Source of the DNA: an uncultured Candidatus Saccharibacteria bacterium
GTDB lineage: Bacteria; Patescibacteriota; Minisyncoccia; Phycocordibacterales; UBA918
Assembly (NCBI GenBank): GCA_964593375.1
Contig: CAZQIF010000001.1
Coordinates: 98,185-162,184 of the forward strand
Length of the DNA stretch: 64,000 bases
Reading direction: 5' to 3'
Shown: positions 1 to 64,000 of the stretch, piece after piece
Layout: each line of letters opens with the position of its first letter
How positions within the stretch are numbered: position 1 is the stretch's first letter
Made by a program: the position numbers and the translations under genes
Notes under the pieces: model-generated
The model's database searches: none
What the model was told of the DNA's origin: nothing
The model's input: only the letters and a program-made list of their open reading frames with translations

Positions 1-490
1 ACTTACCGAAACCGAAGAGGAAAGCATGGAGCAACTCGAGAAACGTCTCAAGCTCTACCAAATTTTTAGAAACGCCGGAAAAATTGTTGAACAAGCATTT
101 GGTCGAAAGATGCTGTATGAGCGCACCTTTGTGTTTGATGAGACGCCACTTTTTGTAACCGATAACTACACCAATGTTTCTGCACTCACAAGTGCAATTG
201 CTGAAGTAGTCACTCGATTGCCGAAAAAAATTGATAAACCGAAAGTGCAGGTACGCAAAGTCGTGTCGCTTGAAGAAATGATTGACCGCCTTAAAGAGCG
301 TGTCGAACGACAGCTTTCATTTAAATTTAAAGATTTTACCGGAAATGCTTCTGAACGCGGGACAATTATAGTTGGTTTCCTTGCGGTACTCGAGATGGTC
401 AAACAGGGAAGTGTGATGGTACGACAAGCAGCACATTACACAGATATTGAAATTGAGCGGGATACAGGGAATGCTCCGAAATATGGATAG
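1..490 (+). CDS. scpA: Segregation and condensation protein A (ScpA), C-terminal part; 5' end lies outside the window
   Basis: The reading frame is open from base 2. The C-terminal motif ...TIIVGFLAVLEMVKQGSVMV is typical of ScpA. ScpB follows downstream. Confidence 0.75.
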   Translation, partial: LTETEEESMEQLEKRLKLYQIFRNAGKIVEQAFGRKMLYERTFVFDETPLFVTDNYTNVSALTSAIAEVVTRLPKKIDKPKVQVRKVVSLEEMIDRLKERVERQLSFKFKDFTGNASERGTIIVGFLAVLEMVKQGSVMVRQAAHYTDIEIERDTGNAPKYG

Positions 491-544
491 TTTGACGCGG
501 AAAAATGCGGATAGCACGCGGATTCATGCGGAAGGGTGAAGAGG

Positions 545-756
545 CGGTGTCATTCCGGGCTTGACCCGGAATCCAGAGTCAGCAAGAAATATTCTAGATC
601 CTGAATCAAGTTCAGGATGACAAATAATACGCTTCTGCGACTATCGGCGTTTATCCGCGTATTTTCTGGATTGCTTCACTTCGTTCGCAATGACAACCAC
701 CGGAAAGCTTCGCTTTCCGGTGGTTGTAATAGCTAAGTGCTAACAGCTATAAGCTA
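545..756. repeat. Structured repeat element, copy A. It has an IR unit gtcattccgggcttgacccggaatccag, a hairpin atcctgaatcaagttcaggat, and a DR unit ctggattgcttcacttcgttcgcaatgac-aaccaccggaaag..ctttccggtggtt followed by gctaagtgctaa words.
   Basis: Several perfect hairpins were read directly from the sequence. Related copies lie at 1161-1300, 17075-17190, 18915-19035 and 37805-37875. Confidence 0.7.
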
Positions 757-762
757 TAATAA

Positions 763-793
763 TTGACTAGTGTGTAACCACTGATATTATTAT
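763..793 (+). promoter_or_regulatory. Putative sigma70-like promoter for the small ORF at 797-1156. The -35 is TTGACT and the -10 is tattat/attatt, with a 17-19 nt spacer.
   Basis: Sequence motif match only. Confidence 0.35.
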
Positions 794-796
794 CAT

Positions 797-1156
797 ATGA
801 AAAAGGTGACTCCCAAAAAACAAGCTAAGAAAAAGCTCTCCTTGAGAGGTGCAAAGATGATTGATGGACTTCATACAAATGATGACGTCAAGCGATACAT
901 TGGTGCAGTTACTGAACATTTTGAACATCAGGTGTCTGCAGTTGCTGAACAATTCGGTTCTGTACAGCAAAAACTTGATTCCCACACAGAAATGATTGGT
1001 CGGCTCATGATTGATGTACAGGAAATCAAGAACGACCTCAAGCAAAAGGTGAATCGTGACGAATTCGCACACCTCGAAAAACGAGTGCTTGCACTTGAAA
1101 TTGGTCGTGGTAGCGACAATCCGCGAACCACTCTGGTAAGAACACCTCATCGATAG
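797..1156 (+). CDS. Hypothetical small basic coiled-coil protein (119 aa), inserted between scpA and scpB
   Basis: An intact ORF with a Lys-rich N-terminus and a heptad-like middle. It is flanked by repeat copies A and B. I recognise no homolog. Confidence 0.4.
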   Translation: MKKVTPKKQAKKKLSLRGAKMIDGLHTNDDVKRYIGAVTEHFEHQVSAVAEQFGSVQQKLDSHTEMIGRLMIDVQEIKNDLKQKVNRDEFAHLEKRVLALEIGRGSDNPRTTLVRTPHR

Positions 1157-1160
1157 TATC

Positions 1161-1300
1161 TAGCTATTAGCACTTGGCTTCTGGATTCCGGGTCAAGCCC
1201 GGAATGACACTGATTTCTGAGTTTTTTCTGGATTGCCACGCTTCGCTCGCAAAGACAACCACCGGAAAGTGAAGCTTTCCGGTGGTTCTAAGCGCTATGT
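1161..1300. repeat. Structured repeat element, copy B. The IR unit ctggattccgggtcaagcccggaatgac at 1181-1208 is the exact reverse complement of the copy A unit at 548-575. The DR unit at 1228-1287 is in the same orientation as in copy A.
   Basis: Direct comparison of the two copies. Confidence 0.7.
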
Positions 1301-1376
1301 GCTTCGGACTACGGTCTAGTCGGTTTATTGACAGGTTGGGGGCGAAAAATGGCCAAAATGTTGGTATACTTTAACT

Positions 1377-1937
1377 ATGGACCTTGAACGGCACATTGAG
1401 GGTGTCCTGTTTTATGAAGCAGAACCCATGACGATTAAAGCTCTCGCGGGTTTTTTTGAACGTACCCCTGAAGAAATTCTTTCAGCAATTGAATCACTTT
1501 CACAAAGACTCCTAAATGGAGCAACACGCATCGTACGAACTGACACCACTGTCGAGCTTGTCACCGCACCTGAAGTAGCAGAGACTATTGAAAAACTTCG
1601 ACGTGATGACCTTAAACGCGACATCGGAAAAGCGGGCGCTGAAACACTTGCGATTATTTTATACAAAGGACAACTAAGTCGCGCTGAAATCGACAACATC
1701 CGAGGAGTGAACTCCTCTTTCATTCTTCGCAACCTACTCGTACGTGGCCTCATTGAACGACGACCACATCCACGCGACCAACGCTCTTTTATGTACGCAA
1801 TTACCTCATCACTTCTTGAACACCTCGGTATTACAAAGCGCGAAGAACTTCCACAATTTGCAGACATCATGAATGCGCTTGATACCTTTGAAAAGGAGCG
1901 AAATGATACACCAGAACAAGTCTCACTCACTGATTAA
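1377..1937 (+). CDS. scpB: Segregation and condensation protein B (ScpB)
   Basis: The N-terminal winged-helix region IEGVLFYEAEPMTIKALA and the RGV.SSFILRNLLVRGLIER motif are typical of ScpB. Confidence 0.9.
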   Translation: MDLERHIEGVLFYEAEPMTIKALAGFFERTPEEILSAIESLSQRLLNGATRIVRTDTTVELVTAPEVAETIEKLRRDDLKRDIGKAGAETLAIILYKGQLSRAEIDNIRGVNSSFILRNLLVRGLIERRPHPRDQRSFMYAITSSLLEHLGITKREELPQFADIMNALDTFEKERNDTPEQVSLTD

Positions 1938-1938
1938 T

Positions 1939-2982
1939 ATGCCACCAGAAACTGAACCAACAGAGGAGATTATTACTCCAATTGCTCAAATACCAGAACC
2001 GCCTCTGCCTGAGGCATGGCATGTTCCGGTACTAAGGCAACTCTTTGTAGCGCTCGGCATTCTTGCGGTGGTGTTTGGTTCAACGTATGCAGGAACACTT
2101 GCTTCACTCCGTAATCAAAAAGCTGATGTCACCTCAGATGTGCGTGTTGAGGCAACACTCGCAGATGTCTCACAAGCTGAACCGATGCTCTCAGAGTACT
2201 TCAACGATGTCGTACTCACTGCAAAATCTGCTTTCGTGTTTGATGTCCAAAAAGGAAAGGTACTCTTTAACAAAAATGGTGATGAGGAGCTTCCACTTGC
2301 TTCGGTTACAAAACTCATGACTGCACTTGTCGCCTATGAGCTTCTCGAAACAGGGGCAACCGTTCCTATTTCTGTCGATGCGATTCGTGAGAGTGGAGAC
2401 AGTGGCTTTACTGACGGGGAGACATTTAGTGCGCGCGACCTCATTGACCTTGTCCTCATTGAATCTTCAAACGACGGTGCACGTGCGCTTGCAGGAGCGG
2501 CAGGGGAAGCACTCGTGGAGAGCGACGACCCAAACAGCGTTTTTATTGAAGCGATGAATCTCAAAGCAGAAGAAATTGGTCTCACCCGTACTCATTTCAG
2601 TAATGCAACTGGGCTCGACCTTTCACTGACCGAAGCGGGTGCATATGGAAGCGCCCGCGATATGGCATTCCTTATGGAGTATATCGTCACTAAATATCCT
2701 GACCTCGTGGCCCTCACGAGCACCAAACTCACTAAGATTGATAATACTCAGGGTGATTACCATCTCGTGAAAAACACGAACGAGGCTGTAAGCGAAATAC
2801 CAGGGCTTATTGCTTCAAAGACCGGATACACCGCACTTGCGGGTGGTAACCTTGTCATTGCGTTTGAGGCAGGGCTCAACCACGTCATTGTTGTTGCAGT
2901 TCTCGGCTCAACTGAAACGGGTCGTTTCGAAGATGTGGCTCTCCTCAGTGAACGAGCACGAGATTATGTAACAAGTAAATAA
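1939..2982 (+). CDS. D-alanyl-D-alanine carboxypeptidase, serine peptidase family S11 (PBP5-like)
   Basis: SxxK is present as SVTKLMTA, SxN as ESSNDGA, and KTG as SKTGYT. A TM segment lies at the N-terminus. An alternative start at 1873 would overlap scpB. Confidence 0.85.
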   Translation: MPPETEPTEEIITPIAQIPEPPLPEAWHVPVLRQLFVALGILAVVFGSTYAGTLASLRNQKADVTSDVRVEATLADVSQAEPMLSEYFNDVVLTAKSAFVFDVQKGKVLFNKNGDEELPLASVTKLMTALVAYELLETGATVPISVDAIRESGDSGFTDGETFSARDLIDLVLIESSNDGARALAGAAGEALVESDDPNSVFIEAMNLKAEEIGLTRTHFSNATGLDLSLTEAGAYGSARDMAFLMEYIVTKYPDLVALTSTKLTKIDNTQGDYHLVKNTNEAVSEIPGLIASKTGYTALAGGNLVIAFEAGLNHVIVVAVLGSTETGRFEDVALLSERARDYVTSK

Positions 2983-2990
2983 TTCACCAT

Positions 2991-4064
2991 ATGGAAGCTT
3001 CACTTATTAAAGTTTTTGCGCCGACCGCATTCGCATTCGTTGTGGGTATTATCATTACTCCACTTGTGACGCACTACCTCTACACGTACAAAATGTGGAA
3101 GAAAAAGGCAGGGAAGGGTGCAGGATACGGTGGCGGGGAAACTCCTATCTTTGATGCACTCCATAAAGAGAAGGACACCAATACTCCGCGTATGGGTGGT
3201 GTCGTTATTTGGGCGAGTGTACTCATCACCATTTTCTGCCTTTGGACACTCCAGTTTCTCTTCCCCGAAAGTGGTTTTTCAAAACTCGATTTTCTCAGTC
3301 GTTCACAGACATGGCTTCCTTTGGGCGCACTTATTATTGGTGCCTTCGTTGGGTTTATTGATGATTTTCTCGTTATTCGAGGAACGGGGAAGCATTTTGC
3401 TGGTGGACTACCACTCAGCCAACGACTCGTTGTTGTTGCAATCACTGCTCTTTTTAGCGCGTGGTGGTTTTATGAAAAACTCGATGTCCATGAAGTATCC
3501 CTCATTGGATACGGACCTATTGATTTAGGAATATTATTCATTCCATTTTTTGTACTCGTAGCAGTAGCGATATATGCAAGTAGCGTCATCGACGGAATTG
3601 ATGGTCTCTCTGGTGGTACCTTCATGTTTATTTTTACTGCGTATGCCGGCATAGCACTTTTCCAGAATCAAATCGACCTCGCGGCATATTGTGCTACTCT
3701 TGTTGGAGGCATTCTTGCGTTCCTCTGGTTTAATGTTCCACCCGCTCGTTTCTATATGACCGAAACGGGTGTCATGGCGCTCACGATGACACTCACCATC
3801 GTTGCCTTCATGACTGATGTCATTGGGGGAGGGGAGGGTGTTTCAGTACTCCCCATTATCGGTATACTCCTCGTCATCACCGTTCTTTCGGATATTTTGC
3901 AAGTTTTTTCAAAAAAAGTGCTTAAGAGAAAAGTATTTCAAATTGCACCCATTCATCATCATTTTGAAGCCGTTGGATGGCCCGCACCAAAAGTCACGAT
4001 GCGCTATTGGATTTTAGGTTTTGTCTTTGCCATTATCGGTATTTTGCTCGCAATCGCGCTCTAA
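2991..4064 (+). CDS. mraY: Phospho-N-acetylmuramoyl-pentapeptide transferase MraY
   Basis: A polytopic membrane protein with the PIHHHFE signature. Confidence 0.95.
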   Translation: MEASLIKVFAPTAFAFVVGIIITPLVTHYLYTYKMWKKKAGKGAGYGGGETPIFDALHKEKDTNTPRMGGVVIWASVLITIFCLWTLQFLFPESGFSKLDFLSRSQTWLPLGALIIGAFVGFIDDFLVIRGTGKHFAGGLPLSQRLVVVAITALFSAWWFYEKLDVHEVSLIGYGPIDLGILFIPFFVLVAVAIYASSVIDGIDGLSGGTFMFIFTAYAGIALFQNQIDLAAYCATLVGGILAFLWFNVPPARFYMTETGVMALTMTLTIVAFMTDVIGGGEGVSVLPIIGILLVITVLSDILQVFSKKVLKRKVFQIAPIHHHFEAVGWPAPKVTMRYWILGFVFAIIGILLAIAL

Positions 4065-4080
4065 AATTTCTCATTCTCCT

Positions 4081-5190
4081 ATGCATCATACTATCGACAG
4101 AACACTTCTCATTCTCGTCGTCGTTATAGTTGCTATCGGCTTCTTCGTTTTTTCTTCTGCATCACTCGGACTTTTAGCGCGCACTGGAGCACAGTTTTCC
4201 TCGGTAGCGCTTAATCAAGTTCTCTTCGGTCTTATAGGTGGTATGATTGCGCTCCTCATAACAAGTTCTATTCACTACCGCGTGTGGCGACAATACGCAT
4301 TTTATATATTTTTAATTTCTCTTGGGCTCACGCTTCTCGTATTCGTGCCCGCACTCAACTTCGAACACGGCGGTGCGAGACGGTGGATTGAAGTCGGTTC
4401 GTTTACTTTTCAACCCGCTGAGGTTTTGAAGATTGGTTTCGTTATCTATATTGCCACGTGGCTCTCAGGTATGAAAAAACGTATCACTGAATTCAAAGCA
4501 GGAACGCTCACTTTTTTTGGCCTCATCGGAATTCTTGGTGTTGTCATGCTTCTTCAGCCTGACACCGACACGTTCCTCATCATTGTTACTGCTTCTCTCG
4601 CTATGTTTATTGTGGCGGGCGGACGAATTCGTGATGTGATTATTTTTATACTTATCGGTGTGACACTCCTCGTAGCACTCGCGTTTACCAGGCCCTATAT
4701 CATGGAGCGTTTCACTGTGTTTCTTGACCCCATGAGTGACCCACAAGGTTCCGGCTACCAAATTAAGCAATCGCTCATTGCGGTTGGTTCAGGTGGTATC
4801 ACCGGACGTGGTTTTGGCCAAAGTATTCAAAAATTTGAATACTTACCTGAGCCTATTGGGGACTCGATTTTTGCGGTATTTAGCGAAGAATTTGGATTCA
4901 TCGGCAGTGTGCTCCTCATATTGCTCTTTGTTGCCTTTACCTTTCGAGGATATCGCATTGCTACCCATGCTCCTGATCTTTTTGGCATGCTCATTGTGGT
5001 TGGACTCATCACACTCATCATCACACAAACATTTCTCAACATTTCCGGCATGCTCGCACTTGCACCACTCTCGGGGTTACCGCTACCACTCATTAGTCAT
5101 GGCGGAACCGCACTCCTTACCACACTTGCAAGCATCGGCATTGTACTCAATGTGTCAAAGTATCAACGCCATTTTGAGATACAGTCGTGA
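4081..5190 (+). CDS. ftsW: SEDS-family peptidoglycan glycosyltransferase FtsW/RodA
   Basis: A 10-TM protein with conserved GGxxR and the C-terminal PLPLISHGGT motif. It lies between mraY and murG. The start is taken at MHHTIDR. Confidence 0.85.
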   Translation: MHHTIDRTLLILVVVIVAIGFFVFSSASLGLLARTGAQFSSVALNQVLFGLIGGMIALLITSSIHYRVWRQYAFYIFLISLGLTLLVFVPALNFEHGGARRWIEVGSFTFQPAEVLKIGFVIYIATWLSGMKKRITEFKAGTLTFFGLIGILGVVMLLQPDTDTFLIIVTASLAMFIVAGGRIRDVIIFILIGVTLLVALAFTRPYIMERFTVFLDPMSDPQGSGYQIKQSLIAVGSGGITGRGFGQSIQKFEYLPEPIGDSIFAVFSEEFGFIGSVLLILLFVAFTFRGYRIATHAPDLFGMLIVVGLITLIITQTFLNISGMLALAPLSGLPLPLISHGGTALLTTLASIGIVLNVSKYQRHFEIQS

Positions 5191-5209
5191 TACCATATAG
5201 TCATCACCT

Positions 5210-6328
5210 ATGAGCAGAGCAGTTATCGTATTAGTGGGAGGAGGAACCGGCGGGCATTTTTACCCGCTCATGAGTATTGCTGAAGCACTTAACACAGCTC
5301 CAAAAAAGCCGACACTTTACTACATGGGTCCAGACCCATACGACAAAGCGACGCTCGATAAAGAACAAATTAGTTTCATCAGTTGTCCTGCCGGAAAACG
5401 ACGCAAATATTTTTCGCTTCTTAACTACCTCGATTTCTTTAAAACGCTCAGTGGCATTTTTGTTGCAGTCATAAAACTCTTCTCCATATACCCTGATGTC
5501 ATCATTAGCAAAGGTGGGTACACGAGTGTACCGATTGTGCTCGCCGGATGGTTTCTCCGTATTCCGATTATCGTCCATGAATCTGATGCTGCGGTAGGTT
5601 CAGCAAATAAACTTGCCGCAAAATTTGCCCGCGTTGTCCTTGTTTCATACAAGGAGACTGTTCAATTTTTCCCTGCAGAGAAAACAGCATTTGTGGGAAA
5701 TCCCATACGACACGAACTCCGCACCCAACCCACAAGTGCACCCCATGAGCGTCTCGGTATTGAACCAACACTTCCCATGATTCTCGTCCTCGGCGGTTCG
5801 CAGGGTGCAGAGCGACTCAATGAACTTATTCTTGACTCACTCGATGAGCTTCTTGTTGATTTCACTATCGTGCATCAAACCGGCGAAAGACATTTCAATG
5901 TTGTGTCAGGCTCTGCGCATGGACTCGTTCCTAATCCTGAACTTTTTAAACGATATCATCCAGTCCCATTCCTCGGTCCTGATTTACTTAATGATGCACT
6001 CCATACCGCGACTCTCATTATTTCACGCGCAGGAAGTGGCACCATTCACGAAATTGCCATCCACGGCAAACCTGCAATTCTCATTCCGATTCCTGAGTCA
6101 ATAAGTCACGACCAGCGCACAAATGCATTCACCTATGCACGTTCTGGTGGTGCAATTGTAATGGAAGAATCCAATTTTAGTGACGGCTTGCTTCGAGCTG
6201 AAATTGACCGTATTATAGGAAATCCCGATATTTATAGCGAAATGTCGAGTTCAGCGCTCACCTTTGGGCGCGCAGATGCGGGGGATACAATTGCACAGAT
6301 TACACTTGAACTCGCCGAAACTCACTAA
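5210..6328 (+). CDS. murG: UDP-GlcNAc:lipid I N-acetylglucosaminyltransferase MurG
   Basis: The N-terminus GGGTGGHFYP matches MurG. It has a GT28 fold and sits within the dcw context. Confidence 0.9.
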   Translation: MSRAVIVLVGGGTGGHFYPLMSIAEALNTAPKKPTLYYMGPDPYDKATLDKEQISFISCPAGKRRKYFSLLNYLDFFKTLSGIFVAVIKLFSIYPDVIISKGGYTSVPIVLAGWFLRIPIIVHESDAAVGSANKLAAKFARVVLVSYKETVQFFPAEKTAFVGNPIRHELRTQPTSAPHERLGIEPTLPMILVLGGSQGAERLNELILDSLDELLVDFTIVHQTGERHFNVVSGSAHGLVPNPELFKRYHPVPFLGPDLLNDALHTATLIISRAGSGTIHEIAIHGKPAILIPIPESISHDQRTNAFTYARSGGAIVMEESNFSDGLLRAEIDRIIGNPDIYSEMSSSALTFGRADAGDTIAQITLELAETH

Positions 6329-6333
6329 TCCTT

Positions 6334-7710
6334 ATGGAAACTCCAAAATCCCAGGTTATCACTCGAATGCCCCCAAGCCCAACCGGCCTTCTTCATGTTG
6401 GCAACGTGCGAACGCTACTTTTTAACTATCTGTATGCAAAAAAGCATGGTGGAAAAATTGTGTTTCGTTCTGAAGATACTGACAAGGTGCGCAGTCGCCG
6501 CGAGTACGAAGAAATTAATCTTGACGACTTAGCATGGCTCGGTCTTTCATGGGATGAGTTTCATCGCCAATCTGAACGAGCTCCTATTTATCGTGATTAC
6601 CTCGAACGCTTGATTCAGCAAGATTTAGCGTATCTCTCAACAGAAGAAAGCAAACAAAACGAAGGGGAGATGGTTACTGTTGTACGATTACGAAATCCGA
6701 ATCAAGTCATAACTTTTACAGATGAAATTCGTGGAGAAATTACCTTTGACACAACGGAGCTTGGTGACATTGTTATCGCACGATCTCTCGATGACGCCTT
6801 GTACCATTTCACCGTTGTTGTTGATGATCATGAAATGAGTGTTACTCATATTATTCGTGGTGAAGACCATATTTCAAATACACCACGACAAATACTTATA
6901 CAGGAAGCACTTGGTTTTTCACGACCTATCTATGCACACTTGCCAATACTCCTCGGTACCGATCGTTCAAAGCTTTCAAAACGACATGGTTCAGTTTCGC
7001 TCCATGAATACCGAACACAAGGCTTTCTACCTCAAGCGATAAATAATTACCTTGCACTTCTCGGGTGGAACCCCGGAACAAATCAAGAAGTGTTCACCCT
7101 CCAAGAACTCATTGAACAGTTTGATTTAGCTGGTGTACAAAAAAGCGCAGCGATTTTTGATATTGAGAAAATGAAGTGGCTCAACCGAGAACATCTTCTT
7201 CGTATTGATGATGAGGCATTTTTTGATATGGCATTTGAACGCCTTTCTGAACGCATCTACGACCTCCCACAGTTTAGTCAGCATCGACTACGACTACTTC
7301 TGCCAACCATACGTGAACGTATTTCTGTTGCATCAGACATTACCGAGGAGGCTAAGAAGGGGGAGTATGATTTTGCCTTTACCGCACCAAAAGTTCCAGC
7401 TCTGATGCTCAAGTGGAAGAATGACACCTCCGTGCGTGATACGCTTCCTCGTCTACAAAAACTTGCTGAAATTATTTCACAAATACCTGAAGACATTGAT
7501 GCTGAAGAAATTAAGTCATACATCTGGAATTACGCCGAGGAAGTAGGGAAGGGGGAAGTTCTCTGGCCACTTCGGGTAGCGCTGACTGGAAAAGAGCGCT
7601 CACCAGACCCGTTTACTGTCATTGCTATTATAGGTTCTCCTGAAGCATTTAAAAGAATACAGAGTGCGTGTGATACAATTTTACATACAGAGGAGCGTCC
7701 GACAGCGTAA
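6334..7710 (+). CDS. gltX: Glutamyl-tRNA synthetase
   Basis: The HIGH region PSPTGLLHVGN and the KLSKRHG (KMSKS) motif are present. Confidence 0.95.
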   Translation: METPKSQVITRMPPSPTGLLHVGNVRTLLFNYLYAKKHGGKIVFRSEDTDKVRSRREYEEINLDDLAWLGLSWDEFHRQSERAPIYRDYLERLIQQDLAYLSTEESKQNEGEMVTVVRLRNPNQVITFTDEIRGEITFDTTELGDIVIARSLDDALYHFTVVVDDHEMSVTHIIRGEDHISNTPRQILIQEALGFSRPIYAHLPILLGTDRSKLSKRHGSVSLHEYRTQGFLPQAINNYLALLGWNPGTNQEVFTLQELIEQFDLAGVQKSAAIFDIEKMKWLNREHLLRIDDEAFFDMAFERLSERIYDLPQFSQHRLRLLLPTIRERISVASDITEEAKKGEYDFAFTAPKVPALMLKWKNDTSVRDTLPRLQKLAEIISQIPEDIDAEEIKSYIWNYAEEVGKGEVLWPLRVALTGKERSPDPFTVIAIIGSPEAFKRIQSACDTILHTEERPTA

Positions 7711-7751
7711 CACATACCTTTTGACCAATTCTCTGTAAAGCTCAGTATACT

Positions 7752-9089
7752 TTGAACACACAACCATTCAGTATGGCGAAGTTTTTTCAACAAGTTAGTT
7801 TTTTTGGTGCGTTGTTTTGGGTTCTTCTCCTCATCATATACGTCACACCCGTATCACTTGCAGAAGCACAATCTCAGGTTGAACAACTCAAGAATCAAAT
7901 TAATGAACGCAATACGCGACTCGAGGAAATTGAGAAAGAAATCGCTGCCTATCAAGCCGAACTCAAGAAAGTAGGTGGTGAAAAAAAGACACTCCAATCT
8001 GCTATCAACCAGCTTGAGCTCGAACGAAAAAAAGTACAGTCTGATATTAAATACACACAAAATAAAATTGGGGCGAAAGATTTGGAACTAAACAAACTGA
8101 GCCTCGAGATTGGCTTGACTCAAGAATCAATCACCACAAACGAGGAAGCAATTGCCGAAACGTTGCGTCGGCTCAATGAGTCTGATAATGACTCATTCAT
8201 TATCGCACTTCTTGAGTATGACAATCTTTCCGAAATTTGGAACTCTATAGAGGAGCTCGAGCAAGTTCGTTCGTTTATGTACAATAAGGTGGGGAGCCTC
8301 GTGTCAGAAAAGATTCTCCTTGAACAAAAGCGTGAAGAAACCACTGAAAAGCGTGAAGAACTTGTTGATCTTAAAAACCAATACACCGACCAGAATCTGG
8401 TTTTGACGAGCAACAAAACAGAGAAGAGTACACTTCTTAAGCGCACGCAAAGCCAAGAAGCAGAATATCAAAAAATGCTCAAAGAAAAAGAAGCAGCACA
8501 AGCGCAACTCCTTAAAGAATTGCGTGACTTTGAGTCAAAACTACAATTCATTCTTGATCCGAACACGATTCCACCAAAAGGAACTCAGGTATTTAACTGG
8601 CCGGTCGATAATGTGGTCATCACACAACTTTTTGGTGGCACTGAGTTTGCAAAGCAAAACGCATCGGTCTACGGCGGTCGTGCGTATCATCCGGGAGTCG
8701 ACTTTGGTGTACCGCGTGGTACGAAAATTTTTGCACCACTTGCAGGTACCGTGCGTGCAACGGGTGATACCGATGCCGTCTCCGGATGTTACTCATGGGG
8801 TAAGTGGACACTCATTGATCATGCAAATGGTCTTTCAACCCTCTATGCACACCAAAGCGTGCAGAGTGTTGTTCCTGGTCAATATGTGAACACTGGTGAC
8901 ATCATCGGATACAGCGGCAACACAGGCTATTCGACAGGTCCACACCTCCACTTCACTGTGTATGCAAAGTCAGGTGTCTCTGTACGTAAATTTAATGAAA
9001 TTAAGGCGGTAACAAGCTGTGGAGCGGCGACAACGCCAGTGGCAGCAACTGACGCCTACATTGACCCAATGGTTTATTTACCTCAGTAA
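7752..9089 (+). CDS. M23 family metallopeptidase with an N-terminal coiled coil (EnvC/NlpD-like murein hydrolase or activator)
   Basis: A signal/TM segment is followed by a long coiled coil. The C-terminal HPGVDFG...HLHFTVY is the M23 motif. Confidence 0.8.
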   Translation: MNTQPFSMAKFFQQVSFFGALFWVLLLIIYVTPVSLAEAQSQVEQLKNQINERNTRLEEIEKEIAAYQAELKKVGGEKKTLQSAINQLELERKKVQSDIKYTQNKIGAKDLELNKLSLEIGLTQESITTNEEAIAETLRRLNESDNDSFIIALLEYDNLSEIWNSIEELEQVRSFMYNKVGSLVSEKILLEQKREETTEKREELVDLKNQYTDQNLVLTSNKTEKSTLLKRTQSQEAEYQKMLKEKEAAQAQLLKELRDFESKLQFILDPNTIPPKGTQVFNWPVDNVVITQLFGGTEFAKQNASVYGGRAYHPGVDFGVPRGTKIFAPLAGTVRATGDTDAVSGCYSWGKWTLIDHANGLSTLYAHQSVQSVVPGQYVNTGDIIGYSGNTGYSTGPHLHFTVYAKSGVSVRKFNEIKAVTSCGAATTPVAATDAYIDPMVYLPQ

Positions 9090-9130
9090 TAAACCCACAC
9101 ATTTTTATATTACTAACTTACAAAAATTCA

Positions 9131-9196
9131 CCTTGCCAAAAAATTGACCGCTCACGGGCGCTAGCCCAAGCTTTAGTCAATTTTTTGGCAGGGTGA
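9131..9196 (+). terminator. Long, roughly 20-bp-stem inverted repeat caccttgccaaaaaattgac...gtcaattttttggcagggtg downstream of the M23 peptidase gene
   Basis: A near-perfect inverted repeat with one mismatch. It is a likely terminator or regulatory hairpin. Confidence 0.45.
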
Positions 9197-9249
9197 GTTC
9201 TTGTATAAAATTGCAGTGATTTTTCTAAATTGAGCCCAAATTTTACACT

Positions 9250-9744
9250 ATGATACAATCAGAAGTAATGAAACGGTTACTTTTTGTAGCACTCGTTATT
9301 GGTATCTGCTATCTCTCACTTGAGGGTTTAGAGAGTCTCACTGGGAAGAATCTCACCGCACTTCTCATACGAGCAAAAGGCTCTGCGGTCACTGAAACGA
9401 TTCTCAAACACTACACCGAGAGTGTTCCAGCACTTCGTGAGGTGATTAGTGAAAGCGGTTCGTACACACTGAACACACAATATGTAGACATCGACCGAGA
9501 TGGTGATGACGACCTCATTGTCATACTCGACTCAGTGCTCACATGCGGTTCAGGCGGATGCATGGCAAGCATGTTTTTACAAAATAAAGAAAAAGAATTT
9601 GTGCCGATTGATTTCCTCTACACGGTTAAAAATATTGAACCACTCGACACCTATTCAAGCGGTATGCGTGATCTCCGTATCAATGATGACGTATCAAACC
9701 ATCTTATATGGAATGGTAGTTCCTATACACTCGAGAGTCTTTAG
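9250..9744 (+). CDS. Hypothetical secreted protein (signal peptide, Asp-rich DxDxDGDDD stretch)
   Basis: An ORF with an N-terminal hydrophobic segment and no recognisable family. Confidence 0.4.
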   Translation: MIQSEVMKRLLFVALVIGICYLSLEGLESLTGKNLTALLIRAKGSAVTETILKHYTESVPALREVISESGSYTLNTQYVDIDRDGDDDLIVILDSVLTCGSGGCMASMFLQNKEKEFVPIDFLYTVKNIEPLDTYSSGMRDLRINDDVSNHLIWNGSSYTLESL

Positions 9745-9964
9745 AGCATATCTTCATATGCCTCATCTACTGTGTCGTCTGCATCAAAGTGATGGTTCAC
9801 CGTATATGTATACGACTCACACCACTTTGATTTGACTCCTTGTACCTGAGGCATCTGAAGGCATGCTCACAGCTGGTGCTTTTCAGGAGTGCAAACCAAA
9901 CATCTTGTTCTGGATATTTTAATAAACTTTCAACGAGTTCAGTACATACCTTGAGACGTAGGAT

Positions 9965-10006
9965 AGTACCTCTAAAACGACCTCGAGAGGTCATTTTAGA
10001 GGTACT
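9965..10006. repeat. 42-nt near-perfect palindrome agtacctctaaaacgacctcgagaggtcattttagaggtact
   Basis: Read directly. It lies within a 670-bp non-coding stretch upstream of the recombinase gene. Confidence 0.6.
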
Positions 10007-10418
10007 AGAGGTCCCGATACATACATCACACAAAGCGGATGAATAGGACTGGATTCCAGCTCATGGGCCAGAAAGACCAAAATGATGGAAAACAACCAAA
10101 TGAACGAAAAATGGTTTTTTATGATTTTTGCACAATTCAAATTTGTGCACGATATCAACCATCATGAGCAAGGGGAAGTGTGAACTATATTTTAGAAATT
10201 TTCTAACACAAATTACTTTCACACACTTTTTTCTCCGCAACTACAATTTTTTGATTTTCAGAGCAGGGGATAACTTGTTTGATTATATATGGGTAATTCT
10301 AGTATAGTACTGAGTATTAGAGATATTATACTCAGTTACAAGTGCCAGAGAATACCTTGTATTTTCAACACTTCACTCACTCCCCTCTAAGTAGATTGTT
10401 TACTATAATGAAACTGTT

Positions 10419-11390
10419 ATGACAAAGAAAACTACGGGAAAAAATGTGTTTCAACTGCTACCCTACATTGAAGATTTTTTGCTGTATATCCAAGCAAACA
10501 ATTATTCAGAAGAAACTTTATATAACTACGAGCGCGACTTGCTGACGTTCGATGCTTTTCTTTATGATGAAATGAGTAACCTCCCCTTCTCGAGCATAAC
10601 CAAGCGAACGGTCGAACAGTACAAAGCATATTTAAATTCTCGTGATCGAAAAACTGCTTCAGGAGACGATTCTGAACAGCGATTGAAGAGTGGGTCCATT
10701 AATCGTGCACTGACCTCACTTCGCAGGTACCTTGCGTATCTCATCGACATGGACTATGAAGCGCCCGTTGTTCCAGGTTCAATTAAACTCCTTCGTATGG
10801 AGAAGAAGCATGGTCAGGTAGCAGAACTAAATGAACTCATCGAACTCATCGAGTCACCGATGAAATTCGAAAAGGATAAGAGGGTTGCCCTTCGTAATCG
10901 AGCAGCACTTGAAACACTTTTTGCGAGTGGTATGCGTATATCAGAACTCATCAACTTAAAGCGAAACCAACTTGATAAATCTGGCCGAATTTTTATCCAA
11001 GGAAAAGGTAAGAAGCAAAGATTTATCTACCTCACTGAGCGTGCAATTAAGCACATTGGTTTCTATTTAGCAGAGCGTACGGATGACTTCCCCTACCTGT
11101 TTATTCCCGAACGAGGACTCAATGTCAAAGTCAAAAACAAACACATTTCTCCGAATTACCTGCAGATGAAAATAAAAAAATACCGTGAACTACTCGGTAT
11201 TAATGTTCCAACTAGTGCCCACTCACTGCGTCACGGTTTTGCAACATATCTCGCAGAAAAAGGTGCAAACCCTGCTGCCATCCAAATTCTCCTCGGACAT
11301 GAGTCACTTGATACCACCACGAGATACGTGCACGCTTCAGATAAGTATGCCGAGAGTACCCATAAGCAGTTCCACCCATTAAAGAAATGA
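10419..11390 (+). CDS. Tyrosine site-specific recombinase, XerC/XerD family
   Basis: The catalytic motifs RISELINL, HSLRHGFAT and LLGHESLDTTTRYVH are present, the last containing the catalytic Tyr. Confidence 0.85.
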   Translation: MTKKTTGKNVFQLLPYIEDFLLYIQANNYSEETLYNYERDLLTFDAFLYDEMSNLPFSSITKRTVEQYKAYLNSRDRKTASGDDSEQRLKSGSINRALTSLRRYLAYLIDMDYEAPVVPGSIKLLRMEKKHGQVAELNELIELIESPMKFEKDKRVALRNRAALETLFASGMRISELINLKRNQLDKSGRIFIQGKGKKQRFIYLTERAIKHIGFYLAERTDDFPYLFIPERGLNVKVKNKHISPNYLQMKIKKYRELLGINVPTSAHSLRHGFATYLAEKGANPAAIQILLGHESLDTTTRYVHASDKYAESTHKQFHPLKK

Positions 11391-11406
11391 AAGACTACAC
11401 GGATAT

Positions 11407-12195
11407 TTAAAATAGTCCGTTGGCGACCTCCGACAACATATCTCGATACTTTGAATCATCTTTCGTCAAAATAATTTCAAGTGTTCTGTTCGTGCTCAGT
11501 TTTGATTCTATTTCAGTATGACGTGTGAGATACTCTTTAAGACTTTCCGGAATAATTTCGTCCTGTGAGATTACGTGAAGTTTCGGATATGCTGCTCGGA
11601 TTCGATTCTTGAGGAGCACATAGTGCGTACATCCGAGCACAAGCGTACTCGCCTCCCCCAATTTGGTATCTATCATATTTTTGAGATACATCATTGCCTC
11701 ATCAATTTTTTCACTTTCAAGAAATGGAACCAATTCTGGTGTTGCGATGGATGTCAGTTTAATAGGTTTCTTTTCATTTTTTGCATTAAGTTCGATATCG
11801 TATTTTTTTGAGTTCACTGTTCGGCACGTACCAATGAGCAAAACGTTATGTGCACCCGATGCGAGAATTGTTTCTACTGTTGGAATGATGACTCCAAGAA
11901 TACGCTTGTCTGCGTAGACATGTGGAATGAGTTCGTCTTGTATTCTCCTCAGTGTTTCAGCTGATGCAGTGTTGCACGCAACAACAACAAGACCAGCACC
12001 TCTACTGAAAAGTTCTTTTACTCCATGTAATGTGAATGTGTACACTTCCTCTTCTGTTTTGTTACCATAGGGGAGATTGGCAGTGTCACCATAATACAGA
12101 TAATCATACTCTGGGAGGAGTGCACGTACTGCTTTGAGAATCGTAAATCCTCCAATGCCGGAGTCGAGAAAACCAATTTTTGTATCCGTTTCCAT
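11407..12195 (-). CDS. murI: Glutamate racemase MurI
   Basis: FDSGIGG and LGCTHY motifs are present. Confidence 0.9.
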   Translation of the reverse strand: METDTKIGFLDSGIGGFTILKAVRALLPEYDYLYYGDTANLPYGNKTEEEVYTFTLHGVKELFSRGAGLVVVACNTASAETLRRIQDELIPHVYADKRILGVIIPTVETILASGAHNVLLIGTCRTVNSKKYDIELNAKNEKKPIKLTSIATPELVPFLESEKIDEAMMYLKNMIDTKLGEASTLVLGCTHYVLLKNRIRAAYPKLHVISQDEIIPESLKEYLTRHTEIESKLSTNRTLEIILTKDDSKYRDMLSEVANGLF

Positions 12196-12196
12196 A

Positions 12197-12427
12197 TTAG
12201 CTTTCTATCATTCGAAAACGAGGTATCGTCTCACTATTGTAAGTGACACATTCTTCAAACATCGAGCGTGGCCGTACCCATATTGCCTTTTCGCTAAAAT
12301 CATCCGAATTATATTCGGCTTGGTACACCACCATCTTTTCAAGAGTCTCACTATGTCTTGCAATCGCAATGACCGTATATTCTCGTCCTTTATAATGTCG
12401 ATATCTTTTTCCAACAATTGCTTCCAT
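12197..12427 (-). CDS. DUF1653-like small protein
   Basis: The RYRHYKGREYTV pattern resembles DUF1653 (YodC-like). Confidence 0.5.
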   Translation of the reverse strand: MEAIVGKRYRHYKGREYTVIAIARHSETLEKMVVYQAEYNSDDFSEKAIWVRPRSMFEECVTYNSETIPRFRMIES

Positions 12428-12436
12428 GATATAAAA

Positions 12437-12889
12437 TTATTTTGCGAGTTTAACAATCTGCAAGTAGTGCTTTTTTGCCACCGGTTGTACCGAGAGTCGC
12501 ATACCCTTTTGCGTCACAAGCATATCAGCAAAAAATGGATCATTTTTGAGTACTGCTAATGTGAGCGGTTGCTTAAATTTTTTTTTAAATTTGAGATCAA
12601 CAGCAACCCAGCGAGGATTATCGGTTTTTGACTTTGCATCAAAGTACCTATGCTTTTGGTCAAACTGAGTTGGGTCTGGGTAGGCACCTTTTGCAACCTC
12701 TGCAAAGCCAACAACTCCAATCACTGTGGCATTTGAATGATAGAAAAGTACCCTATCCCCTACCCGCATAGTGCGCATAAAATTACGGGCTTGGTAATTG
12801 CGCACTCCATCCCACATACCAACCCCATTTCTCTCTAACGTATCAATACCATAGACCGACGGCTCACTTTTCATTAACCAATATTGCAT
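12437..12889 (-). CDS. EVE (PUA-like) domain protein
   Basis: MQYWLMKSEP...GDRVLFYHS is the EVE-domain signature. Confidence 0.8.
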   Translation of the reverse strand: MQYWLMKSEPSVYGIDTLERNGVGMWDGVRNYQARNFMRTMRVGDRVLFYHSNATVIGVVGFAEVAKGAYPDPTQFDQKHRYFDAKSKTDNPRWVAVDLKFKKKFKQPLTLAVLKNDPFFADMLVTQKGMRLSVQPVAKKHYLQIVKLAK

Positions 12890-12965
12890 ATCTCAGTGAC
12901 CACATTATACACGGCATGGCAAAATCCGGCTTTTGATTTGATATAATTGTAGTGACGGTTACATA

Positions 12966-13418
12966 GTGCACAAACCGGTTATAACCATAATCACTAAATC
13001 AAATATGATGATGTCAGAATCACAACGCGCGCTTGTTCGTAACTACGGCACGCTCGTTGGACGTGTACTCCTGGGACTTCTCTTTTTAGTTTCAGGTATT
13101 AATAAGTTACTCGGCGAAGGGGGAGTTTCTGGATTTGCAGATGGAATTGAAAAGATGGGTCTCCCGCTCGCTATCGTCGTGGCATGGATTGTTGTACTCC
13201 TCGAGATTATCGGCGGAGCAATGATTGTCGTTGGCTACCGCGTTGGTCTCGCAGCTTCTGCGCTTATTATTTTCCTCGTTCTCACGGTGCTTCTTGTACA
13301 CAATCCACTTACCGATGCAAAACAACTTACCGGCGCACTCAAGAATCTTTCAATTCTTGGTGGTCTACTTTACGTTGTGGCATACGGCGCAGGTGAAGGT
13401 TGGAAGCTCAAGATATAG
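12966..13418 (+). CDS. DoxX family membrane protein
   Basis: A 4-TM protein with a DoxX-like pattern. It has a GTG start; an alternative ATG lies at 13005. Confidence 0.7.
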   Translation: MHKPVITIITKSNMMMSESQRALVRNYGTLVGRVLLGLLFLVSGINKLLGEGGVSGFADGIEKMGLPLAIVVAWIVVLLEIIGGAMIVVGYRVGLAASALIIFLVLTVLLVHNPLTDAKQLTGALKNLSILGGLLYVVAYGAGEGWKLKI

Positions 13419-13437
13419 CACATTATTTTCGGGTAAC

Positions 13438-13466
13438 AAAAAGACCTCCGTTTAGGAGGTCTTTTT
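13438..13466. terminator. Bidirectional intrinsic terminator aaaagacctccgtttaggaggtcttttt
   Basis: A perfect 11-bp stem with T and A runs on both sides, placed between convergent genes. Confidence 0.75.
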
Positions 13467-13470
13467 GTTC

Positions 13471-13797
13471 TTAACGCATTGCAAGCGTAGGTTCCCAACA
13501 CGGAGCAGATGCGCTCCATGGTCGTGTCCCTTGCCGTTCATAGAGGTCACGAGCGTATGCCATATTGTCGTTGAGTTTCGTAAGATCAAGACCGAGTTTC
13601 TCTGCTTCAACTCCGTGGTAACGCGCATTGATTTGCATTACTCCAGTGTCTGCAGGATCTACTCGTCCTTGAAGAACTGACCCATCCGACAGAGTGTGTC
13701 GAAACGCTGATTCACAGCGTGCGATTTGAATCATGACAGGGATATCACTGAAGTAGGTGCGGACAGCCTTTTCTGTGTTTGTCCGTTCGCCCACCAT
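13471..13797 (-). CDS. Small lytic transglycosylase-like (SLT/GH23-like) protein
   Basis: IARCESAFRH is an ES motif and GVMQIN resembles a GLMQ-like motif. An in-frame upstream hydrophobic stretch (LILSSLLTAIIAVTNVVAVPVSDAAYG) lacks an ATG, GTG or TTG start. Confidence 0.45.
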   Translation of the reverse strand: MVGERTNTEKAVRTYFSDIPVMIQIARCESAFRHTLSDGSVLQGRVDPADTGVMQINARYHGVEAEKLGLDLTKLNDNMAYARDLYERQGTRPWSASAPCWEPTLAMR

Positions 13798-14191
13798 TTC
13801 TTCAGTGACCTGTTCGTTTGTTGCAATGTTCCCATATGCGGCATCACTAACCGGTACCGCAACTACGTTCGTTACAGCGATAATGGCTGTAAGTAAACTA
13901 GATAATATAAGCCTAGGGTCTTATCGAACAAATTTGCCTGAACGATTTTCAAACAAAAAACGGCGATATGCCGTTACCCCAATATAATAGCATATCTGGA
14001 TGAAAAGTCAAGTTATACAACTGATATTTTGGTGTGTCAATGCGCAAATAGTATATATTTTAAGCCATATTCTAAAATTTTGTCACGGTTTATAGCCCTA
14101 AAAAGCACTTTGAAACAAGAAAAATGCTTATTTTTTTGAGCACCAAAATATGGCTTATTTGCTTATCCTTTAGGAGTGCTCTCTTCCCTCT

Positions 14192-15040
14192 TTATATGTG
14201 CCCGAGCCTTTGTTCAAGAAGTACCATACTTCCATAAAGACCACCTTCATCTTTGAGTTTTGCATCTACAATAGCCGGGCATGGGAGAAAATCGCCGAGT
14301 AATGCCTTGGTATGGCGGATAATATCATCGAGAAAGATGCGTGGATCACCTATGACCATCGAACCACCGAGCACAATGACATCTGGAGACCAGTATGCAA
14401 CGGTATTTTTGAGACCGTGTGCAAGATATTTGGCAAGTTCGTCCCACACAGGGTCATCTTGTGGGATTTCAAACGGTTTTACCCCTCTCCGCTTCTCGAG
14501 CGCAGTCCCAGAAACAAGGTTTTCAAGTGTATGTGCCGTATTGTGACCAAGAAGACTACGGTCAATATCAAGTTCCTGGTGTCCGGGCTCAAAACCGACA
14601 CTTGAGACATCAAGGTGGCCGTTCACAAAGCGTGCACCACCAACTCCAGTACTCACGGTGTGGTAAGCGACAATTGAATATCCCTTCCCTGCCCCATGTA
14701 TAGCTTCACCCAGTCCAACAATCGCTGTGTCATTTTCAAGGAATACGGGCGCATTAAATCGCTTTTTGAGTGTCTCTACAAGTGGTCGTCCAACCCAATC
14801 AAGGAGCTTTTTTTCGCTCACAATCGCCGTTTTTTCATGATTTAGAGGTCCGCGAATACCACCCCCAATCGCATCGATTTTCTCTCCCCCCGCAAGGTCT
14901 TCAATTGCCTTACCAATTACTTCCATTCCTTTATCGAATTCGAGCGGTGTCTCAAACTTGATGGGCTCACCATACGACTGCAAGTCTTCGCTTCGTGCAA
15001 CACGAGTTTTTGTTCCGCCAATATCAAATAAAATGTACAT
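14192..15040 (-). CDS. ROK family sugar kinase (glucokinase-like)
   Basis: The N-terminal DIGGTKTR and a ROK-like body. Confidence 0.8.
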   Translation of the reverse strand: MYILFDIGGTKTRVARSEDLQSYGEPIKFETPLEFDKGMEVIGKAIEDLAGGEKIDAIGGGIRGPLNHEKTAIVSEKKLLDWVGRPLVETLKKRFNAPVFLENDTAIVGLGEAIHGAGKGYSIVAYHTVSTGVGGARFVNGHLDVSSVGFEPGHQELDIDRSLLGHNTAHTLENLVSGTALEKRRGVKPFEIPQDDPVWDELAKYLAHGLKNTVAYWSPDVIVLGGSMVIGDPRIFLDDIIRHTKALLGDFLPCPAIVDAKLKDEGGLYGSMVLLEQRLGHI

Positions 15041-15048
15041 GTGGTGTG

Positions 15049-16290
15049 TTATTCACTGAGTAAGCTTCTCGTGTGTGATTTGTAGAGTTCAATGCTTGGT
15101 TGGTCAAAAGCGTTCACGTCAAAGAGATGGCCGAGTATCATTACCTCAATCATAGAAACTGCCATGAGACGTCCAATTTCGTGCGGTGAAAGTGAAGGAA
15201 TAACGGTTGAATGATATGGCAACCCCTCATCAGAATATGCTTTGATAACTCCTTCACGAATGGCCTCCACAATAGTACGCGGGGATTTATTAACGAGCAT
15301 TGGCAGGTTTGCAAGAAGCCAATGGTTAGGCAATTTTTCATCACTGTTACTGAGTACGGTATATATGAAGTGTGTGTAGATTCCGCGGTTTCCTGAGAGA
15401 TAGAGTTGTGCTACTGAGTGCAAGTCGCTCGCTGAGGAAACGGTAGGTAAAATAGGATAATCAAACGGTTTTCCTTGTTTTGTTGTCTTCTTTCCGATGC
15501 TTTCTGCAAGTAGCTGTCGGTACCAGAGTGCAAATCGAGTGAGCTGACGATTGAAGGTAAAGAGGTCGAGTGTGTGCATTCCTTCTTCGGCTTTTATCAC
15601 GAGGTTAACGGCGCTTCTGATTGCGGTTGCAATTTCTTCTTGAGAATGTGCACTCTCTGCACCACGTCTGAAGGCCTGTGTATCAATGCCGAGAATCGTG
15701 AGTGGTACAATACCTACCGCACTAAAAACTGAGTAACGACCACCGATTGAATCAGGAAAATCAATCCATGTAATTTTCTTTTTCTTTGCTATTTTGGCAA
15801 GTGCGCTTTTGTCGGAGCCGATGAATACCATTCGCGAATAGACTTTCTCCCCAAACTTTTCCTCTGCTCGAGCGAGCACTTCGGTGCCGTTCGTCATCGT
15901 TTCGGTTGTCGTTCCAGACTTAGTGGTAAAGACTATCGCAATGTCACTCACATCCTTAACGGTAGAAAGAAGATGCTTATACTCACGCATGCGCTGGTCA
16001 TCAATTGAGTCAAGGACAAGAAGCGATGACGTGAGCTCTGAAGAAAGTGCACCCTGGAGTGCCTCAACACCAAGTGTTGAACCACCAATACCAATAAGCA
16101 CCACATGTCGTGCACCTATGAGGTGCGCAATCTTCTTTTTTACTTGATTCTGATAGCGAATATCACCCGCTATGCCAAGCGCAGATTCATGTTTAGCGTA
16201 GTTTGGCTTTTGGAAGCTCTCGACTAGTTTTTTTGCGTACGCGCGTGCTTTCTTTTCTAATGTTCTTTGTCGGTCTGATGCTCCTGTCAT
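15049..16290 (-). CDS. pgi: Glucose-6-phosphate isomerase
   Basis: GIGGSTLG, SKSGTTTET and GGRYS motifs are present. Confidence 0.9.
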   Translation of the reverse strand: MTGASDRQRTLEKKARAYAKKLVESFQKPNYAKHESALGIAGDIRYQNQVKKKIAHLIGARHVVLIGIGGSTLGVEALQGALSSELTSSLLVLDSIDDQRMREYKHLLSTVKDVSDIAIVFTTKSGTTTETMTNGTEVLARAEEKFGEKVYSRMVFIGSDKSALAKIAKKKKITWIDFPDSIGGRYSVFSAVGIVPLTILGIDTQAFRRGAESAHSQEEIATAIRSAVNLVIKAEEGMHTLDLFTFNRQLTRFALWYRQLLAESIGKKTTKQGKPFDYPILPTVSSASDLHSVAQLYLSGNRGIYTHFIYTVLSNSDEKLPNHWLLANLPMLVNKSPRTIVEAIREGVIKAYSDEGLPYHSTVIPSLSPHEIGRLMAVSMIEVMILGHLFDVNAFDQPSIELYKSHTRSLLSE

Positions 16291-16314
16291 ACGAATCAGA
16301 GAGTTAGGTTAGTG

Positions 16315-17064
16315 TTAAATTTGTCGTGGCGACAATTGATCAACATGGCTTGTAATGTACGCATACGCTTCATCAACAGAATCAACGAGATGCATAAGTT
16401 CCAAGTCTTCTGCGTCGATAGTCTTAAAGTCTTTCATCAGTTCCTTCTTCATGAAATTCAGCACGGGTGTCCAAAATTCTTTTCCATACAGTACGACGGG
16501 GATTTTTGATATTTTTTTTGTTTGAATGAGGGTAATCAATTCAAATAGCTCATCGAGCGTACCAAAGCCCCCTGGGAAATACACATACACTTCTGATGCA
16601 AACGAGAGCATTACCTTGCGAGAGAAGAAAAAATGAAATGTTTCAGTTTCAGTGACGTATGGATTGAGCTTTTGTTCCATGGGTAGCTCGATATTGAGTC
16701 CGACAGACTTCCCTCCGACTTTAAATGCACCGACGTTTGCCGCCTCCATGATGCCGGGGCCACCTCCGGTAATTATTGCAAAACCAGCTTTAGCAAGGCG
16801 GGCTGCAAGTTCTTCAGCAGCTTTGTATATAGGTTCACCTGGGCGCGTACGTGCGCTTCCAAAGAAGGTTGCTGCCGTGCCGTACTTGCGGAGAATTTCA
16901 AAACCATCAACAAATTCCGACATGATGCGGAAAATGCGCCATGATTGCACCGCATCATCAGTCTCGAAGAGGTCGGTAAGTACTCTGCAGTGAATATCTT
17001 TTGGGTCACCTTTCCCTTTTTTCTTCTTGGGTTTACTTTCAAAAATTTTATTTTGGCTACTCAT
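16315..17064 (-). CDS. LOG family protein (cytokinin riboside 5'-monophosphate phosphoribohydrolase-like)
   Basis: GGGPGIMEA and PGGFGTLDELFE motifs are present. Confidence 0.9.
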   Translation of the reverse strand: MSSQNKIFESKPKKKKGKGDPKDIHCRVLTDLFETDDAVQSWRIFRIMSEFVDGFEILRKYGTAATFFGSARTRPGEPIYKAAEELAARLAKAGFAIITGGGPGIMEAANVGAFKVGGKSVGLNIELPMEQKLNPYVTETETFHFFFSRKVMLSFASEVYVYFPGGFGTLDELFELITLIQTKKISKIPVVLYGKEFWTPVLNFMKKELMKDFKTIDAEDLELMHLVDSVDEAYAYITSHVDQLSPRQI

Positions 17065-17074
17065 GCGTATAGTG

Positions 17075-17190
17075 TATCATGCCAAAACATAGAAAATAGA
17101 ATATGGAATATGGAATAGTGAATATGAAAACGAGCGATTAGCTGTTAGCACCTAGCTCTTAGAGCTAATCGCTAAGTGCTAACTAACTAC
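17075..17190. repeat. Structured repeat element, copy C. It has a 7-mer tandem (aatatgg)x4 at 17099-17128 and the hairpin agcgattagctgttagcacctagctcttagagctaatcgct at 17133-17173, followed by a gctaagtgctaa word.
   Basis: Read directly. It shares words with copies A, B and D. Confidence 0.6.
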
Positions 17191-17780
17191 AACCACGGAA
17201 TCGAGAATTGCTCAAATTCAGGAACAAGTTTACGGCTATACAGAAGTCGTGAGATAACTTCAGCATGACAGAGGGCACCTGTAAGGGCATTGTGGGGTTC
17301 TGGTTCACTTTCGATGCCACAATAGTTGAGTACCGCGTCAAGATTAAGTGCTGAACGACGATGTTCGGGGTCTATTGGTGGTGTGAGTCCGTGATTTACC
17401 ATGTGCATGTAGCAAAGAGTATGGGTATCAATTGTACGATGTGCCAAATCCCATGCGATATTTTCACGGTCACACGCAGCTTTAAGATAATCACGGTCGA
17501 ATGAAACATTTTGCCCCGCAAGGGTGCGGTCACCCATATGCTGCGACCACTCGAGGAACATGCGTACAATTTCTCCTTCTGGTAACTTTTTTGGGTCTCT
17601 TGCTTCCTCCTCGGTAAAACCACAGACCGCGAGAGCCTCTTCCATTACATGGGCACCTTCCCACATGCGACATTCTTCATAAAAACGGTTTGTTGGATTA
17701 TCAAAATCAAGTGCGCCAATCGAGAGAATGGAGTGCTTTGCGTACTCGGTCCCCGAGGCTTCAATGTCTATGACTATCAT
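17187..17780 (-). CDS. DEDDh-type 3'-5' exonuclease (DnaQ/RNase T-like)
   Basis: The Exo I motif VIDIEASG is present, and HNALTGA is a likely Exo III region. Confidence 0.75.
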   Translation of the reverse strand: MIVIDIEASGTEYAKHSILSIGALDFDNPTNRFYEECRMWEGAHVMEEALAVCGFTEEEARDPKKLPEGEIVRMFLEWSQHMGDRTLAGQNVSFDRDYLKAACDRENIAWDLAHRTIDTHTLCYMHMVNHGLTPPIDPEHRRSALNLDAVLNYCGIESEPEPHNALTGALCHAEVISRLLYSRKLVPEFEQFSIPWL

Positions 17781-17916
17781 AGAGATAGCATAGCATAAAC
17801 GCGGAGGGACGCAGACAAGACGCGGATGTACGCAGAAAAGGATTTGGCTTAAATAATAATTTTTCTTATCACAAAATTGTGGAGTGCCAAATGTGCTTGC
17901 ACATTACCTACTGTGC

Positions 17917-17944
17917 TTGACATTAATCGTGAGTATGCTATGAT
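17917..17944 (+). promoter_or_regulatory. Consensus sigma70-like promoter, TTGACA-16 nt-TATGAT
   Basis: Exact -35 and near-consensus -10 hexamers were read directly. The promoter points toward 17950-18215. Confidence 0.6.
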
Positions 17945-17949
17945 ATTCG

Positions 17950-18215
17950 CGTTCAGGGACAGCAAACTCCTTGGGCAAATTTATAGAAATGTAGAGTTTG
18001 TGGTTCAGGTGTAAAAAGGAGGCTGGTATCCCCTGTAAAAACTACCTCAGCAGTTCAAGAGACCCGGAGCTAAGCATCTCCGTTTAAAGTGCCAATGTAG
18101 TACCCGGTCACCGCTGAGCTCGACTCCGCGGTGACCGGCCATCAATTCTAGTTCTAAGGACCAGTACGACCGCGCCCATTCATACCATATTCAACTGTGG
18201 TGAGGCGCGGTTTTT
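17950..18215 (+). ncRNA. Candidate stand-alone small RNA of about 265 nt. It has no ORF and contains the internal hairpin ccggtcaccgctgagctcgactccgcggtgaccgg. It ends at a terminator stem accgcgcc...ggcgcggt followed by ttttt.
   Basis: The assignment rests on a strong promoter plus a terminator and on the absence of coding potential. Its identity (6S, SRP or other) could not be confirmed. Confidence 0.35.
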
Positions 18216-18248
18216 ATATTTATATTGAAATTTTGTTACAATGTAATC

Positions 18249-18911
18249 ATGCGTGTCACTATTCATGATTCTTGGAAAAAGGTGCTTAAAGATGAATTTG
18301 AAGCTCCGTATTTTAAAACTCTTAGTGAAACTGTAAGAAATGCGTATTTAGAAAAAACTGTCTTCCCTCCTCCGAAGCTTGTCTTTAATGCATTTGAGCT
18401 CTGTCCATTTGAACAAGTAAAAGTCGTAATACTCGGACAAGACCCCTACCACGGTAAGGGTCAAGCACACGGGCTCTGCTTTTCAGTGCAAGATGGTGTG
18501 AAAATTCCTCCCTCACTTCAAAATATTTATAAGGAAATAAAAGATGATATTGGTAAAGAAATTCCTGAAACTGGTGATTTAGAAAATTGGGCTAAGCAAG
18601 GGGTGCTTTTACTTAACGCAACACTCACCGTAGAAGCCGGTCATGCAGGTTCTCACCAAGGACTCGGTTGGGAACAATTTACCGATGCGGTCATTAAGAA
18701 AATTTCTGATGAGAAGGAGCATGTCGTGTTTCTCCTCTGGGGGAAATACGCGCAAGGAAAAGAATCCCTCATTGACGCATCAAAACACCTCCTATTGAAA
18801 GCTCCCCACCCTTCCCCGTTTTCGGTACATACCGGCTTTTTCGGATGCAAACACTTTAGTAAAACAAATGCATATTTGGAGAAATACGGAATTAAAGAAA
18901 TCAGGTGGTGA
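18249..18911 (+). CDS. ung: Uracil-DNA glycosylase, family 1
   Basis: GQDPYH and HPSPFS motifs are present. The start is taken at MRVTIHDSW; the ORF itself is open from 18225. Confidence 0.9.
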   Translation: MRVTIHDSWKKVLKDEFEAPYFKTLSETVRNAYLEKTVFPPPKLVFNAFELCPFEQVKVVILGQDPYHGKGQAHGLCFSVQDGVKIPPSLQNIYKEIKDDIGKEIPETGDLENWAKQGVLLLNATLTVEAGHAGSHQGLGWEQFTDAVIKKISDEKEHVVFLLWGKYAQGKESLIDASKHLLLKAPHPSPFSVHTGFFGCKHFSKTNAYLEKYGIKEIRW

Positions 18912-18914
18912 AAA

Positions 18915-19035
18915 CTAGCACGTAGCTATTAGCACTTAGCCTCTGGATCGCTTCACTTCGTTCGCGTTGACGACCGGCGCGCGAAGCGCGCCGGTCGTTG
19001 CTAAGTGCTAAAAGCTAGGTGCTAATAGCTTATAT
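18915..19035. repeat. Structured repeat element, copy D. The outer inverted words are agctattagcacttagc / gctaagtgctaa..gctaatagct. The inner sequence is ctggatcgcttcacttcgttcgcgttgac followed by the hairpin gacgaccggcgcgcgaagcgcgccggtcgt.
   Basis: Read directly. It is homologous to the DR unit of copies A and B. Confidence 0.7.
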
Positions 19036-19659
19036 GAAAAAATTCTCTGGGAGTTCTGTATCAAAAATTTTTGTGAGAAGGAAATGTTTCTTTTCTTCGC
19101 TTTCTTTTGCTTGACGAACGGCGTCCATACTCAGCACATACCCTAGTGCAGGAGCTCCACTCACCGAATCGTACGATTTTTCCTCTCCGATTCGAATACA
19201 GCCAAGTGACTCGTAAAATACGCGATGCTTAGGGTTAATAGCAAAACAGAGGTAATCGTGTGCACTCACGAGTCCATATTGCACCGCAAGACCAAGAAGC
19301 CCGACTGATACATCAAGAACAGCAATGTGTGGGAATTCCTTAAGTGCCAATTTATTAATTGCAAACTGACATACCTCTCCAATCCGAGCACCCGTATCTC
19401 GATACACTCCAAGTTCTTCGCGGTACATTATATCCATCGGCACACCATGCATGTCAGACACTACGGAGATTGTGCCAAACAGTTGTTCATTGTGGCGCGC
19501 AATCATCGTCGTTGCTCCTGCCCTGCCTAAATATGCGCCAATGCCTTCATTGTGCGAATCATCTGGATTACGGTATCCCTCTTTAACATACACTTCATGC
19601 ACAAGTTGTAGTGAATCTTGCAAGTCATCTTCTGTGCACGCAACACTAAATTGAACCAT
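19030..19659 (-). CDS. GNAT-fold acyltransferase resembling acyl-ACP-dependent N-acyl synthases (LuxI / FeeM-like)
   Basis: EVCQFAINK can be compared with the LuxI-family E.SRFA motif. A VYVKEGYR region lies near the N-terminus. The gene is in an operon with a carrier protein and a PPTase. The assignment is tentative. Confidence 0.45.
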   Translation of the reverse strand: MVQFSVACTEDDLQDSLQLVHEVYVKEGYRNPDDSHNEGIGAYLGRAGATTMIARHNEQLFGTISVVSDMHGVPMDIMYREELGVYRDTGARIGEVCQFAINKLALKEFPHIAVLDVSVGLLGLAVQYGLVSAHDYLCFAINPKHRVFYESLGCIRIGEEKSYDSVSGAPALGYVLSMDAVRQAKESEEKKHFLLTKIFDTELPENFFI

Positions 19660-19665
19660 AAAAAA

Positions 19666-19920
19666 TTATTCAACAATTCCGTACTTTATCCGACTCACAT
19701 ACTCAATCACGTCCCTCACCGTATGCATCTTTACCACATCCTCATACGCAGTTTCAACCTCATATGCCTTCTCAAATGCAAGCAACAATTCAAAGAGCTG
19801 AATTGAATCACGAGATAGATCAGCAATAATACTCTCCTCAGTAATAGCTGAAGCATTTGCTCCAAGCGAAGTCGCCATAAGTTCTATTACTTCTTTTGCT
19901 ATTTCACTATAATTTTTCAT
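19666..19920 (-). CDS. Acyl/peptidyl carrier protein
   Basis: An 84-aa acidic four-helix-type protein. DLSRDSIQLFELL is a DSL-like phosphopantetheine attachment motif. Confidence 0.65.
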   Translation of the reverse strand: MKNYSEIAKEVIELMATSLGANASAITEESIIADLSRDSIQLFELLLAFEKAYEVETAYEDVVKMHTVRDVIEYVSRIKYGIVE

Positions 19921-20633
19921 AACACCATATTAACGAGCATGTACACGTTTTTGTATACCGCCCAGTGCACTGTTGCATTCACTCGTTCTCCTGCAATAGT
20001 GATGGTGACGTTACCATTTTCAAGATTAACCATTGTTTCTACAGTGCGTGGGTGTGTCTTAAGACCCGTACCAATAGCTTTAAGATACGCTTCCTTAAGA
20101 CTCCACCTGAGCGTTGCATCAACTTTTTGCACCGCTGGTGAAAGCGCATTATGCGTATCAATTTCATGCTGAGTCATAAATCCCTTTAGAGTTTCAGGAC
20201 GAAAATTGCGTACTCGTTCGATGTCGATACCAATACCACTCCATTCACCACGTGGCACTGCATTCGCCGCTGCAAATTCATCACAATGACTGAGCGTAAG
20301 GAGTACTCCGCTCGCGTCAAAACCTGCTTGCGTATCAAGGAGCCTACCACTTGGCGGCACTCCCTGACCTGACGCAATTTCAATACGCTCGAGCGGAATC
20401 TGCACAAACTGTGTTCTATCAAAGTGGTCGTGAAGCGCACGCTTTGCTGCAAGTCTTCCAAAAAGCCAGTCACGTTGCTTTGCGAGCGGAATGCGCTTAT
20501 ACATTTCACGCTCCGTTTCGGTACATACCGCAAATGCGCTTCGTTCATCCTCAAGTTCTTTATCAACAATTACGAGGCCAAGTGTTGAGGGTTCTGTCTT
20601 TGAGAGCATGTGCTTGTATGTCGTATATATCAT
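19917..20633 (-). CDS. 4'-phosphopantetheinyl transferase (Sfp/EntD type)
   Basis: GIDIE and WSLKEAYLKAIG motifs are present. The stop overlaps the carrier-protein start. Confidence 0.8.
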   Translation of the reverse strand: MIYTTYKHMLSKTEPSTLGLVIVDKELEDERSAFAVCTETEREMYKRIPLAKQRDWLFGRLAAKRALHDHFDRTQFVQIPLERIEIASGQGVPPSGRLLDTQAGFDASGVLLTLSHCDEFAAANAVPRGEWSGIGIDIERVRNFRPETLKGFMTQHEIDTHNALSPAVQKVDATLRWSLKEAYLKAIGTGLKTHPRTVETMVNLENGNVTITIAGERVNATVHWAVYKNVYMLVNMVL

Positions 20634-20845
20634 AGGAAGTATTTAAAATGCATAAACGAGACAATTAAAAATACACCGCTGTCGTGTATGGCCTCTATAA
20701 TACCAGAAACAACACACAACACTAAATTTTTTGATTAAGCTTTGAAGTATCAATTTAAAACACAATAACCTATATATTGTCAAAATGAACTGGTCTGGAA
20801 TTAAACAAAATCAGGCATATACCATATAATTACATAATTACTCAT

Positions 20846-21487
20846 ATGCACACCCCACCAAAAAAGCATATCCCCCTGCTCCGTTTTAAGGTTTTAGATA
20901 TCCTTTATGATCCCCTTCTTTTTGTATCGGGATTGGGTAAAGGATTTAAATCAAGAATTACTAATCTTGCGAAATTAAACGACGAACCGGCCACCATCGT
21001 TGACGTCGGGTGTGGTACAGGAACGCAACTACTGATTCTGAGAGAAAAATATCCACAAGCGAAGATTTGGGGTATTGATCCAGATTTTTCATTGATTTCA
21101 AAACTTCAGTCTTCACGAGCATTTGCAACTAAAGATATTTCATTCAATTGCGCACATGCTGAATCATTGCCGTTTGAGGAAAGTTCTATTGATGTTTGTT
21201 TTTCAACCTTGGCATTCCATCATATGAGCACCCATTCAAAACAAGAAGCATTTCGTGAAATATATCGAATTCTCAAACCCGATGGCGCTCTTGTGCTTAC
21301 TGACTGGGGTGTGTCGAGATTCCCTTTTCTTCGCTTCCTTCTCATTTTTGAGAAACAGGAGTTTCTTAATGACCACATCGTTGGACTTATACCGCACTAC
21401 GCAGAACATGCAGGGTTCACACAAATTTCTGAAACTCGTGTAAAATTTTCTGGTATCTGGACATGGGTTTTTAAAAAAAAGCTATGA
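20846..21487 (+). CDS. Class I SAM-dependent methyltransferase (Methyltransf_11-like)
   Basis: The VDVGCGTG motif is followed by a typical Rossmann-fold body. Confidence 0.8.
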   Translation: MHTPPKKHIPLLRFKVLDILYDPLLFVSGLGKGFKSRITNLAKLNDEPATIVDVGCGTGTQLLILREKYPQAKIWGIDPDFSLISKLQSSRAFATKDISFNCAHAESLPFEESSIDVCFSTLAFHHMSTHSKQEAFREIYRILKPDGALVLTDWGVSRFPFLRFLLIFEKQEFLNDHIVGLIPHYAEHAGFTQISETRVKFSGIWTWVFKKKL

Positions 21488-22227
21488 GCATGACTGCTTT
21501 ATTTCTTGTTCTTGGCATTCTTGTACTGTGTGTGGTTTGCTATGAAGCGATACGTATCGGTATCCATGCACGCAAGGCAGTTCTCGCAGGTAAGCGTGCG
21601 GTTCCCGTTTCAAAAGCACATGCAAGCCCCCACAAAAGTGTGCTCGTGATTGGAGATAGTACCTCATTTGGAACTGGTGCGCGTGAGGCAAAAAACTCTC
21701 TTGTTGGACGACTTGCGCAAGATTATCCCAATATTGCAATCACCAACGCCTCACGAAACGCAATGAACGTGCGTGAATTAAAACACACGTTGTCGAACAT
21801 ACGTGAAAATCATTTTGATATTATCATGATGCACATTGGTGGTGTTGATACGCTTTCCTTTACCTCCTCAGCACAAATTACTCATCACTTTAAGGAAATT
21901 GCTGAACATACTGTTGCGATGGGAGCGGAAGCTGTTATCCTCGTTTCTGTGAACAATGTTGGTACTGCACCATTTATCCGATTTCCTCTCAGTACACTTT
22001 TTGATTGGAGAAGCAGGAAGATGACTGAGCTTTTTAGCAAACTTTCTAACACGCACAATATGCATCATGTTCCCCTCTATGAAAAACGAGAAGATGACCC
22101 GCTTGGAAAGGAACCTGAGATATTATTCTCAGACGACAAAATTCACCCAAACGATGCTGGGTATGCAGTGTGGTATCGTATGATACAGAATGCTGTCGAC
22201 CCCTATCTATCATGCACGAATATGTAA
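21484..22227 (+). CDS. SGNH/GDSL hydrolase, membrane-anchored (paralog 1)
   Basis: An N-terminal TM segment, block I VLVIGDSTSFG and block V DKIHPNDAGY. Confidence 0.75.
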   Translation: MSMTALFLVLGILVLCVVCYEAIRIGIHARKAVLAGKRAVPVSKAHASPHKSVLVIGDSTSFGTGAREAKNSLVGRLAQDYPNIAITNASRNAMNVRELKHTLSNIRENHFDIIMMHIGGVDTLSFTSSAQITHHFKEIAEHTVAMGAEAVILVSVNNVGTAPFIRFPLSTLFDWRSRKMTELFSKLSNTHNMHHVPLYEKREDDPLGKEPEILFSDDKIHPNDAGYAVWYRMIQNAVDPYLSCTNM

Positions 22228-23039
22228 CCCTACTCATCACGTCGCTCCCCCCTCTCGATTCCTCGAGTGCAGTATTTTACGTTACAAACGTATTGATATT
22301 CATTGTAGTACTGAGGACGCTCATCATGATTCTCCACCTTCTCCTCAATAAACAGCTTGCGTTTTCAAGTAAGCCATATACGTCGACGAACGAACAGGCA
22401 AAAAAAATACTCATTCTCGGTGATAGTACTGCAGTAGGAACCGGTGCACATGCTCCCGAAGAAACTATAGCTGGGAGACTTGCGCACGATTTTCCAAATG
22501 CTCAAATTGTGAACGTAGCACAAAACGGGGGTATTATTAAAGACCTCACGAAGCAAATTGAAAAAGTTTCAGGCCAAACATTTGACATCATCATCATAAG
22601 TGCAGGAGGAAATGATGTGTGGCATTTTTCTCGACTCAAAACAATTCGCACACACCTCACGGGAGTCTTTTTACAGGCACTTACAATGAGCAATCATCGT
22701 GTCATTTTTCTTCATTACAATAGTATTGGTTCTGCACCACTCTTCCCTTTTCTCATTCAGTTCTTCCTCAAAATCGAGGAGAAGCGAATTTATAAAACCA
22801 TTCATGCAGTTGCATCAGAATTACAAGTGCCTATCATCAACCTTTTTACGGAGGAGACTGATAACCCATTTTTAAAGAATCCGAAGCATCTTTTTGCACG
22901 CGATGGTATTCATCCGAGTTCACGTGGATACGAAGTCTGGTACCACCGTATGTGGCTCGAAATGGTGCGAAATGGATACTACTCTTCAGAGAATAACAAA
23001 ATACCCAAAGATTTGTCTTCCCCGGTTCAAAACTATTAG
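22212..23039 (+). CDS. SGNH/GDSL hydrolase, membrane-anchored (paralog 2)
   Basis: ILILGDSTAVGTG and ARDGIHPSSRGY motifs are present. The ATG at 22212 overlaps the upstream stop, and the ORF is open from 22170. Confidence 0.7.
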   Translation: MHEYVTLLITSLPPLDSSSAVFYVTNVLIFIVVLRTLIMILHLLLNKQLAFSSKPYTSTNEQAKKILILGDSTAVGTGAHAPEETIAGRLAHDFPNAQIVNVAQNGGIIKDLTKQIEKVSGQTFDIIIISAGGNDVWHFSRLKTIRTHLTGVFLQALTMSNHRVIFLHYNSIGSAPLFPFLIQFFLKIEEKRIYKTIHAVASELQVPIINLFTEETDNPFLKNPKHLFARDGIHPSSRGYEVWYHRMWLEMVRNGYYSSENNKIPKDLSSPVQNY

Positions 23040-23041
23040 TA

Positions 23042-23908
23042 CTAGTCTTTTACCAAAAATCGAGCAAGTCGTATTTTGATTTGTTGGAGTGGATTTCTGT
23101 TTCCAAACGACATGCGGCCGAGCACGTATCGGTCGCGCATCACATCAAACTGGTGATAATACGGCACTGCATGAATCGTTCCTCTTTTGAGTAAAATTTT
23201 TAGTGCTTGAATTGCTACAACTCCCGCACAAAGATTAATAGCGCCAATCGAAGATGGGCCACGTTTCTCATTAAGATTTGTCCCTTTTAGGTAGCTCCGT
23301 TGAAGCATTTTTGGAAGAAGACCCACAAAAAAGGCAATGAGCTTTTCGTGGTATGACATCGAATCTTTTACGGCAAAGTAATCGTCAAAGTTTGGCCCTC
23401 CCGGCATAAAAATAAGAAACGCCGTACCAAACCCAATTGGTCCCGCAGTGACAACAGGGATATATCGCTTCAGCGATTCATTGTAGAGCATACGACGTGC
23501 GTCAACTTCAAATGCATCGAGTGCATCGACGGTAAGATGGGCATCGTGAAGAAATATATCAATATTTTCAGGGGTAATGCCCGAGTTAAATATTTCAATT
23601 TGGCAGTTTGGGTTGATTTTGAGTGCTTCCTCCTTCATTACGTGGACTTTTTCTTGCCCGAGCGTGTTCATGTTTGCTCCGTATTGTCGGTTGAAATTTT
23701 TAAGCTCAAAGACATCCAAGTCTGCAACTTTGAATTTTTCAAATCCTTGCCGTACAAGCGAAATGAGATGCGCTCCGCCGACACCACCCATACCCGGAAT
23801 TGCAATGGTAAACTCGCGGAGCTTTGCCTGCTCATCAGTTGAAAGAAGACCGATATTGCGAGAAAATGCCTCTGAATAATTAAATGGTGTTGTAGAAAGA
23901 TTAGTCAT
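23042..23908 (-). CDS. ThiF/MoeB/HesA (E1-like) family adenylyltransferase
   Basis: GMGGVGGAHL is a nucleotide-binding loop on a Rossmann-type body. There is no clear C-terminal rhodanese domain or Cys motif. Confidence 0.8.
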   Translation of the reverse strand: MTNLSTTPFNYSEAFSRNIGLLSTDEQAKLREFTIAIPGMGGVGGAHLISLVRQGFEKFKVADLDVFELKNFNRQYGANMNTLGQEKVHVMKEEALKINPNCQIEIFNSGITPENIDIFLHDAHLTVDALDAFEVDARRMLYNESLKRYIPVVTAGPIGFGTAFLIFMPGGPNFDDYFAVKDSMSYHEKLIAFFVGLLPKMLQRSYLKGTNLNEKRGPSSIGAINLCAGVVAIQALKILLKRGTIHAVPYYHQFDVMRDRYVLGRMSFGNRNPLQQIKIRLARFLVKD

Positions 23909-23917
23909 GAGGTCTTG

Positions 23918-24994
23918 TTAAGAATAGGTAATGTCTGGTTCTTTGCGGAGAGATGGAATTCGGCGCCCGGTACCAACCCCAATGCGGAACATGCACATAA
24001 GTTTTTCATTAGAGCCAACAGCGAATTTTTCATATAATGATTTTGTGCTTTTCTTAAGAAGAGTTTTTTGAGGTAGTGTGAATGCTGATGGATCCTCTTC
24101 AACATGTTCATTAAGTAGAAGGGTTGCAAAGGTTGGCTGCACGCTAAGTCCTTGCCTTGTTGCAACGAGCCACATGCGCTCTAAAATCCTCCCCGCGTGT
24201 ACACATTCAGTATGGGTACTGCTCGGAAGGATAATGCCACAGTATGCACCGGCTTGTGTGTACCTTAGTGACTCCACCAAAGCAGCGATATGTTGAATGC
24301 CGAGCGTTCCTAAAACACTTACAATCTTCCACTTGCGGAGCACGAATCGAAATAGTATGAATTTACAGAAATTGAGTTCCAGTGTTCGAACATCAAGTCC
24401 ATCTTCGGTGGTGTGCACTTCATGCGGTGTCCACCTCAGTGCTGCGAAGAATTCCTCATGGAGTTTTTGGTGTGAAAAAAGAAGCTGAACTTGTGTCATA
24501 ACAAGGTGCGCAATTTCGCGAATTGTTTTCTTATTTTCGATGAAAACAACACGCCCACTAAGCCTAAGAGTTGATGGTATTTGAGAAAGCTCATCTTTTT
24601 GTGTCAGTGAAAGAGGTTCCTTGAGATAGGGACCTCGATCTGTAATGCGGTCATACATGTACCGGTACAGATTCACACCTCGATCAACCGGGTCATACAT
24701 GAGTGTAATGGTTGCGGTATGTTTTGGGTCTTTTTTTGCTGGAAATAAAACAACTTTTGCATCATATCCAAAGTGGTCTGCTGCAATGAGCATGTTTTCA
24801 ATCACACAACCATGTGTGATGTGCTCAACAAAAGATGACCCTACAAGGATGTTTTTAGATTGTTTTTGCCCAGTTGAAAAAATTTTTACGGTGTTCCGTC
24901 TTACGACAAAACGCCATGGCTGTGTATTGTCACCCGAAGGTGCTGAGACACCTGCGCGGATAATTTCTCTAATGTCATCACGAAGCTTGCTCAT
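23918..24994 (-). CDS. Two-domain nitroreductase-family (SagB-type-like) oxidoreductase
   Basis: The N-terminus SAPSGDNTQPWRFVV is the canonical nitroreductase motif. At 358 aa it is consistent with a two-domain architecture. Confidence 0.75.
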   Translation of the reverse strand: MSKLRDDIREIIRAGVSAPSGDNTQPWRFVVRRNTVKIFSTGQKQSKNILVGSSFVEHITHGCVIENMLIAADHFGYDAKVVLFPAKKDPKHTATITLMYDPVDRGVNLYRYMYDRITDRGPYLKEPLSLTQKDELSQIPSTLRLSGRVVFIENKKTIREIAHLVMTQVQLLFSHQKLHEEFFAALRWTPHEVHTTEDGLDVRTLELNFCKFILFRFVLRKWKIVSVLGTLGIQHIAALVESLRYTQAGAYCGIILPSSTHTECVHAGRILERMWLVATRQGLSVQPTFATLLLNEHVEEDPSAFTLPQKTLLKKSTKSLYEKFAVGSNEKLMCMFRIGVGTGRRIPSLRKEPDITYS

Positions 24995-25053
24995 AGAAAA
25001 TACTCTTATCTATAGAATACCATGAGCACAGAGACGAAATTCAAGATATGCAT

Positions 25054-25488
25054 TCATATTCCTTTGCAGTTGCCTGCTGGGGTATATCCCGCCTTTTCAG
25101 CTTCTGCCTTTGAGTTGAACCATACTTTGTTTTCTTCTTTAATTTGCTTTGCTCCAACACACCACGGGAGGTGGTATTTGGTGCCGTTTTTGGATGCGAC
25201 ATACTGTGCATCTGCTACAACAGGTACACCAGACTTTTCAATATTCTTGGTAGTCGTTGCCTCATTTGTACCCTCATTAAAAACGTCCGTTACTTGAGAC
25301 AGAGGAATAGAAGCAGTGGTTTCATTTGTACTGTTTTTTGGCCCAAAATCGGCCACAGAGGCCCTCCCAAGGCCAAAAGATGCAACTCCAACGAGTACGA
25401 GCAAAATGGCCAAAAAAACGTCTTTGTCTGCAAAAAACCGCTTGATATTTATGATTATCTCTTGTATACTCACGCGGTCATTATACAC
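25054..25488 (-). CDS. Membrane-anchored protein with a C-terminal Cys-containing domain (YHLPWC...[10 protein letters not shown])
   Basis: A TM anchor, a Thr/Asn-rich linker and a conserved-looking Cys/His C-terminal module. Confidence 0.4.
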
Positions 25489-25535
25489 GAGCTCAAGCGG
25501 ATTTTACGAGTGGGCTAACAGCAAAAATAGTAACC

Positions 25536-25814
25536 ATGGCAACCAAAAAAGCTGGAGGTTCAGCTAAAAACCTACGAGACTCAAACCCAAAATACTTGGG
25601 TGTTAAGCGATCTGATGGTCAGACGGTTAAACTCGGTGAAATCATTGTGCGACAACGGGGTACAAAAATTAAGCCTGGAAAAAACGTATCTGCAGGAGTT
25701 GACCATACACTCTATGCTGCTAAGGCTGGAAAGGTATCTTTCAAGAACGTTAAGAAACTCGGCTTTGATGGAGAAACAAAGATGAAGAAGATTGTACACG
25801 TAGTAACCAAGTAA
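25536..25814 (+). CDS. rpmA: 50S ribosomal protein L27
   Basis: [23 protein letters not shown]...[10 protein letters not shown] matches L27. Confidence 0.95.
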
Positions 25815-25827
25815 CTATCTCAGTTAG

Positions 25828-25866
25828 AAAACCGCCCGCATGACTTCGTCATGCGGGCGGTTTTCG
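25828..25866. terminator. Bidirectional intrinsic terminator aaaaccgcccgcatgac..gtcatgcgggcggtttt
   Basis: A perfect stem flanked by A and T runs, placed between convergent genes. Confidence 0.8.
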
Positions 25867-25884
25867 TTTTCATTTCGCTCGTTA

Positions 25885-26586
25885 CTATTGTGCACTAATG
25901 GTCACTGAATTAACGATGACTGGGTCTACAGGAACATCGCGCTCTCCCGTAGAAACTGTATTAATTGCATCTACGATATCCATTCCGTCGATAACACGAC
26001 CAAATACAGGGTGTCGTGAACTAAATGGTTCTTTGTCAAAATCGAGGAAAGTATTGTCTTTTGTGTTGATGAAGAATTGGCTCCCTCCTGAGTTTGGCTG
26101 ACCGGTATTTGCCATTGCGATGGTACCACGGGTATTTGTGAGGAGAGGACCTGCAATAAACTCATCTTGAATGGTGTACCCTGGACCACCTGTTCCATAG
26201 GTAGTGCTGTCACTTCCCTTGGAATTTGGGTCACCACCCTGAATCATAAAATCACTAATGACTCGATGGAATTTAGTACCATTATAAAATCCTTCTTCGG
26301 CAAGTTTAATGAAGTTACCTGTGGTAATCGGCATTTGGTCCTCAAAGAGTTCGAGTTTGATTGGTCCTTTGTTTGTGTCGAATATTGCAACTCTGTTCAT
26401 GGTATTTGATATGATTGGATTATTAATTTCGAGCTCCTCGGGAGCGAGTGGTCCATCAAGTTTTTCTGAATCTATCAAAAGCGCTGGGGTTGATTCAACC
26501 TGCTTTGAATGTGTCCAAAACCCAATAGCACCAAGGATGAGAACTGAAACACCGATGATGGTAAGTACTTGTTTAACGTTTGCCAT
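25885..26586 (-). CDS. Cyclophilin-type peptidyl-prolyl cis-trans isomerase with an N-terminal membrane anchor
   Basis: FHRVISDFMIQGGDP and GTIAMANTGQPNSGGSQFFI motifs are present. Confidence 0.9.
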   Translation of the reverse strand: MANVKQVLTIIGVSVLILGAIGFWTHSKQVESTPALLIDSEKLDGPLAPEELEINNPIISNTMNRVAIFDTNKGPIKLELFEDQMPITTGNFIKLAEEGFYNGTKFHRVISDFMIQGGDPNSKGSDSTTYGTGGPGYTIQDEFIAGPLLTNTRGTIAMANTGQPNSGGSQFFINTKDNTFLDFDKEPFSSRHPVFGRVIDGMDIVDAINTVSTGERDVPVDPVIVNSVTISAQ

Positions 26587-26594
26587 ATACGAAT

Positions 26595-27035
26595 CTATTT
26601 TTGAATTATGGTTAGTGTAAGCACCCCTTTCTTTTTACCAGAAAGTAGTGGTATTTCATGTGTACCGAGTGCCTTAAGTGGGTGAGGGAGCTCGATGCAG
26701 GCTACCGGAATGTGAATACCAAGTTCTGCGAGTCTACTACTTACATCTTCAGCCTTAACTCCACTGAAAAGGTGTCCTTGTTCATTTGCGGGTGCGGATA
26801 GCTCAACCTGAGTAGTACTGAGTGTCGCGAGTGCTTCATCAAACGATTCTTCGGTTGCCACCACGTGCTCTGCATGCTTTGACTTCCACTCGGTGAGCTT
26901 TTTTAGATTAAAAGGCGTTGCTGGCTCGGCCAATTTTCGAGGAATAAGGAAATTGAGCGCATGACCCGACGGAACCTCTTTTATCTCGCCACGCCTCCCA
27001 ATTCTGGCTACATCCTTAATTAGAATAACTTTCAT
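26595..27035 (-). CDS. rplI: 50S ribosomal protein L9
   Basis: MKVILIKDV..IG..GEI..V..G.A.NFLIP matches L9. Confidence 0.9.
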   Translation of the reverse strand: MKVILIKDVARIGRRGEIKEVPSGHALNFLIPRKLAEPATPFNLKKLTEWKSKHAEHVVATEESFDEALATLSTTQVELSAPANEQGHLFSGVKAEDVSSRLAELGIHIPVACIELPHPLKALGTHEIPLLSGKKKGVLTLTIIQK

Positions 27036-27142
27036 GCGTCTATGTGAATTTACCTGTTAACGTGTGTGGGTGTCATCATAGCAAAAATCTGCACGCATTC
27101 AAACACCTACTCGGGTAGGCGAATATAAAACAGTTTTGCGCT

Positions 27143-28453
27143 CTACTTGTTCAAAAACTCTATAGCGGCATCGAGCTGTGGGTCTTTGCCGTTCACCCTA
27201 TCCTCAGCAGTACGCTTGACCTCAATATTTGGAGCAAGACCGCCGTTTGAAATCGATGTGCCATCCGGAGTGAGCCAACGCGCAATAGTTACTTTGAGCG
27301 AGGAACCATTTTTTAGATTTACAAGCTCTTGCACTGAACCTTTTCCGAACGTTTGCTCACCAATAATTGTTGCTGCCTCGTGTTCTTTAAGTGCTCCCGC
27401 AAGAATTTCTGACGCAGAGGCAGAACCGCCATCAACGAGCACTACCATGCTTTCTGGAGCAAAACTCCCTAGTGTTTTTCCTGAACTTCGATACAGCGTT
27501 TCTTCCTGTCCTTCTCCGAAACTTTCACGAACAACAACCTCGCCAACTGGAAGGAAGTAACTCGCAATACCAACCGCACTCTGCAGATACCCGCCGGGGT
27601 TTCCACGCAAGTCAAGAATGAGTTTCTTCTTTCCACTTTGTACAAACTTACGAAGTGCATTCTGAATGTCTTGCTCTGCAAGTGCATTGAAACTGTAGAG
27701 TGCCACAATAAAGACGTCATCCCGCTCTTCTGTTTTGCTCGTCGGTATAGAAATATTGTCTCGAATGATAGCTATATCAATGAATTCTTCAGCATCCTTA
27801 CGCAAAAGTGTGAGCTTAACCTCAGTACCCTTCTCACCACGAATTCGTCTTACCGCCTCATCAACATTCATTTTCTCAGTTGATTCTCCGTCGATTTTCA
27901 CAATAATGTCTCCGGCAACAATCCCAGCCTTTTCTGCAGGGGTCTGGGGGAGTGGCGCAATTATCGTTATGAGTCCTTCACGCATTCCAACTTCCATTCC
28001 TACACCACTGAAATTGCCCGAAATGTCTTGTTCAAAAAGTTCCGCTTGCTGTGGTGGCATGAAGATGGTGTATGGGTCTCCGTATGATTCAGCAAGGCCT
28101 GCAATCGCGCCAAATACTCTATCTTCCTTTGAAACGGTGCTTGAGGTAGTGCCTGCAGCAAATTTTTCTTCGAGTAAATTCCATGCCTGCCAAAACTCCG
28201 AAAGATCTACCGCGACATCAACTGCAGGTGGCGCATAAAAAAGTGAACCGATATTTGCTTCAAGACGAGACTGTGAGGCACCAAAGTAGAGACCAGAGAA
28301 AAATGCCGCGGTTGCAAAAAGAACAGCAAGCACTACTCCAAGTACGGGAAATGGTGACCGCGCATCTGCTTCCTGAATGTCTAAAGTCTCAGGAATGTCT
28401 GTCTGTGGGTCCAACTGTGGCACAAAGGTGCTAAATGGGTCTGGTTGTTGCAT
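27143..28453 (-). CDS. ctpA: Carboxyl-terminal processing protease (S41, PDZ-containing)
   Basis: LDLRGNPGGYL is the S41 signature, preceded by a PDZ region. The start is taken at MQQPDPF; the ORF is open to 28534. Confidence 0.85.
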   Translation of the reverse strand: MQQPDPFSTFVPQLDPQTDIPETLDIQEADARSPFPVLGVVLAVLFATAAFFSGLYFGASQSRLEANIGSLFYAPPAVDVAVDLSEFWQAWNLLEEKFAAGTTSSTVSKEDRVFGAIAGLAESYGDPYTIFMPPQQAELFEQDISGNFSGVGMEVGMREGLITIIAPLPQTPAEKAGIVAGDIIVKIDGESTEKMNVDEAVRRIRGEKGTEVKLTLLRKDAEEFIDIAIIRDNISIPTSKTEERDDVFIVALYSFNALAEQDIQNALRKFVQSGKKKLILDLRGNPGGYLQSAVGIASYFLPVGEVVVRESFGEGQEETLYRSSGKTLGSFAPESMVVLVDGGSASASEILAGALKEHEAATIIGEQTFGKGSVQELVNLKNGSSLKVTIARWLTPDGTSISNGGLAPNIEVKRTAEDRVNGKDPQLDAAIEFLNK

Positions 28454-28545
28454 AGTTATTGTCGATTGATTATCGCACACAATCCCAAGTTTACACAAAA
28501 AATAACTTTGGTATTTAGAAGAGCATGATACCATATAGGTATCTT

Positions 28546-29460
28546 ATGATTGAACGCTTTGAACAAGGAAAGCTAGCTTGGATAAGCCTTAAGAATCCAA
28601 CCACAGAAGAAGCGCAAGAAGTAATGATTTCCTGCGATATTCCACCGTCGCTCATGACTGACCTCTCGACACCTGTGCCACAGAGCGAGGCTATTATTGT
28701 TGACGGGGTCATTAAAATCACCCTCGACTTCCCTATTGTAAAGCGTGTGGACATGCAATATCCTCACGAAATTAAGTTTATTGTTTCCAAGAATTCACTC
28801 GTAACCGTCCAGTATGAGGACATGGAAGCAACGGACCGATTCAAAAAACAATTCGAGGTTGCCTCAACCTTGCACAAAGGAAACCATAGCAAGATGACCG
28901 GTGCCCACCTGTACATTCTCCTCATGAATGAGCTGTACAATGTAATGGAATCAAAGCTTGATTACCTTGAATCAAAACTTCTCGAGCTTGAAGAACAGAT
29001 TTCTCAAGATAAAGAAAAGGAAATCATTTTTGAGCTTTCAAAAATGAGTAAGAGAATGATTGCCTTTCGTCATGTTATACGATCTCACGAAGATGTACTC
29101 AAGGATGTAAAAGTGGAATTTGAAGCAGTTTTCCAGCATTCATATAGTGCCGAAGTCGAAGATCTTCAAGATACATATAATTACCTGTTGCGAAGACTCA
29201 CTACACTTTTTGAATCACTGGTTGACCTCCGTGAGACAAACTTCGCGCTCCTCACCACAAAGCAGAACGAAGTGATGAAGATACTTACTATCATGGCCTT
29301 TGTCACATTCCCACTTTCTCTCCTTACCTCAACATTCGGTATGAATACGGTTTCAACTCCTATAGTTGGAGATCCGGGGGACTTTTGGATTATTGTGAGC
29401 ATTATGGTGAGCGCAATGGTGTGTTTCTTTATATTCTTTAAATATAAGCGGTGGATTTAA
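28546..29460 (+). CDS. corA: CorA family Mg2+/Co2+ transporter
   Basis: A C-terminal two-TM segment with the GMN motif in TFGMNT. Confidence 0.85.
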   Translation: MIERFEQGKLAWISLKNPTTEEAQEVMISCDIPPSLMTDLSTPVPQSEAIIVDGVIKITLDFPIVKRVDMQYPHEIKFIVSKNSLVTVQYEDMEATDRFKKQFEVASTLHKGNHSKMTGAHLYILLMNELYNVMESKLDYLESKLLELEEQISQDKEKEIIFELSKMSKRMIAFRHVIRSHEDVLKDVKVEFEAVFQHSYSAEVEDLQDTYNYLLRRLTTLFESLVDLRETNFALLTTKQNEVMKILTIMAFVTFPLSLLTSTFGMNTVSTPIVGDPGDFWIIVSIMVSAMVCFFIFFKYKRWI

Positions 29461-29462
29461 TG

Positions 29463-29535
29463 CTGGTTTCTCAGTAATCAGTTATCAGTACTCAGTTACC
29501 TGATAACTGCTAACTGAGTACTAAACTGAACCACG
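29463..29535. repeat. Nested inverted repeats: cagttatcag..ctgataactg and agtactcagtta..taactgagtact
   Basis: Read directly. The word tactcagttac is shared with the inverted repeat upstream of the recombinase gene at 10307-10339. Confidence 0.6.
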
Positions 29536-29571
29536 GACAAAAGTCTGAGTTTTTGTTAGAATAGCGCTACT

Positions 29572-31047
29572 ATGTTTTCATTCTTTAGTAAAAAGCCTGA
29601 ACCAAAAGAATACTCCCCCATCCACCTCTTTAATACCCTTTCGAGTCAGAAAGAGCTTTTTAAGCCTCTTAAAGAAAATGAGGTTACGATGTATACCTGT
29701 GGTCCGACAGTCTACGATTATGTGCACATTGGCAATCTGGCATCATATATTTTTGCAGACACACTGAAGCGCACATTCATGTATGCAGGCTACACAGTGA
29801 AGCACACCATGAACCTTACCGACTTCGGCCATCTCACTGATGACGGCGATGCCGGCGAAGACAAAATGATGAAAGGGCTCCGCAAGGCAGGAAAGCCAAT
29901 TACCCTTTCCGCGATGCACGACCTCTCAGATGGATTTATTGACGCCTTCATGAATGACCTTGAGGAACTTAACATGGTGCACGCAAGCAAGTACACGCGC
30001 GCGAGCGACTATGTGAAAGAACAAATTGCACTCATTAAGACCCTTGATGATAAAGGATATACGTATGAAACTTCGGATGGTGTCTATTTTGATATCTCAA
30101 AGTTCCCCACCTATGGAAAGCTCGGTAACATTGACCTCGAAAAACTGAAAAGTGGCGCACGCGTAGAAGCCAACCCAGAAAAAAAGCATCCCGCTGATTT
30201 TGCACTTTGGAAAAAAGGCCTCCTTGGCTGGGACAGCGAATGGGGCAAGGGTTTCCCCGGATGGCACATCGAGTGTACCGCGATGGCATTTGCCTCCCTC
30301 GGAAAGCAAATTGACGTACACACTGGTGGCGAAGACCTCAAATACACACACCACAATGGTGAAATCGCTCAGGCTGAAGCAGCAACCGGTAAATCGCCAT
30401 ATGTGTCCTATTGGTTCCATAATGCCTTTATCACGATTGATAGCACTAAGATTTCAAAGTCTCTTGGCAACACCATTTCTCTTCACAATATTATTGACCG
30501 AGGTATTTCAGCCGATTCATACCGCTACTGGGTACTTACCTCTCACTATCGTTCTCAAGCAAACTTTACATTCGAGGCACTCCAGGGTGCAAAGCAGGCA
30601 CTCTTCCGCCTTAAGCGATATATTGTCGAAGAATACAAAAATGCTAAGGGTACGGTTGACCCTGCCTTCAAAGCAGCATTCATTACCGCCCTTGGGGACG
30701 ACCTCGATACACCAAAAGCAATCAGTATTCTCTGGGAACTGATTAAAGATAAGCGCGTCTCCCCAGCTGACAAAGTCGCCACACTCAAAGACTTTGATAA
30801 AGTGCTCGGTATTGGGCTTTCAGATGAACAAGACGAGGTGATTCGAGAACTCGGTATTGTTGAGCCAGATGAGGTACCCGATGAAATACAGCAACTCCTT
30901 GATGAACGTGAAGTCGCGCGTATTGCACGCAACTGGGATGAAGCTGATCGTCTTCGAGAAGCAATTAATTTCAAAGGGTATAACCTTGAAGACACTCCGA
31001 ATGGTCCACGCGTCTCAAAGAACTCTCCGCTTTCTGATACAAATTAG
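29572..31047 (+). CDS. cysS: Cysteinyl-tRNA synthetase
   Basis: MYTCGPTVYDYVHIGN and KISKSLGN (KMSKS) motifs are present. Confidence 0.95.
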   Translation: MFSFFSKKPEPKEYSPIHLFNTLSSQKELFKPLKENEVTMYTCGPTVYDYVHIGNLASYIFADTLKRTFMYAGYTVKHTMNLTDFGHLTDDGDAGEDKMMKGLRKAGKPITLSAMHDLSDGFIDAFMNDLEELNMVHASKYTRASDYVKEQIALIKTLDDKGYTYETSDGVYFDISKFPTYGKLGNIDLEKLKSGARVEANPEKKHPADFALWKKGLLGWDSEWGKGFPGWHIECTAMAFASLGKQIDVHTGGEDLKYTHHNGEIAQAEAATGKSPYVSYWFHNAFITIDSTKISKSLGNTISLHNIIDRGISADSYRYWVLTSHYRSQANFTFEALQGAKQALFRLKRYIVEEYKNAKGTVDPAFKAAFITALGDDLDTPKAISILWELIKDKRVSPADKVATLKDFDKVLGIGLSDEQDEVIRELGIVEPDEVPDEIQQLLDEREVARIARNWDEADRLREAINFKGYNLEDTPNGPRVSKNSPLSDTN

Positions 31048-31075
31048 AAAAAGCGCCCCATCGGGCGCTTTTTGT
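31047..31075 (+). terminator. Intrinsic terminator aaaaagcgccccatcgggcgctttttg
   Basis: A GC stem followed by a T run, immediately after the cysS stop. Confidence 0.8.
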
Positions 31076-31388
31076 TGATATTTGAATATTCAGAAGATCT
31101 TCGTCGCCAGCTTGACCACAAGTGGCGCACTGATGAGAACAGTGATGAAAAGCGGCCACGGACTGCGAAGTACGTGGCGACCAGACATATCCCAAACCAA
31201 GTTACCGAGCATGGCAAGAATGAGAACAATTTCCCACATTGCGAGGTTCATGGCTAACTCCTGTGAAAGAACCCATACAGAATACTCAGATTTTTTCAAT
31301 ATGCAATCTCACTTTCTTGACAGAACCCTAATCCCCAATTGTGCACGATTATCCTCAGTTTTGAGGTTTGAGTTGAGGGTAATTTTTC

Positions 31389-32825
31389 GTGATACAATTG
31401 CTTCACTATATGCCCGAGACAGAAATCCCAACACAGCAGAGCGGAACACGGAGTCGATTACTCCGAACTCCCCCACAGAATGTTGACGCTGAGCGTGCAC
31501 TCCTCGGTGCGATTATTTTGAAACCGGAAACGATGCACGATGTCTCGGTGACAGTGTATCCTGAATCTTTTTTTGCCGATAAGCATCGAGAAATTTTCCG
31601 CGCCATTCTCGACACCTTCATGAAGGGTGACCCAATTGATATTCTTTCCATCACGACAAAACTAAAAGACCGAAGTCTCCTCGAACGAACTGGTGGTGCA
31701 AGCTACATCACTGAGCTCGTCGAAACTGTTCCTGCTGCAAGTAACGCACTCTACTATGCCGAGCTTGTACAGAACAAAGCAATTCTCCGTGGACTCATAA
31801 ATGCGGCCGATGATATTGCTGAGATTGGATATTCTGACCCTGAAAATGTCGATGAAGCAATGGATAATGCTGAAAAAAAGATTTACCAAGTTACGAATGC
31901 ACCAACGACACAGAAATTTACTTCAATTGGCAGTTCACTCGTCGAGGCGTGGGATAGATTTGAAAAACTCAATTCTTCGGGCGATGCAAAGCGTGGTGTG
32001 CCAACAGGATTCACTGCACTTGATAACCTCACTGCAGGACTTCAAAAATCTGACCTCATCATTATCGCAGCGCGTCCGAGTATGGGAAAGACAACGCTCG
32101 CACTCGACATTGCACGAAATGCCGCGCTTCTCCACAAAGCATCTGTTGGTATCTTCTCACTTGAAATGAGCGACCAACAACTCGTCGACCGCATGCTCGC
32201 AGCAGAAGCAGGTGTTGATTCGTGGAAACTCCGCACCGGTAAACTCACCACAGACCATGAGTTTGAAGCGGTACAGGCCGCAATGGCTCGCCTTTCTGAA
32301 GCACCGATTCATATCGACGACCAGCCCGGAAACAATATTCTCAAAATGCGTTCTTCTGCACGTCGTCTCAAGAATGAACATGGCCTTGATCTCCTTATTG
32401 TTGATTACCTCCAGCTCATGAGTCCGACATCAACGAAAGCAAGTGATTCAATGGTGCAACAAATTACAGAGATTTCTCGTTCACTTAAAATCCTTGCCCG
32501 TGAGCTCGATGTGCCAGTGATTGCACTTTCTCAGCTCAGTCGTGCCGTTGAACAGCGCGGGGGCAAGCCTCGCCTCTCTGACCTTCGTGATTCTGGCTCG
32601 ATAGAGCAAGATGCCGACCTTGTGATGTTCATTCACCGCGAAGACAAAGTTAATAAAGCGTCTGACCGCCCAAATATTGCTGAAATTCTTATTGAAAAGC
32701 ACAGAAATGGTCCCGTTGGTTTTGCGGAACTCTATTTCGACGAAAAGCACGTGCGTTTCCTCAATCTCGATACACACCATGCAACTGGTAGTGCGGGTGA
32801 CGCTGGTGGCGCAGATGATTTTTAA
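31389..32825 (+). CDS. dnaB: Replicative DNA helicase DnaB
   Basis: The N-terminal domain ERALLGAIIL, Walker A ARPSMGKT and LIVDYLQLM are present. Confidence 0.95.
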   Translation: MIQLLHYMPETEIPTQQSGTRSRLLRTPPQNVDAERALLGAIILKPETMHDVSVTVYPESFFADKHREIFRAILDTFMKGDPIDILSITTKLKDRSLLERTGGASYITELVETVPAASNALYYAELVQNKAILRGLINAADDIAEIGYSDPENVDEAMDNAEKKIYQVTNAPTTQKFTSIGSSLVEAWDRFEKLNSSGDAKRGVPTGFTALDNLTAGLQKSDLIIIAARPSMGKTTLALDIARNAALLHKASVGIFSLEMSDQQLVDRMLAAEAGVDSWKLRTGKLTTDHEFEAVQAAMARLSEAPIHIDDQPGNNILKMRSSARRLKNEHGLDLLIVDYLQLMSPTSTKASDSMVQQITEISRSLKILARELDVPVIALSQLSRAVEQRGGKPRLSDLRDSGSIEQDADLVMFIHREDKVNKASDRPNIAEILIEKHRNGPVGFAELYFDEKHVRFLNLDTHHATGSAGDAGGADDF

Positions 32826-32839
32826 TTTGATTCACTCCA

Positions 32840-33454
32840 ATGACGACACTCGAAGAACTTATCAAACTATTTGAACGCTTCCCTGGCATCGGAGGAAGAC
32901 AGGCGCGTCGTTTTGCGTATCATCTTCTTAATGAAGAGGCTGACACTGTGGCAAGACTCTCCGAACTTATTCGTAACATCCAAGGCACAGTGACTGAATG
33001 TTCTTCCTGCTTCCGCTTTTTCACAAGTGAGCGTGGAAACAGTGAATGTAGAGTGTGTAGTGACATGGCTCGTGACAATACCAAACTTGCGATTGTAGAG
33101 CGGGAGTCTGATTTAGATGCCCTTGAACGCTCTAAAACGTATGAAGGCTACTACTTTGTGCTCGGTGGCACCGTTCCCCTCCTTAATTCAGAAGATATTA
33201 AGAAACTTCGTGGTGGTGCACTCAAAAGTATTGTCCTTCAAAAAGCACAAAAGGGCCTCACAGAAATTATTCTCGCTTTTTCGGTAAATCCCGACGGTGA
33301 AAACACTGCACGATATGTAGAATCAATTCTCAAAGACATTGTTGCGGAATACAAAATTAAAGTGAGTCAGCTCGGGCGTGGGCTTTCGACTGGCTCTGAA
33401 CTTGAGTATGCAGATCCTGAGACGATTAAGAACGCTTTGCAAAATCGTTTATAG
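32840..33454 (+). CDS. recR: Recombination protein RecR
   Basis: The N-terminal HhH LPGIGGRQARRFAYHLL, a C4 zinc finger and a Toprim region are present. Confidence 0.9.
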   Translation: MTTLEELIKLFERFPGIGGRQARRFAYHLLNEEADTVARLSELIRNIQGTVTECSSCFRFFTSERGNSECRVCSDMARDNTKLAIVERESDLDALERSKTYEGYYFVLGGTVPLLNSEDIKKLRGGALKSIVLQKAQKGLTEIILAFSVNPDGENTARYVESILKDIVAEYKIKVSQLGRGLSTGSELEYADPETIKNALQNRL

Positions 33455-33542
33455 AAGATACTGAATATTGAATAGAAAATATTAAATAAGAAATCCCCGC
33501 GAGCCGTGGCTTGCGGGGATGAAAAAGATGTCCATATAGTTC

Positions 33543-33806
33543 TTATTTGGTCACGCGGAATTGTGCAAGTGCGAACAACAGTGTACTTATCACAACACCC
33601 AGAACGAGTGACCACCAGAATTCAATATCTAGAACAAATGCAACCCCACACACGAACCATGCGACGAGAAAGAGAGACCGAGTGACGTAGACCCCTTTGA
33701 GAAAATATGACCGTTCAAGTACAGAATCCACGCTGTTGAGCTGATAGACTGCCACAAAAACTTCAGTCATTGCAACAAAGAAAACTGCGACTCCGAAGTA
33801 CACCAT
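33543..33806 (-). CDS. Hypothetical small 3-TM membrane protein
   Basis: The ORF has a consensus promoter 60 nt upstream. The start is taken at MVYFGV; the ORF is open to 33905. Confidence 0.35.
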   Translation of the reverse strand: MVYFGVAVFFVAMTEVFVAVYQLNSVDSVLERSYFLKGVYVTRSLFLVAWFVCGVAFVLDIEFWWSLVLGVVISTLLFALAQFRVTK

Positions 33807-33876
33807 GACACCTTGCAAATCGAAAGAATTCACGCGTATTCTCCCAAAAACACTTCGGACGTCCCGAATTAAAAAT

Positions 33877-33905
33877 ATTGTACAATATTCTATATTGTGT
33901 GTCAA
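33877..33905 (-). promoter_or_regulatory. Consensus sigma70-like promoter on the minus strand, TTGACA-17 nt-TACAAT
   Basis: The reverse complement of tgtcaa ... attgta, read directly. Confidence 0.55.
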
Positions 33906-33906
33906 C

Positions 33907-33937
33907 GAAAACCCCCGCGCTTTTGCGCGGGGTTTTT
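33907..33937. terminator. Intrinsic terminator aaaacccccgcgcttttgcgcggggttttt at the 3' end of rplU
   Basis: A perfect stem flanked by T and A runs. Confidence 0.8.
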
Positions 33938-33941
33938 GTGA

Positions 33942-34289
33942 TTATTTAAGTGATTCGATTGCTACTGTAGCATATTTCTGTCGATGACCAATCTTTCGGT
34001 CGCGGTTTGATTTTGCCTTGTAGCGAACGATGGTGATTTTCTTTCCTTTCTTTAGCCCTTTGTATGTTCCCTGCACCTTGGCTCCCTTAATGTATGGCGC
34101 GCCAATCGTGGTGTCAGAACCATTATCTACCATAAGGACCTTATCGAAGGTTACCTTGTCTCCTTCCTTGATTTCACTATCGAGGAGCTCAACTTCAACA
34201 ACATCTCCTACTGAGACCATATACTGCTTTCCGCCAGTCTCAATGACCGCGAATTCAGTGCTTAATGCTGTGGTTTCCTTCTTTTTCAT
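33942..34289 (-). CDS. rplU: 50S ribosomal protein L21
   Basis: FAVIETGGKQYMVSVGDVV matches L21. Confidence 0.95.
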   Translation of the reverse strand: MKKKETTALSTEFAVIETGGKQYMVSVGDVVEVELLDSEIKEGDKVTFDKVLMVDNGSDTTIGAPYIKGAKVQGTYKGLKKGKKITIVRYKAKSNRDRKIGHRQKYATVAIESLK

Positions 34290-34368
34290 AACGTGCCCGT
34301 GATTCTACTAGAAAACCCTAAAATATGCAACTAAAGAACGGTTGCTCTAATAAAACAATAATATGCTA

Positions 34369-34396
34369 TTGACTAATTTATAATCTATGATATGAT
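34369..34396 (+). promoter_or_regulatory. Putative promoter TTGACT-16 nt-TATGAT with RBS aggaga before the ATG at 34430
   Basis: Motifs read directly. Confidence 0.45.
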
Positions 34397-34429
34397 ATTT
34401 ATGAAGTTCACAACATACAGGAGAAGTTC

Positions 34430-34687
34430 ATGGACAAAACGAATAAGTACGGATGGATTCTTATGATTGTTGTCGGCCTATTGCTTATAGTTATCGCCGA
34501 ACGAGGCGATACGGTAAGCTCTGAGATTATCACGCTCGCGCAGACCGCGTGCACGACAAACGGAGGTCTGGACACAATCGAAACGAACCATGTGCCAGTC
34601 CTTGGCATAGACCTCCGGAGCGAGTATAGGGTTAGCTGTAAAAACGGCATGGCAGTCACCATGTCAAACCTGAAACTCGGAAAGTAG
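34430..34687 (+). CDS. Hypothetical small secreted/membrane-anchored protein (85 aa, two Cys)
   Basis: Supported by a promoter, an RBS, an N-terminal hydrophobic segment and a downstream terminator. Confidence 0.45.
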   Translation: MDKTNKYGWILMIVVGLLLIVIAERGDTVSSEIITLAQTACTTNGGLDTIETNHVPVLGIDLRSEYRVSCKNGMAVTMSNLKLGK

Positions 34688-34693
34688 CATCCC

Positions 34694-34733
34694 AAGACCC
34701 GCCCACGAGAAAGACTCGTCCGCGGGTCTTTTT
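34694..34733 (+). terminator. Intrinsic terminator gacccgc...gcgggtc followed by ttttt
   Basis: A stem-loop followed by a T run. Confidence 0.6.
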
Positions 34734-34743
34734 CTTATTTTAA

Positions 34744-34770
34744 TTATTTAGGGGTCCGACCCCTAAATAA
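34744..34770. repeat. Hairpin repeat ttatttaggggtccgacccctaaataa, copy 1 of 3
   Basis: A perfect hairpin immediately 3' of the stop of a minus-strand gene. Copies lie at 36100-36124 and, half-length, at 39405-39422. Confidence 0.7.
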
Positions 34771-36003
34771 TTACTGAGGATCCTGGGGCTTCTCGAGCGG
34801 TGATGATTTTCGCTTACCGCACGCCTGACACACGGGAAGATCTACAAATCGTGCGTTATGGCAGTGTTCGCAACTTGCATAGACTTGATACCCACAACGT
34901 GGACAAAATACCATTGTGTTATCGAGCGTAAATGAGCACTTTGGACACTTGTGGTCTTTGAGGCGTCTGATTGCGACAACAGCGCTGTTGTACACGCGCT
35001 TTTGAATGACATACACAATCCCTCCAAAAAGCAGAATAACGAGCACCACTGACCCGTAATAGAGCACGTAGCGCAATATGGCGACCTGCATGAAGATATC
35101 AATAATCAGTTGAATGAGTGCGTGTGGAATAATTTCGTAGAGGAACATACCCACAACTTGGAGGAATAGGAGTGAGGAAGCGACAAAAATTGCACCTGCA
35201 ATAATCGTATACGGGCTATTTCCTTTCTTGAAACGGAAGTAGTAGCGCATGCTGAGGACAAAGAACGGAATGATGAAAAGCAGAGTGAGTCCAAACACCT
35301 TGAGGCGATACCAATTCACTGCTTTGTTGTAGAGTGAGAGGGCTTTGTCATACTGTGCCTCGTAAGTTGGAACCTTCGTTTGTATCTGCGCAAGAAGTGC
35401 ATCTCTTTCTCGCGTGAGTGCAATTACCTGTGCTTGGCGTAATGCTATTTCATCGTCAACGGTTACAACGGCATTTTGTTCTGTCCCCACATCGAATGCA
35501 CCCTCGATTTGTGCCTGTCGTTCTTGCAGACTAATGTCGTAGTTTGAGACTGCCTGACTCCGCTTATATTTAAGCTGTTCTATAGTGTTGCTCAAGGTTG
35601 AGACTTCAGTACTTTTTGCAAAATACTGTTTCAGCAAGGGTTCCACCGAAGTGATACTGCTACTTACACCAGATTCATTTTCATAGGTACTGAATGTACA
35701 GTTCCCTTTTTGAAGTGATGAATTCGAGTAATATCCATAGTCGTAACCGTAGCCAGAGTACTCATTCGTGTTCGTTTGTACATTAAGTACGGAAGCGAAC
35801 TCACGAGCGCAAGAAGAAATGGTTACCGGTCTTTCTGGAATACTGCGTAAATCTCCAAAGACTGTTTGTGAAATTCCAACAATAAAAAGTGCCATCAAAA
35901 TGAGCAGAAAATATCCAATTTTTGTTGTCTTTTTTTCGCTTATCTCCTCATACGCATCTCCATCTACCGGGCTCTGTTTCTTACCAAAAAACCACATATA
36001 CAA
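34771..36003 (-). CDS. Hypothetical membrane protein with a Tyr/Gly-rich segment, a coiled coil, multiple TM helices and a C-terminal double zinc ribbon
   Basis: CPKC...CPRCG...CEHC...CQACG at the C-terminus. I recognise no family. Confidence 0.5.
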   Translation of the reverse strand: MYMWFFGKKQSPVDGDAYEEISEKKTTKIGYFLLILMALFIVGISQTVFGDLRSIPERPVTISSCAREFASVLNVQTNTNEYSGYGYDYGYYSNSSLQKGNCTFSTYENESGVSSSITSVEPLLKQYFAKSTEVSTLSNTIEQLKYKRSQAVSNYDISLQERQAQIEGAFDVGTEQNAVVTVDDEIALRQAQVIALTRERDALLAQIQTKVPTYEAQYDKALSLYNKAVNWYRLKVFGLTLLFIIPFFVLSMRYYFRFKKGNSPYTIIAGAIFVASSLLFLQVVGMFLYEIIPHALIQLIIDIFMQVAILRYVLYYGSVVLVILLFGGIVYVIQKRVYNSAVVAIRRLKDHKCPKCSFTLDNTMVFCPRCGYQVYASCEHCHNARFVDLPVCQACGKRKSSPLEKPQDPQ

Positions 36004-36099
36004 TGTTTAATACAATAAATACTTCACCATTAATACTACCACCCGCTCCTCTGCGATTATTGTTCACATCTATATAAAGTGGACAGATATAAATCCACC

Positions 36100-36124
36100 T
36101 ATTTAGGGGTCTGACCCCTAAATA
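36100..36124. repeat. Hairpin repeat tatttaggggtctgacccctaaata, copy 2
   Basis: A perfect hairpin immediately 3' of the rmuC stop. Confidence 0.7.
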
Positions 36125-36126
36125 AA

Positions 36127-37293
36127 TTACTCAATCTCCTGAGGTTTTTGTGCTTCAATCTCGAACACTTTATGTGGAATCCTGGGTTCTACTTCGATTT
36201 GTGGAATATCGGGCTCAACATCAATTCGAGCTCCTTTATCATTTATCCTGTCAATTACTGGATATACACGAGCGTCCCATGACCCTGCCATTTCATTGAA
36301 TTTATTTGTTGCCTGTTTGAGGGCACCTCCAATTCCGACGACATGTCCCATAAAAATTTTTAATCTGTCACCCAACAATGCAATGTCTTTTACTACTCGT
36401 TGAATATTTTCGGTAGACCTATGTTGTTTCCAAGCATGTGCTATAAGCACGATTAAGGGCATTATTGTTGCTGGACTTGCAATCATGACATTTTGTTCCT
36501 GGGCTTCACTATAGAGATTTGCATCTTCCTGAAAGATTGTTCTCACAGCAGGTTCACTTGGAACATACATTATGACGTAGGGAATCTTTCCATCAATTTT
36601 TTGATATTTCTTTGATGACAAGTCTTTAACTCTCCCCCGAATGTCCTGAATGAACTTTGCAATATGGCTTTTCCTTTTTTCTTCATCCTTTTCTTCAACA
36701 TATTTAAAATATTCCTGTAAACTTGCCTTGGAGTCAATTGCAAGTTGCGAATCATTTGGCAGATTGATTATCACGTCAGGACGCTGAGATTGGTCTTCGT
36801 CATTCTGAATCGTTTCTTGTGTTAAAAAATTAACCCCCTCAGACAAGCCAGACTGTATGAGAAGATCTTTAAGTGCCGCCTCCCCCCAACGCCCCCTGAT
36901 TCCGCTTGCAGATGAAAGCACAGTTTTAAGGTTTGTTGCTGTTTCTTCCACTTTTGTGCTTGCAGTCAAAACTGATTTGATATTTTCACTTAGAGCACCA
37001 AACTGCTCTTTTCTTTCTTTCTCATATATGTTCACCGCATCCTTCAGCCCTTGTACAGTTTGATGTATTTCCCTATTTTTATCTTCAAAGTCATTTCGAA
37101 AGTCATTTTTTTGTTCTCTCAGAACATCAGTTGCGATTGATTTAAATAACGGCCCAAGTTGGTCATTATTTCCCTTACTTTCATCAAGAATTCTTTTTTC
37201 CGCTGCTAATTCTTTATTTTTAATATATGAGGCTACAAAAAAGCCAATAATACCTCCTAAAAACATTCCTATGAGTATTTGAATTGAATCCAT
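36127..37293 (-). CDS. rmuC: DNA recombination protein RmuC
   Basis: An N-terminal TM segment, a coiled coil, GRWGE and PDVIINLPNDSQLAIDSK motifs. Confidence 0.85.
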   Translation of the reverse strand: MDSIQILIGMFLGGIIGFFVASYIKNKELAAEKRILDESKGNNDQLGPLFKSIATDVLREQKNDFRNDFEDKNREIHQTVQGLKDAVNIYEKERKEQFGALSENIKSVLTASTKVEETATNLKTVLSSASGIRGRWGEAALKDLLIQSGLSEGVNFLTQETIQNDEDQSQRPDVIINLPNDSQLAIDSKASLQEYFKYVEEKDEEKRKSHIAKFIQDIRGRVKDLSSKKYQKIDGKIPYVIMYVPSEPAVRTIFQEDANLYSEAQEQNVMIASPATIMPLIVLIAHAWKQHRSTENIQRVVKDIALLGDRLKIFMGHVVGIGGALKQATNKFNEMAGSWDARVYPVIDRINDKGARIDVEPDIPQIEVEPRIPHKVFEIEAQKPQEIE

Positions 37294-37349
37294 TACGTAA
37301 TTCTATCATGATAACTATGGTAATATATAGTTCACATAATAAAGAAACT

Positions 37350-37805
37350 ATGGAACTACACAATCAAATCAAAGACGAACTCAAAATTGCCATGAAGGCA
37401 CATGATGCAGTACGGCTTCGCACGGTGCGTAGTATGCTGACAGCCTTTATGAACGAACTCGTGGCGACAAACCGTAAGCCACAGGAAACTCTTGTTGACG
37501 TTGAAGTTTTAACAGTGATTAAACGCCTCGCAAAACAGCGAAAAGAATCAATTGTACAATTTGATGCTGCAGGCCGAACTGATCTTTCAGGCCCCGAAAA
37601 GGAAGAACTCGTGGTTCTCGAATCCTACCTCCCTACCCTCATGTCACGTGACGCAATCCGCCCGATTGTAGAAGCGAAGATTACTGAACTTGGATTTACT
37701 GATAAATCTAAAATGGGCATGCTCATTGGTTCCTTAATGAAGGAACTTGCAGGTAAGGCAGATGGAGCAGACGTCAAAGCTGTAGTTGAGGAATTGCTCA
37801 AATAA
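37350..37805 (+). CDS. GatB/YqeY domain protein
   Basis: ELKIAMKAHDAVRL..LR matches the YqeY pattern. The ORF is open from 37284. Confidence 0.85.
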   Translation: MELHNQIKDELKIAMKAHDAVRLRTVRSMLTAFMNELVATNRKPQETLVDVEVLTVIKRLAKQRKESIVQFDAAGRTDLSGPEKEELVVLESYLPTLMSRDAIRPIVEAKITELGFTDKSKMGMLIGSLMKELAGKADGADVKAVVEELLK

Positions 37806-37875
37806 TTTGAAACTGGATTCCGGCTCGTCGGCCGGAACGACAACCACCGCGGAAAGTGAAACTTTCCGCGGTGGT
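37805..37875. repeat. Structured repeat element, copy E: ctggattccggctcgtcggccggaacgac-aaccaccgcggaaagtgaaactttccgcggtggtt
   Basis: Two perfect hairpins. It is homologous to the DR unit of copies A and B. Confidence 0.7.
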
Positions 37876-37935
37876 TTGCGTTTTACACAATGTATGGTAT
37901 AATAATACTCAGATAAACCAACAAAGGAGTACATC

Positions 37936-38151
37936 GTGGGCGTACGAAAACGAATTACGCTTACCCGAGAAATGCTCGGGCGACTGCGCGTAGCAGTTCG
38001 CTTGGCAAACAGGGACCAACATCAAGCAACCACTGCTGTTATGACTTCTCTCCAGGGAGTACCGTTCGGCGAGAGTTACATTCGAATTCGAGACGAAATG
38101 ATCGTTCGTTTGAAGAAAACCATCGCAAATCAAAACCACAGGAGGACGTGA
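37936..38151 (+). CDS. Small basic protein, possibly ribbon-helix-helix-like (RKRITLTREMLGRLRVAV)
   Basis: A GTG start 7 nt after RBS aaaggag. It overlaps the next ORF, suggesting an operon. Confidence 0.35.
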   Translation: MGVRKRITLTREMLGRLRVAVRLANRDQHQATTAVMTSLQGVPFGESYIRIRDEMIVRLKKTIANQNHRRT

Positions 38152-38408
38152 TGGCAACAAAAAAGCCGAAGCCTGTTCCCCCACCCCATGTCGCTCGTGC
38201 AAAACTTAAGGGAGATACAGAGGCCCTACGTGCGATGGGACGAATTGGCGGCAAAAAGGCAGCGCTATCGAAGGCTCGTCAAAAGTTCCTTGCGGAACTT
38301 CACAAGGAACTTGACGAACTCCAGAAGCAACTCGAGGAGGAGTTTCGTCAACAAGAAATGTACGACAAGGCCGTTCAGGCCAACGAACACACCCATCCTG
38401 TCGACTGA
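38151..38408 (+). CDS. Hypothetical small protein (Lys/Pro-rich N-terminus, coiled coil)
   Basis: RBS aggagg lies 5 nt upstream. A terminator follows at 38423-38459. Confidence 0.4.
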   Translation: MATKKPKPVPPPHVARAKLKGDTEALRAMGRIGGKKAALSKARQKFLAELHKELDELQKQLEEEFRQQEMYDKAVQANEHTHPVD

Positions 38409-38422
38409 GACTGAGTGGTACG

Positions 38423-38459
38423 GACCCGAGGCGCATCGCGCTTCGGGTCTTTCTTTTTC
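38423..38459 (+). terminator. Intrinsic terminator gacccgaggcgc..gcgcttcgggtc followed by a T run
   Basis: Read directly. Confidence 0.65.
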
Positions 38460-38531
38460 CTTGACATTAAAATGAATTTGTTTGATTATAGTCGTTGGCA
38501 ATTTGTGACGTAGTTCATTAGGAGAAGTACG

Positions 38532-38858
38532 ATGGCAAGGACGAAACCGTATGATGGGCATTTCAGAATTAAGCACAATGAGATGCCTGGAATAGACACA
38601 ATCGGAGCACGAATCGATGATTGCCTCACTCCGAAAGGAACCTTCGACAAGCTTTACTCCGCAATTGATGCTGTACTAGATCCTGAGGATTTTTTCGAGA
38701 TTGCATACACGAGAAGCAGAGCTCTTGTTCTTTGGTGCCGAATCAAAAATCAATCGCCCGAGAACCTAAAAAAGAAGACGGCAACTATTCGGCGGGCGAT
38801 GGCGAGGGTTGGTTTCAAGATGAGCCCCTTCGTTTCAATCTTGGGCTCGAAGCACTAA
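38532..38858 (+). CDS. Hypothetical protein (108 aa)
   Basis: RBS aggaga precedes the ORF. It is followed by the hairpin cgggcggttc..gaaccgcccg. Confidence 0.4.
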   Translation: MARTKPYDGHFRIKHNEMPGIDTIGARIDDCLTPKGTFDKLYSAIDAVLDPEDFFEIAYTRSRALVLWCRIKNQSPENLKKKTATIRRAMARVGFKMSPFVSILGSKH

Positions 38859-38879
38859 ACAGGGAGAACAATTTTCAAA

Positions 38880-38910
38880 CGGGCGGTTCCAAGCAACTTG
38901 GAACCGCCCG
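38880..38910. repeat. Hairpin repeat cgggcggttccaagcaacttggaaccgcccg, copy 1 of 2
   Basis: A perfect 11-bp stem. The same stem recurs at 39370-39400. Confidence 0.7.
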
Positions 38911-38986
38911 TAATTTGTCAGATTGACAAATTGCACCATTTGCTCAATAATCCATGCCAGTACTCTCACCAACAAAGGAGCTTCTC

Positions 38987-39355
38987 ATGAAGAAAAACCC
39001 ACTGAGTAAAGGTGTGTTCTTGATAAAGGGCAGTGACGTAGGTAGCTTTCAACAACCAAAGCGTCGCTACGGCAACAAGTCATCGTTAATCACTGACATC
39101 AACACGGAAAATGAAAGTGCGCTTACTTCACTGGGAATCGGTGAACCCGTTTCAGTAATCATCGCGAACAATTTGGAAGCAAAGTTGCACTTAGATTTTG
39201 AACTATGGGGACTGGCACTTCATGTTCATGTCGAGTCAATTCAAGACTTACAAAAGTTCATCAATGTTCACTCACAGCTGGAGAGCGCCTTCTTGAAAAG
39301 TGGCTTCCGGATGGACACTCCCTTTTGCCTCTTCAGTCGGCCAGCAAAGAAGTAG
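38987..39355 (+). CDS. Hypothetical protein (122 aa)
   Basis: RBS aaaggag precedes the ORF. A hairpin and T run follow. The ORF is open from 38954. Confidence 0.4.
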   Translation: MKKNPLSKGVFLIKGSDVGSFQQPKRRYGNKSSLITDINTENESALTSLGIGEPVSVIIANNLEAKLHLDFELWGLALHVHVESIQDLQKFINVHSQLESAFLKSGFRMDTPFCLFSRPAKK

Positions 39356-39369
39356 TTCTACAGACGCAA

Positions 39370-39422
39370 CGGGCGGTTCGGAGTTTCTCTGAACCGCCCG
39401 TGTTTTATTTAGGGGTCCGACC
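39370..39422. repeat. Composite element: hairpin cgggcggttcggagtttctctgaaccgcccg plus T run, followed by a half copy of the atttaggggtccgacc repeat
   Basis: Read directly. It lies between the convergent hypothetical gene and truB. Confidence 0.65.
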
Positions 39423-39423
39423 A

Positions 39424-40095
39424 CTACATAGGGTCTTCTAATGATTGTGCGTCTTCAATTTTGAACTCCCCTACTTTTGTACGTCTCAGATTTTGAAGTG
39501 TTGCTGGGTAGCCGAGTCGTCGTCCAATTTCTTCACCGAGCGAGCGTATGTACGTACCACTTCCCACATTGAACTTTACAGTTAGTACCGCACGATTATT
39601 TTCATACGTAGTATTCAAAAGTTCAATTGCGGTCACTTCCATAGCACGCACCGGTAAGTCGGTTACTTCCTCGCCTGTTTTCTCTGCTTTGCGTGCTCGC
39701 TTATACATCGGCACTCCATCTTTTTTGATTGCTGAGTATGCTGAAACTTCGAGTTCAATCACTCCAACCATGCTCATGAGTACTTCAGAAACTTTTTCTG
39801 ATGGTAGTTCGGGAACGTCACAACTTTCAAGAATTTCACCCTCCATATCTCCAGTACTCCGTTGTTCCCCGATTAGAACTTCTGCAACATACTCTTTTGA
39901 AAGTTTGATGTAGTCGCTCAGTTTTTTTGTCCCCTGCCCCACACCAATAATCATGAGTCCGCTTGCAAGCGGGTCGAGTGTGCCAGCATGCCCCATCTTG
40001 CGAATGCCCAGCTTCCTCCTTAGCCTACGAATCACATCAAAAGACGTTATTCCTTTTGGTTTATCGATAATAAGTATGTCAGAGGCTGTTTCCAT
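39424..40095 (-). CDS. truB: tRNA pseudouridine(55) synthase TruB
   Basis: HAGTLDPLASGL, with the catalytic Asp, is present. Confidence 0.9.
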   Translation of the reverse strand: METASDILIIDKPKGITSFDVIRRLRRKLGIRKMGHAGTLDPLASGLMIIGVGQGTKKLSDYIKLSKEYVAEVLIGEQRSTGDMEGEILESCDVPELPSEKVSEVLMSMVGVIELEVSAYSAIKKDGVPMYKRARKAEKTGEEVTDLPVRAMEVTAIELLNTTYENNRAVLTVKFNVGSGTYIRSLGEEIGRRLGYPATLQNLRRTKVGEFKIEDAQSLEDPM

Positions 40096-40126
40096 GAGCG
40101 CATACTACCAAACTTTGCATTCTTTG

Positions 40127-41362
40127 CTACAACACTAGTAAATCTGGATTGAGAACAAGTAATGTTCCTAAAACAAGCATTAGGATTCCCCCCACAAGAA
40201 GCGACATTTGCGCGTACTTGTGTCCGTGCGCTTCAAGTTTTGAAAAGCCCCATATTGCGAGACCAAAGACAATGAAATCGTCGACCATATATCCAACCGA
40301 GTATACGATGAGGTAAAACTGTCGTGTTATAAAGTCGAGCTGATTGAGTTCGAGAATTTTGGTGTATGCCTGCGGAATACCGATAGAGCAAGCAAATTCG
40401 ATAACATTGACTGAGAACGCGAGTGCGATGATGCCAAAAATAGTGAGAATGGTTGTCGGGCGACTGATAAGGTCTTTGATGCGCGCCGTTGTCTTCCCTT
40501 GTGACTCAATATCACTTATGTCACACGTGAGTGCTTTGTTTCGATTTTTGCGATAGCGATACAAGAAGAAAATACCCCCTCCTACCGCAAGAAGTCCCAC
40601 GAGTGGTGTGACAATCGCGTCAAGACCTACAAAGTCCCATGCGGTAAACCACACATTGAGGATGAGGTTGTACATGATGGCTTCTGCAACCACAAAGATA
40701 CTCGCGACCATGACCATCTTTTTCCTGTCACCAATCTGCGAAAGAAGCACAAGGAAGGTGATGAGTACCCACATCGCACATGGATTAAAACCATCAATCG
40801 TTCCCAAAATTGCAGAGAGTGAAAAGAGTGAGAGTGTCTTTAAATCAACAACGCCGAGAAGTGGCAAGTTGAAGACGAACTGATTTGGATTCGTAATCGA
40901 ATCACAGGAAGTACCGTTTTCGTCGCACCCGGTGCCAACAAAACTATCTGATTGCTTCGGTGCTCGCGCGAGGTGGTCTTCGATGGTTTTAATGTCTGAT
41001 GAGCGTGCACGCAGAACCATTTCTTTAATGCGGACTCCAGTCGTATCCCCAGTACTAAAACCCTGAATCACTTCCCCACCTATAACGGTAAGCGGTGTGA
41101 CGTGCGAAAGCTCGTGCTTATTTAAAAGTGCCTCAAATGCTACTTTTGCTTCCTCATCATCAATTACATTCAGATATTCGTAGCTCACACTGGAATCATT
41201 AGCGCCATACGTATCCAAAAAAATCTTTTCGTCAGCACAATGGGTGCATTTGTCGCGTCCAAAAAGAAAGACGGTCACTGGTGCACTCGGCGCTTGTGCA
41301 AAGGTCGTGTAGCTAAATAGACTAACGAAAATAAAGCACAATATAATGAATAGGCGTGTCAT
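40127..41362 (-). CDS. Thiol-disulfide oxidoreductase-like membrane protein. It has a signal peptide and an N-terminal thioredoxin/glutaredoxin-like CxxC domain fused to a CcdA/DsbD-like polytopic domain with TM cysteines.
   Basis: The CTHC motif, and NPCAMW and EFACSIG in TM helices. The assignment is tentative. Confidence 0.5.
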   Translation of the reverse strand: MTRLFIILCFIFVSLFSYTTFAQAPSAPVTVFLFGRDKCTHCADEKIFLDTYGANDSSVSYEYLNVIDDEEAKVAFEALLNKHELSHVTPLTVIGGEVIQGFSTGDTTGVRIKEMVLRARSSDIKTIEDHLARAPKQSDSFVGTGCDENGTSCDSITNPNQFVFNLPLLGVVDLKTLSLFSLSAILGTIDGFNPCAMWVLITFLVLLSQIGDRKKMVMVASIFVVAEAIMYNLILNVWFTAWDFVGLDAIVTPLVGLLAVGGGIFFLYRYRKNRNKALTCDISDIESQGKTTARIKDLISRPTTILTIFGIIALAFSVNVIEFACSIGIPQAYTKILELNQLDFITRQFYLIVYSVGYMVDDFIVFGLAIWGFSKLEAHGHKYAQMSLLVGGILMLVLGTLLVLNPDLLVL

Positions 41363-41371
41363 ATTTTGCTA

Positions 41372-41821
41372 TCATACCACACCTGAAATACCCGCGGGTA
41401 CTTGGTGTATGTAGTTCGAAGAAATGGCACGGAGTGCACTTTTAAGCTCATAGTGGTCAGGAATCGTGCGCGCGACGTGCTCCCAAAATGTGCTCGAATG
41501 GTTGAATTCAATGAGGTGACAGAGTTCATGGACAATAATGTAGTCGATGAGCGCTTCGGGCAGAAACACAATACGGTAATTAAAATTGAGGTTCTGCTTA
41601 CTCGAACAACTCCCCCACCGAGAGCGAAGGTTCTTAATTGCCACACGATTGTACGTGCAGTTGTAGTACTGATTCCAGTGTGCAAGTTTTTCATGCACGA
41701 GTGCACGCGCATGCTCTTTATGCTCCTCGTAGTGGCGTATGGATGCACGTGAACGCCGCGCCCCTTTTGGGGCGCGGCGTCTCCTTCTCGTTCGTATGCG
41801 TATTCCCGGAATAAACCACAT
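41372..41821 (-). CDS. DUF45/YgjP-family metal-dependent hydrolase
   Basis: IIVHELCHLIEFNHSSTFWE matches HExxH...HS..FW. Confidence 0.7.
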   Translation of the reverse strand: MWFIPGIRIRTRRRRRAPKGARRSRASIRHYEEHKEHARALVHEKLAHWNQYYNCTYNRVAIKNLRSRWGSCSSKQNLNFNYRIVFLPEALIDYIIVHELCHLIEFNHSSTFWEHVARTIPDHYELKSALRAISSNYIHQVPAGISGVV

Positions 41822-41823
41822 GG

Positions 41824-43518
41824 TTACTTGAGCGTATAAAAGATTCTTCCGAGTCGAATAATGTCGTAGTCATAGCGCTCATCGAGCGCCTCATACACCG
41901 GCTTCAGCTTTTCGGTACCCTCTGCCCTAAATGCTTCACTGAGCTCACCATAGATATGATTCCACGATGCGCTGTCCGGAATAAGTGCATCAAGGTGTGA
42001 GCGCAAGAGAACTCCCTCTTCGGCAAGCTTTTCGATATGTACCCAAATGGTAGACGGTGCCATATTGCGCACTTTTGCAATTTCATTTACTGAGTGCTGT
42101 TTGAGTACAAGTTCTTTCGTTGCCTCTAAAGTACTCTCCTTTTTCATCCGCTCTCCTGGTGTCTTTTTCGCTTTTCCCTCACTTGGTTCGACATCCCATT
42201 TTCCACCCGATGCGTTCACGAAGTTCTTTTGCATCGTCTCTATTTCTCCGTCATCCATTTCATTAAACGCAAATTCACCGTCATCTGATTCTTCTCTAAA
42301 ACGTGCGTCACGAAGCACCACGCGCGGATCAACGAGGAGTGCTTGGGAATTAATACCAAGAATCTTCATACCCATAAGCGAACGCACGCGAGAGAGCGCA
42401 ACATAGCCCTGCCCGTACGTAAAAGCGTTTCGCAGGTCAATTTCAGCAGCATCAAGCGACATTCCTTGGCTCTTATGCACGGTAATCGCCCATGCAAGAC
42501 GGAGTGGCACTTGCGTTACCTCTGCAAGCACCTTCCCATCCTCATTCATAACACTCCATGAAGAAGGCTCAATCTTCAACGTTCGTCCATCACTTGTTTC
42601 AATGATTGGAAATCCATCTTCCCTATCAAAATCAGTGACACGTCCCAAGGTGCCATTCACATACCCCACCTCAAAATTATTTTTTGTGCACATGACCATC
42701 GCCTCACGCCGTAGTTCTAAAATTTCTGGAGAGAGACAACTCTTCACGAGACCGACGAGCAGTTGTTTATTACCATGCGCTTCCATCTTATATGTTGCAC
42801 CCTCAGTGTTAAGTTCGCCAAGTCTCGTGAGGTTGACTGAATCGACATCGCTATTGTGGGTAAAGAGTCGTGTTGGTTCAATATCAGGAAATCCAATGTC
42901 CGTTTGTTCTGAAAGAAGTGTGTAGTGCGATTCCTCGACATCATTACGGCGAATTGATGCAAGAAGTCCAAGAAGCAATTCGTCTTCTTGTCGATGTTGT
43001 TCGGTAAGGTAGCAGGTGAGAAATTTCGCCCCTTCCCATGAACGTGACTCAAAGGCAAAGCGAGGCATCTCTCCCCTTCCTGCAATTGGAGGAAGTTGAA
43101 AAAAATCACCAACTAAAATCACTTGGAGTCCACCGAATGAATCACCGTTTCGACGAATTGTTCGACAGACTGCTTCCACCATATCGAGCACCCGTCCGTC
43201 TAACATTGAAATTTCATCGATGACAAGCACCTTTGCTTTTTGAATGCGCTTAACTGTTTTTTCTTTTCCGGCAATAAAATCCAAATCGTACTGTGTGAGC
43301 GTATCGCGAATGCCAATGCCACTCCATGTGTGAATCGTCATGCCCCCAATATGGGTTGCGGCGATTCCGGTTGATGCGGTCACTGCGACAGAAATGCCAT
43401 GAGCTTCGAGCCATTCAATGTATTCATTAAGTACATATGTTTTTCCTGACCCTGGTTCTCCCGTGAGAAACACATTCGCACCGGTCTTTAAAATCTCCAG
43501 AGCCTGTTTTTGAATCAT
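41824..43518 (-). CDS. PIF1-like (RecD/Pif1 family) ATP-dependent DNA helicase with a C-terminal HTH-like domain
   Basis: Walker A TGEPGSGKT, the Pif1 signature GDFFQLPPI and TVHKSQG are present. An alternative GTG start lies at 43551. Confidence 0.8.
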   Translation of the reverse strand: MIQKQALEILKTGANVFLTGEPGSGKTYVLNEYIEWLEAHGISVAVTASTGIAATHIGGMTIHTWSGIGIRDTLTQYDLDFIAGKEKTVKRIQKAKVLVIDEISMLDGRVLDMVEAVCRTIRRNGDSFGGLQVILVGDFFQLPPIAGRGEMPRFAFESRSWEGAKFLTCYLTEQHRQEDELLLGLLASIRRNDVEESHYTLLSEQTDIGFPDIEPTRLFTHNSDVDSVNLTRLGELNTEGATYKMEAHGNKQLLVGLVKSCLSPEILELRREAMVMCTKNNFEVGYVNGTLGRVTDFDREDGFPIIETSDGRTLKIEPSSWSVMNEDGKVLAEVTQVPLRLAWAITVHKSQGMSLDAAEIDLRNAFTYGQGYVALSRVRSLMGMKILGINSQALLVDPRVVLRDARFREESDDGEFAFNEMDDGEIETMQKNFVNASGGKWDVEPSEGKAKKTPGERMKKESTLEATKELVLKQHSVNEIAKVRNMAPSTIWVHIEKLAEEGVLLRSHLDALIPDSASWNHIYGELSEAFRAEGTEKLKPVYEALDERYDYDIIRLGRIFYTLK

Positions 43519-43587
43519 GTCGACTATTATACAAAAGTAACGGCCACTCACCTAGGTGAGTGGCCGAGTAGCAATGTGGGATTCTTT

Positions 43588-44103
43588 CTAGAGACGGTTC
43601 CAAAACCAAGTTCGCTCCATCGGGAATCCATCAATGAAAATGTTCAGAGCCATGATACACATGAGGAGATAGAACACCACAAACGCGACGACCAGAATAT
43701 GGTGCCGAGCCGGGTTTTCGAGACCCGAATATGTATTCCGGAGTAATCCGTACATCGTGACAAGCCCCACCGCAAGAGTGTTAAACATAATGAACTGTGG
43801 GTCGTCTAAGATCACATTCGTTCTCCAGATGGCTGAATCGAGTCCAACAACTCCAAGAAGGGCCATCGCCATCAAAATGCTCGAAAGTCCTTTGTGATTA
43901 TCGACAGCGTCGATCTCAGAGTGTCTCATCGCCCGTTGCAGTCGGTGCGCCGCCCTCCCTGAGGTCATCATGTAGACAAAGTACATGAATCCCATACCAA
44001 GAGATAAAACGCTTAACGTTGCACCATTTATCGGAGTACTGACGACAATGCACAGCACCAACACTGCCCAAATACTGATTCCGACAAGTCGCGAAAATGA
44101 AGC
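43588..44103 (-). CDS. Hypothetical 4-5 TM membrane protein
   Basis: The ORF is open to 44205. The start is taken at MASFSRL. Confidence 0.35.
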   Translation of the reverse strand, partial: ASFSRLVGISIWAVLVLCIVVSTPINGATLSVLSLGMGFMYFVYMMTSGRAAHRLQRAMRHSEIDAVDNHKGLSSILMAMALLGVVGLDSAIWRTNVILDDPQFIMFNTLAVGLVTMYGLLRNTYSGLENPARHHILVVAFVVFYLLMCIMALNIFIDGFPMERTWFWNRL

Positions 44104-44355
44104 CATGAGTCTCTCCTCGAGTGAATAAGAGCAAAACTTACCAACCGGCATAGTACCACAAAATCTTAGTACTTCCAGACGAACGTACCCCGTGGACTTT
44201 ATCAAACGACATATTTCTGGTATAACTATGGCCGGAAATTAAGAAGCGCAAGCAACTATAATTTCCGAGCCCGTCGGTTCATGTGTCCCAGAGAGACACC
44301 TTGAACAGACGCCAGAGGCAAACGCTCAGTACAGAACAAACGTAGATACACATTC

Positions 44356-44545
44356 GGCCTCATCGTCTGACGCTGAAATTTGTATGATGCGAATGCATCA
44401 TAACAAGCAAACTGCTTTGCTTGTGTACAAATTTCAGAATCGGAGCATGTCGCTCTGCGACAGCGAGATGGGGTCGCGGAATTTCGCAAGAAATATCCGA
44501 GACTAGGACAGCTGGTCTTGTAAACATCCAGCAAATCGGTTCAGT
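44356..44545 (+). pseudogene. Pseudo-tRNA-Glu. The 5' acceptor/D fragment GGCCTCATCGTCTGACG lies at 44356-44372, followed by a 131-nt insert. A D/anticodon-arm fragment with an enlarged loop lies at 44503-44544. The T arm and 3' acceptor are missing.
   Basis: Direct alignment to the intact tRNA-Glu immediately downstream. Confidence 0.6.
44373..44437 (+). repeat. 65-nt cloverleaf-like structured insert: a 12-bp closing stem ctgaaatttgta/tacaaatttcag enclosing the two hairpins tgatgc-gaat-gcatca and acaagcaaa-ctgc-tttgcttgt
   Basis: Read directly. It lies inside the pseudo-tRNA. Confidence 0.55.
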
Positions 44546-44557
44546 ACAATTACAGAC

Positions 44558-44629
44558 GGCCTCATCGTCTAACGGTTAGGACAGCTGGTTCTCATCCAGC
44601 AAATCGGGGTTCGATTCCCCGTGAGGTCA
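44558..44629 (+). tRNA. tRNA-Glu (anticodon CTC)
   Basis: A manually folded cloverleaf. The acceptor is GGCCTCA/TGAGGTC, the D arm GTCTAACGGTTAGGAC, the anticodon stem GCTGG/CCAGC with loop TTCTCAT, and the T arm CGGGGTTCGATTCCCCG. Total length is 72 nt and CCA is not encoded. Confidence 0.85.
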
Positions 44630-44644
44630 TGTTACAAAAGCGAG

Positions 44645-44667
44645 CACGTATTAACGTGCCGTTTTTG
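44645..44667 (+). terminator. Intrinsic terminator gcacgtattaacgtgc followed by cgttttt, after the tRNA
   Basis: A perfect 6-bp stem followed by a T run. Confidence 0.6.
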
Positions 44668-44683
44668 TTAATGACCTCACGGG
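44654..44683. repeat. 30-bp direct repeat acgtgccgtttttgttaatgacctcacggg, copy 1. It contains the reverse-complemented tRNA-Glu 3' end. Copy 2 lies at 45692-45720.
   Basis: Direct comparison gives 26 of 29 identical positions. Confidence 0.65.
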
Positions 44684-44834
44684 CAAGAGTGTATAGACAC
44701 TCTTGCAGGGGAATCGAACCACCGGAACGATGTTACATCGTCACGAGTGAGGTGTGTCCCGCGGCACTTAATATTTTGTAAGTGAAGCGCAACAAAATAT
44801 TTAGTGACCGTCAGGATCATTCCCCATGAGGTCA
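44671..44834. pseudogene. Further tRNA-Glu-derived fragments. One is minus-oriented with a T-arm/acceptor-like sequence interrupted by the 22-nt hairpin caagagtgtatagacactcttg. A plus-oriented 3' fragment gatcattccccatgaggtcac lies at 44814-44834.
   Basis: Similarity to the tRNA-Glu T arm and 3' end. No intact cloverleaf could be folded. Confidence 0.45.
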
Positions 44835-44988
44835 CAAATCACCATCAGCAACACGGAGGCCCGGCCTCCGTGTTAACCACTGCAAACCAAACTGATTTAA
44901 ATTCGCCATACTTCTGTTTTTGTGTTATAAATTTAATAGTCTTTGTTATTTGTAAGCCAAACACATAGAGAAAGAAAGGCATTCCAAC

Positions 44989-45552
44989 ATGACCCTAACG
45001 CTCGAAGAGCCCGGAGTTAATACTTGGGGATTGAAATCGTATATGCCCAAGGGTAATTTGTTTTTCCCATATGTCATCACTCGTCCCTTGGTGGCGTGGG
45101 ACATGCTACCCCTGATGCTCTTTCAGAAGTATCTTTCGGAAGAAACGGTTAGACAACGTTTCCACTACAACAAGAAGCTCGACCAACGGATACGCTGGGA
45201 TCGCCTGATGGATGCGTGCACTATCGATTACCAGAACGATATCGCCTTCGTCGCCACCAGTCTCATTGGTTCGATTCTTGGACTTGTGCAACTATATCGC
45301 GACAAGCCAAAGTCTGAATCAGCTGAAATCGCATTCGTGGTACGAGATGATCTTCAGAAGAATGGCCTGGGGCGTACGCTCACGCGTCGCACCCTTGAGG
45401 CTGCGCGGCTCCGTGGCATAACAGCAGTACATGGTGTCACCGAGCCCGAAAACACCCCGATGATTCGCGCATTTCTTTCGTGGGGATTCACCATCAAACG
45501 AGTCGACGGTGAGGTTGAGGCAACGCTCGTGCTTCCGCCAATCCAAAGCTGA
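44989..45552 (+). CDS. GNAT family N-acetyltransferase
   Basis: The acetyl-CoA-binding motif LQKNGLGRTL (Q/RxxGxG/A) is present. Confidence 0.8.
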   Translation: MTLTLEEPGVNTWGLKSYMPKGNLFFPYVITRPLVAWDMLPLMLFQKYLSEETVRQRFHYNKKLDQRIRWDRLMDACTIDYQNDIAFVATSLIGSILGLVQLYRDKPKSESAEIAFVVRDDLQKNGLGRTLTRRTLEAARLRGITAVHGVTEPENTPMIRAFLSWGFTIKRVDGEVEATLVLPPIQS

Positions 45553-45691
45553 TGTTGAACAAAAGCACCCCTTCATCCGTTACGTCGCGCCAAGCACGTA
45601 ACGGATTTTCTTTATTCAAGGCAAATACCCTCCCATGATTCATTTAGTCACCTCACATTTACAGAGATTCTGCCCTCGGGAACATACATGT

Positions 45692-45720
45692 GTGTGCCGT
45701 TCTTGTTAATGGTCTCACGG
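45692..45720. repeat. Direct repeat copy 2, gtgtgccgttcttgttaatggtctcacgg
   Basis: See 44654-44683. The two copies bracket the GNAT gene. Confidence 0.65.
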
Positions 45721-45830
45721 TTTTAATCGTGACTTGCGCACATTTCTAAAGAAGATTGTCTTCACCCTTCACAAAAAACCGACTTTCCTCTATTATCAAC
45801 TCCGAGTTTACAAACCAATGGAGGTATTCC

Positions 45831-46187
45831 ATGGAAAAAGTTCCTTTAGTACAGTACGGTGGAGTTATTCAGACTCTGCTTGCTGAAATCATGAACAAAC
45901 GACGTGGAGCAATGAAAGGATCACAGGAGCAATATAGCGATATTCCACCTCGAGATTTTTTCGCCTACATTGCAAAGCACCCACTCCCCGAAGTCGAGTA
46001 TTTTGACAGATGGATGGCCGAGAAAGTGAACGAGATCATCCGCTTCATCAACAAAACTGATGATGCGCTGAATCTCAAGCGTGCAATCAACTACGTACTC
46101 AAACAAAGCGGAAACAATGGGCACTGCCCGTTTGCGGGAGACAACTATAGTCCCGACCGCCTCGAGATTGATGACAGAGATGAATAA
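45831..46187 (+). CDS. Hypothetical protein (118 aa)
   Basis: RBS ggagg precedes the ORF and a strong terminator follows at 46215-46275. The ORF is open from 45756. Confidence 0.4.
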   Translation: MEKVPLVQYGGVIQTLLAEIMNKRRGAMKGSQEQYSDIPPRDFFAYIAKHPLPEVEYFDRWMAEKVNEIIRFINKTDDALNLKRAINYVLKQSGNNGHCPFAGDNYSPDRLEIDDRDE

Positions 46188-46279
46188 AACAACCTACGGA
46201 GAGAGCACACAGGACTCCAGCTCCCGCTTATGAAGACAAAGACTGTCTTCATAAGCGGGGGCTGTTTTATTTTTGATAC

Positions 46280-46380
46280 TAATCCAACTTAATACACTGC
46301 ACGGGGCAGGCCTCAGTAGCGTCTTTGTTGGCTTCGAAATTGGCTTCGTCGATTGGTGCGACGACCACGCGATTATTTTT
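46280..46380 (-). pseudogene. Ferredoxin 3'-end remnant encoding ...KNNRVVVAPIDEANFEANKDATEACPVQCIKLD*. It is the displaced copy of the fdx C-terminus.
   Basis: It is about 85% identical to 47018-47118. The first 37 nt, which include the stop codon, are identical. Confidence 0.6.
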
Positions 46381-46609
46381 TGGTACGCTTGAGAAAATTG
46401 AGATATACAACCCTATCGATACCGAGTGTACGAAGATTATTAAGTACAATCATTTGTGGTAACTGTGAGTCTCTTGGGATTACAATTGGTCTGTTTATTC
46501 CCACTTTCCAATAGATGCGGTGGTCTCCCTTTTCCCTTTTAAACTCACAACCCTGACTCAAAAGAAACTTTTCGAATTCTTTCCAATGTATTGCGCCTAT
46601 TTTTGGCAT
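46373..46609 (-). CDS. hicA: HicA-family type II toxin (mRNA interferase)
   Basis: KEFEKFLLSQGCEFKREKGDHRIYW...VIPRDSQLPQ..VLNNLRTLGI matches the HicA/YcfA pattern. Confidence 0.7.
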   Translation of the reverse strand: MPKIGAIHWKEFEKFLLSQGCEFKREKGDHRIYWKVGINRPIVIPRDSQLPQMIVLNNLRTLGIDRVVYLNFLKRTKK

Positions 46610-46621
46610 GCGGAGGAAATG

Positions 46622-46903
46622 TTAGGCAAAAGTAGGTACCTTAACACTAAAATCTTTCGTCGTAATAGTTGGTGGAGTCCATTGTTTTAGAACTTTCTTC
46701 CACCCAAGTTCAGAAAGTACTTCGTCGGTAGTGCCGGCATTATGCAGTTCTTCAAAAAAAATACCCACAAGTTCATTGAAGCGTGCTTTCACCTCCTTAT
46801 CTGATTTACCTGAAGTTGCGATATCAAGAGCAGGCGCATACGCAACAAAGCGACGGCCTTGCTTAGAAATATTGACTTTAAGTTGCAGAGAATTTGGAAT
46901 CAT
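46622..46903 (-). CDS. hicB: HicB-family antitoxin
   Basis: RFVAYAPALDIATSGKSDKEVKARFNELV is a UPF0150/HicB-like N-terminal domain. The gene lies upstream of hicA in the same operon. Confidence 0.6.
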   Translation of the reverse strand: MIPNSLQLKVNISKQGRRFVAYAPALDIATSGKSDKEVKARFNELVGIFFEELHNAGTTDEVLSELGWKKVLKQWTPPTITTKDFSVKVPTFA

Positions 46904-47026
46904 ATACTTACAGGTTACACCACCACAAAAACTCGGTCAATCATCGATAATTTCATGTACGTTTGCCAAGATTTTGTTACGGCAATTCTATAGTTTATAC
47001 ATAGGTCCGGCCTTCGTAATTGTACG

Positions 47027-47263
47027 TTAATCCAACTTAATACACTGCACGGGGCAGGCCTCAGCAGCGTCTTTGTTTGCTTCGTAGTCGGCTTCATCAA
47101 TTTGAGCCACCACCATTTTATTCCCTTTCATTTTTCCATTCTGGAGGTCGGACTTCCCATCTTCTTCATTCATCTTCCAATTTTTTGGTGCAAGCATCGA
47201 GCAAGAACCACACCCGATACAGGAGTTACGTTGATGACAAATGATAATTTTTTTGATTCCCAT
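47027..47263 (-). CDS. 4Fe-4S ferredoxin
   Basis: The cluster motifs CIGCGSC and ACPVQC are present. The protein is 78 aa long. Confidence 0.8.
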   Translation of the reverse strand: MGIKKIIICHQRNSCIGCGSCSMLAPKNWKMNEEDGKSDLQNGKMKGNKMVVAQIDEADYEANKDAAEACPVQCIKLD

Positions 47264-47314
47264 ACAATGTATTAATTACCCGCAAACTCTCTAGGGGACC
47301 CCTAGAGAGTTTGA

Positions 47315-48577
47315 CTAATTATCCGTTTCTGTTCTGTCTTTCCAGAGATACACGCGGTCATTTTCGCGGACACGACTTGTGACGGGAATGGTTATGATAT
47401 CCCCTTTCTTTGCCTCAGTCACCGGAATCCTATCCACATTGCGAAGTTCAGTAACCGTTGCTGAGTACACTCCCGTGGTCCGTCCAATAATTTTAATCTC
47501 GTCGCCAACTGCAATATCACCCGCATCGAGAAGAATTTCTGCAACACCTGCTTTCACAAAATATGATTGCACCACACCGAGTGCAAATTTTTCTTTGGCC
47601 GCCTTAGAACCTTTCACGTCGCTGTATGCATCTATTTCTTGTCCAAGATAGTAGTTACCGTGCGAAAGTGTGCGGTTGTATACGGTTTTGAGTGATTCAT
47701 AGTACCCCTCAATTTTTTCTTTTGTGTACGTGCCATTTTGCACGTCGAGGAGTGCATGTTTGTATGCTCGGGTCACAACCTCAACATACTCTGGCGCACG
47801 TCCACGTCCTTCGATTTTAAATACCTGTACACCTGCATCGAGAAGCTCGGGTATCTTATCAATCATGCAAATATCAGCGGCACTGAGCACATACTGATTG
47901 TCGACAACAAGCTCTTGCCCCGTTTCTAAATCGGTTACCTTGTATGCGCGTCTACAATTCTGCCTGCATGCCCCACGGTTTGCGGAAGAATTGTCGGTAT
48001 AGAGACTCATGAGACAGCGCCCTGATTGTGCGATGCAGAGTGCACCGTGCACAAAAGCTTCAATCTCCATGAGTCGTCCTTCATTTCCCATGAGATTTTC
48101 TTCACGAATTTTGAGTCCAATATCCTTGATTTGGTTCAGGGTAAGTTCACGAGCGAGCACAACGCGGTTCGTGAGATTTGCAAAGAATTTGACCGACTCA
48201 TAGTTTGAGACAGAAAACTGTACCGAAATATGCACCGGCATTTTTATTTCATTGCAGTACTGCACCGTTGCAAAATCAAAGGCAATGATAGCGTCGACAT
48301 TATTCTCTTTTGCAGCGTCAACGATTTTTCGCATGAGCTTTGTGTCATGGTCGTAGAGGAGTGTGTTCACCACAAGGTACGCTTTCACCTTATGTTCGTG
48401 GCAAATATCAGCGACTTCTTTAATGTCCGCAAGTGTCATGTTGTCTGCGGCACGAGCACGCATATTGAGCTGTGTGACACCAAAGTAAATACTTCCGCAT
48501 CCTGCCTGAATAGCGGCCATGAGACTATCAAAACTCCCTGCAGGGGACATTATTTCAGCTTCTTCTGGTTTCACCAT
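47315..48577 (-). CDS. Peptidase U32 family protein (RlhA/TrhP-like RNA hydroxylation family)
   Basis: EAFVHGALCIAQSGRCLMS and a U32 body of about 420 aa. Confidence 0.85.
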   Translation of the reverse strand: MVKPEEAEIMSPAGSFDSLMAAIQAGCGSIYFGVTQLNMRARAADNMTLADIKEVADICHEHKVKAYLVVNTLLYDHDTKLMRKIVDAAKENNVDAIIAFDFATVQYCNEIKMPVHISVQFSVSNYESVKFFANLTNRVVLARELTLNQIKDIGLKIREENLMGNEGRLMEIEAFVHGALCIAQSGRCLMSLYTDNSSANRGACRQNCRRAYKVTDLETGQELVVDNQYVLSAADICMIDKIPELLDAGVQVFKIEGRGRAPEYVEVVTRAYKHALLDVQNGTYTKEKIEGYYESLKTVYNRTLSHGNYYLGQEIDAYSDVKGSKAAKEKFALGVVQSYFVKAGVAEILLDAGDIAVGDEIKIIGRTTGVYSATVTELRNVDRIPVTEAKKGDIITIPVTSRVRENDRVYLWKDRTETDN

Positions 48578-48628
48578 AGCAAAAAAGTGTACTTGGAATT
48601 AGGAGAAGTGGCAAGGAAAAATATTCCC

Positions 48629-49243
48629 TTACCCATAAAACTCAATCATGCGGTTTACCTTATCTTCAATACTCATCAGAGGGCCGAGACATTCACTGTA
48701 CTCGAGGGTTGCAGAGGCATTCTTCCAAAAATGAAACTTGTGTTTTGCATTGAGACCCGTAAGTCGCACGAGCACAATCGGGACATTCTCTGAAAAAAGA
48801 ACTTTGGCTCCCCGTTCAAAGTCGGCAACCATATCGGAATCACGCACGATCTTCCCTTCTGGAAAAAGGAGAATCGTATATCCCTGCCGAAGAAAGTCTC
48901 GTGTGAGGAGAAGACGTTGCATGCGCTCCATGACGGTATTTCCAATATTGTATCCACCAAAGAGCCGGATGAAAAATCCGAGTATGGGGCGTTCCATGTA
49001 GTCGGGTGTCACCGGATAACGGACAGGAACCACATTCGTCCAGTTTCGTATCCCGATGTGGTACGTAATGAGAAATGGGTCAATCTTGCTCTGGTGGTTC
49101 GCCACAATGAACGTACCATGTGTTATGCGTAGACCATCTGGACGTTTAACGGTAATCCGGAGAAGTCGCGTCAGCACAAAATTGACCGGTATGGTCATGT
49201 ACTGAATTGCAACAAACCAGCCCTTCATGAGAATCTTTTGCAT
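48629..49243 (-). CDS. plsC: 1-acyl-sn-glycerol-3-phosphate acyltransferase (PlsC/LPLAT family)
   Basis: NHQSKID matches HxxxxD, and FPEG is present. The ORF is open to 49276. Confidence 0.8.
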   Translation of the reverse strand: MQKILMKGWFVAIQYMTIPVNFVLTRLLRITVKRPDGLRITHGTFIVANHQSKIDPFLITYHIGIRNWTNVVPVRYPVTPDYMERPILGFFIRLFGGYNIGNTVMERMQRLLLTRDFLRQGYTILLFPEGKIVRDSDMVADFERGAKVLFSENVPIVLVRLTGLNAKHKFHFWKNASATLEYSECLGPLMSIEDKVNRMIEFYG

Positions 49244-49304
49244 GGTTAATTGATAGCCAGTATAACACGCCATCAAAGCCCTTACTGATACTGTGTTTTA
49301 GTGT

Positions 49305-49787
49305 CTAGAGCAGTTGCCCAATAATCACCACATAGTTTTTGCCATACTTCTTCGCACATTTTGGACAAGTGGTATACCACATGAACATTTTTTTGACCGC
49401 CATTCCCTTCTCAGTGGTGAAGCGTTCAAAATCTTCCATCCATTTTCCGGTGTCTTTGAAATTGCCTTCATACACCTTACTAAAGAAGTTGCCACTCATG
49501 ACGACGTTTTCAGCATCTTCAACTTTGGTATCAACAGATATGTACAAATCCATATTCCACTTAGAAGTATGGTCTGAAAGCCACATAGCGTCCGCACCCA
49601 CAGTGCCCGTTTTTTCAATTTTTTCCTGACAACGCTTCATAACCCCGCCAAAGTTAACGGGCATATAGAAAAGCGTAAAGACTTTGTCTTTGATAAATTT
49701 CTTGTTGTTCCACGTAAATGTTTTATTGTCCCATGGTGCTGGATCAAATTTTAAGCAACATACTTCTTCTTTTTGTAGTGTTTCCAT
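49305..49787 (-). CDS. Hypothetical protein (160 aa)
   Basis: The ORF has a conserved-looking C-terminal CPKCAKKYG. I recognise no family. Confidence 0.4.
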   Translation of the reverse strand: METLQKEEVCCLKFDPAPWDNKTFTWNNKKFIKDKVFTLFYMPVNFGGVMKRCQEKIEKTGTVGADAMWLSDHTSKWNMDLYISVDTKVEDAENVVMSGNFFSKVYEGNFKDTGKWMEDFERFTTEKGMAVKKMFMWYTTCPKCAKKYGKNYVVIIGQLL

Positions 49788-49810
49788 TGTTGTATGGTTA
49801 TCTTATACCA

Positions 49811-50149
49811 TTACTTCTTTTTAACTTTTTTCTTTGGAAGCGGAACATGTAAAGCGGTAATACTGATGAGTTCACAAAGCCATTCGCGGTCTTCAATACT
49901 ATCTTCATCGATGCACATAGACACTTTCGCTCCATCGTACGCATAACCTTCTTTGTATCGTTCCCCGACAAACTCTCTCCCATCCTCAGTAATTCTTACG
50001 AATAGTGTATCGTCACAGACAAGTGCAACAACTCTCCCCTCGCAATACAGAGCATACTCACCAAACATTTTCCGTGCAGTAACACCCTCAATTTCTTGAA
50101 GTTGATCGAGTATGTAATCTACTGTTGCTTGACTGGTTGCCATATACAA
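49811..50149 (-). CDS. TfoX/Sxy N-terminal domain protein (competence-regulator-like)
   Basis: MFGEYALYCEGRVVALVCDDTLFV matches the TfoX_N pattern. Confidence 0.7.
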   Translation of the reverse strand: MYMATSQATVDYILDQLQEIEGVTARKMFGEYALYCEGRVVALVCDDTLFVRITEDGREFVGERYKEGYAYDGAKVSMCIDEDSIEDREWLCELISITALHVPLPKKKVKKK

Positions 50150-50161
50150 CCATTATACGCC

Positions 50162-52570
50162 TTACTTCCCTGTTCCTTTATTGAGTTCTGCGCGCGTGAG
50201 TGGACCAACAAAACCGACAGCGGGGGTAATGTTGTGCAGTTTCTGGTACGCAATGACCGCCTCGCGCGTAATGGGGCCAAAATACCCTGTGTCGGTTGGA
50301 TACGTAAAGAGACCCAAAGTGCGCAAGTGCTTTTGCAGCTGGGTTACGTCGTTTCCTGACATACCGATATGAAGGTTCATCGTGAAGTTAAACGTACTCG
50401 CACCTAACACTTGACTAGGTGGTGGTACAACAGGTGCAGGTTGTACTATTTTTCGCTTGTGAGACTTTGAACCGGTTTGCGAATGAGACACTTCTTTCTC
50501 CTTCACCATTACTGTGCGGATGACCGGTATTGCTTCATTTCCTGCCGAGTCCTCGACTGTATAGGTAACGGTGTACGAACCGACCGTTGCGGTGTTTACG
50601 GTGTTTACAACATTTATTTTTGCAGTAATGCTTCCATCGACATCATCTTGCGCGGTTGCTCCAGCATCGCTGTACGAGTCGCCTACTGTCACCGAAACAG
50701 GATTATTTCCCAGAAGTGTTATTACTGGATTTGTCGTATCTTTCACAAAAACCGGAACACCTCTGAGATATGGGTATCCTCCATTTACACTTGCCTTCAC
50801 TGCCCAAATATCTTCAAAATTCCATCCGACAAAACTAGCCTGTTGTTTCATTTGTGCGGTTGTGAGACCGTTTGCGTCTGAGCACGACTCCGGCACATTC
50901 CAATCAGTACTTCCGCACATCTTTAGGTAACCTGATACTTCAGTATCCCAATATGAACCTGACTGGCTCCCTCTTTGATACTGCCAACCAATGAGTCCTC
51001 CGGAGCTCCCTGGTCCTATGAGTTGAACCGCTGCGTATGAATTTACGACATCACCATAGCTTATCCATTGTTCATTGATTCCCACAATACCACCGATATT
51101 TCCTCCGCTTGATGCCGTCATCTTCCCGAGGGCATAGCAGTTTTCGATGTGTCCTGAGTAGTTTTGACCTGCTATGAGTCCAGCCGGCCCGAGTTCACCA
51201 CTCATGGTAAGGTCTGCATAACTGCGAGAAATAATTCCTGAATTTTGTGAAGCAATGCCTCCACACTTTCCGTTACAGGTCATTACTCCTTGAATTGAGG
51301 TTTTTTCAATTGTTCCGTTGTGAAAGTTCACGATACCGCCACAGTACGTCGATGAGCAAAAAATGTTTGCATTTGTGAAGTTTACTCCAGTGATTTTTGC
51401 ACCAGAAGAAATGGTGTCGAAGATTCCTCTGTTGTTACTTTCTCTCGAAACCATTCGCAAGTTCTTAATGAGGTGGCCTTGGCCATCGAGTTGTCCACCA
51501 AATTCACCGATGGCAGTGAAGTTTGAGATTCCCGAGCAGTCAATGTCATTCTCAAGGCGATAAAACCATCCGGGATGTGCGCTGATATTTTGGAATTCTC
51601 CGCACGTGGTAATTGGTGAAGGATTACTTGCGGATGAACCAAGGCCGACATTATTTACCACGACAGTAACTGGATTCGTCGTACCAATATTATCAGCATT
51701 GTCTGTCATGACCGCAAAGAGCTTGTATGTGCCATCTAGAACTACCGTGGAATCCCAACTAAATGTGAATGAGGGCATGTAATCGTAACTATTCCAGTCT
51801 CTTTCATCGAGGGGCTTGCATGCAATCTCGGTTTCGGGGCTCGCAACTCCATATTTTAAGCATACGTCCTTAACAAGTGATTGATTATCTTCAGCATTAA
51901 CAAACACGTTAACGGTACCCTTAACTTGTCCGAGCGTTGATGGGTCATCGACACGACCAGTGGGAGCTGTCGTGTCAGAACAAATCTCAACTGGTCCTGG
52001 GCCGCCATATCCATCACAGTCATTATCAATACTATCGCCACATATTTCAGGGCCTGTATAAATGCACATATATTGGTCACAGGCGTTACCGATACCATCT
52101 TTGTCATCATCAAGCTGGTTTGGGTTACTTGTAAGTGGACAATTGTCTGCAACATCTCCCAAACGGTCACCATCAGAATCTTGTTGCTCTGGATTGTAGT
52201 GACTTGGTGCGTTGTCACATGGGTCCCCGACACCATCGTCGTCACCGTCTGCCTGACCTGAATTTGAAAGGTTTGGGCAGTTATCAACTACAGTTCCTAC
52301 GCCGTCTGCATCAGGATCTTCTTGACCTGGATTTGGATCATAGGGTGCGTTATCACATACAGAACCGATGCCATCCCCATCAGGGTCTGCTTGGTCTGCA
52401 TTTGCAACACTTGGACAGTTGTCGAGTGAATTTCCTACCCCATCGAGATCATTATCTTCAATAGGAACATCTGCATAAGCAATTGAAATAAAAAAGCTTG
52501 CACCAAGTAGTACTGTGGCAAGAAGCATCGCATATTCACGAGCGTGAATAGACCTTATGAAAAAATTCAT
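50162..52570 (-). CDS. Large secreted cell-surface protein. It has thrombospondin type-3-like Ca-binding repeats, GLUG-motif repeats, an Ig-like (DUF5011-type) domain and a C-terminal peptidoglycan-binding domain.
   Basis: A signal peptide. Repeated DxDxDGxGDxCDN repeats, GGIVG/GGLIG repeats, and LLGNNPVSVTVGDSYSDAGATAQDDVDGSI. The C-terminus LQKHLRTLGLF..DTGYFGPITREAVIAYQ is PG_binding_1-like. Confidence 0.75.
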   Translation of the reverse strand: MNFFIRSIHAREYAMLLATVLLGASFFISIAYADVPIEDNDLDGVGNSLDNCPSVANADQADPDGDGIGSVCDNAPYDPNPGQEDPDADGVGTVVDNCPNLSNSGQADGDDDGVGDPCDNAPSHYNPEQQDSDGDRLGDVADNCPLTSNPNQLDDDKDGIGNACDQYMCIYTGPEICGDSIDNDCDGYGGPGPVEICSDTTAPTGRVDDPSTLGQVKGTVNVFVNAEDNQSLVKDVCLKYGVASPETEIACKPLDERDWNSYDYMPSFTFSWDSTVVLDGTYKLFAVMTDNADNIGTTNPVTVVVNNVGLGSSASNPSPITTCGEFQNISAHPGWFYRLENDIDCSGISNFTAIGEFGGQLDGQGHLIKNLRMVSRESNNRGIFDTISSGAKITGVNFTNANIFCSSTYCGGIVNFHNGTIEKTSIQGVMTCNGKCGGIASQNSGIISRSYADLTMSGELGPAGLIAGQNYSGHIENCYALGKMTASSGGNIGGIVGINEQWISYGDVVNSYAAVQLIGPGSSGGLIGWQYQRGSQSGSYWDTEVSGYLKMCGSTDWNVPESCSDANGLTTAQMKQQASFVGWNFEDIWAVKASVNGGYPYLRGVPVFVKDTTNPVITLLGNNPVSVTVGDSYSDAGATAQDDVDGSITAKINVVNTVNTATVGSYTVTYTVEDSAGNEAIPVIRTVMVKEKEVSHSQTGSKSHKRKIVQPAPVVPPPSQVLGASTFNFTMNLHIGMSGNDVTQLQKHLRTLGLFTYPTDTGYFGPITREAVIAYQKLHNITPAVGFVGPLTRAELNKGTGK

Positions 52571-52680
52571 AAAATTGAGATTAAAATTATGTAATACGTA
52601 TAGACATCTATCTATATGTCAATAATAGTACTCCCCGCAATACGGGTGTCAATAAATATTTTAGTTTGATGTATTAAAAG

Positions 52681-52713
52681 GGGCCGGATGCGCGATGCGC
52701 ATCCGGCCTTTGT
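52681..52713 (-). terminator. Strong hairpin ggccggatgcgcgatgcgcatccggcc flanked by cctttt / tttgtt; bidirectional
   Basis: A perfect 12-bp stem. Confidence 0.6.
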
Positions 52714-52729
52714 TGGAACGGGGAACGAA

Positions 52730-52978
52730 CTAGTAGTGGTTATTCGAGCAACTGGGATCTGCACACACATAGTGCGGGAGTCCCGCATGCTCATTTTCAC
52801 CATTTCTGGATGGGATGCTTGGGTTCGTGGCATAAAACACATTGACTTTGATCATTTTTATACCACAATGCCTTGGATTGCCGTTTTGGTGTGTTGGAAC
52901 CGATACACGGAAGCAGCCCGGACGAGCCTTTCTCACCAAACTCACGATTTCGGAGTTGGCTTTGCGAACATGTAGCAT
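52730..52978 (-). CDS. Small Cys/His-containing hypothetical ORF (82 aa), speculative
   Basis: It is terminated by the hairpin at 52681-52713, but coding evidence is weak. Confidence 0.2.
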   Translation of the reverse strand: MLHVRKANSEIVSLVRKARPGCFRVSVPTHQNGNPRHCGIKMIKVNVFYATNPSIPSRNGENEHAGLPHYVCADPSCSNNHY

Positions 52979-53052
52979 GTACTTTTCTCCTGTTAATTAC
53001 GGAAAATTCCGGTGCTTTTATACAATTTTTTCATTTAAATGTCAATTGGGAG

Positions 53053-54069
53053 TATAGAAACATTTAGGGTGCTTTTATGAACCTTTGAGTAACTCTGAGA
53101 TAACTTTAAATCGTCTATCTTTTCGAAGTCCATGATGTTGCGCAACTTTCTTTTTGAGGCCGGCAAAATATCCATCAATAGTATTTGTAGTGTTGGGAAT
53201 ATTAAGTTCAGGGTATCGCTGATAGGTGAACAAATGGGGAAGATTTGTTGCGAGTGAACGATACGCACTCCGTACGTTCTTGTGTGTGTAGTACCAATGC
53301 TTGGTACCAAGAACATACGTCTTCTCAGTAATGAAGGAACGGTACTGCTTCTCCCAGAGGGTAAGTGCAGTGGTAAAGACCTCTTCGGTAGTGTGTGGCA
53401 AGGTGAGCATGAGCGTGCGAAGGTCTTGTCCTGCTTGTGTTTCAGGTTTTCTCGTAAGGTACTTCGTCACCGTCTTCATCTGGTGGAAGTGACATACTTG
53501 TACTGGTATGTCTTTAAAGACGGTGGCTAAGCCACGCCGTCCGTCAATAACCGCAGCGGTGAAGATCCACCCACGTGACTCGAGTATTTTTCGTCCGTAG
53601 TGGTAGTGTGCCATGATTTCACTTGATACTTCACCCCACCAAAGATTCTTGTGGAGTGTCCACGATCTAAACACACAGACACCATATAGACGTCCCCAGA
53701 ACGTAGTGTCTGCGACGATGATAGTGGCTTGGGGTATGAGGTCGGTCTGTGTGACCGCATGGGCATCAAGTTGTTTGCGTACCCACACATGACTCTTCCC
53801 GTATGTATGAGCAAGTTCATTGAGTGTTTGCTTGCCGTGAGTGTATGCGTGCCAAAGCTTTTCTGGTATTCCTGTGTCTCTCTTTTTATATTGAAATCGA
53901 TACCCGCACACACCGCACTGATATCGTTGCACACGATTGCGTGTTCCATTCTTTTTAACGGTTATTGCACTGCATTTGGAGCAAATCCGCTGTTTTTTTA
54001 TGCAGTGTCATAAATTATTCAACTTTTATAATTAAATAGAGCCGTACTATAGCAAAAATAGCACCCCAA
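53053..54069 (-). mobile_element. IS1-family-like insertion sequence of about 1.0 kb. Its 24-bp imperfect terminal inverted repeats are agaaacatttagggtgctttt (left) and aaaatagcaccccaaatgtttct (right).
   Basis: The inverted repeats were read directly at both ends of the transposase gene. Confidence 0.65.
53075..53932 (-). CDS. IS1-family transposase (InsAB-like fusion)
   Basis: The QRYQCGVCGYRF zinc-finger half and a DDE-type body are present. The upstream CSKCSAITVKKNGTRNR half of the InsA-type finger is in another frame. An ATG at 54009-54011 would fuse in frame if the A7 run at about 53993-53999 were A6. Confidence 0.65.
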   Translation of the reverse strand: MQRYQCGVCGYRFQYKKRDTGIPEKLWHAYTHGKQTLNELAHTYGKSHVWVRKQLDAHAVTQTDLIPQATIIVADTTFWGRLYGVCVFRSWTLHKNLWWGEVSSEIMAHYHYGRKILESRGWIFTAAVIDGRRGLATVFKDIPVQVCHFHQMKTVTKYLTRKPETQAGQDLRTLMLTLPHTTEEVFTTALTLWEKQYRSFITEKTYVLGTKHWYYTHKNVRSAYRSLATNLPHLFTYQRYPELNIPNTTNTIDGYFAGLKKKVAQHHGLRKDRRFKVISELLKGS

Positions 54070-54242
54070 ATGTTTCTTTAGCTCACAAATTGATTCTACG
54101 CAACAAAAAACCACCGGCTACTCACCCAGAGGTTTTTTGTTCGTAAGACTCGAGTGAATACTTTGGCCACAAAGTATTGCTTGAGCGATTACTATCTTTC
54201 TTCACATTGAACTACACTGTTGCCGTCCATATTTTCTGTTCA

Positions 54243-54833
54243 TTACAAGCAAGGTGCACATTGCGCATTTCTTTTAAGCTCTTCGATTTCTCCTTTGAGT
54301 ATTTCCATATGGGCAACAATTTTTTGTGTTTGTTCAGTCATCTTTACTTCAAATTGATTCGTGTGTCGGGCGAGTGTTTCAGCTACACTGATCATTTCGG
54401 TGATGTCTTCCATGGCAAGCAGAATAATCGGAGGAAAGACTTCTATCGAGGTATCTTTGCGGTGAATCTGACGTGCGTTAAGGATAATCACTTTCCTTCC
54501 AATTGACGGGAAATCGTGCGTGACTTCAAAACCCTTAAAAAATGTATTATGCGGGAGTATATCTTCTAACAGTTTTCGTAGCTGTGGAATATCCCACTGA
54601 CCATTCCCGAGTTCATACACAACCTTTCCTTCCGTGTCATCTGGATCAACTTGAAACGTACGGTAAAACGGTTCATTTGCAGCCATCACACAGAGATTTT
54701 TGTTGAGAATAAGTACAGGCTCACGCACAACATCAACCACTGTTTTAATGTATGTCCAACTTTCACCCCAGAGTGCCCCAAAATACCCTGCTTCGGATTT
54801 TAGATTAGGTGTATCCTCTTTAAGTGTTTTCAT
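54243..54833 (-). CDS. PAS domain protein with a C-terminal coiled coil
   Basis: PVLILNKNLCVMAANEPFYRTF is a PAS fold. There is no kinase domain. Confidence 0.6.
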   Translation of the reverse strand: MKTLKEDTPNLKSEAGYFGALWGESWTYIKTVVDVVREPVLILNKNLCVMAANEPFYRTFQVDPDDTEGKVVYELGNGQWDIPQLRKLLEDILPHNTFFKGFEVTHDFPSIGRKVIILNARQIHRKDTSIEVFPPIILLAMEDITEMISVAETLARHTNQFEVKMTEQTQKIVAHMEILKGEIEELKRNAQCAPCL

Positions 54834-54947
54834 ATATTCATTGCCGTAATAGTGAATATATTATTGCAAATTTTTTGTATATACTTTCATATTCTGTAAC
54901 TAGCAAAGAACCGCACAATGATTCACATCATTCAGTGAGGATTGATT

Positions 54948-56885
54948 TTAGTTGTGACCAAAATATCGTGGGAAAAGTGGTGGCATACCATCTTGAGTAC
55001 TTCCATCAGTTTCTATAGGAACCTGCGCAACTGACTCTGGCCACGGAAGTGGGAGATTACCCGTAAACGGCACATCTCCGAAAAGCACATCAGCAACTCC
55101 CTGTCCTTCACTCCCGGGAAGCCATGCCATAACGAGCGCATCCCATGATGGAACTTCGTCAGTAATGATGAGCGGTCGACCAGAAACGAGAATGACGATT
55201 ACCTTTTTGCATACAGATTTTAGTTGTCGAATTGTATTTAAATCGGGAGGACTGAGGGTTGGATTTGCATTATCACCCCACCCTTCTGCGTATGGTGCTT
55301 CACCAACAACTGCAATACCTAAATCAGCGAGTGGTGTTGTGGTACTGAAATTTCCATTTTGGTTATATTCGACAAGAACATTTTTTCCGGCGCGTGCCTT
55401 AATGCCAGAGAGAATCGAGGTGCTCTGAGGAAGCCAGTTGCCATCTATCCCCTGCCACTCAACCGTCCACGCGCCGGACTGTCTTCCAACATTATCTGCA
55501 GAACTCCCCGCAACGCGAATAGTGCGCACATTTTGTTTAATGGGCAAAATGTTTTCATCGTCTTTAAGCAGTACAAGTGATTTTTGGACTGCTTCACGTG
55601 CAAGTGCCCTATGTGCATCTCCACCAACGACACCTCCTGCAATATCGCCACTTCGCGGTTCGTCAAAAAGTCCGACTGCAAACTTAGCGCGAAGAATTCT
55701 GCGCACCGCATCATTAATACGCTCTTCTTTAACTTCACCACGTGATACAGCGCGTGACACATTCGCTATAAATGTTTGGTAATCAAACGGAAGCATGACC
55801 ATATCAACGCCCGCATTGATTGCAGTCACTGCTGCTCTGTATTCGCCTCCGGAGATTTCGTACACGCCATACCAATCTGAGACCACAAAGCCTTGAAACT
55901 TAAGTTCACCCTTGAGTACGTCGGTAATGAGATACTTTTCAGCACTCAGTTTTGTATTACCCCAACTATTGAGTCCAACCATGACACTCCCTGCACCGGC
56001 CAGAACTGCTGCTTTAAACGGCGGAAGATATTCTTGTTTGAGTGCATTTTCATTCACTTCTGTGGTTCCTTGGTCAATATGGAAATTCTTATTACTTGAG
56101 GTGTCCCACGCCATACTTCCCACACCAACATAGTGCTTTAAGGTGCTCAGTACTCTCAACGTTGAACTCCCATTATCTGAATTCTGAAGTCCTCGGACAT
56201 ATGCCGAGCCAAGCTTCGCAACAAGCGTTGGGTCATCAGAGAATGTTTCATAGGTTCTTCCCCAACGAATATCTTGCGGCATATCAAGTGTCGGCGAATA
56301 GCTCCAGTAAATTCCGGTCGCCATGAGTTCTTGTCCTGTTGCTCGAGCAACACGCTCAACAAGTTTTTCGTCTCCCGTCGCGCCGAGTCCTATCATGTGC
56401 GGAAAAATGGTTGCCTCGGTGAGATTTGAATGACCATGAATCGCATCAATGCCGTACAAGATTGGAATACCAAGACGACTCTGAAGCGACTTTTCTCTAA
56501 AGCTCGTAATCATTTCACGCCAACCCTTCACGTTGTTTTCTGTTGGTTTTGCGCCCATACCACTCAGCATTGCACCGATACCGTATGTGGTTATGTCGTC
56601 AAGAATGTGCACACTGTTTTTCTCTACAAGTACCATTTGAGCAATCTTTTCCCTAAGCGACATACGCGAGAGCAAATCCTCGACTCTGTTGTCGTCTGTG
56701 TGCGCTCCACTTCGATACAGTGCATCTTGTGGTGGCACCTCAAGCATTACCACCGGAACTATTGTTGGTGTTCTGAAATACGTTACTACAATGAATATGC
56801 TGAGAGCTAAAAAAATGACACCTACGACGAGTATGACGGGGCGCCATTTTTTAGATTTCATTTTTAGCTTTTTCACTCGTGACAT
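54948..56885 (-). CDS. Glycoside hydrolase family 3 (beta-glucosidase / beta-N-acetylhexosaminidase-like), membrane-anchored
   Basis: GIPILYGIDAIHGHS, KHYVGVG and GFVVSDW, the last containing the catalytic Asp, are present. Confidence 0.85.
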   Translation of the reverse strand: MSRVKKLKMKSKKWRPVILVVGVIFLALSIFIVVTYFRTPTIVPVVMLEVPPQDALYRSGAHTDDNRVEDLLSRMSLREKIAQMVLVEKNSVHILDDITTYGIGAMLSGMGAKPTENNVKGWREMITSFREKSLQSRLGIPILYGIDAIHGHSNLTEATIFPHMIGLGATGDEKLVERVARATGQELMATGIYWSYSPTLDMPQDIRWGRTYETFSDDPTLVAKLGSAYVRGLQNSDNGSSTLRVLSTLKHYVGVGSMAWDTSSNKNFHIDQGTTEVNENALKQEYLPPFKAAVLAGAGSVMVGLNSWGNTKLSAEKYLITDVLKGELKFQGFVVSDWYGVYEISGGEYRAAVTAINAGVDMVMLPFDYQTFIANVSRAVSRGEVKEERINDAVRRILRAKFAVGLFDEPRSGDIAGGVVGGDAHRALAREAVQKSLVLLKDDENILPIKQNVRTIRVAGSSADNVGRQSGAWTVEWQGIDGNWLPQSTSILSGIKARAGKNVLVEYNQNGNFSTTTPLADLGIAVVGEAPYAEGWGDNANPTLSPPDLNTIRQLKSVCKKVIVILVSGRPLIITDEVPSWDALVMAWLPGSEGQGVADVLFGDVPFTGNLPLPWPESVAQVPIETDGSTQDGMPPLFPRYFGHN

Positions 56886-56922
56886 CTTCCTACTATTGTA
56901 GCAAGCGAAAATCGAGATATCA

Positions 56923-57351
56923 CTAGTTTATGCATGATTTAGCCTTGAAAAAGTCCATAGCACTCGGCGTAGCCCCTGCTTTAATTTCGGCTACGCGCGC
57001 TACTCCGAGCTTCCCTTCGAAACAGGTAACCTGCGATGGACTAATTGATGCAGGAATAGTCGAAGGATCAATACCAAGTGCACTCAGTGCTGATTTTTGG
57101 GAGTCTGAGAGGTTAATGGGGATACTTTCTGATGCAGAGGTTGAAGTGGTGGTAGTTGTTCCAGTATTTGTATGTGTGTTTGTTGGCGTAACCGTTGTTA
57201 CCTCTGCTTTTGGTGTCCCTGATGAAAATGGTGTTGACATCATGCCAAGCGAGATAGCGAGATAGAATCCTATCCCCACAAGAATAAGTGCAAGAAAAAT
57301 TATACCGAGCGAAATGAAAGTGATTGAAACTGGTTTATTCATAGTACCCAT
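56923..57351 (-). CDS. Hypothetical membrane-anchored Thr-rich protein
   Basis: A TM anchor followed by a poly-Thr linker. Confidence 0.4.
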   Translation of the reverse strand: MGTMNKPVSITFISLGIIFLALILVGIGFYLAISLGMMSTPFSSGTPKAEVTTVTPTNTHTNTGTTTTTSTSASESIPINLSDSQKSALSALGIDPSTIPASISPSQVTCFEGKLGVARVAEIKAGATPSAMDFFKAKSCIN

Positions 57352-57440
57352 AGAGCCGTTCTTTAATGGAAATCATTTCACATAGCTGTTTTCTTCTGAA
57401 AAGGTAGTATTTAAAAAAATTATTGAACTTTTGAAGTGAG

Positions 57441-57611
57441 TTATGAACCAACCACATGCGGTTGAATGAGCTGAAAAATAAATCCAAGTGTTCCGAGAAT
57501 AAACGTAGCAATTGCAAACACAATGATGCTTGCGGTTGCACTTCCATCTTTGAATATTTTTCTGAATATCGTGTATGAAAGTCCAGATTCGAGTATAGTT
57601 TGTTGTTTCAT
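57441..57611 (-). CDS. Possible small single-TM protein (56 aa; not in the supplied ORF list)
   Basis: Translated manually as MKQQTILESGLSYTIFRKIFKDGSATASIIVFAIATFILGTLGFIFQLIQPHVVGS. Confidence 0.25.
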   Translation of the reverse strand: MKQQTILESGLSYTIFRKIFKDGSATASIIVFAIATFILGTLGFIFQLIQPHVVGS

Positions 57612-57707
57612 ATAAATAAATATTACTTGTATAAACCTTCACACTTTTCCCATAGCGTGAGAATGAAGCGAGCTTTTAAATACCTTCCTCAAACTTTTCT
57701 TGTTCAT

Positions 57708-57953
57708 CTAACGAAGCGCTTTCACGATTGCAATGAGTACTACTGCCCCAAAAAGTGCAACAATGAAGCTGTAGAGATTAAAACCACTCACTCCCCCCTG
57801 TCCCATAACACTCATGAGCCAACCACCCACAACTGCACCAACAATGCCAATTACAATATTGAGTATTGCTCCTTGCTGTCCGTCTGTTTTCATGATGAGC
57901 GATGCAATCCAACCGACGAGCGCACCAAAGACAATCCATAAAATGAATCCCAT
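57708..57953 (-). CDS. GlsB/YeaQ/YmgE family (transglycosylase-associated) membrane protein
   Basis: Gly-rich TM repeats, GALVGWIAS and GAVVGGWL. Confidence 0.8.
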   Translation of the reverse strand: MGFILWIVFGALVGWIASLIMKTDGQQGAILNIVIGIVGAVVGGWLMSVMGQGGVSGFNLYSFIVALFGAVVLIAIVKALR

Positions 57954-57997
57954 ATAAATATGTATTAGGTTTTTATAACGTTAGTAACGTTTGTACA

Positions 57998-58357
57998 TCA
58001 CACCCCTTCTTGTTCATTAAGTTTAATCGCAGCCTCTTTTGTTGAAACACTTTTGCTCATGAGAAGTAACTCAGTAATTCCAAGTGCAATAAGCCAGTAC
58101 ACAAACATAGCGAGAAGCGTTGTCCACTCAAAGACATTCCCCTCCACTTGTGAGACGCGGAAGACTGAAATAAATGGAGCGACGAGTGGCGAAGAAATAC
58201 TGTAGACAAACTCAGTGAAACCTGCGTTTGGATTTCCTGCAAACAGCTTAAGGAAAAATCTGAACATGAGTAATACTTCGAGCACTCCGAATATGTACCA
58301 CAGAATCTGCGTCGCCCTAAAGATTGGCTTGGTCGTTTGTGAGTTGTATGAATCCAT
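57998..58357 (-). CDS. YggT family membrane protein
   Basis: WYIFGVLEVLLMFRFFLKLF matches the YGGT pattern. Confidence 0.7.
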   Translation of the reverse strand: MDSYNSQTTKPIFRATQILWYIFGVLEVLLMFRFFLKLFAGNPNAGFTEFVYSISSPLVAPFISVFRVSQVEGNVFEWTTLLAMFVYWLIALGITELLLMSKSVSTKEAAIKLNEQEGV

Positions 58358-58670
58358 ATACGCTATGCCGATAGTCTCAGTGAATCATTACACTTCTCCC
58401 GCTTACCTTATTTCTGTGGTATAGTTGGTATTCAAGCATAACTCACCGCAGTCACCATATTGTCACCACACTGCAACAAAGCCAGAACCTACGCATCCAA
58501 ATGAGGGCTTATTACAAATAGATTTTTGAAACCCGTACGGGGTTTGTAATATGTTTGTAACGAATCCTGTTTCGTACGGCTTTATATACATAGGTACTCC
58601 TACTGGAGGCGGGCTAGAAAGTCTCAATAGAATTCGGTACTACGATATTACTCATTAGTACCGACCACAT

Positions 58671-59204
58671 ATGCAAACAAGCATTATGACAAAAAAAGAA
58701 ACAGCAACATTACAGTCCGAGCTAACCGTAGCGCATCATGACTACGAGCACGGTCTTAATGCACGAGCGCTTTTCAAAGTCCAAAATCAAGCAACAAGCG
58801 AAGATTTAGTGCAGGTGACGTTTATGAAAACGTGGGTCTACCTCGCAAAAGGAGGAAAAATAGACATTATGAAGGCATTTCTCCACCATGTTTTGAATGG
58901 TCTTATTATTGACGAATATCGTAAGAGAAAAACAACATCGCTCGACAGTTTGCTCGAGAAAGGTTTTGAGCCAAGTTATGACAACAACGAACGTACACTC
59001 GATGTATTTGACGGAAAAATTGCGATTGACTTAATCAATCACCTTCCTAAAAAGTATCAAAAGGTAATGCGCATGCGCTATGTGCAAGAACTCACCCTTA
59101 AAGAAATGTCACTCATAACGGGGCAGTCAAAAAACACCATTGCAGTGCAAGCGCACCGAGGACTTGAGAAAATGAAGGAACTGTATATGAACGAAACGAG
59201 GTAA
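58671..59204 (+). CDS. ECF-type RNA polymerase sigma factor (sigma-70 family)
   Basis: Region 2 EDLVQVTFMKTW and region 4 ELTLKEMSLITGQSKNTIAVQAHRGLEKM are present. Confidence 0.8.
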   Translation: MQTSIMTKKETATLQSELTVAHHDYEHGLNARALFKVQNQATSEDLVQVTFMKTWVYLAKGGKIDIMKAFLHHVLNGLIIDEYRKRKTTSLDSLLEKGFEPSYDNNERTLDVFDGKIAIDLINHLPKKYQKVMRMRYVQELTLKEMSLITGQSKNTIAVQAHRGLEKMKELYMNETR

Positions 59205-59221
59205 CTTAGGTAGTGCGCTAA

Positions 59222-59262
59222 AACGCCGGCACATTTCCTTCGGAAATGTGCCGGCGTTTTGA
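59222..59262. terminator. Bidirectional intrinsic terminator aaaacgccggcacatttccttcggaaatgtgccggcgtttt
   Basis: A perfect 16-bp stem flanked by A and T runs. Confidence 0.85.
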
Positions 59263-59275
59263 TGTGAAATGGGTA

Positions 59276-60568
59276 CTACTCTATACTTTGCCACATGTTG
59301 CTCTGTCGAACGAGGAGTTCCTCCTTCTTTTCTGGTTCGAGCATAATCTCTTCAACAATGCGTTCTGCGCGAATAGATTGTGAACCCTTAATGAGAAGCG
59401 CGTCACCGGGCTTAATAATTGACTCTATTTCTCTGCGCGCACTCTCAGTGTCATCATATTGCAAAATATTTCGTTCATCCATGCCGTATTCAAGTGCACC
59501 CTTTGCGTATCCACGTGCGCGAACACCAATGGTTATAAGTAAGTCAACCGAAGCACCGGCAAGTCGTCCGATTCGCTCATGTTCTTTAATTGAAAACTGT
59601 CCAAGCTCCATCATGTCACCAAGTATCGCAATCCTGCGCTGAACACCTTTCAGTTCCTTAATGGTCTGGAGTGATTGCTCAGTTGCAACCGGCGATGCAT
59701 TATATGTATCATCAATAATGAGTGTGTTTTTTATTCCATCAAGGAGTCTCATGCGCCCTGGGGGTGGAATGTGTAAACGAAGTGCATCATCTACTTCATC
59801 AATACTGATATTAAAAATTGAACCGACTGCAGCTGCAGCTGCATAATTGTACGCATGTTGCACACCGAGTGATCCGGTGACACGCATTATTTTGGCAGTA
59901 TTAAGGTGTGTGAGCGTAAATTCAAAACCAATTGCTTTTCCGTTTTCGTACACCACTCTATCCGCTGATGCGGTGTATGGTGAAAGTGAGTAGCGACTGT
60001 ACCCGATTGATTGCTGTAACGTCCCCTCGGCTACTGCCATCACTTGTGCATCGTCTTGGTTGTAAACGAGTACTCCTTCAGATTTCAGCGCCTTTACCAG
60101 TTTTACCTTTTCTTCGCTCACCTGCTCAGGTGATTCGAAATATTCAACATGTACTGGCACATCAGGAAGACGCGTGAGGACGACTATATCGGGCTTAATC
60201 CATGAGGTAAGTCTATCCATGTCCCCGGGGCGGTCAACACCCATTTCGAGAATAAGTAGTTTTGGATAATCGTGCGGATGTATTGCGAAAAGCCCACCAT
60301 CAATGATGTTTTTTACCCAATGAAACGGATTATTCCAGGCATTTGAAAGTCCGAGGACCGTGAGCGCGACACCAATATCTGAATTAAAACTCTTTTCACT
60401 TTTTCGTGTATACAGGTGACTCTTGCACACGGTATAGATGGCATCTTTCACTGATGTCTTCCCTACACTTCCCGTGACCGCAACAATAATAGGCTTAGTT
60501 CGCTTGAGGAGAATTTTTGCCTCAAACGTCATAATGCTTACAATAATTTTTTTGAAGATTGTTTTCAC
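59276..60568 (-). CDS. murF: UDP-N-acetylmuramoyl-tripeptide--D-alanyl-D-alanine ligase
   Basis: VAVTGSVGKTS and DDTYNASP motifs are present. Confidence 0.9.
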   Translation of the reverse strand: MKTIFKKIIVSIMTFEAKILLKRTKPIIVAVTGSVGKTSVKDAIYTVCKSHLYTRKSEKSFNSDIGVALTVLGLSNAWNNPFHWVKNIIDGGLFAIHPHDYPKLLILEMGVDRPGDMDRLTSWIKPDIVVLTRLPDVPVHVEYFESPEQVSEEKVKLVKALKSEGVLVYNQDDAQVMAVAEGTLQQSIGYSRYSLSPYTASADRVVYENGKAIGFEFTLTHLNTAKIMRVTGSLGVQHAYNYAAAAAVGSIFNISIDEVDDALRLHIPPPGRMRLLDGIKNTLIIDDTYNASPVATEQSLQTIKELKGVQRRIAILGDMMELGQFSIKEHERIGRLAGASVDLLITIGVRARGYAKGALEYGMDERNILQYDDTESARREIESIIKPGDALLIKGSQSIRAERIVEEIMLEPEKKEELLVRQSNMWQSIE

Positions 60569-60591
60569 AGAAAATTTAATATCGTCTGGTT

Positions 60592-62301
60592 TTATCTGTC
60601 AGGCGGAATACTGTAGTAATTTATCAGAAAATGGGTTAAATCCATGAAAGGGTCAGTGAGTGTCTCAGACGCATAGCTTACCCCCTTCGGCTCAACAGTA
60701 TACAGGAAAATGAGGAATTTAGGGTCATAGGCAGGAAAATAGCCAAAAAACGAGTGTAAATAGCGGTCGTCATAGTACTTTTTTGTTTCAGGATCAGAAA
60801 TTTGGGCAGTCCCTGTTTTGGCAGCAATAGAGTAATGCTCCATAGCAACCGTGCCGTGCTTAAGTGCCTTATCAACGACCGTCACAAGCATGCGCGTGAT
60901 TTCTTCACTGGTCTCTTTGCTAAATACCTGTTCTCCCGGAGGAAAACCGACTTCATGTTCTTTGCCATTTAGGTGCAGAGTGCGCTGTACAATATGCGGT
61001 GTTATGAGTACGCCACCGTTTGCGAGCGTTGCGAGTGCCCGAGTTGTTGCAATTGGGGTGAGGGCAATTCCTTGTCCGAACGATGCGGTCGCATACTCAA
61101 CATCGCGTGGGCTTTTCAAGTTTTCAACAAGTCCATGCCCTTCACTTGGCAAATCGATACCTGTCTCAGTACCAAGTTTGAGCTTCGTAAAGTAATCACG
61201 AAATGTATCCTTTCCCATTGTTTTAACCACGTGCGCAACACCGGTATTGAGAGATTGATTGAGTACTTCTTGCATACTCACCGTTCCGCGCCCACGTCCA
61301 TCAAAATTCTTAATCGTGTAATCATCGAGGTCAATGTATCCTGCATCATAGTATGTCGACGATGGCGTAACCGCGCCTGAATCGAGCCCAGAAGCCATCG
61401 TGAGCGCTTTAATAATTGAACCCATTTCATATACATTTTCAACGAGCGGATTTGAAAAAGTTGCAATGTCAACTTCTGATTTATTGTTTAAATCAAACGA
61501 AGGAGCGATTGAGAGTGCATACACTTCACCCGTGTTTGGATCCATAATGATGCCACCGGTGAGGGTACTTTGATACTTTTCGTTAACTGCCTCAAGTGTT
61601 TTATCGAGTGTTCGTGCAACCGTTGGCTCAATTGAGGTAATAATGTCACCTTGTTCATCATCTTTTTTATCAAAAACTACTGTACTGAAGTTACTAAAAA
61701 TTTCAGCAAAGAAATTTACAAAAAGACGCTCTTCATCACGGACGAGCGTGTCTTCATAGTACCGCTCAAGACCGTACTTTCCGACAAGTTCATTTTCTTG
61801 GTAGCCAATAAAGCCGATGGTGCGTGCAGCGAGTGAATTACCTGGGTAATAGCGCCACTGGTTTCGATAAAGACCAATGCCTTTCAGTTTTAATACCTCA
61901 ATTTTATCTGCATCAGCTGTTGATACCTGACGATTAATTTCTTGATACGTTTTTTCTTTCTTGTTTGCACGTAAGGCAAAGTCTTCCTTATCAATAGGAA
62001 GAATTGCATTCAGGGCAGAGTATGTGGCTTCGACATCAGTGATGCGTGTCGGGTCAATGGCGAGTAAATAGCCAGTTTGCATCGTTGCTGCTGAAACTTT
62101 TTCACCATCCTTTGTCTGAAGGAAAATACTACCTCGTTTATAGAGTTCACGAACCGTATGAACGTACTGATTCTCTGCCTCTGCACGATACTTTTCGCCC
62201 TCGAGCACCTGAATCTGGTACAGTCTACCAATAAGAATACAAACGAAGAGTATAATGACCCAAGTTAGAAAACGTATCTTTTGTACTGCACTTTTTCTCA
62301 T
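60592..62301 (-). CDS. ftsI: Penicillin-binding protein 2 / FtsI (peptidoglycan D,D-transpeptidase)
   Basis: An N-terminal TM segment, SxxK in GSIIKALT, and KTG in AKTGTAQ. It sits within the dcw context. Confidence 0.9.
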   Translation of the reverse strand: MRKSAVQKIRFLTWVIILFVCILIGRLYQIQVLEGEKYRAEAENQYVHTVRELYKRGSIFLQTKDGEKVSAATMQTGYLLAIDPTRITDVEATYSALNAILPIDKEDFALRANKKEKTYQEINRQVSTADADKIEVLKLKGIGLYRNQWRYYPGNSLAARTIGFIGYQENELVGKYGLERYYEDTLVRDEERLFVNFFAEIFSNFSTVVFDKKDDEQGDIITSIEPTVARTLDKTLEAVNEKYQSTLTGGIIMDPNTGEVYALSIAPSFDLNNKSEVDIATFSNPLVENVYEMGSIIKALTMASGLDSGAVTPSSTYYDAGYIDLDDYTIKNFDGRGRGTVSMQEVLNQSLNTGVAHVVKTMGKDTFRDYFTKLKLGTETGIDLPSEGHGLVENLKSPRDVEYATASFGQGIALTPIATTRALATLANGGVLITPHIVQRTLHLNGKEHEVGFPPGEQVFSKETSEEITRMLVTVVDKALKHGTVAMEHYSIAAKTGTAQISDPETKKYYDDRYLHSFFGYFPAYDPKFLIFLYTVEPKGVSYASETLTDPFMDLTHFLINYYSIPPDR

Positions 62302-62304
62302 TCA

Positions 62305-62628
62305 TCAGCTTTCGTTATTCTTAGATAATGCAACGGTAGGTTCTACTGGTTCTATAAAAATTTTTGCGCTCGTAAAAATATAGCCGTGCATCGAGGCGAT
62401 GTCGGCGCTTACTTTGTGCTGGGCATTTATATACTGTGATTCAAGTTCACCAATACTTGAACTAAGTGAGGTGATTTCTTGATTGAGCTCTTTGCGCATA
62501 ACAACATGCGCAACCGATGCGCATAAAAAGTACGTGTAGCAGGATGCAGACAATATCACACAAGTGATAGCAAAAATAAGCCATCGTCGCTCATCTTTAT
62601 ATAATTCTGTGTTTGTATACCTAGCCAT
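62305..62628 (-). CDS. ftsL: FtsL-like cell division protein
   Basis: A small protein with one TM helix and a coiled coil, placed between rsmH and ftsI with overlapping stop and start. Confidence 0.6.
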   Translation of the reverse strand: MARYTNTELYKDERRWLIFAITCVILSASCYTYFLCASVAHVVMRKELNQEITSLSSSIGELESQYINAQHKVSADIASMHGYIFTSAKIFIEPVEPTVALSKNNES

Positions 62629-63520
62629 GTTTTTCTAAAATTCGAAGTTTCGCGCTTCGTGATCGTCGATTTTCTTTTTGTTCCTCTCGTGTGGGTGTTA
62701 ATGGCTTCTTAGTGATAATCGTGCCGATTCCGGCCTCCTGTATTGCTTTAAATGCGTGTTTTACGATACGGTCTTCAATGCTGTGAAAAGTGATGATGGC
62801 GAGTCGTCCGCCAGGGGCAAGTCTTCCGACTGATTTTTCTATAAATTCGCGAAGTGCATCAAGTTCGTCGTTTACCGTGATGCGGAGTGCTTGAAAGGAC
62901 TTTGTTGCTGGGTGTGTTTTCCCATTTCGATACACTCCTGGGACAGCGTTTTTAATTATCTCTGCAAGCTCCCGTGAACTCTCTATGGGCGCTCGCTCTC
63001 GTTCAAGAACAATTGCGTTTGCAATCCTGCGGTAGTATCGCTCCTCACCGTACCCTTTTAAGACATTTTGGATATCCTCTTCTCTCCAATCGTTCACGAT
63101 ATCTCGTGCCGTGAATGGATAGAGTTCAGAATCTCCAAACGTCATGATAAGTGGCTCATCAACTGCAAATGAGAATCCCTTCCCATTCCCCGAGAACTGC
63201 TCAATTCTCCATCCGAGGTCGGCGAGTATGCCGTCTACCTCTTTTATTCCGAGTTCTTCGAGTACTGTGTCAATGTTCCTAAAGTTTGCCACCTTAAGGT
63301 GTACTGTGGCTTCGGTCGTGAGATGCCCTAGCTGTTTAATCGCAGTGCTATCTGCATCTAAACCAACAAAGCATCCAGACTTCGAAAGCTTGGACACTAT
63401 ATATTGAGTATGACCTCCGCTCCCTACTGTGGCGTCCAGAACGGTCGAGTCTGGTGATATGCGAAGTGCATCGACTGCTTCGTTTCTGAATACAGTTATG
63501 TGTTGTTCCATATTGCTCAT
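62621..63520 (-). CDS. rsmH: 16S rRNA (cytosine1402-N4)-methyltransferase RsmH (MraW)
   Basis: DATVGSGGHT and a MraW-like body. Confidence 0.95.
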   Translation of the reverse strand: MSNMEQHITVFRNEAVDALRISPDSTVLDATVGSGGHTQYIVSKLSKSGCFVGLDADSTAIKQLGHLTTEATVHLKVANFRNIDTVLEELGIKEVDGILADLGWRIEQFSGNGKGFSFAVDEPLIMTFGDSELYPFTARDIVNDWREEDIQNVLKGYGEERYYRRIANAIVLERERAPIESSRELAEIIKNAVPGVYRNGKTHPATKSFQALRITVNDELDALREFIEKSVGRLAPGGRLAIITFHSIEDRIVKHAFKAIQEAGIGTIITKKPLTPTREEQKENRRSRSAKLRILEKHG

Positions 63521-63522
63521 TC

Positions 63523-63960
63523 TTAAAGGATGCCGATCTCACCGAGCTTCTCTGCCAAGGCATCTGCTTGATTTTCAATACGGCGCTTGTATTCAATCCA
63601 CTGATTCTCTCCCCAAATTTCTATACGATTATAGATACCTGCAAGTACAATTTTTCCCTCTTGTAGTCTTGCAAATTCTTTTAAGAAATCCGGAACAAGA
63701 ATTCGTCCGACGCTATCCACCTCCACCTCGACTGCTCCCGAAAGGAAGAATCGATTGAACCCTCTTGTGTCCGCCTGTCCGAGTGGGAGTTGACCAATCT
63801 TTTCAGTGATCTTCTCCCACTCTTTGAGCGGATATACAAAGAGACAATTATCAAGTCCTCGAGTAACCACAAGGCTCTTACCAAGTTCCTTCCTCCACTT
63901 TGAAGGTAAGGACAGCCGTTTCTTGGCATCGATATTGTGTGTGTACTCTCCAATCAGCAT
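63523..63960 (-). CDS. mraZ: Transcriptional regulator MraZ
   Basis: Duplicated DxxxR-type halves, with NIDAKKRLSLPSKWR in the first. Confidence 0.9.
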   Translation of the reverse strand: MLIGEYTHNIDAKKRLSLPSKWRKELGKSLVVTRGLDNCLFVYPLKEWEKITEKIGQLPLGQADTRGFNRFFLSGAVEVEVDSVGRILVPDFLKEFARLQEGKIVLAGIYNRIEIWGENQWIEYKRRIENQADALAEKLGEIGIL

Positions 63961-64000
63961 GTGAATGATTGATGAACTTGATGTTGATAACTATTTTCAT

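Follow-up and report, generated by a model that had tools for sequence, protein, structure and literature searches.

tRNA-ended modules beside the tRNA-Glu(CUC) gene of a Paceibacteria-like bacterium: possible attachment sites at a variable locus

Islands that occupy tRNA sites include the tycheposons of Prochlorococcus (bioRxiv 10.1101/2020.12.28.424599), and tandem islands are found at ssrA in Dehalococcoides (PMC3146451). CIMEs are elements without an integrase that can be mobilized in cis (PMC5704250). Other systems use recombination sites that fold as single strands. These include the attC sites of integrons and CALINs (PMC4792948) and the attP of CTX phage and other elements, which is recombined by Xer recombinases of the host (PMC3442271, PMC4246890).

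The locus described here belongs to a Paceibacteria-like (CPR) bacterium and lies in a stretch of 64 kb that was analysed as a whole, called the window below. It was compared with 11 other contigs bearing tRNA-Glu(CUC), from about 8 distinct relatives, whose loci are given by L numbers. In the window the tRNA gene is followed by a member of a module family named U. A U module begins immediately 3' of the tRNA and provides its terminator. First comes a terminator palindrome and then an inverted tRNA 3' end, interrupted by a perfect hairpin. A core of several hairpins follows, and the last 16-20 nt of the tRNA, repeated in direct orientation, close the module.

U loci share with tRNA-site islands and CIMEs the direct repeats that run from the T-loop to the tRNA 3' end, the variable cargo downstream, the tandem arrays, and the intact tRNA. 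As in these elements, cargo lies between att-like repeats and has no integrase of its own. Unlike tRNA islands, U modules are non-coding and just 130-200 nt long, and their fold is conserved with compensatory changes across genera. They also differ in the hairpin-split inverted tRNA end and in the presence of matching fragments 5' of the gene. An integrase within the element, typical of tRNA islands, was not found in any U locus.

Like attC sites, U modules are imperfect palindromes whose structure is more conserved than their sequence. Small co-oriented cargo genes lie between U-type sites as in attC arrays, and a fixed primary site (the tRNA end) heads the array. In contrast to integrons, there is no IntI but only a Xer-like tyrosine recombinase. 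The R''/R' core of attC (RYYYAAC...GTTRRRY) is absent: the corresponding sequence is GTTAATG in the window and GTTGATG in L002, and L008 lacks a GTT there. U sites also differ from attC arrays in that they end in tRNA sequence and that most units are gene-free.

In U, as in the attP of CTX, two inverted copies of the target can pair and so imitate a duplex target. Elements of the CTX type need no recombinase of their own, and they show an inverted copy beside the hybrid site after integration, as U loci do. The likeness is by analogy only, since the target is a tRNA 3' end instead of dif and no phage or replicon is attached.

A different comparison is offered by tRNA-ended or tRNA-linked RNAs, such as the tRNA-like domain of tmRNA, mascRNA, and tRNA 3' external spacers. 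U is likewise linked to a tRNA and has an acceptor/T region as its 3' end, and the 5' and 3' ends of A-type U units pair in the fashion of an acceptor stem. It differs from these RNAs in having no Rfam match, a terminator ahead of the core, very few G-U pairs, a variable copy number, and a first "acceptor" pair that takes in the discriminator base.

The tRNA gene and its upstream fragments

The following features lie in and upstream of the gene.

44217-44230, plus strand: extended -10-like promoter box CTGGTATAACTATG, conserved in relatives
44356-44372, plus strand: 5' fragment of a pseudo-tRNA, a copy of tRNA nt 1-17 with 16/17 identity (sequence comparison)
44373-44503, plus strand: hairpin-rich insert of 131 nt in the D-loop of the pseudo-tRNA (folding z = -7.8 for the whole insert)
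44504-44544, plus strand: middle of the pseudo-tRNA, with the 3' side of the D-stem, the anticodon arm and the variable region (tRNA identity)
44521-44550, plus strand: proximal promoter-like sequence TAAACA-18-TACAAT, 7 nt 5' of the tRNA (a consensus match only, 9/12 in a consensus scan)
44558-44629, plus strand: intact tRNA-Glu(CUC) with no encoded CCA (ARAGORN; Rfam RF00005, 60.8 bits)

The fragments listed by the original prediction all exist, are non-random, and have coordinates good to within a few bases. The tRNA gene itself, which it had read as tRNA-Glu(CTC), is borne out by both ARAGORN and the Rfam tRNA match.

A box of the form CTG[G/T/A]TATAA stands upstream of tRNA-Glu in 9/9 loci examined, at a distance of 26 to 341 nt. 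The copy at 44217-44230 is the ancestral tRNA-Glu promoter. Behind it, the fragment 44356-44372 is the sole other match to the 5' end of the tRNA in the 64 kb, where 0.13 would be expected by chance. Such fragments equal the tRNA of their own genome in L008 (17/17), L007 (22/22), and L004 (10/10); that of L001 is degenerate. In L001 and L008 the fragment has the same position relative to the promoter as the tRNA itself has in L011.

The pseudo-tRNA continues after the insert. Its D/anticodon copy is identical to the tRNA over 44504-44516 (13/13) and 44525-44539 (15/15), and its loop has 12 nt versus 7 nt in the anticodon loop. The proximal promoter-like sequence is composed of this enlarged pseudo-anticodon loop and of sequence that stands where the T-arm was. 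L008 has a TATAAT 13 nt ahead of its tRNA. In the pseudo-tRNA the former 5' end of the gene survives, still behind the conserved promoter. It was displaced from that promoter by inserts that restored the gene, bringing a fresh 5' end and promoter-like sequence.

The insert had been described as cloverleaf-like. Its first 65 nt (44373-44437) are instead Y-shaped, with a 12-bp stem (44373-44384/44426-44437) around two hairpins, and the whole is a mosaic. Within it, the 35 nt of 44387-44421 are homologous to the start of the L007 module (terminator 3' arm, inverted end, and hairpin 1; z = 7 against shuffles). The insert could not be assigned to U, as the covariance model of the U core gave no significant match and only these 35 nt resemble L007. 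A wider likeness to B-type units, seen by eye, was not upheld.

The U module and its fold

The stretch 44630-44834 is a degenerate member of the U family. Its parts, and a hairpin beyond it, are as follows.

44630-44671, plus strand: start of U, with the trailer and a bidirectional intrinsic terminator made of a stem-loop (44644-44659) and a T-run (terminator scan, both strands)
44672-44682, plus strand: inverted acceptor 3' strand TGACCTCACGG (sequence comparison)
44683-44706, plus strand: hairpin 1 (hp1), a perfect 10-bp stem with a 4-nt loop (repeat and fold comparison)
44708-44720, plus strand: inverted T-loop/T-stem GGGGAATCGAACC, 13/13 complementary to 44608-44620
44747-44834, plus strand: degenerate U core (covariance model R1, 21.8 bits, E = 0.0023 over 185 kb)
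44819-44834, plus strand: direct tRNA 3' fragment, 15/16 identical to 44614-44629
44850-44874, plus strand: GC-rich perfect hairpin behind a conserved CAAATC flank (repeat and fold comparison)

The terminator is the centre of a long palindrome in which the 3' strand of the tRNA pairs with 44672-44682. The GGTCA/TGACC pairing is invariant in an alignment of six genomes. The inverted acceptor copy covaries with the tRNA of its own genome, reading TGACCTTA in L004 and TGACCCTA in L007 and L014. In full, the inverted copy covers tRNA nt 54-73, is interrupted by a perfect hairpin, and is followed by a core with a three-way junction. L002, L004, L007, L008, and L014 all have a perfect hairpin at the hp1 position, each time with a different sequence. 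The segment 44708-44720 is the 5' strand of P3, the closing stem of the core, and GAATCGAA is unchanged across all modules. The minus-oriented tRNA fragment noted earlier is present, but it is the 3' arm of the terminator palindrome together with the 5' strand of the closing stems of the module.

In the window, the core retains the long hairpin P4 (44765-44806), has lost P5, and has a mutated apical motif. A local search with R1 finds it at E = 1.9e-5. The direct copy that closes the module runs from the T-loop through the discriminator base. Beyond the last tRNA-end copy, a CAAAT flank is common to the window, L001, L004, L011, and L014.

U occurs only directly after tRNA-Glu(CUC) and on the strand of the tRNA, namely in the window and in L001, L002, L004/5, L007, L008, L011, and L014. 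A search of 185 kb with R1 found no U away from this gene, and there is none in L003, L009, and L010, which are loci without the tRNA. A dispersed repeat of the MITE or REP-like kind was rejected, as BLAST and the covariance model found no further copy in the 64-kb window. A locus holds from one to two or more copies. For instance, L011 carries a tandem array and L002 a pair of unlike units, L004 has one and a half copies, and L014 resembles a fusion of both unit types of L002. The original prediction took the fragments for the mark of repeated integration and excision; they are no strain-specific scars but belong to a conserved, covarying module family that is shared across genomes.

Each module terminates in the tRNA 3' end of its own genome, and the identity starts in the T-loop. 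Direct repeats of this end beside an intact tRNA are also seen in L001, L002, L004, L008, and L011. Blocks of identity from the T-loop to the 3' end match the expectation for att sites. The supply of a terminator to the tRNA by each module is likewise as found with gene-restoring elements. In addition, 7 of 13 tRNA-linked contigs (L002, L005, L007, L011, L012, L013, and L015) end less than 400 nt from the T-loop, and the end of L015 falls within the T-loop itself. This clustering of contig ends at the site is no more than suggestive of recombination.

Double (compensatory) changes affect 20 of the 32 pairs of the U core, and 96.2% of cells are paired, in a test that used five seed sequences (about 8 distinct genomes overall) and whose signal template switching is able to mimic (PMC8794818). 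None of 500 shuffles reaches these values, and slid controls give at most 4 pairs. Covariation of this strength marks a conserved structured element, either an RNA or folded DNA. Folding z-scores range from -6 to -11. The cores of L002B and L014 are 79% identical, which is high for intergenic DNA at such divergence; the helicase that flanks the tRNA-Glu locus shows 74-77% protein identity between the genomes compared.

One explanation takes U for a structured non-coding RNA whose 3' end resembles that of a tRNA, and the variable cargo next to it for a coincidence. Transcription would either read through from the tRNA promoter or start at a promoter of its own; the enzymes of tRNA processing would cut the RNA at its GGUCA ends, and a CCA tail might be added. 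The conserved junction, its covariation and folding scores, and the identity between L002B and L014 all speak for an RNA. So do the invariant unpaired motifs (GUACUGA, a GUA loop, and GAG..CGAA), the constant orientation on the tRNA strand, and the end that always falls at the discriminator base. Yet a strong intrinsic terminator usually separates the tRNA from the core, and no promoter is evident. The stems are almost purely Watson-Crick, with G-U making up about 3% of paired cells, and both strands fold with equal stability in a comparison that has very few G-U pairs to draw on. The scarce G-U pairs and the equal folding of the strands suit DNA palindromes better than a typical RNA. A variable copy number and cargo flanked by partial copies would be unusual for an RNA gene, and the window copy has no P5. 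A search of Rfam 15 with the window locus, L001, and L002, at gathering and permissive thresholds, returned only the tRNA. Hammerhead and other small ribozymes were considered by eye and rejected, because CUGANGA...GAAA does not lie in the right junction strands. An RNA seems unlikely, though it deserves to be kept in mind.

Another explanation requires no mobile element at all. Template switching during replication and fold-back at the palindromic terminator, joined by tandem duplication and unequal crossing-over, would have made the tRNA-end copies and the perfect hairpins and would keep homogenising them. The cargo would then reflect ordinary gene turnover, or uptake of foreign DNA anchored by homology at a conserved tRNA. 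Template switching makes and maintains perfect stems, mimics compensatory change, and inverts spacers (PMC8794818, PMC8604942). The near-perfect Watson-Crick stems that fold alike on both strands are consistent with it, and the inverted copy lengthens the terminator palindrome outward. The tRNA-end copies follow the tRNA of their own genome, and a single hairpin family appears with inverted loops (ccc in the pseudo-tRNA of L007, ggg in hp1 of L014 and L002). Template switching leaves unexplained the conserved unpaired motifs, the module order that persists across lineages, the start of the identity blocks in the T-loop in every genome, and the fact that the inserts bring a terminator and a promoter and make the gene whole again. 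As a full account of the locus it is improbable.

Cargo and the search for a recombinase

Three further features are needed to describe the region downstream.

44630-59275, no strand: variable region from tRNA-Glu to murE/PBP (tblastx synteny)
44989-45552, plus strand: GNAT acetyltransferase ORF, the first cargo gene (PF00583, 1.6e-9; NCBIfam Pat, 1.6e-11)
45694-45720, plus strand: eroded second copy of the terminator 3' arm and inverted tRNA end (24/27 against 44656-44682)

The tRNA-Glu(CUC) gene borders a region that varies between strains. By tblastx, synteny is kept both towards the helicase and towards the murE/PBP genes. The interval from the tRNA to murE has unrelated genes in these genomes and measures 14.6 kb in the window, against about 2.0 kb for L004 and about 2.7 kb for L008. 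The 3' flank of the tRNA proved to be a variable hotspot, in line with the integration at this gene that had been proposed. With regard to an empty site, L006 has a bare tRNA-Glu locus; the genomes compared include no close relative with an exactly empty GNAT site. The bare locus of L006, together with the differing cargo or interval in the window, L001, L004, L008, and L014, gives the pattern of presence and absence that characterizes an island. The same module family is found in related genomes beside unrelated inserted genes, so this appears to be a place where genes have been inserted over a long time.

The GNAT protein is a near-orphan with a likeness to the GNAT domain found in Pat-type acetyltransferases. 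Its closest non-self representative is 46% identical and the rest are at most 42% identical. The gene is not present in the tRNA-Glu locus of any relative. A role as a tRNA-acetylating toxin was rejected, as there is no antitoxin ORF upstream and the protein is most like the Pat-type GNAT domain.

The repeat that brackets GNAT is real, with a length of 27 nt in place of the 30 first given. The two copies are 89% identical, and about 3.5e-5 such pairs would be expected in 2.5 kb. The copy at 45694-45720 would be the right-hand boundary of the putative GNAT cassette. A full second module behind GNAT was considered and rejected, since 45553-45760 is not significantly structured (z = -1.57). Elsewhere in the 64-kb window there are no tRNA-fragment or bracketing repeats.

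The bracketed layout recurs with other cargo, and partial module repeats surround the first cargo in three genomes, those of the window, L008, and L001. An 88-nt repeat with 97% identity lies around a C39 peptidase gene in L008, and a 220-nt repeat with 95% identity lies around small ORFs in L001. The first cargo gene and the tRNA are co-oriented in 5/5 loci. A second small cassette, 1.3 kb away, holds hicA and a partner gene and is flanked by a duplicated 88-nt 3' end of a ferredoxin gene, which indicates the same style of insertion.

The original prediction also called for an integrase acting on the tRNA-Glu 3' end. Pfam searches of 44630-59275, the 14.6-kb variable region, found no integrase or recombinase, and none stands beside the tRNA in five relatives or among the first downstream genes of L001, L004, L008, and L014. 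The only tyrosine recombinase of the window is Xer-like (10419-11390) and lies 34 kb off. It matches XerC and XerD best, and reaches 67 bits with NCBIfam integron-integrase models versus a cut-off of 265. IMG/VR contains no exact copy of the 20-mer from the tRNA 3' end, and BLAST with 44230-44990 returned only tRNA-Glu genes from phage records and nothing from plasmids. A phage or satellite attP was rejected, as nine viral matches to a pattern of U motifs had neither covariance-model support nor a tRNA and are due to chance.

The modules might also be inert attL/attR scars, left by successive islands or prophages that carried integrases and have since decayed, with hairpins that have no role. 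The tRNA 3' repeats starting in the T-loop, the variable cargo beside the tRNA, and the tandem arrays are classic signatures of islands, and both the window module and its 27-nt repeat are degenerate. Neutral remnants would not, however, remain alignable with compensatory changes at 74-77% helicase identity. The architecture recurs in at least 7 genomes with the inverted copy and hp1 in fixed positions, and no locus holds remnants of an integrase. Scars of this kind are thus rather doubtful.

The reading put forward here, with somewhat less than even confidence, is that U is the att-bearing module of a site-specific recombination hotspot acted on in trans, and that GNAT is an old cassette. The modules would be the attachment-site parts of a system whose recombinase is encoded elsewhere. 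Crossover would take place in the T-loop for the 3' side and in the D-loop for the 5' side. Williams (2002) reportedly lists the anticodon loop, the T-loop, and the 3' end as the sites where integrases cross over; crossover in the D-loop is not known among them, which counts against this reading. Recombination between two modules, or between a module and the tRNA end, would insert and remove small cassettes, and GNAT with the 27-nt repeat at its flanks would be a cassette of this sort, by now old and in part worn away. The conserved hairpins would act as DNA, either as folded single-strand sites or as protein-binding sites, which their almost purely Watson-Crick stems would fit.

Several observations count against the att-module reading. 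There is no integrase nearby, and no phage, plasmid, or viral contig with the module or the 20-mer. The invariant unpaired motifs and strong covariation would suit an RNA too. The sample is small, the window copy is degenerate, and the 27-nt repeat is short.

Implications for gene flux in CPR bacteria

A more specific proposal, which is a long shot, is that Paceibacteria have a cassette system that resembles an integron but is anchored on a tRNA gene, and that uses a Xer-type recombinase of the host rather than a dedicated integrase. Its primary site would be the tRNA-Glu 3' end, and folded U would be the cassette-borne site, mimicking the duplex of the tRNA end when single-stranded. Small cassettes (GNAT, the C39 peptidase, and others) would be inserted and exchanged, perhaps entering as single-stranded DNA in naturally competent cells. 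The fragments on the 5' side would represent a second variant that targets the D-loop.

If template switching made the modules, they would be an unusually clear natural case of palindrome-driven concerted evolution that mimics RNA covariation. Otherwise U would be either a candidate substrate for recombination or a new RNA linked to a tRNA. CPR bacteria, or Patescibacteria, have very small genomes with few mobile elements that can be recognised, and they lack a genetic system; little is understood of how accessory genes come and go in them. As a module at the head of a hypervariable region, U would give a searchable marker of gene flux in their genomes.

A family of structured modules at tRNA-Glu

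The tRNA-Glu gene in the window belongs with a conserved family of structured modules that is specific to tRNA-Glu, and gene-restoring inserts are found at both ends of the tRNA. The window is a segment of bacterial chromosome (G+C about 44%) that includes the housekeeping genes mraW, PBP, murE, truB, dnaB, GluRS and CysRS. The 43-nt 5' part of its tRNA recurs in L001, a Candidatus Paceibacteria MAG, and in L002, a metagenome contig. A PIF1-type helicase gene adjoins the tRNA. It has thousands of homologues in Paceibacteria/Minisyncoccia-type assemblies (69-86% identity), which places the organism in this group of CPR bacteria, and was used as an anchor to collect further loci. A tRNA-Glu(CUC) gene is found close to the helicase in L001, L004/L005, L006, L007, L008, L011-13 and L014, and L002 has one too; in L006 the tRNA is bare.

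Two genes on the helicase side differ between loci. A 411-aa ORF without a Pfam match (window 40127-41362, between truB and a YgjP-like gene) is conserved in L014 (7169-8305, about 71% identical); L004, L006 and L008 lack it at this place. An IS200/IS605-type Y1 transposase gene (PF01797; L005:4229-4636) lies between truB and yqeY and is absent from the near-identical sister region of L004; nothing was found to link it to the tRNA modules.

At least one copy of a hairpin-rich non-coding unit, module U, comes after the tRNA in seven distinct genomes. Units come in two types, and the starts of six A-type units can be aligned.

Parts of an A-type unit, in order
1. tRNA trailer with the terminator palindrome
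2. inverted copy of the acceptor 3' strand
3. hp1, a perfect hairpin, with a different sequence in nearly every genome
4. GG(A/G)GAATCGAA, then the core
5. (T)TCGATTC(Y)CC-GTRAGGTCA, the last 16-20 nt of the tRNA

B-type units (L001, L002B) have no inverted acceptor copy. The tRNA-end copies match the tRNA of their own genome: the acceptor is CTCA/TGAG in the window, L001, L002 and L011, CTTA/TAAG in L004 and L008, and CCTA/TAGG in L007 and L014. Units occur in tandem in L011. The L014 locus resembles a fusion of the two L002 unit types: it shares 79% core identity with L002B and has the hp1 of L002A.

Features of the window locus
44217-44230, extended -10-like box
44558-44629, tRNA-Glu(CTC), the single tRNA of the window
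44644-44659, bidirectional terminator of the tRNA, centre of a palindrome of about 30 bp
44672-44682, 3' arm of that palindrome, pairing with the tRNA's own 3' strand
44683-44706, hp1
44708-44720, 5' strand of a stem
44819-44834, direct 3' fragment, partner of that strand

The tRNA-Glu fragments of the original prediction are all there; they are confined to the locus, and their chance expectation is negligible. What had been described as a minus-oriented fragment is present as sequence but makes better sense on the plus strand, because its two pieces are the palindrome arm and the stem strand listed here.

Five cores (L002A, L002B, L008, L014 and L011) align well, and RNAalifold folds them into P3, a stem that closes the structure, a long hairpin (P4) and a short one (P5). 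The P5 loop, GUA, and the junction J4/5, GUACUGA, are invariant. Both sides have changed in 20 of the 32 pairs, a count to be read with the caveat that template switching may mimic compensatory change (PMC8794818, PMC8604942). Standard pairs fill 96.2% of cells (shuffled mean 74.5%), and none of 500 shuffles reached any observed measure; sliding the partner by 1-3 columns leaves at most 4 pairs with double changes. Whole modules also fold far better than shuffles (z -6 to -11).

A covariance model, R1, built from these five cores matches both L001 units (31.8 and 20.8 bits) and window positions 44747-44834 (21.8 bits; E = 0.0023 over 185 kb, 1.9e-5 in a local search), with no further matches in the 185 kb. 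The window copy keeps P4 (44765-44806, apex mutated) and the terminal fragment; having lost P5, it is a degenerate member of the family.

The conserved fold and its double changes count in favour of U being a structured RNA linked to the tRNA. Against this, the stems are almost purely Watson-Crick (52 such pairs and 1 G-U pair in L002A; G-U in about 3% of aligned paired cells), both strands are equally stable in folding, a good intrinsic terminator normally separates tRNA and core, and Rfam holds no family matching the module. On these grounds the evidence leans towards a role as DNA, and a tRNA-linked RNA is unlikely.

Inserts on the 5' side

Upstream of tRNA-Glu an extended -10-like box, CTGGTATAAC(T)AT, is strongly conserved in every genome examined (the window, L001, L002, L004, L006, L007, L008, L011 and L014). 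From CTGGTATAAC(T) to the tRNA the distance is 26-52 nt in L011, L002 and L006, and 76-341 nt in loci with a partial tRNA copy. In L001 and L008 this partial copy occupies the position of the real tRNA of L011, behind the same GTTCAAATC-type leader, and is thus the original 5' end of the gene. Such copies equal their own genome's tRNA over 10-22 nt and stop in the D-loop; a hairpin belonging to the hp1 family comes next. The window's old copy keeps nucleotides 1-17 and about 20-50; its 131-nt insert is located in the D-loop, and part of that insert (44387-44421) is homologous to the L007 module start.

The live window tRNA has a promoter-like TAAACA-18-TACAAT, a consensus match only, 7 nt upstream. 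It is made of the enlarged "anticodon loop" and the sequence replacing the T-arm. In L008 a TATAAT lies 13 nt upstream of the tRNA. Together with the modules, these findings indicate that both ends of the gene received restoring inserts: those on the 3' side supply a 3' end and terminator, those on the 5' side a 5' end and a promoter-like site. Gene-targeting integrative elements likewise restore their target gene.

The hairpins on the two sides can be related. The L007 hairpin GTAAAGCAGTCTcccAGACTACTTTAC (L007:300-330, upstream pseudo-tRNA, loop ccc) and the hp1 hairpins AGTAAACAGTCTgggAGACTGTTTAC of L014 and L002 (L014:3962-3990, L002:2115-2140, downstream module, loop ggg) belong to one sequence family, and their complementary loops imply opposite orientation or inversion of the spacer. 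Replication template switching can make and maintain perfect stems, and it can give rise to one-step apparent compensatory changes and inverted loops (PMC8794818, PMC8604942). The inverted loops speak for template switching and duplication as both origin and maintenance of the modules, with no element involved, though we consider this account rather improbable. The window hp1 is similar to the hairpin of the L001 pseudo-tRNA.

A hypervariable region with bracketed cargo

A hypervariable region starts at the tRNA, and cargo genes are bracketed by module repeats. Both flanks, helicase/YgjP/TruB at one end and murE/PBP at the other, keep their synteny; from tRNA-Glu to murE the sequence is not conserved. 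The repeats enclose the rest of the module plus the first cargo.

First downstream genes and bracketing repeats
Window: tRNA-murE 14.6 kb (44630-59275); GNAT; repeat 27 nt, 89% identity, 1038-bp period
L004: tRNA-murE about 2.0 kb; alpha/beta hydrolase; no bracketing repeat found
L008: tRNA-murE about 2.7 kb; Peptidase_C39; repeat 88 nt, 97% identity, 752-bp period
L001: CheB/CheR/kinase fusion; repeat 220 nt, 95% identity, 497-bp period
L014: protein without assigned function; no bracketing repeat found

The first genes are mutually unrelated; each of the five points the same way as the tRNA. The last five tRNA bases, GGTCA, mark the exact start of the repeat in L008 and L001. The window repeat had been put at 30 nt; it is present, but at 27 nt with 24 of 27 identical.

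Besides GNAT, the window region contains hicA, a ferredoxin, a U32 peptidase, an acyltransferase, a PF20603 hydrolase, TfoX_N, an 802-aa surface protein bearing thrombospondin-type repeats, a GH3 glycosidase and a sigma factor. Just one ORF of the region, which has a PAS domain (54243-54833), is matched by a counterpart close to the L001 tRNA. The GNAT protein resembles the GNAT domain of Pat-type acetyltransferases and is a near-orphan, its best non-self representative being 46% identical. Its only database entry (P0001, NCBI) has 114 aa and begins at residue 74 of the 187-aa ORF (44989-45552). As Pfam matches cover residues 32-168, the deposited entry has probably been called too short.

Two further repeats were observed. 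In L001 the 277-nt "cargo" between the two modules has a 60-nt internal direct repeat (90% identity, L001:6053-6226), which falls within small ORFs with ...QMVKFEYDNQVEAY... present twice. The window has a second small cassette at 46279-47263, inserted in the style seen at tRNA-Glu, by duplication of a gene 3' end, again without an integrase.

Features of the second cassette
46280-46367 and 47028-47115, 88-nt direct repeat, 88% identity
46373-46609, hicA toxin gene (PF07927 at 6.7e-9), flanked by the repeat
46622-46903, 93-aa partner ORF, no family match, likewise flanked by the repeat
47027-47263, minus strand, 78-aa 4Fe-4S ferredoxin gene, its 3' end duplicated by the repeat

Seven contigs end less than 400 nt from the tRNA T-loop (among them L015:1-60, L012:1-25, L013:1-9, L011:1-184, L007:1-168 and L005:1-304), and L015 ends inside it. 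Breaks at the T-loop or shortly past it are thus seen in many independent assemblies and suggest repeats or strain-level structural variants starting exactly where the repeated tRNA segment starts. The contig ends, the tandem units, the fused appearance of L014, the bare tRNA of L006 and the near-orphan GNAT fit a dynamic site.

Possible recombination at the tRNA

Hotspots that adjoin a tRNA gene and carry partial-tRNA repeats are familiar, as in tycheposons (bioRxiv 10.1101/2020.12.28.424599), ssrA islands (PMC3146451) and CIMEs (PMC5704250). In the libraries searched, no description was found of a folded conserved module with direct and inverted tRNA-end copies plus a 5' counterpart, and no viral, phage or plasmid sequence searched carries module U.

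The original prediction of integration at the tRNA, with GNAT as cargo, is partly supported: the variable region and the bracketed cargo bear it out, but no integrase was found in the window's variable region or near the tRNA in the relatives examined. The same result weighs against the fragments being inert scars of classical islands, which is quite unlikely.

The only tyrosine recombinase in the window (10419-11390) is Xer-like. By analogy with integron attC (PMC4792948) and the Xer-dependent attP of CTX phage (PMC3442271, PMC4246890), U could be a folded single-strand site in a cassette system that resembles an integron, depends on Xer and has the tRNA as its anchor; we regard this as very doubtful.

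A broader reading is the most plausible of those considered, though tentative, given a small sample of assembled sequences in which the window's own U copy is degenerate. The U modules may be the attachment-site components of a recombination system with an enzyme that would act in trans. Crossover would take place in the T-loop at the 3' side and in the D-loop at the 5' side, and GNAT would be an old cassette. For the lineage as a whole, the conserved box upstream of tRNA-Glu is a useful promoter marker.

Follow-up and report, generated by a model that had tools for sequence, protein, structure and literature searches.

A hicB-hicA cassette between two copies of a ferredoxin gene end in a Candidatus Saccharibacteria genome: possible one-sided homologous integration

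Movement of chromosomal toxin-antitoxin (TA) modules is largely unexplained, because most of them carry no mobility gene. For restriction-modification (RM) systems, insertion with long target duplication has been described. In this class, an addiction-type pair that lacks a mobility gene has on both sides direct repeats, tens to hundreds of bp long, which come from the local target and often overlap an adjacent gene end. Most cases are found in naturally competent species (Furuta, Abe & Kobayashi 2010, PMC2853133). Long target duplication of RM gene complexes was reportedly also described by Nobusato et al. 2000. In the literature available to us, for which full-text coverage is incomplete, long target duplication is described for RM systems only and not for TA cassettes. 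DNA can also be integrated by a Campbell-type single crossover or by homology-facilitated illegitimate recombination (HFIR), the latter reportedly described by de Vries and Wackernagel in 2002. Integration of this kind has one homologous anchor and one microhomology joint, and a segment is duplicated on both sides. Single crossover of a circular molecule carrying part of lacZ with the chromosome produced 109-950-bp duplications flanking the insert, and HFIR joints lie at 3-10-bp microhomologies (PMC3240628). Elements that target tRNA genes and integrase-less elements mobilisable in cis have direct repeats from the 3′ end of the target and reconstitute the target gene. Prophage e14 and phage 21 integrate into the 3′ part of icd, so that the gene remains whole while a slightly different 3′ end, displaced by the element, lies on the far side; both encode an integrase, their att core is at the 5′ edge of the duplicated part, and the target is always icd. 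TA cassettes of chromosomal integrons are small and have their own promoters, and the similar direct repeats along the array are attC sites recombined by IntI.

We analysed a stretch of 64,000 nt (the window) from an uncultured Candidatus Saccharibacteria bacterium (GCA_964593375.1, contig CAZQIF010000001.1, positions 98,185-162,184, forward strand). As the first-pass annotation of this DNA had noticed, a hicB-hicA pair, with both genes on the minus strand, is bracketed there by direct repeats derived from the 3′ end of a ferredoxin gene. The features of the locus are as follows.

47315-48577, minus strand: U32-family peptidase gene (Pfam Peptidase_U32, E = 2.5e-65)
47027-47263, minus strand: intact gene of a 4Fe-4S single-cluster ferredoxin, 78 aa, stop TAA (Pfam Fer4_13, 9.9e-12; Fer4_15, 3.3e-11)
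47028-47115, minus strand: direct repeat, upstream copy, lying within the intact ferredoxin gene at its 3′ end (in whole codons, 47027-47125)
47028-47064, minus strand: 37-nt block of perfect identity, upstream copy (repeat search)
46958-47026, minus strand: spacer from the ferredoxin stop to the conserved cassette leader
46904-46957, minus strand: leader of the cassette, carrying a putative promoter; start of the DNA homology to related cassettes
46622-46903, minus strand: hicB-like antitoxin gene, 93 aa (probable HicB N-terminal fold)
46373-46609, minus strand: hicA toxin gene, 78 aa (Pfam HicA_toxin)
46373-46377, minus strand: putative junction microhomology AATAA (read from the sequence)
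46279-46377, minus strand: truncated ferredoxin remnant, 32 codons and a TAG stop, no start codon
46280-46316, minus strand: 37-nt block of perfect identity, downstream copy (repeat search)
46218-46264, no strand assigned: 20-bp hairpin terminator common to the convergent ORF at 45831-46187 (dG -37.9 kcal/mol, z = -6.6)

The repeat search revealed a single direct-repeat family, 46280-46367 and 47028-47115, which is 88 nt long and 88% identical with a spacing of 748 nt. It corresponds to the final 33 codons of the ferredoxin gene, stop included; counted in whole codons, the duplication covers 46279-46377 and 47027-47125, each with 32 sense codons and the stop. The duplication reported in the first-pass annotation is therefore real, and only its interval for the intact copy (47018-47118) begins 10 nt early. 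Its observation that the first 37 nt are identical also holds: 46280-46316 equals 47028-47064, this block has only two occurrences in the window, and none of 100 shuffles matched it, even at 3 mismatches. All 11 mismatches of the repeat are confined to the remaining 51 nt on one side of the block (P = 0.0015 for random placement). Identity breaks within the stop codon, which is TAA in the intact gene and TAG in the remnant. The remnant was said to be N-terminally truncated with its frame intact, and we obtained the same translation, NNRVVVAPIDEANFEANKDATEACPVQCIKLD followed by the stop. It shares 25 of 32 residues with the C-terminus of the resident ferredoxin, its specific string is AATAATCGCGTGGTCGTCGCACCAATCGACGAAGCCAATTTCGAAGCC, and its N, F and T residues differ from the family consensus. 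A comparison of C-termini found no database ferredoxin closer to the remnant than the resident gene. The insert between the repeat copies (88-99 nt each) is 649 nt long, and hicB and hicA are its sole genes. hicB starts 123 nt past the ferredoxin stop, and the remnant begins at most 5 nt from the hicA stop. This stop codon is contained in AATAA, which also occurs in ferredoxin codons 45-46 (GGG AAT AAA) and, as read from the sequence, probably marks the illegitimate joint. The homologous crossover, or a later gene conversion, probably took place in the 37-nt identical block. The spacer 46958-47026 does not resemble the DNA that follows the remnant (p = 0.84), and no second copy of it was found in the window or in any fetched locus; thus, the duplication in the window ends at the stop codon. 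A strong hairpin occurs just past the ferredoxin stop in 6 of 10 relatives examined, and the hairpin at 46218-46264 is probably the original terminator region downstream of ferredoxin, now located after the remnant. At an empty site, the intact ferredoxin and the 37-nt core are expected to be followed by GTATCAAAAATAAAACAG.

This locus resembles the RM class in its addiction-type pair, the lack of a mobility gene and the local origin of the repeats. It differs in its payload, a type II TA system, and in repeat identity, which is 82-94% in the cassette family and 93-100% in the published cases. Campbell-type and HFIR integration is known from laboratory crosses and engineered substrates, whereas here it is deduced from natural genomes with segments down to 36-100 nt. 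Several features set the locus apart from e14 and phage 21: no integrase was found, perfect identity is located at the 3′ edge rather than the 5′ edge, and the genes involved vary among related cassettes. Unlike elements that target tRNA genes, the locus combines the absence of an integrase with no family-wide target specificity and a payload of about 650 bp. An integron-like attC reading was rejected: the repeats of this family are pieces of neighbouring genes and different at every locus, and there is no integron integrase.

A second assembly contains the same arrangement. Contig L001 (GCA_020049755.1) carries ferredoxin, hicB, hicA and the remnant in one piece and encodes the same ferredoxin protein as the window. 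Its identical block is at least 55 nt, compared with 37 nt in the window. In L001, 37 nt that form a strong hairpin replace the window spacer at 46975-47026 (52 nt), and TAAGCC(A) comes after the remnant just as it comes after the intact gene. Both post-stop junctions thus differ between the window and L001, which is not predicted by one-sided homologous integration. The convergent ORF and the GNAT gene were also looked up to reach the downstream junction of the L001 strain, with no match. Exact-protein look-ups found L001 and the Logan contig L022 only, which are from the same or a near-identical strain. L022 is identical to the window, and its end coincides with the final base of the 37-nt core. 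Such a break is expected from a k=31 graph at a real repeat, which indicates that the repeat is not an assembly artefact.

The inserted genes resemble the HicAB family, with some deviations. HicA matches Pfam PF07927 HicA_toxin over profile positions 1-58 of 58 (36.2 bits, cutoff 27, E = 6.7e-9), and NCBIfam gave no name for it. Gly-x-His is the conserved catalytic motif of HicA; the window HicA carries KGDHRIY, and GDH or GSH is present in six other HicA homologues examined. For the HicB-like protein, Pfam and NCBIfam gave no match, and two of 18 members of its family touch HicB_lk_antitox (PF15919) at E = 0.012. A profile search matched it to 2yzt (E = 0.1). The best PDB folds for its AlphaFold model (pLDDT 87.6) are 2yzt and 3k6q, an antitoxin of a putative TA system, with probability 1.0 and an rmsd of 1.1 A over 48-50 residues; in Foldseek, the same matches have E = 0.06-0.1 and TM 0.48-0.65. 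The N-terminal fold of HicB antitoxins is partially RNase H-like. Profile searches found no C-terminal DNA-binding domain of HicB (RHH or HTH), and a short beta hairpin alone follows the helices in the model. In summary, a HicA above the Pfam threshold and a partner with a probable HicB N-terminal fold are adjacent, co-oriented and 12 nt apart, as in the HicAB family. In E. coli, hicA precedes hicB, whereas the antitoxin comes first in the window; moreover, this antitoxin has only 93 aa, without a recognisable DNA-binding domain. The leader contains a putative promoter, TTGACC (46935-46940) and TAACCT (46912-46917) with a 17-nt spacer, read from the sequence. A generic promoter scan picked a different, weak site, and for this reason we treat the cassette promoter as putative. 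The blastn homology boundary lies 42-54 nt upstream of the hicB ATG in three related cassettes (L016, L019 and L114), and homology to other cassettes stops at the hicA stop.

The cassette appears to be an acquisition, because related species keep the same gene neighbourhood without it. The U32-ferredoxin synteny is present in 11 of 14 species-level relatives, and these 11 have neither the cassette nor a second piece of ferredoxin. This comparison, which the first-pass annotation had proposed, is at the species level, the U32 proteins of these relatives being only 59-86% identical. A homologue search found no close relative with an empty site, the nearest ferredoxin outside the strain being 71% identical. 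In the 14 related genomes, gene order is not conserved past the U32-ferredoxin pair, and therefore the exact empty site cannot be defined from them. A genome of the donor type, in which ferredoxin is followed by hicBA without a remnant, was not found in the databases searched. The U32 peptidase gene and the ferredoxin gene are likely the homologous anchor region.

We also compared the locus with related cassettes. Among 88 loci with fetched flanks of up to 5 kb, ferredoxin is near the cassette in the window and L001 only. The closest cassette relatives are in four other genomic contexts, the closest further HicB relative (P0003, L114) does not adjoin ferredoxin, and a viral collection contained no cassette relative. 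Of 69 related loci, 16 have direct repeats that bracket hicBA, and these represent 11 of 56 independent groups; none of the 69 has such repeats in inverted orientation, and none of 82 shifted controls has them (Fisher P about 1e-6). In two of these 11 groups, L069 and L076, the repeats involve multi-copy intergenic sequences, which may be unrelated. The repeats are locus-specific, with a different sequence at each locus. Their sources are the genes for ferredoxin in the window, a transketolase N-subunit in L097, a MazG-like protein in L070, a NUDIX protein in L089 and an unnamed gene in L030, and elsewhere a promoter and an intergenic piece. The coding repeats at other loci, including those of transketolase, MazG-like and NUDIX genes, are the 5′ end of the downstream gene; the 3′ end is duplicated only in the window. 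At the coding loci, the neighbouring gene is intact on one side of the cassette, and a truncated remnant lies across the cassette. This suggests that the repeat mirrors the local neighbour and is not a fixed att site, because the repeats of related cassettes come from other sequences. The downstream repeat copy begins within about 35 nt of the hicA stop in 12 loci. Cassette-distal joints are 0-5 nt after the hicA stop in the window and 34-47 nt before the hicB ATG elsewhere; joints so near the functional boundaries of the cassette would also be compatible with a discrete mobile unit that depends on a trans-acting system. In L089, nearly the whole gene is duplicated with an internal deletion in one copy; its close NUDIX homologues sit in other contexts and gave no empty site. 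All repeats longer than 30 nt in the family are only 82-94% identical, so that no young duplication event is seen.

The differences between intact copies and remnants are mainly synonymous. In 167 codons pooled from five loci, there are 33.5 synonymous and 19.5 non-synonymous differences (pS 0.33, pN 0.049, ratio 0.15). The synonymous share is 0.63, compared with at most 0.34 under a neutrally decaying remnant (P about 7e-6), and about 65 non-synonymous differences would be expected in the latter case. In the window alone, the counts are 7.5 synonymous and 7.5 non-synonymous, which is not significant (P = 0.066); thus, the argument for a foreign allele rests on pooling with the other loci. No remnant has a frameshift, including that of the window with 99 nt at 12% divergence. 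The L089 remnant retains family-consensus residues (DSP and IDPKD) where the intact copy is derived, and hence it is not a decayed copy of its intact gene. This divergence pattern suggests two alleles rather than a copy made in place, and one of the repeat copies, judged from these substitutions, probably derives from a related lineage.

We consider that acquisition of the cassette from a related lineage, followed by integration by one-sided homologous recombination, is the best explanation, with a probability of roughly 55%. A homologous segment is duplicated on both sides of the insert and one gene copy is intact, as expected of one-sided integration. The donor would be a related lineage in which the cassette was already located just downstream of the orthologous ferredoxin. 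The incoming DNA would consist of the cassette (promoter leader, hicB, and hicA to its stop) and the last roughly 100 nt of the donor ferredoxin. Integration could occur by a Campbell-type single crossover of a circularised fragment or by HFIR, with the second joint at the 5-nt AATAA by the hicA stop. Either route would duplicate the homologous segment, leaving a complete ferredoxin upstream and a truncated copy downstream that is still joined to the original terminator. The two copies would be different alleles from the outset, and the 37-nt identical block would mark where the crossover could occur or a later homogenisation. No element-encoded or site-specific recombinase would be required. 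The structure of the locus, its presence in a second assembly, the absence of the cassette from related species, the recurrent locus-specific duplications and the synonymous bias are observed; how the donor was arranged, by which pathway recombination took place and which of the copies is foreign are inferred.

The first-pass annotation had interpreted the locus as a site-specific insertion with the ferredoxin 3′ end as the attachment core. Its geometry stands: the cassette separates an intact gene from a displaced 3′ end whose frame is preserved. The site-specific core is not supported. A miniature integrative element, served by an integrase in trans and using the last 37 nt of ferredoxin as its att core, would explain why an identical core is present at both ends with similarity decaying on one side, and the TAAGCC(A) after the L001 remnant resembles a circular or tandem junction. 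Fragments of a tRNA-Glu gene nearby suggest recombination activity in the area. We nevertheless regard such an element as quite improbable. No integrase or transposase domain was found in the insert or in the 26 ORFs scanned at 31.4-64 kb, none of 86 other loci of the cassette family adjoins ferredoxin, and the repeats of related cassettes are unrelated in sequence, a promoter and 5′ ends of genes being among them. The limit of the core coincides with the stop codon, which is a coding boundary and not an arbitrary att edge. Furthermore, the homology upstream of the core behaves as a second allele of a working gene; the mostly synonymous differences indicate two alleles joined by homologous recombination rather than an att core with decaying arms. 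Recurrence of gene-end duplications in the family points to recombination anchored in the neighbouring gene and not to a site-specific integrase. An assembly artefact, that is, a collapsed or chimeric join of strain variants, is very improbable. A join of this kind would be in keeping with the source, a metagenome-assembled genome, and with repeat copies that look like two alleles. However, the first-pass annotation had named absence of the copy at 46280-46380 on resequencing as a refutation, and the independently assembled L001 spans the entire structure. In addition, shared k-mers do not explain the novel junctions (hicA stop to remnant and ferredoxin stop to spacer), the Logan contig breaks at the end of the core, and this type of locus is found again in several samples and assemblies.

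A duplication of about 100 nt could also have been made in situ, by insertion into the 3′ part of the resident ferredoxin gene, after which the copies diverged and the last 37-55 nt were homogenised by gene conversion. The geometry matches the published RM class, in which there are no mobility genes and the direct repeats are 46-423 bp (PMC2853133). The substitutions in the window itself do not reject this explanation, the three non-consensus residues of the remnant agree with it, and the different lengths of the identical block in the window and L001 are as patchy conversion gives. It is rather unlikely in our view, since a neutrally decaying remnant is rejected by the pooled substitutions, the published repeats are more similar to each other than those of this family, and 99 nt have diverged by 12% with zero frameshifts. 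Pre-existing tandem ferredoxin paralogues, the downstream one having lost its first 45 codons to the cassette, would likewise give synonymous-biased divergence, and L089, with its almost wholly duplicated gene and the internal deletion in one copy, is consistent with this. We find this improbable, because the 11 relatives with U32-ferredoxin all lack a further ferredoxin downstream, and every repeat-bearing locus would need a tandem duplicate and a deletion ending exactly at the cassette edge.

One-sided homologous integration, if it is the route, would have implications beyond this locus. CPR genomes are small, and DNA uptake has been shown in one CPR group. Saccharibacteria of the CPR are described as naturally competent in a bioRxiv preprint (PMC10187176, later in Cell as PMC10633639). 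It is possible, as a tentative generalisation, that minimal promoter-to-stop hicBA cassettes, which have no recombinase, spread between related genomes in CPR/Patescibacteria by carrying a short piece of a neighbouring conserved gene; host homologous recombination would then place them next to the orthologue, which stays intact, with the foreign-allele stub as the scar. This locus and its relatives offer a concrete and testable route, namely integration anchored in a neighbouring conserved gene, with a two-allele duplication of the gene end as its mark. If true, this would provide evidence from natural genomes for one-sided homologous integration, a process known so far chiefly through laboratory crosses. 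The class of insertion with long target duplication, described for RM systems, would then include TA systems as well, and the cassettes would have a self-propagating cycle of the kind proposed but never shown for RM systems. For annotation, short frame-intact fragments of gene ends beside TA pairs would be read as recombination scars and not as att sites or independent pseudogenes. The flanking repeats may also allow the cassette to loop out as circles or to be amplified in tandem, as hinted by contig L001, which terminates in the 55-nt repeat of the ferredoxin end.

The cassette lies between the intact ferredoxin gene and a second copy of the 3' end of that gene. The features of this region are as follows.

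47315-48577, minus strand: U32-family peptidase gene
47027-47263, minus strand: single-cluster 4Fe-4S ferredoxin gene, 78 aa
46622-46903, minus strand: 93-aa ORF, the HicA partner (hicB)
46373-46609, minus strand: HicA toxin gene, 78 aa
46279-46377, minus strand: repeat of the ferredoxin C-terminus, 32 codons and a stop with no start codon (the remnant)

A repeat search revealed only one direct-repeat family here, 46280-46367 and 47028-47115, which is 88 nt long and 88% identical. The opening 37 nt match perfectly and occur at exactly two sites within the window, with zero matches in shuffled sequence. All 11 mismatches fall within the remaining 51 nt, a clustering that random placement would give with P = 0.0015, and identity breaks off within the stop codon (TAA vs TAG). 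The duplicated ferredoxin end around hicBA and its 37-nt identical core had been described correctly in the first-pass annotation, except that one of the intervals was off by 10 nt. A six-A run precedes the hicA stop (46370-46382), and the +1 frame stays open from within hicA through the remnant (ORF 46279-46449). Read purely from the sequence, a +1 shift would join HicA to the ferredoxin C-terminal peptide.

The first-pass annotation had noted that the upstream copy could be an assembly duplication. This was not borne out. Exact-protein look-ups identified L001, a 1,109-bp contig of a near-identical strain from a different assembly (GCA_020049755.1), in which an unbroken stretch runs from the U32 end through ferredoxin, hicB and hicA to the remnant; this rules out an assembly artefact. 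Logan contig L022, which matches 47028-48697 with 100% identity, breaks off at the final base of the 37-nt core; a genuine repeat would force a k=31 graph to branch at just that point. L001 is two substitutions apart from the window except for one short segment; nearly identical elsewhere, the two diverge precisely at both post-stop junctions. In the window, the 52 nt directly downstream of the stop of the intact ferredoxin gene (46975-47026) show no strong structure, whereas L001 has a 37-nt hairpin there (373-409; dG -22.7 kcal/mol) resembling the U32/ferredoxin intergenic hairpin at 47283-47313. This replaced segment is the sole sizeable difference between the two strains. After the remnant, the window reads TAG TATC and L001 reads TAA GCC(A), the bases that also follow the intact gene of L001. 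The L001 contig closes on a stretch of exactly 55 nt (1055-1109) that matches the end of the intact ferredoxin gene plus GCCA perfectly. Possible readings are that the duplication is longer in that strain, that the cassette is in tandem or circular form, or that this is only an assembly-graph loop.

HicA scored above the Pfam threshold. Its 93-aa partner matched no family in Pfam or NCBIfam and has no recognisable DNA-binding domain. It is a member of a small family of 18 clusters. The best structural matches to its confident model (pLDDT 87.6) were the HicB-like antitoxins 2yzt and 3k6q, which align over the beta-beta-beta-alpha core, though with weak scores. The closest cassettes (HicB identity 71-86%) are found in four contexts that are unrelated. 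At the DNA level they resemble the window from 18-54 nt before the hicB ATG (42-54 nt in three of these contexts) to the hicA stop, with nothing beyond, although at this divergence these boundaries may just be where functional conservation ends. No cassette relatives were found in the viral collection.

Scanning metagenomes with the HicB alignment yielded 80 further loci, and we compared 400 nt before hicB with 400 nt after hicA at the 69 loci with adequate flanks. Sixteen of these had a significant direct repeat around hicBA. Inverted repeats were found at 0/69 loci, and direct repeats at 0/82 shifted pseudo-cassettes on the same contigs (Fisher P about 1e-6). When near-identical contigs were collapsed, 11 of 56 independent groups carried repeats, and in eight of these 11 the downstream copy begins at most about 35 nt from the hicA stop. 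Flanking duplication is a habit of the cassette family. The repeat sequence differs locus by locus. It consists of codons 1-13 of a transketolase N-subunit gene in L097, codons 1-27 of a MazG-like gene in L070, codons 1-16 of an unnamed gene in L030, an almost entire NUDIX gene in L089 (where one of the copies is internally deleted), a promoter in L056, and an intergenic piece from the stop codon of the upstream gene onward in L086. At loci with a duplicated 5' end, a truncated stub and the native upstream region precede the cassette, and the hicA stop directly abuts the intact gene (TAGATG in L030). The window, with a duplicated 3' end, is the mirror image. In the L069 and L076 groups the repeats are intergenic and multi-copy, and these two may not be related to the others. 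The single window locus is an ordinary-looking scar, but it led to a recurrent pattern with statistical support that makes the route by which toxin-antitoxin (TA) cassettes spread testable.

Some details of individual loci were also observed. The nearly complete NUDIX gene lies on both sides of hicBA in L089 (2673-2929 and 3582-4073) and in L103-L108, about 230 nt being missing internally from the upstream L089 copy; this arrangement recurs in at least eight places among 19 contigs with the NUDIX protein, from several groundwater assemblies. In L070, a C-terminal fragment that by eye is ISL3-family transposase-like (ITNGYTEGIHTKIKLLKRMSYGISNPTTYIKRMIL) lies between the MazG-like 5' stub and hicB (373-629), indicating that extra donor DNA can accompany the cassette. 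In L056, hicBA is immediately followed by another small gene pair (2152-2726), the second of whose products is RelE/ParE-like by eye, and the duplicated piece is the promoter region of this pair (TTGAAT-17 nt-TACAAT).

How did the repeats arise? A tandem pair of ferredoxin paralogues predating the cassette is contradicted by relatives. A U32 protein search found 14 species-level relatives (59-86% identity), labelled mostly as CPR/Patescibacteria (Kaiserbacteria, Paceibacterota, Lloydbacteria, Moraniibacteria and others). In 11 of the 14, ferredoxin immediately follows U32, and none of these 11 has hicBA or a second ferredoxin piece. This comparison, proposed in the first-pass annotation, indicates that the cassette was acquired. 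The same annotation favoured site-specific insertion with the ferredoxin 3' end as attachment core. This model fails, though an integrase might conceivably act in trans. No integrase, transposase or other recombinase was found in the ORFs scanned (31.4-64 kb), an ordinary chromosomal context with dnaB, recR, rmuC, truB and a mraZ-mraW-PBP-mur cluster; there is no target specificity, ferredoxin being involved only at the window and L001 among the loci compared; and the repeats are locus-specific pieces of neighbouring sequence.

Long target duplication in situ is the nearest described phenomenon, known from the insertion of gene complexes that encode restriction-modification (RM) systems. Its geometry is identical (PMC2853133), and the window substitutions alone are compatible with it (P = 0.066), but substitutions pooled over the five loci with a coding repeat (167 codons) reject it. 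Intact copies and stubs differ by 33.5 synonymous and 19.5 non-synonymous substitutions (pS 0.33, pN 0.049, ratio 0.15), and third codon positions hold 32 of the 53 differences. The synonymous share is 0.63, whereas in-place copying with neutral stub decay gives at most 0.34 (P about 7e-6). A neutrally decaying stub alone would be expected to contribute about 65 non-synonymous changes, against 19.5 in total. None of the five stubs has a frameshift, and at positions where the intact L089 copy is derived, the stub of that locus has kept the family consensus. Among repeats longer than 30 nt, identity reaches 94% at most, so there are no "young" perfect duplications. Compared in this way, intact copy and stub appear to behave as two alleles of a working gene, and the simplest reading is that one copy would have arrived from a related lineage along with the cassette. 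The best ferredoxin outside the window strain is 71% identical, and the remnant has no closer match among database ferredoxins than the resident gene.

Such an arrival would involve an incoming fragment with the cassette and a piece of the donor's neighbouring gene, homologous on one side only. Its integration might proceed through a single crossover after circularisation (Campbell type) or, if the molecule is linear, through homology-facilitated illegitimate recombination (HFIR). By either route the homologous piece would be doubled and one gene complete, the stub being a different allele from the outset. There is precedent from the laboratory: single crossovers between the chromosome and a circular molecule with part of lacZ gave flanking duplications of 109-950 bp, and HFIR joints have microhomologies of 3-10 bp (PMC3240628). 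Natural competence has been reported for CPR Saccharibacteria in the bioRxiv version (PMC10187176) of PMC10633639. The window fits one-sided integration, because the mismatches all lie to one side of the perfect block; the hicA end has AATAA at the joint in common with ferredoxin codons 45-46; a strong hairpin terminator (46218-46264, dG -37.9 kcal/mol) comes after the remnant, the layout seen after the ferredoxin gene in relatives; and the order in L001, intact ferredoxin, own hairpin and cassette leader, looks like a donor-type ferredoxin-terminator-cassette arrangement. Campbell or HFIR insertion-duplication is the nearest mechanism. The present case differs from the RM, Campbell and HFIR cases in its payload, a type II TA pair, in its CPR host, and in its repeats, which are different alleles with a synonymous bias. 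In a full-text search with incomplete coverage, long target duplication was reported for RM systems only. The differences between the window and L001 at the two post-stop junctions are not predicted by one-sided integration. The cassette-distal joints lie very near the functional limits of the cassette, and a discrete unit moved in trans by an unknown system would explain these positions as well as selection does.

A neighbouring region also contains repeats. A Pif1-like helicase with a C-terminal HTH_40 domain (41824-43551) is followed by a 205-aa ORF without a family match (43588-44205), just upstream of tRNA-Glu(CTC) (44558-44629). This tRNA gene has fragments of itself on both sides (44350-44720): direct copies of its 5' part at 44356-44372 and 44504-44539, about 130 nt apart, and its 3' part again, inverted, at 44671-44686 and 44708-44720. 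Recombination or integration at the tRNA may have left these fragments as scars; the ferredoxin remnant is 1.65 kb away. Within the split tRNA-like copy lies a palindromic element (CTGAAATTTGTA ... TACAAATTTCAG; 44373-44437), which matched no Rfam family and is conserved in another Paceibacterota genome (contig L006, 10566-10673).
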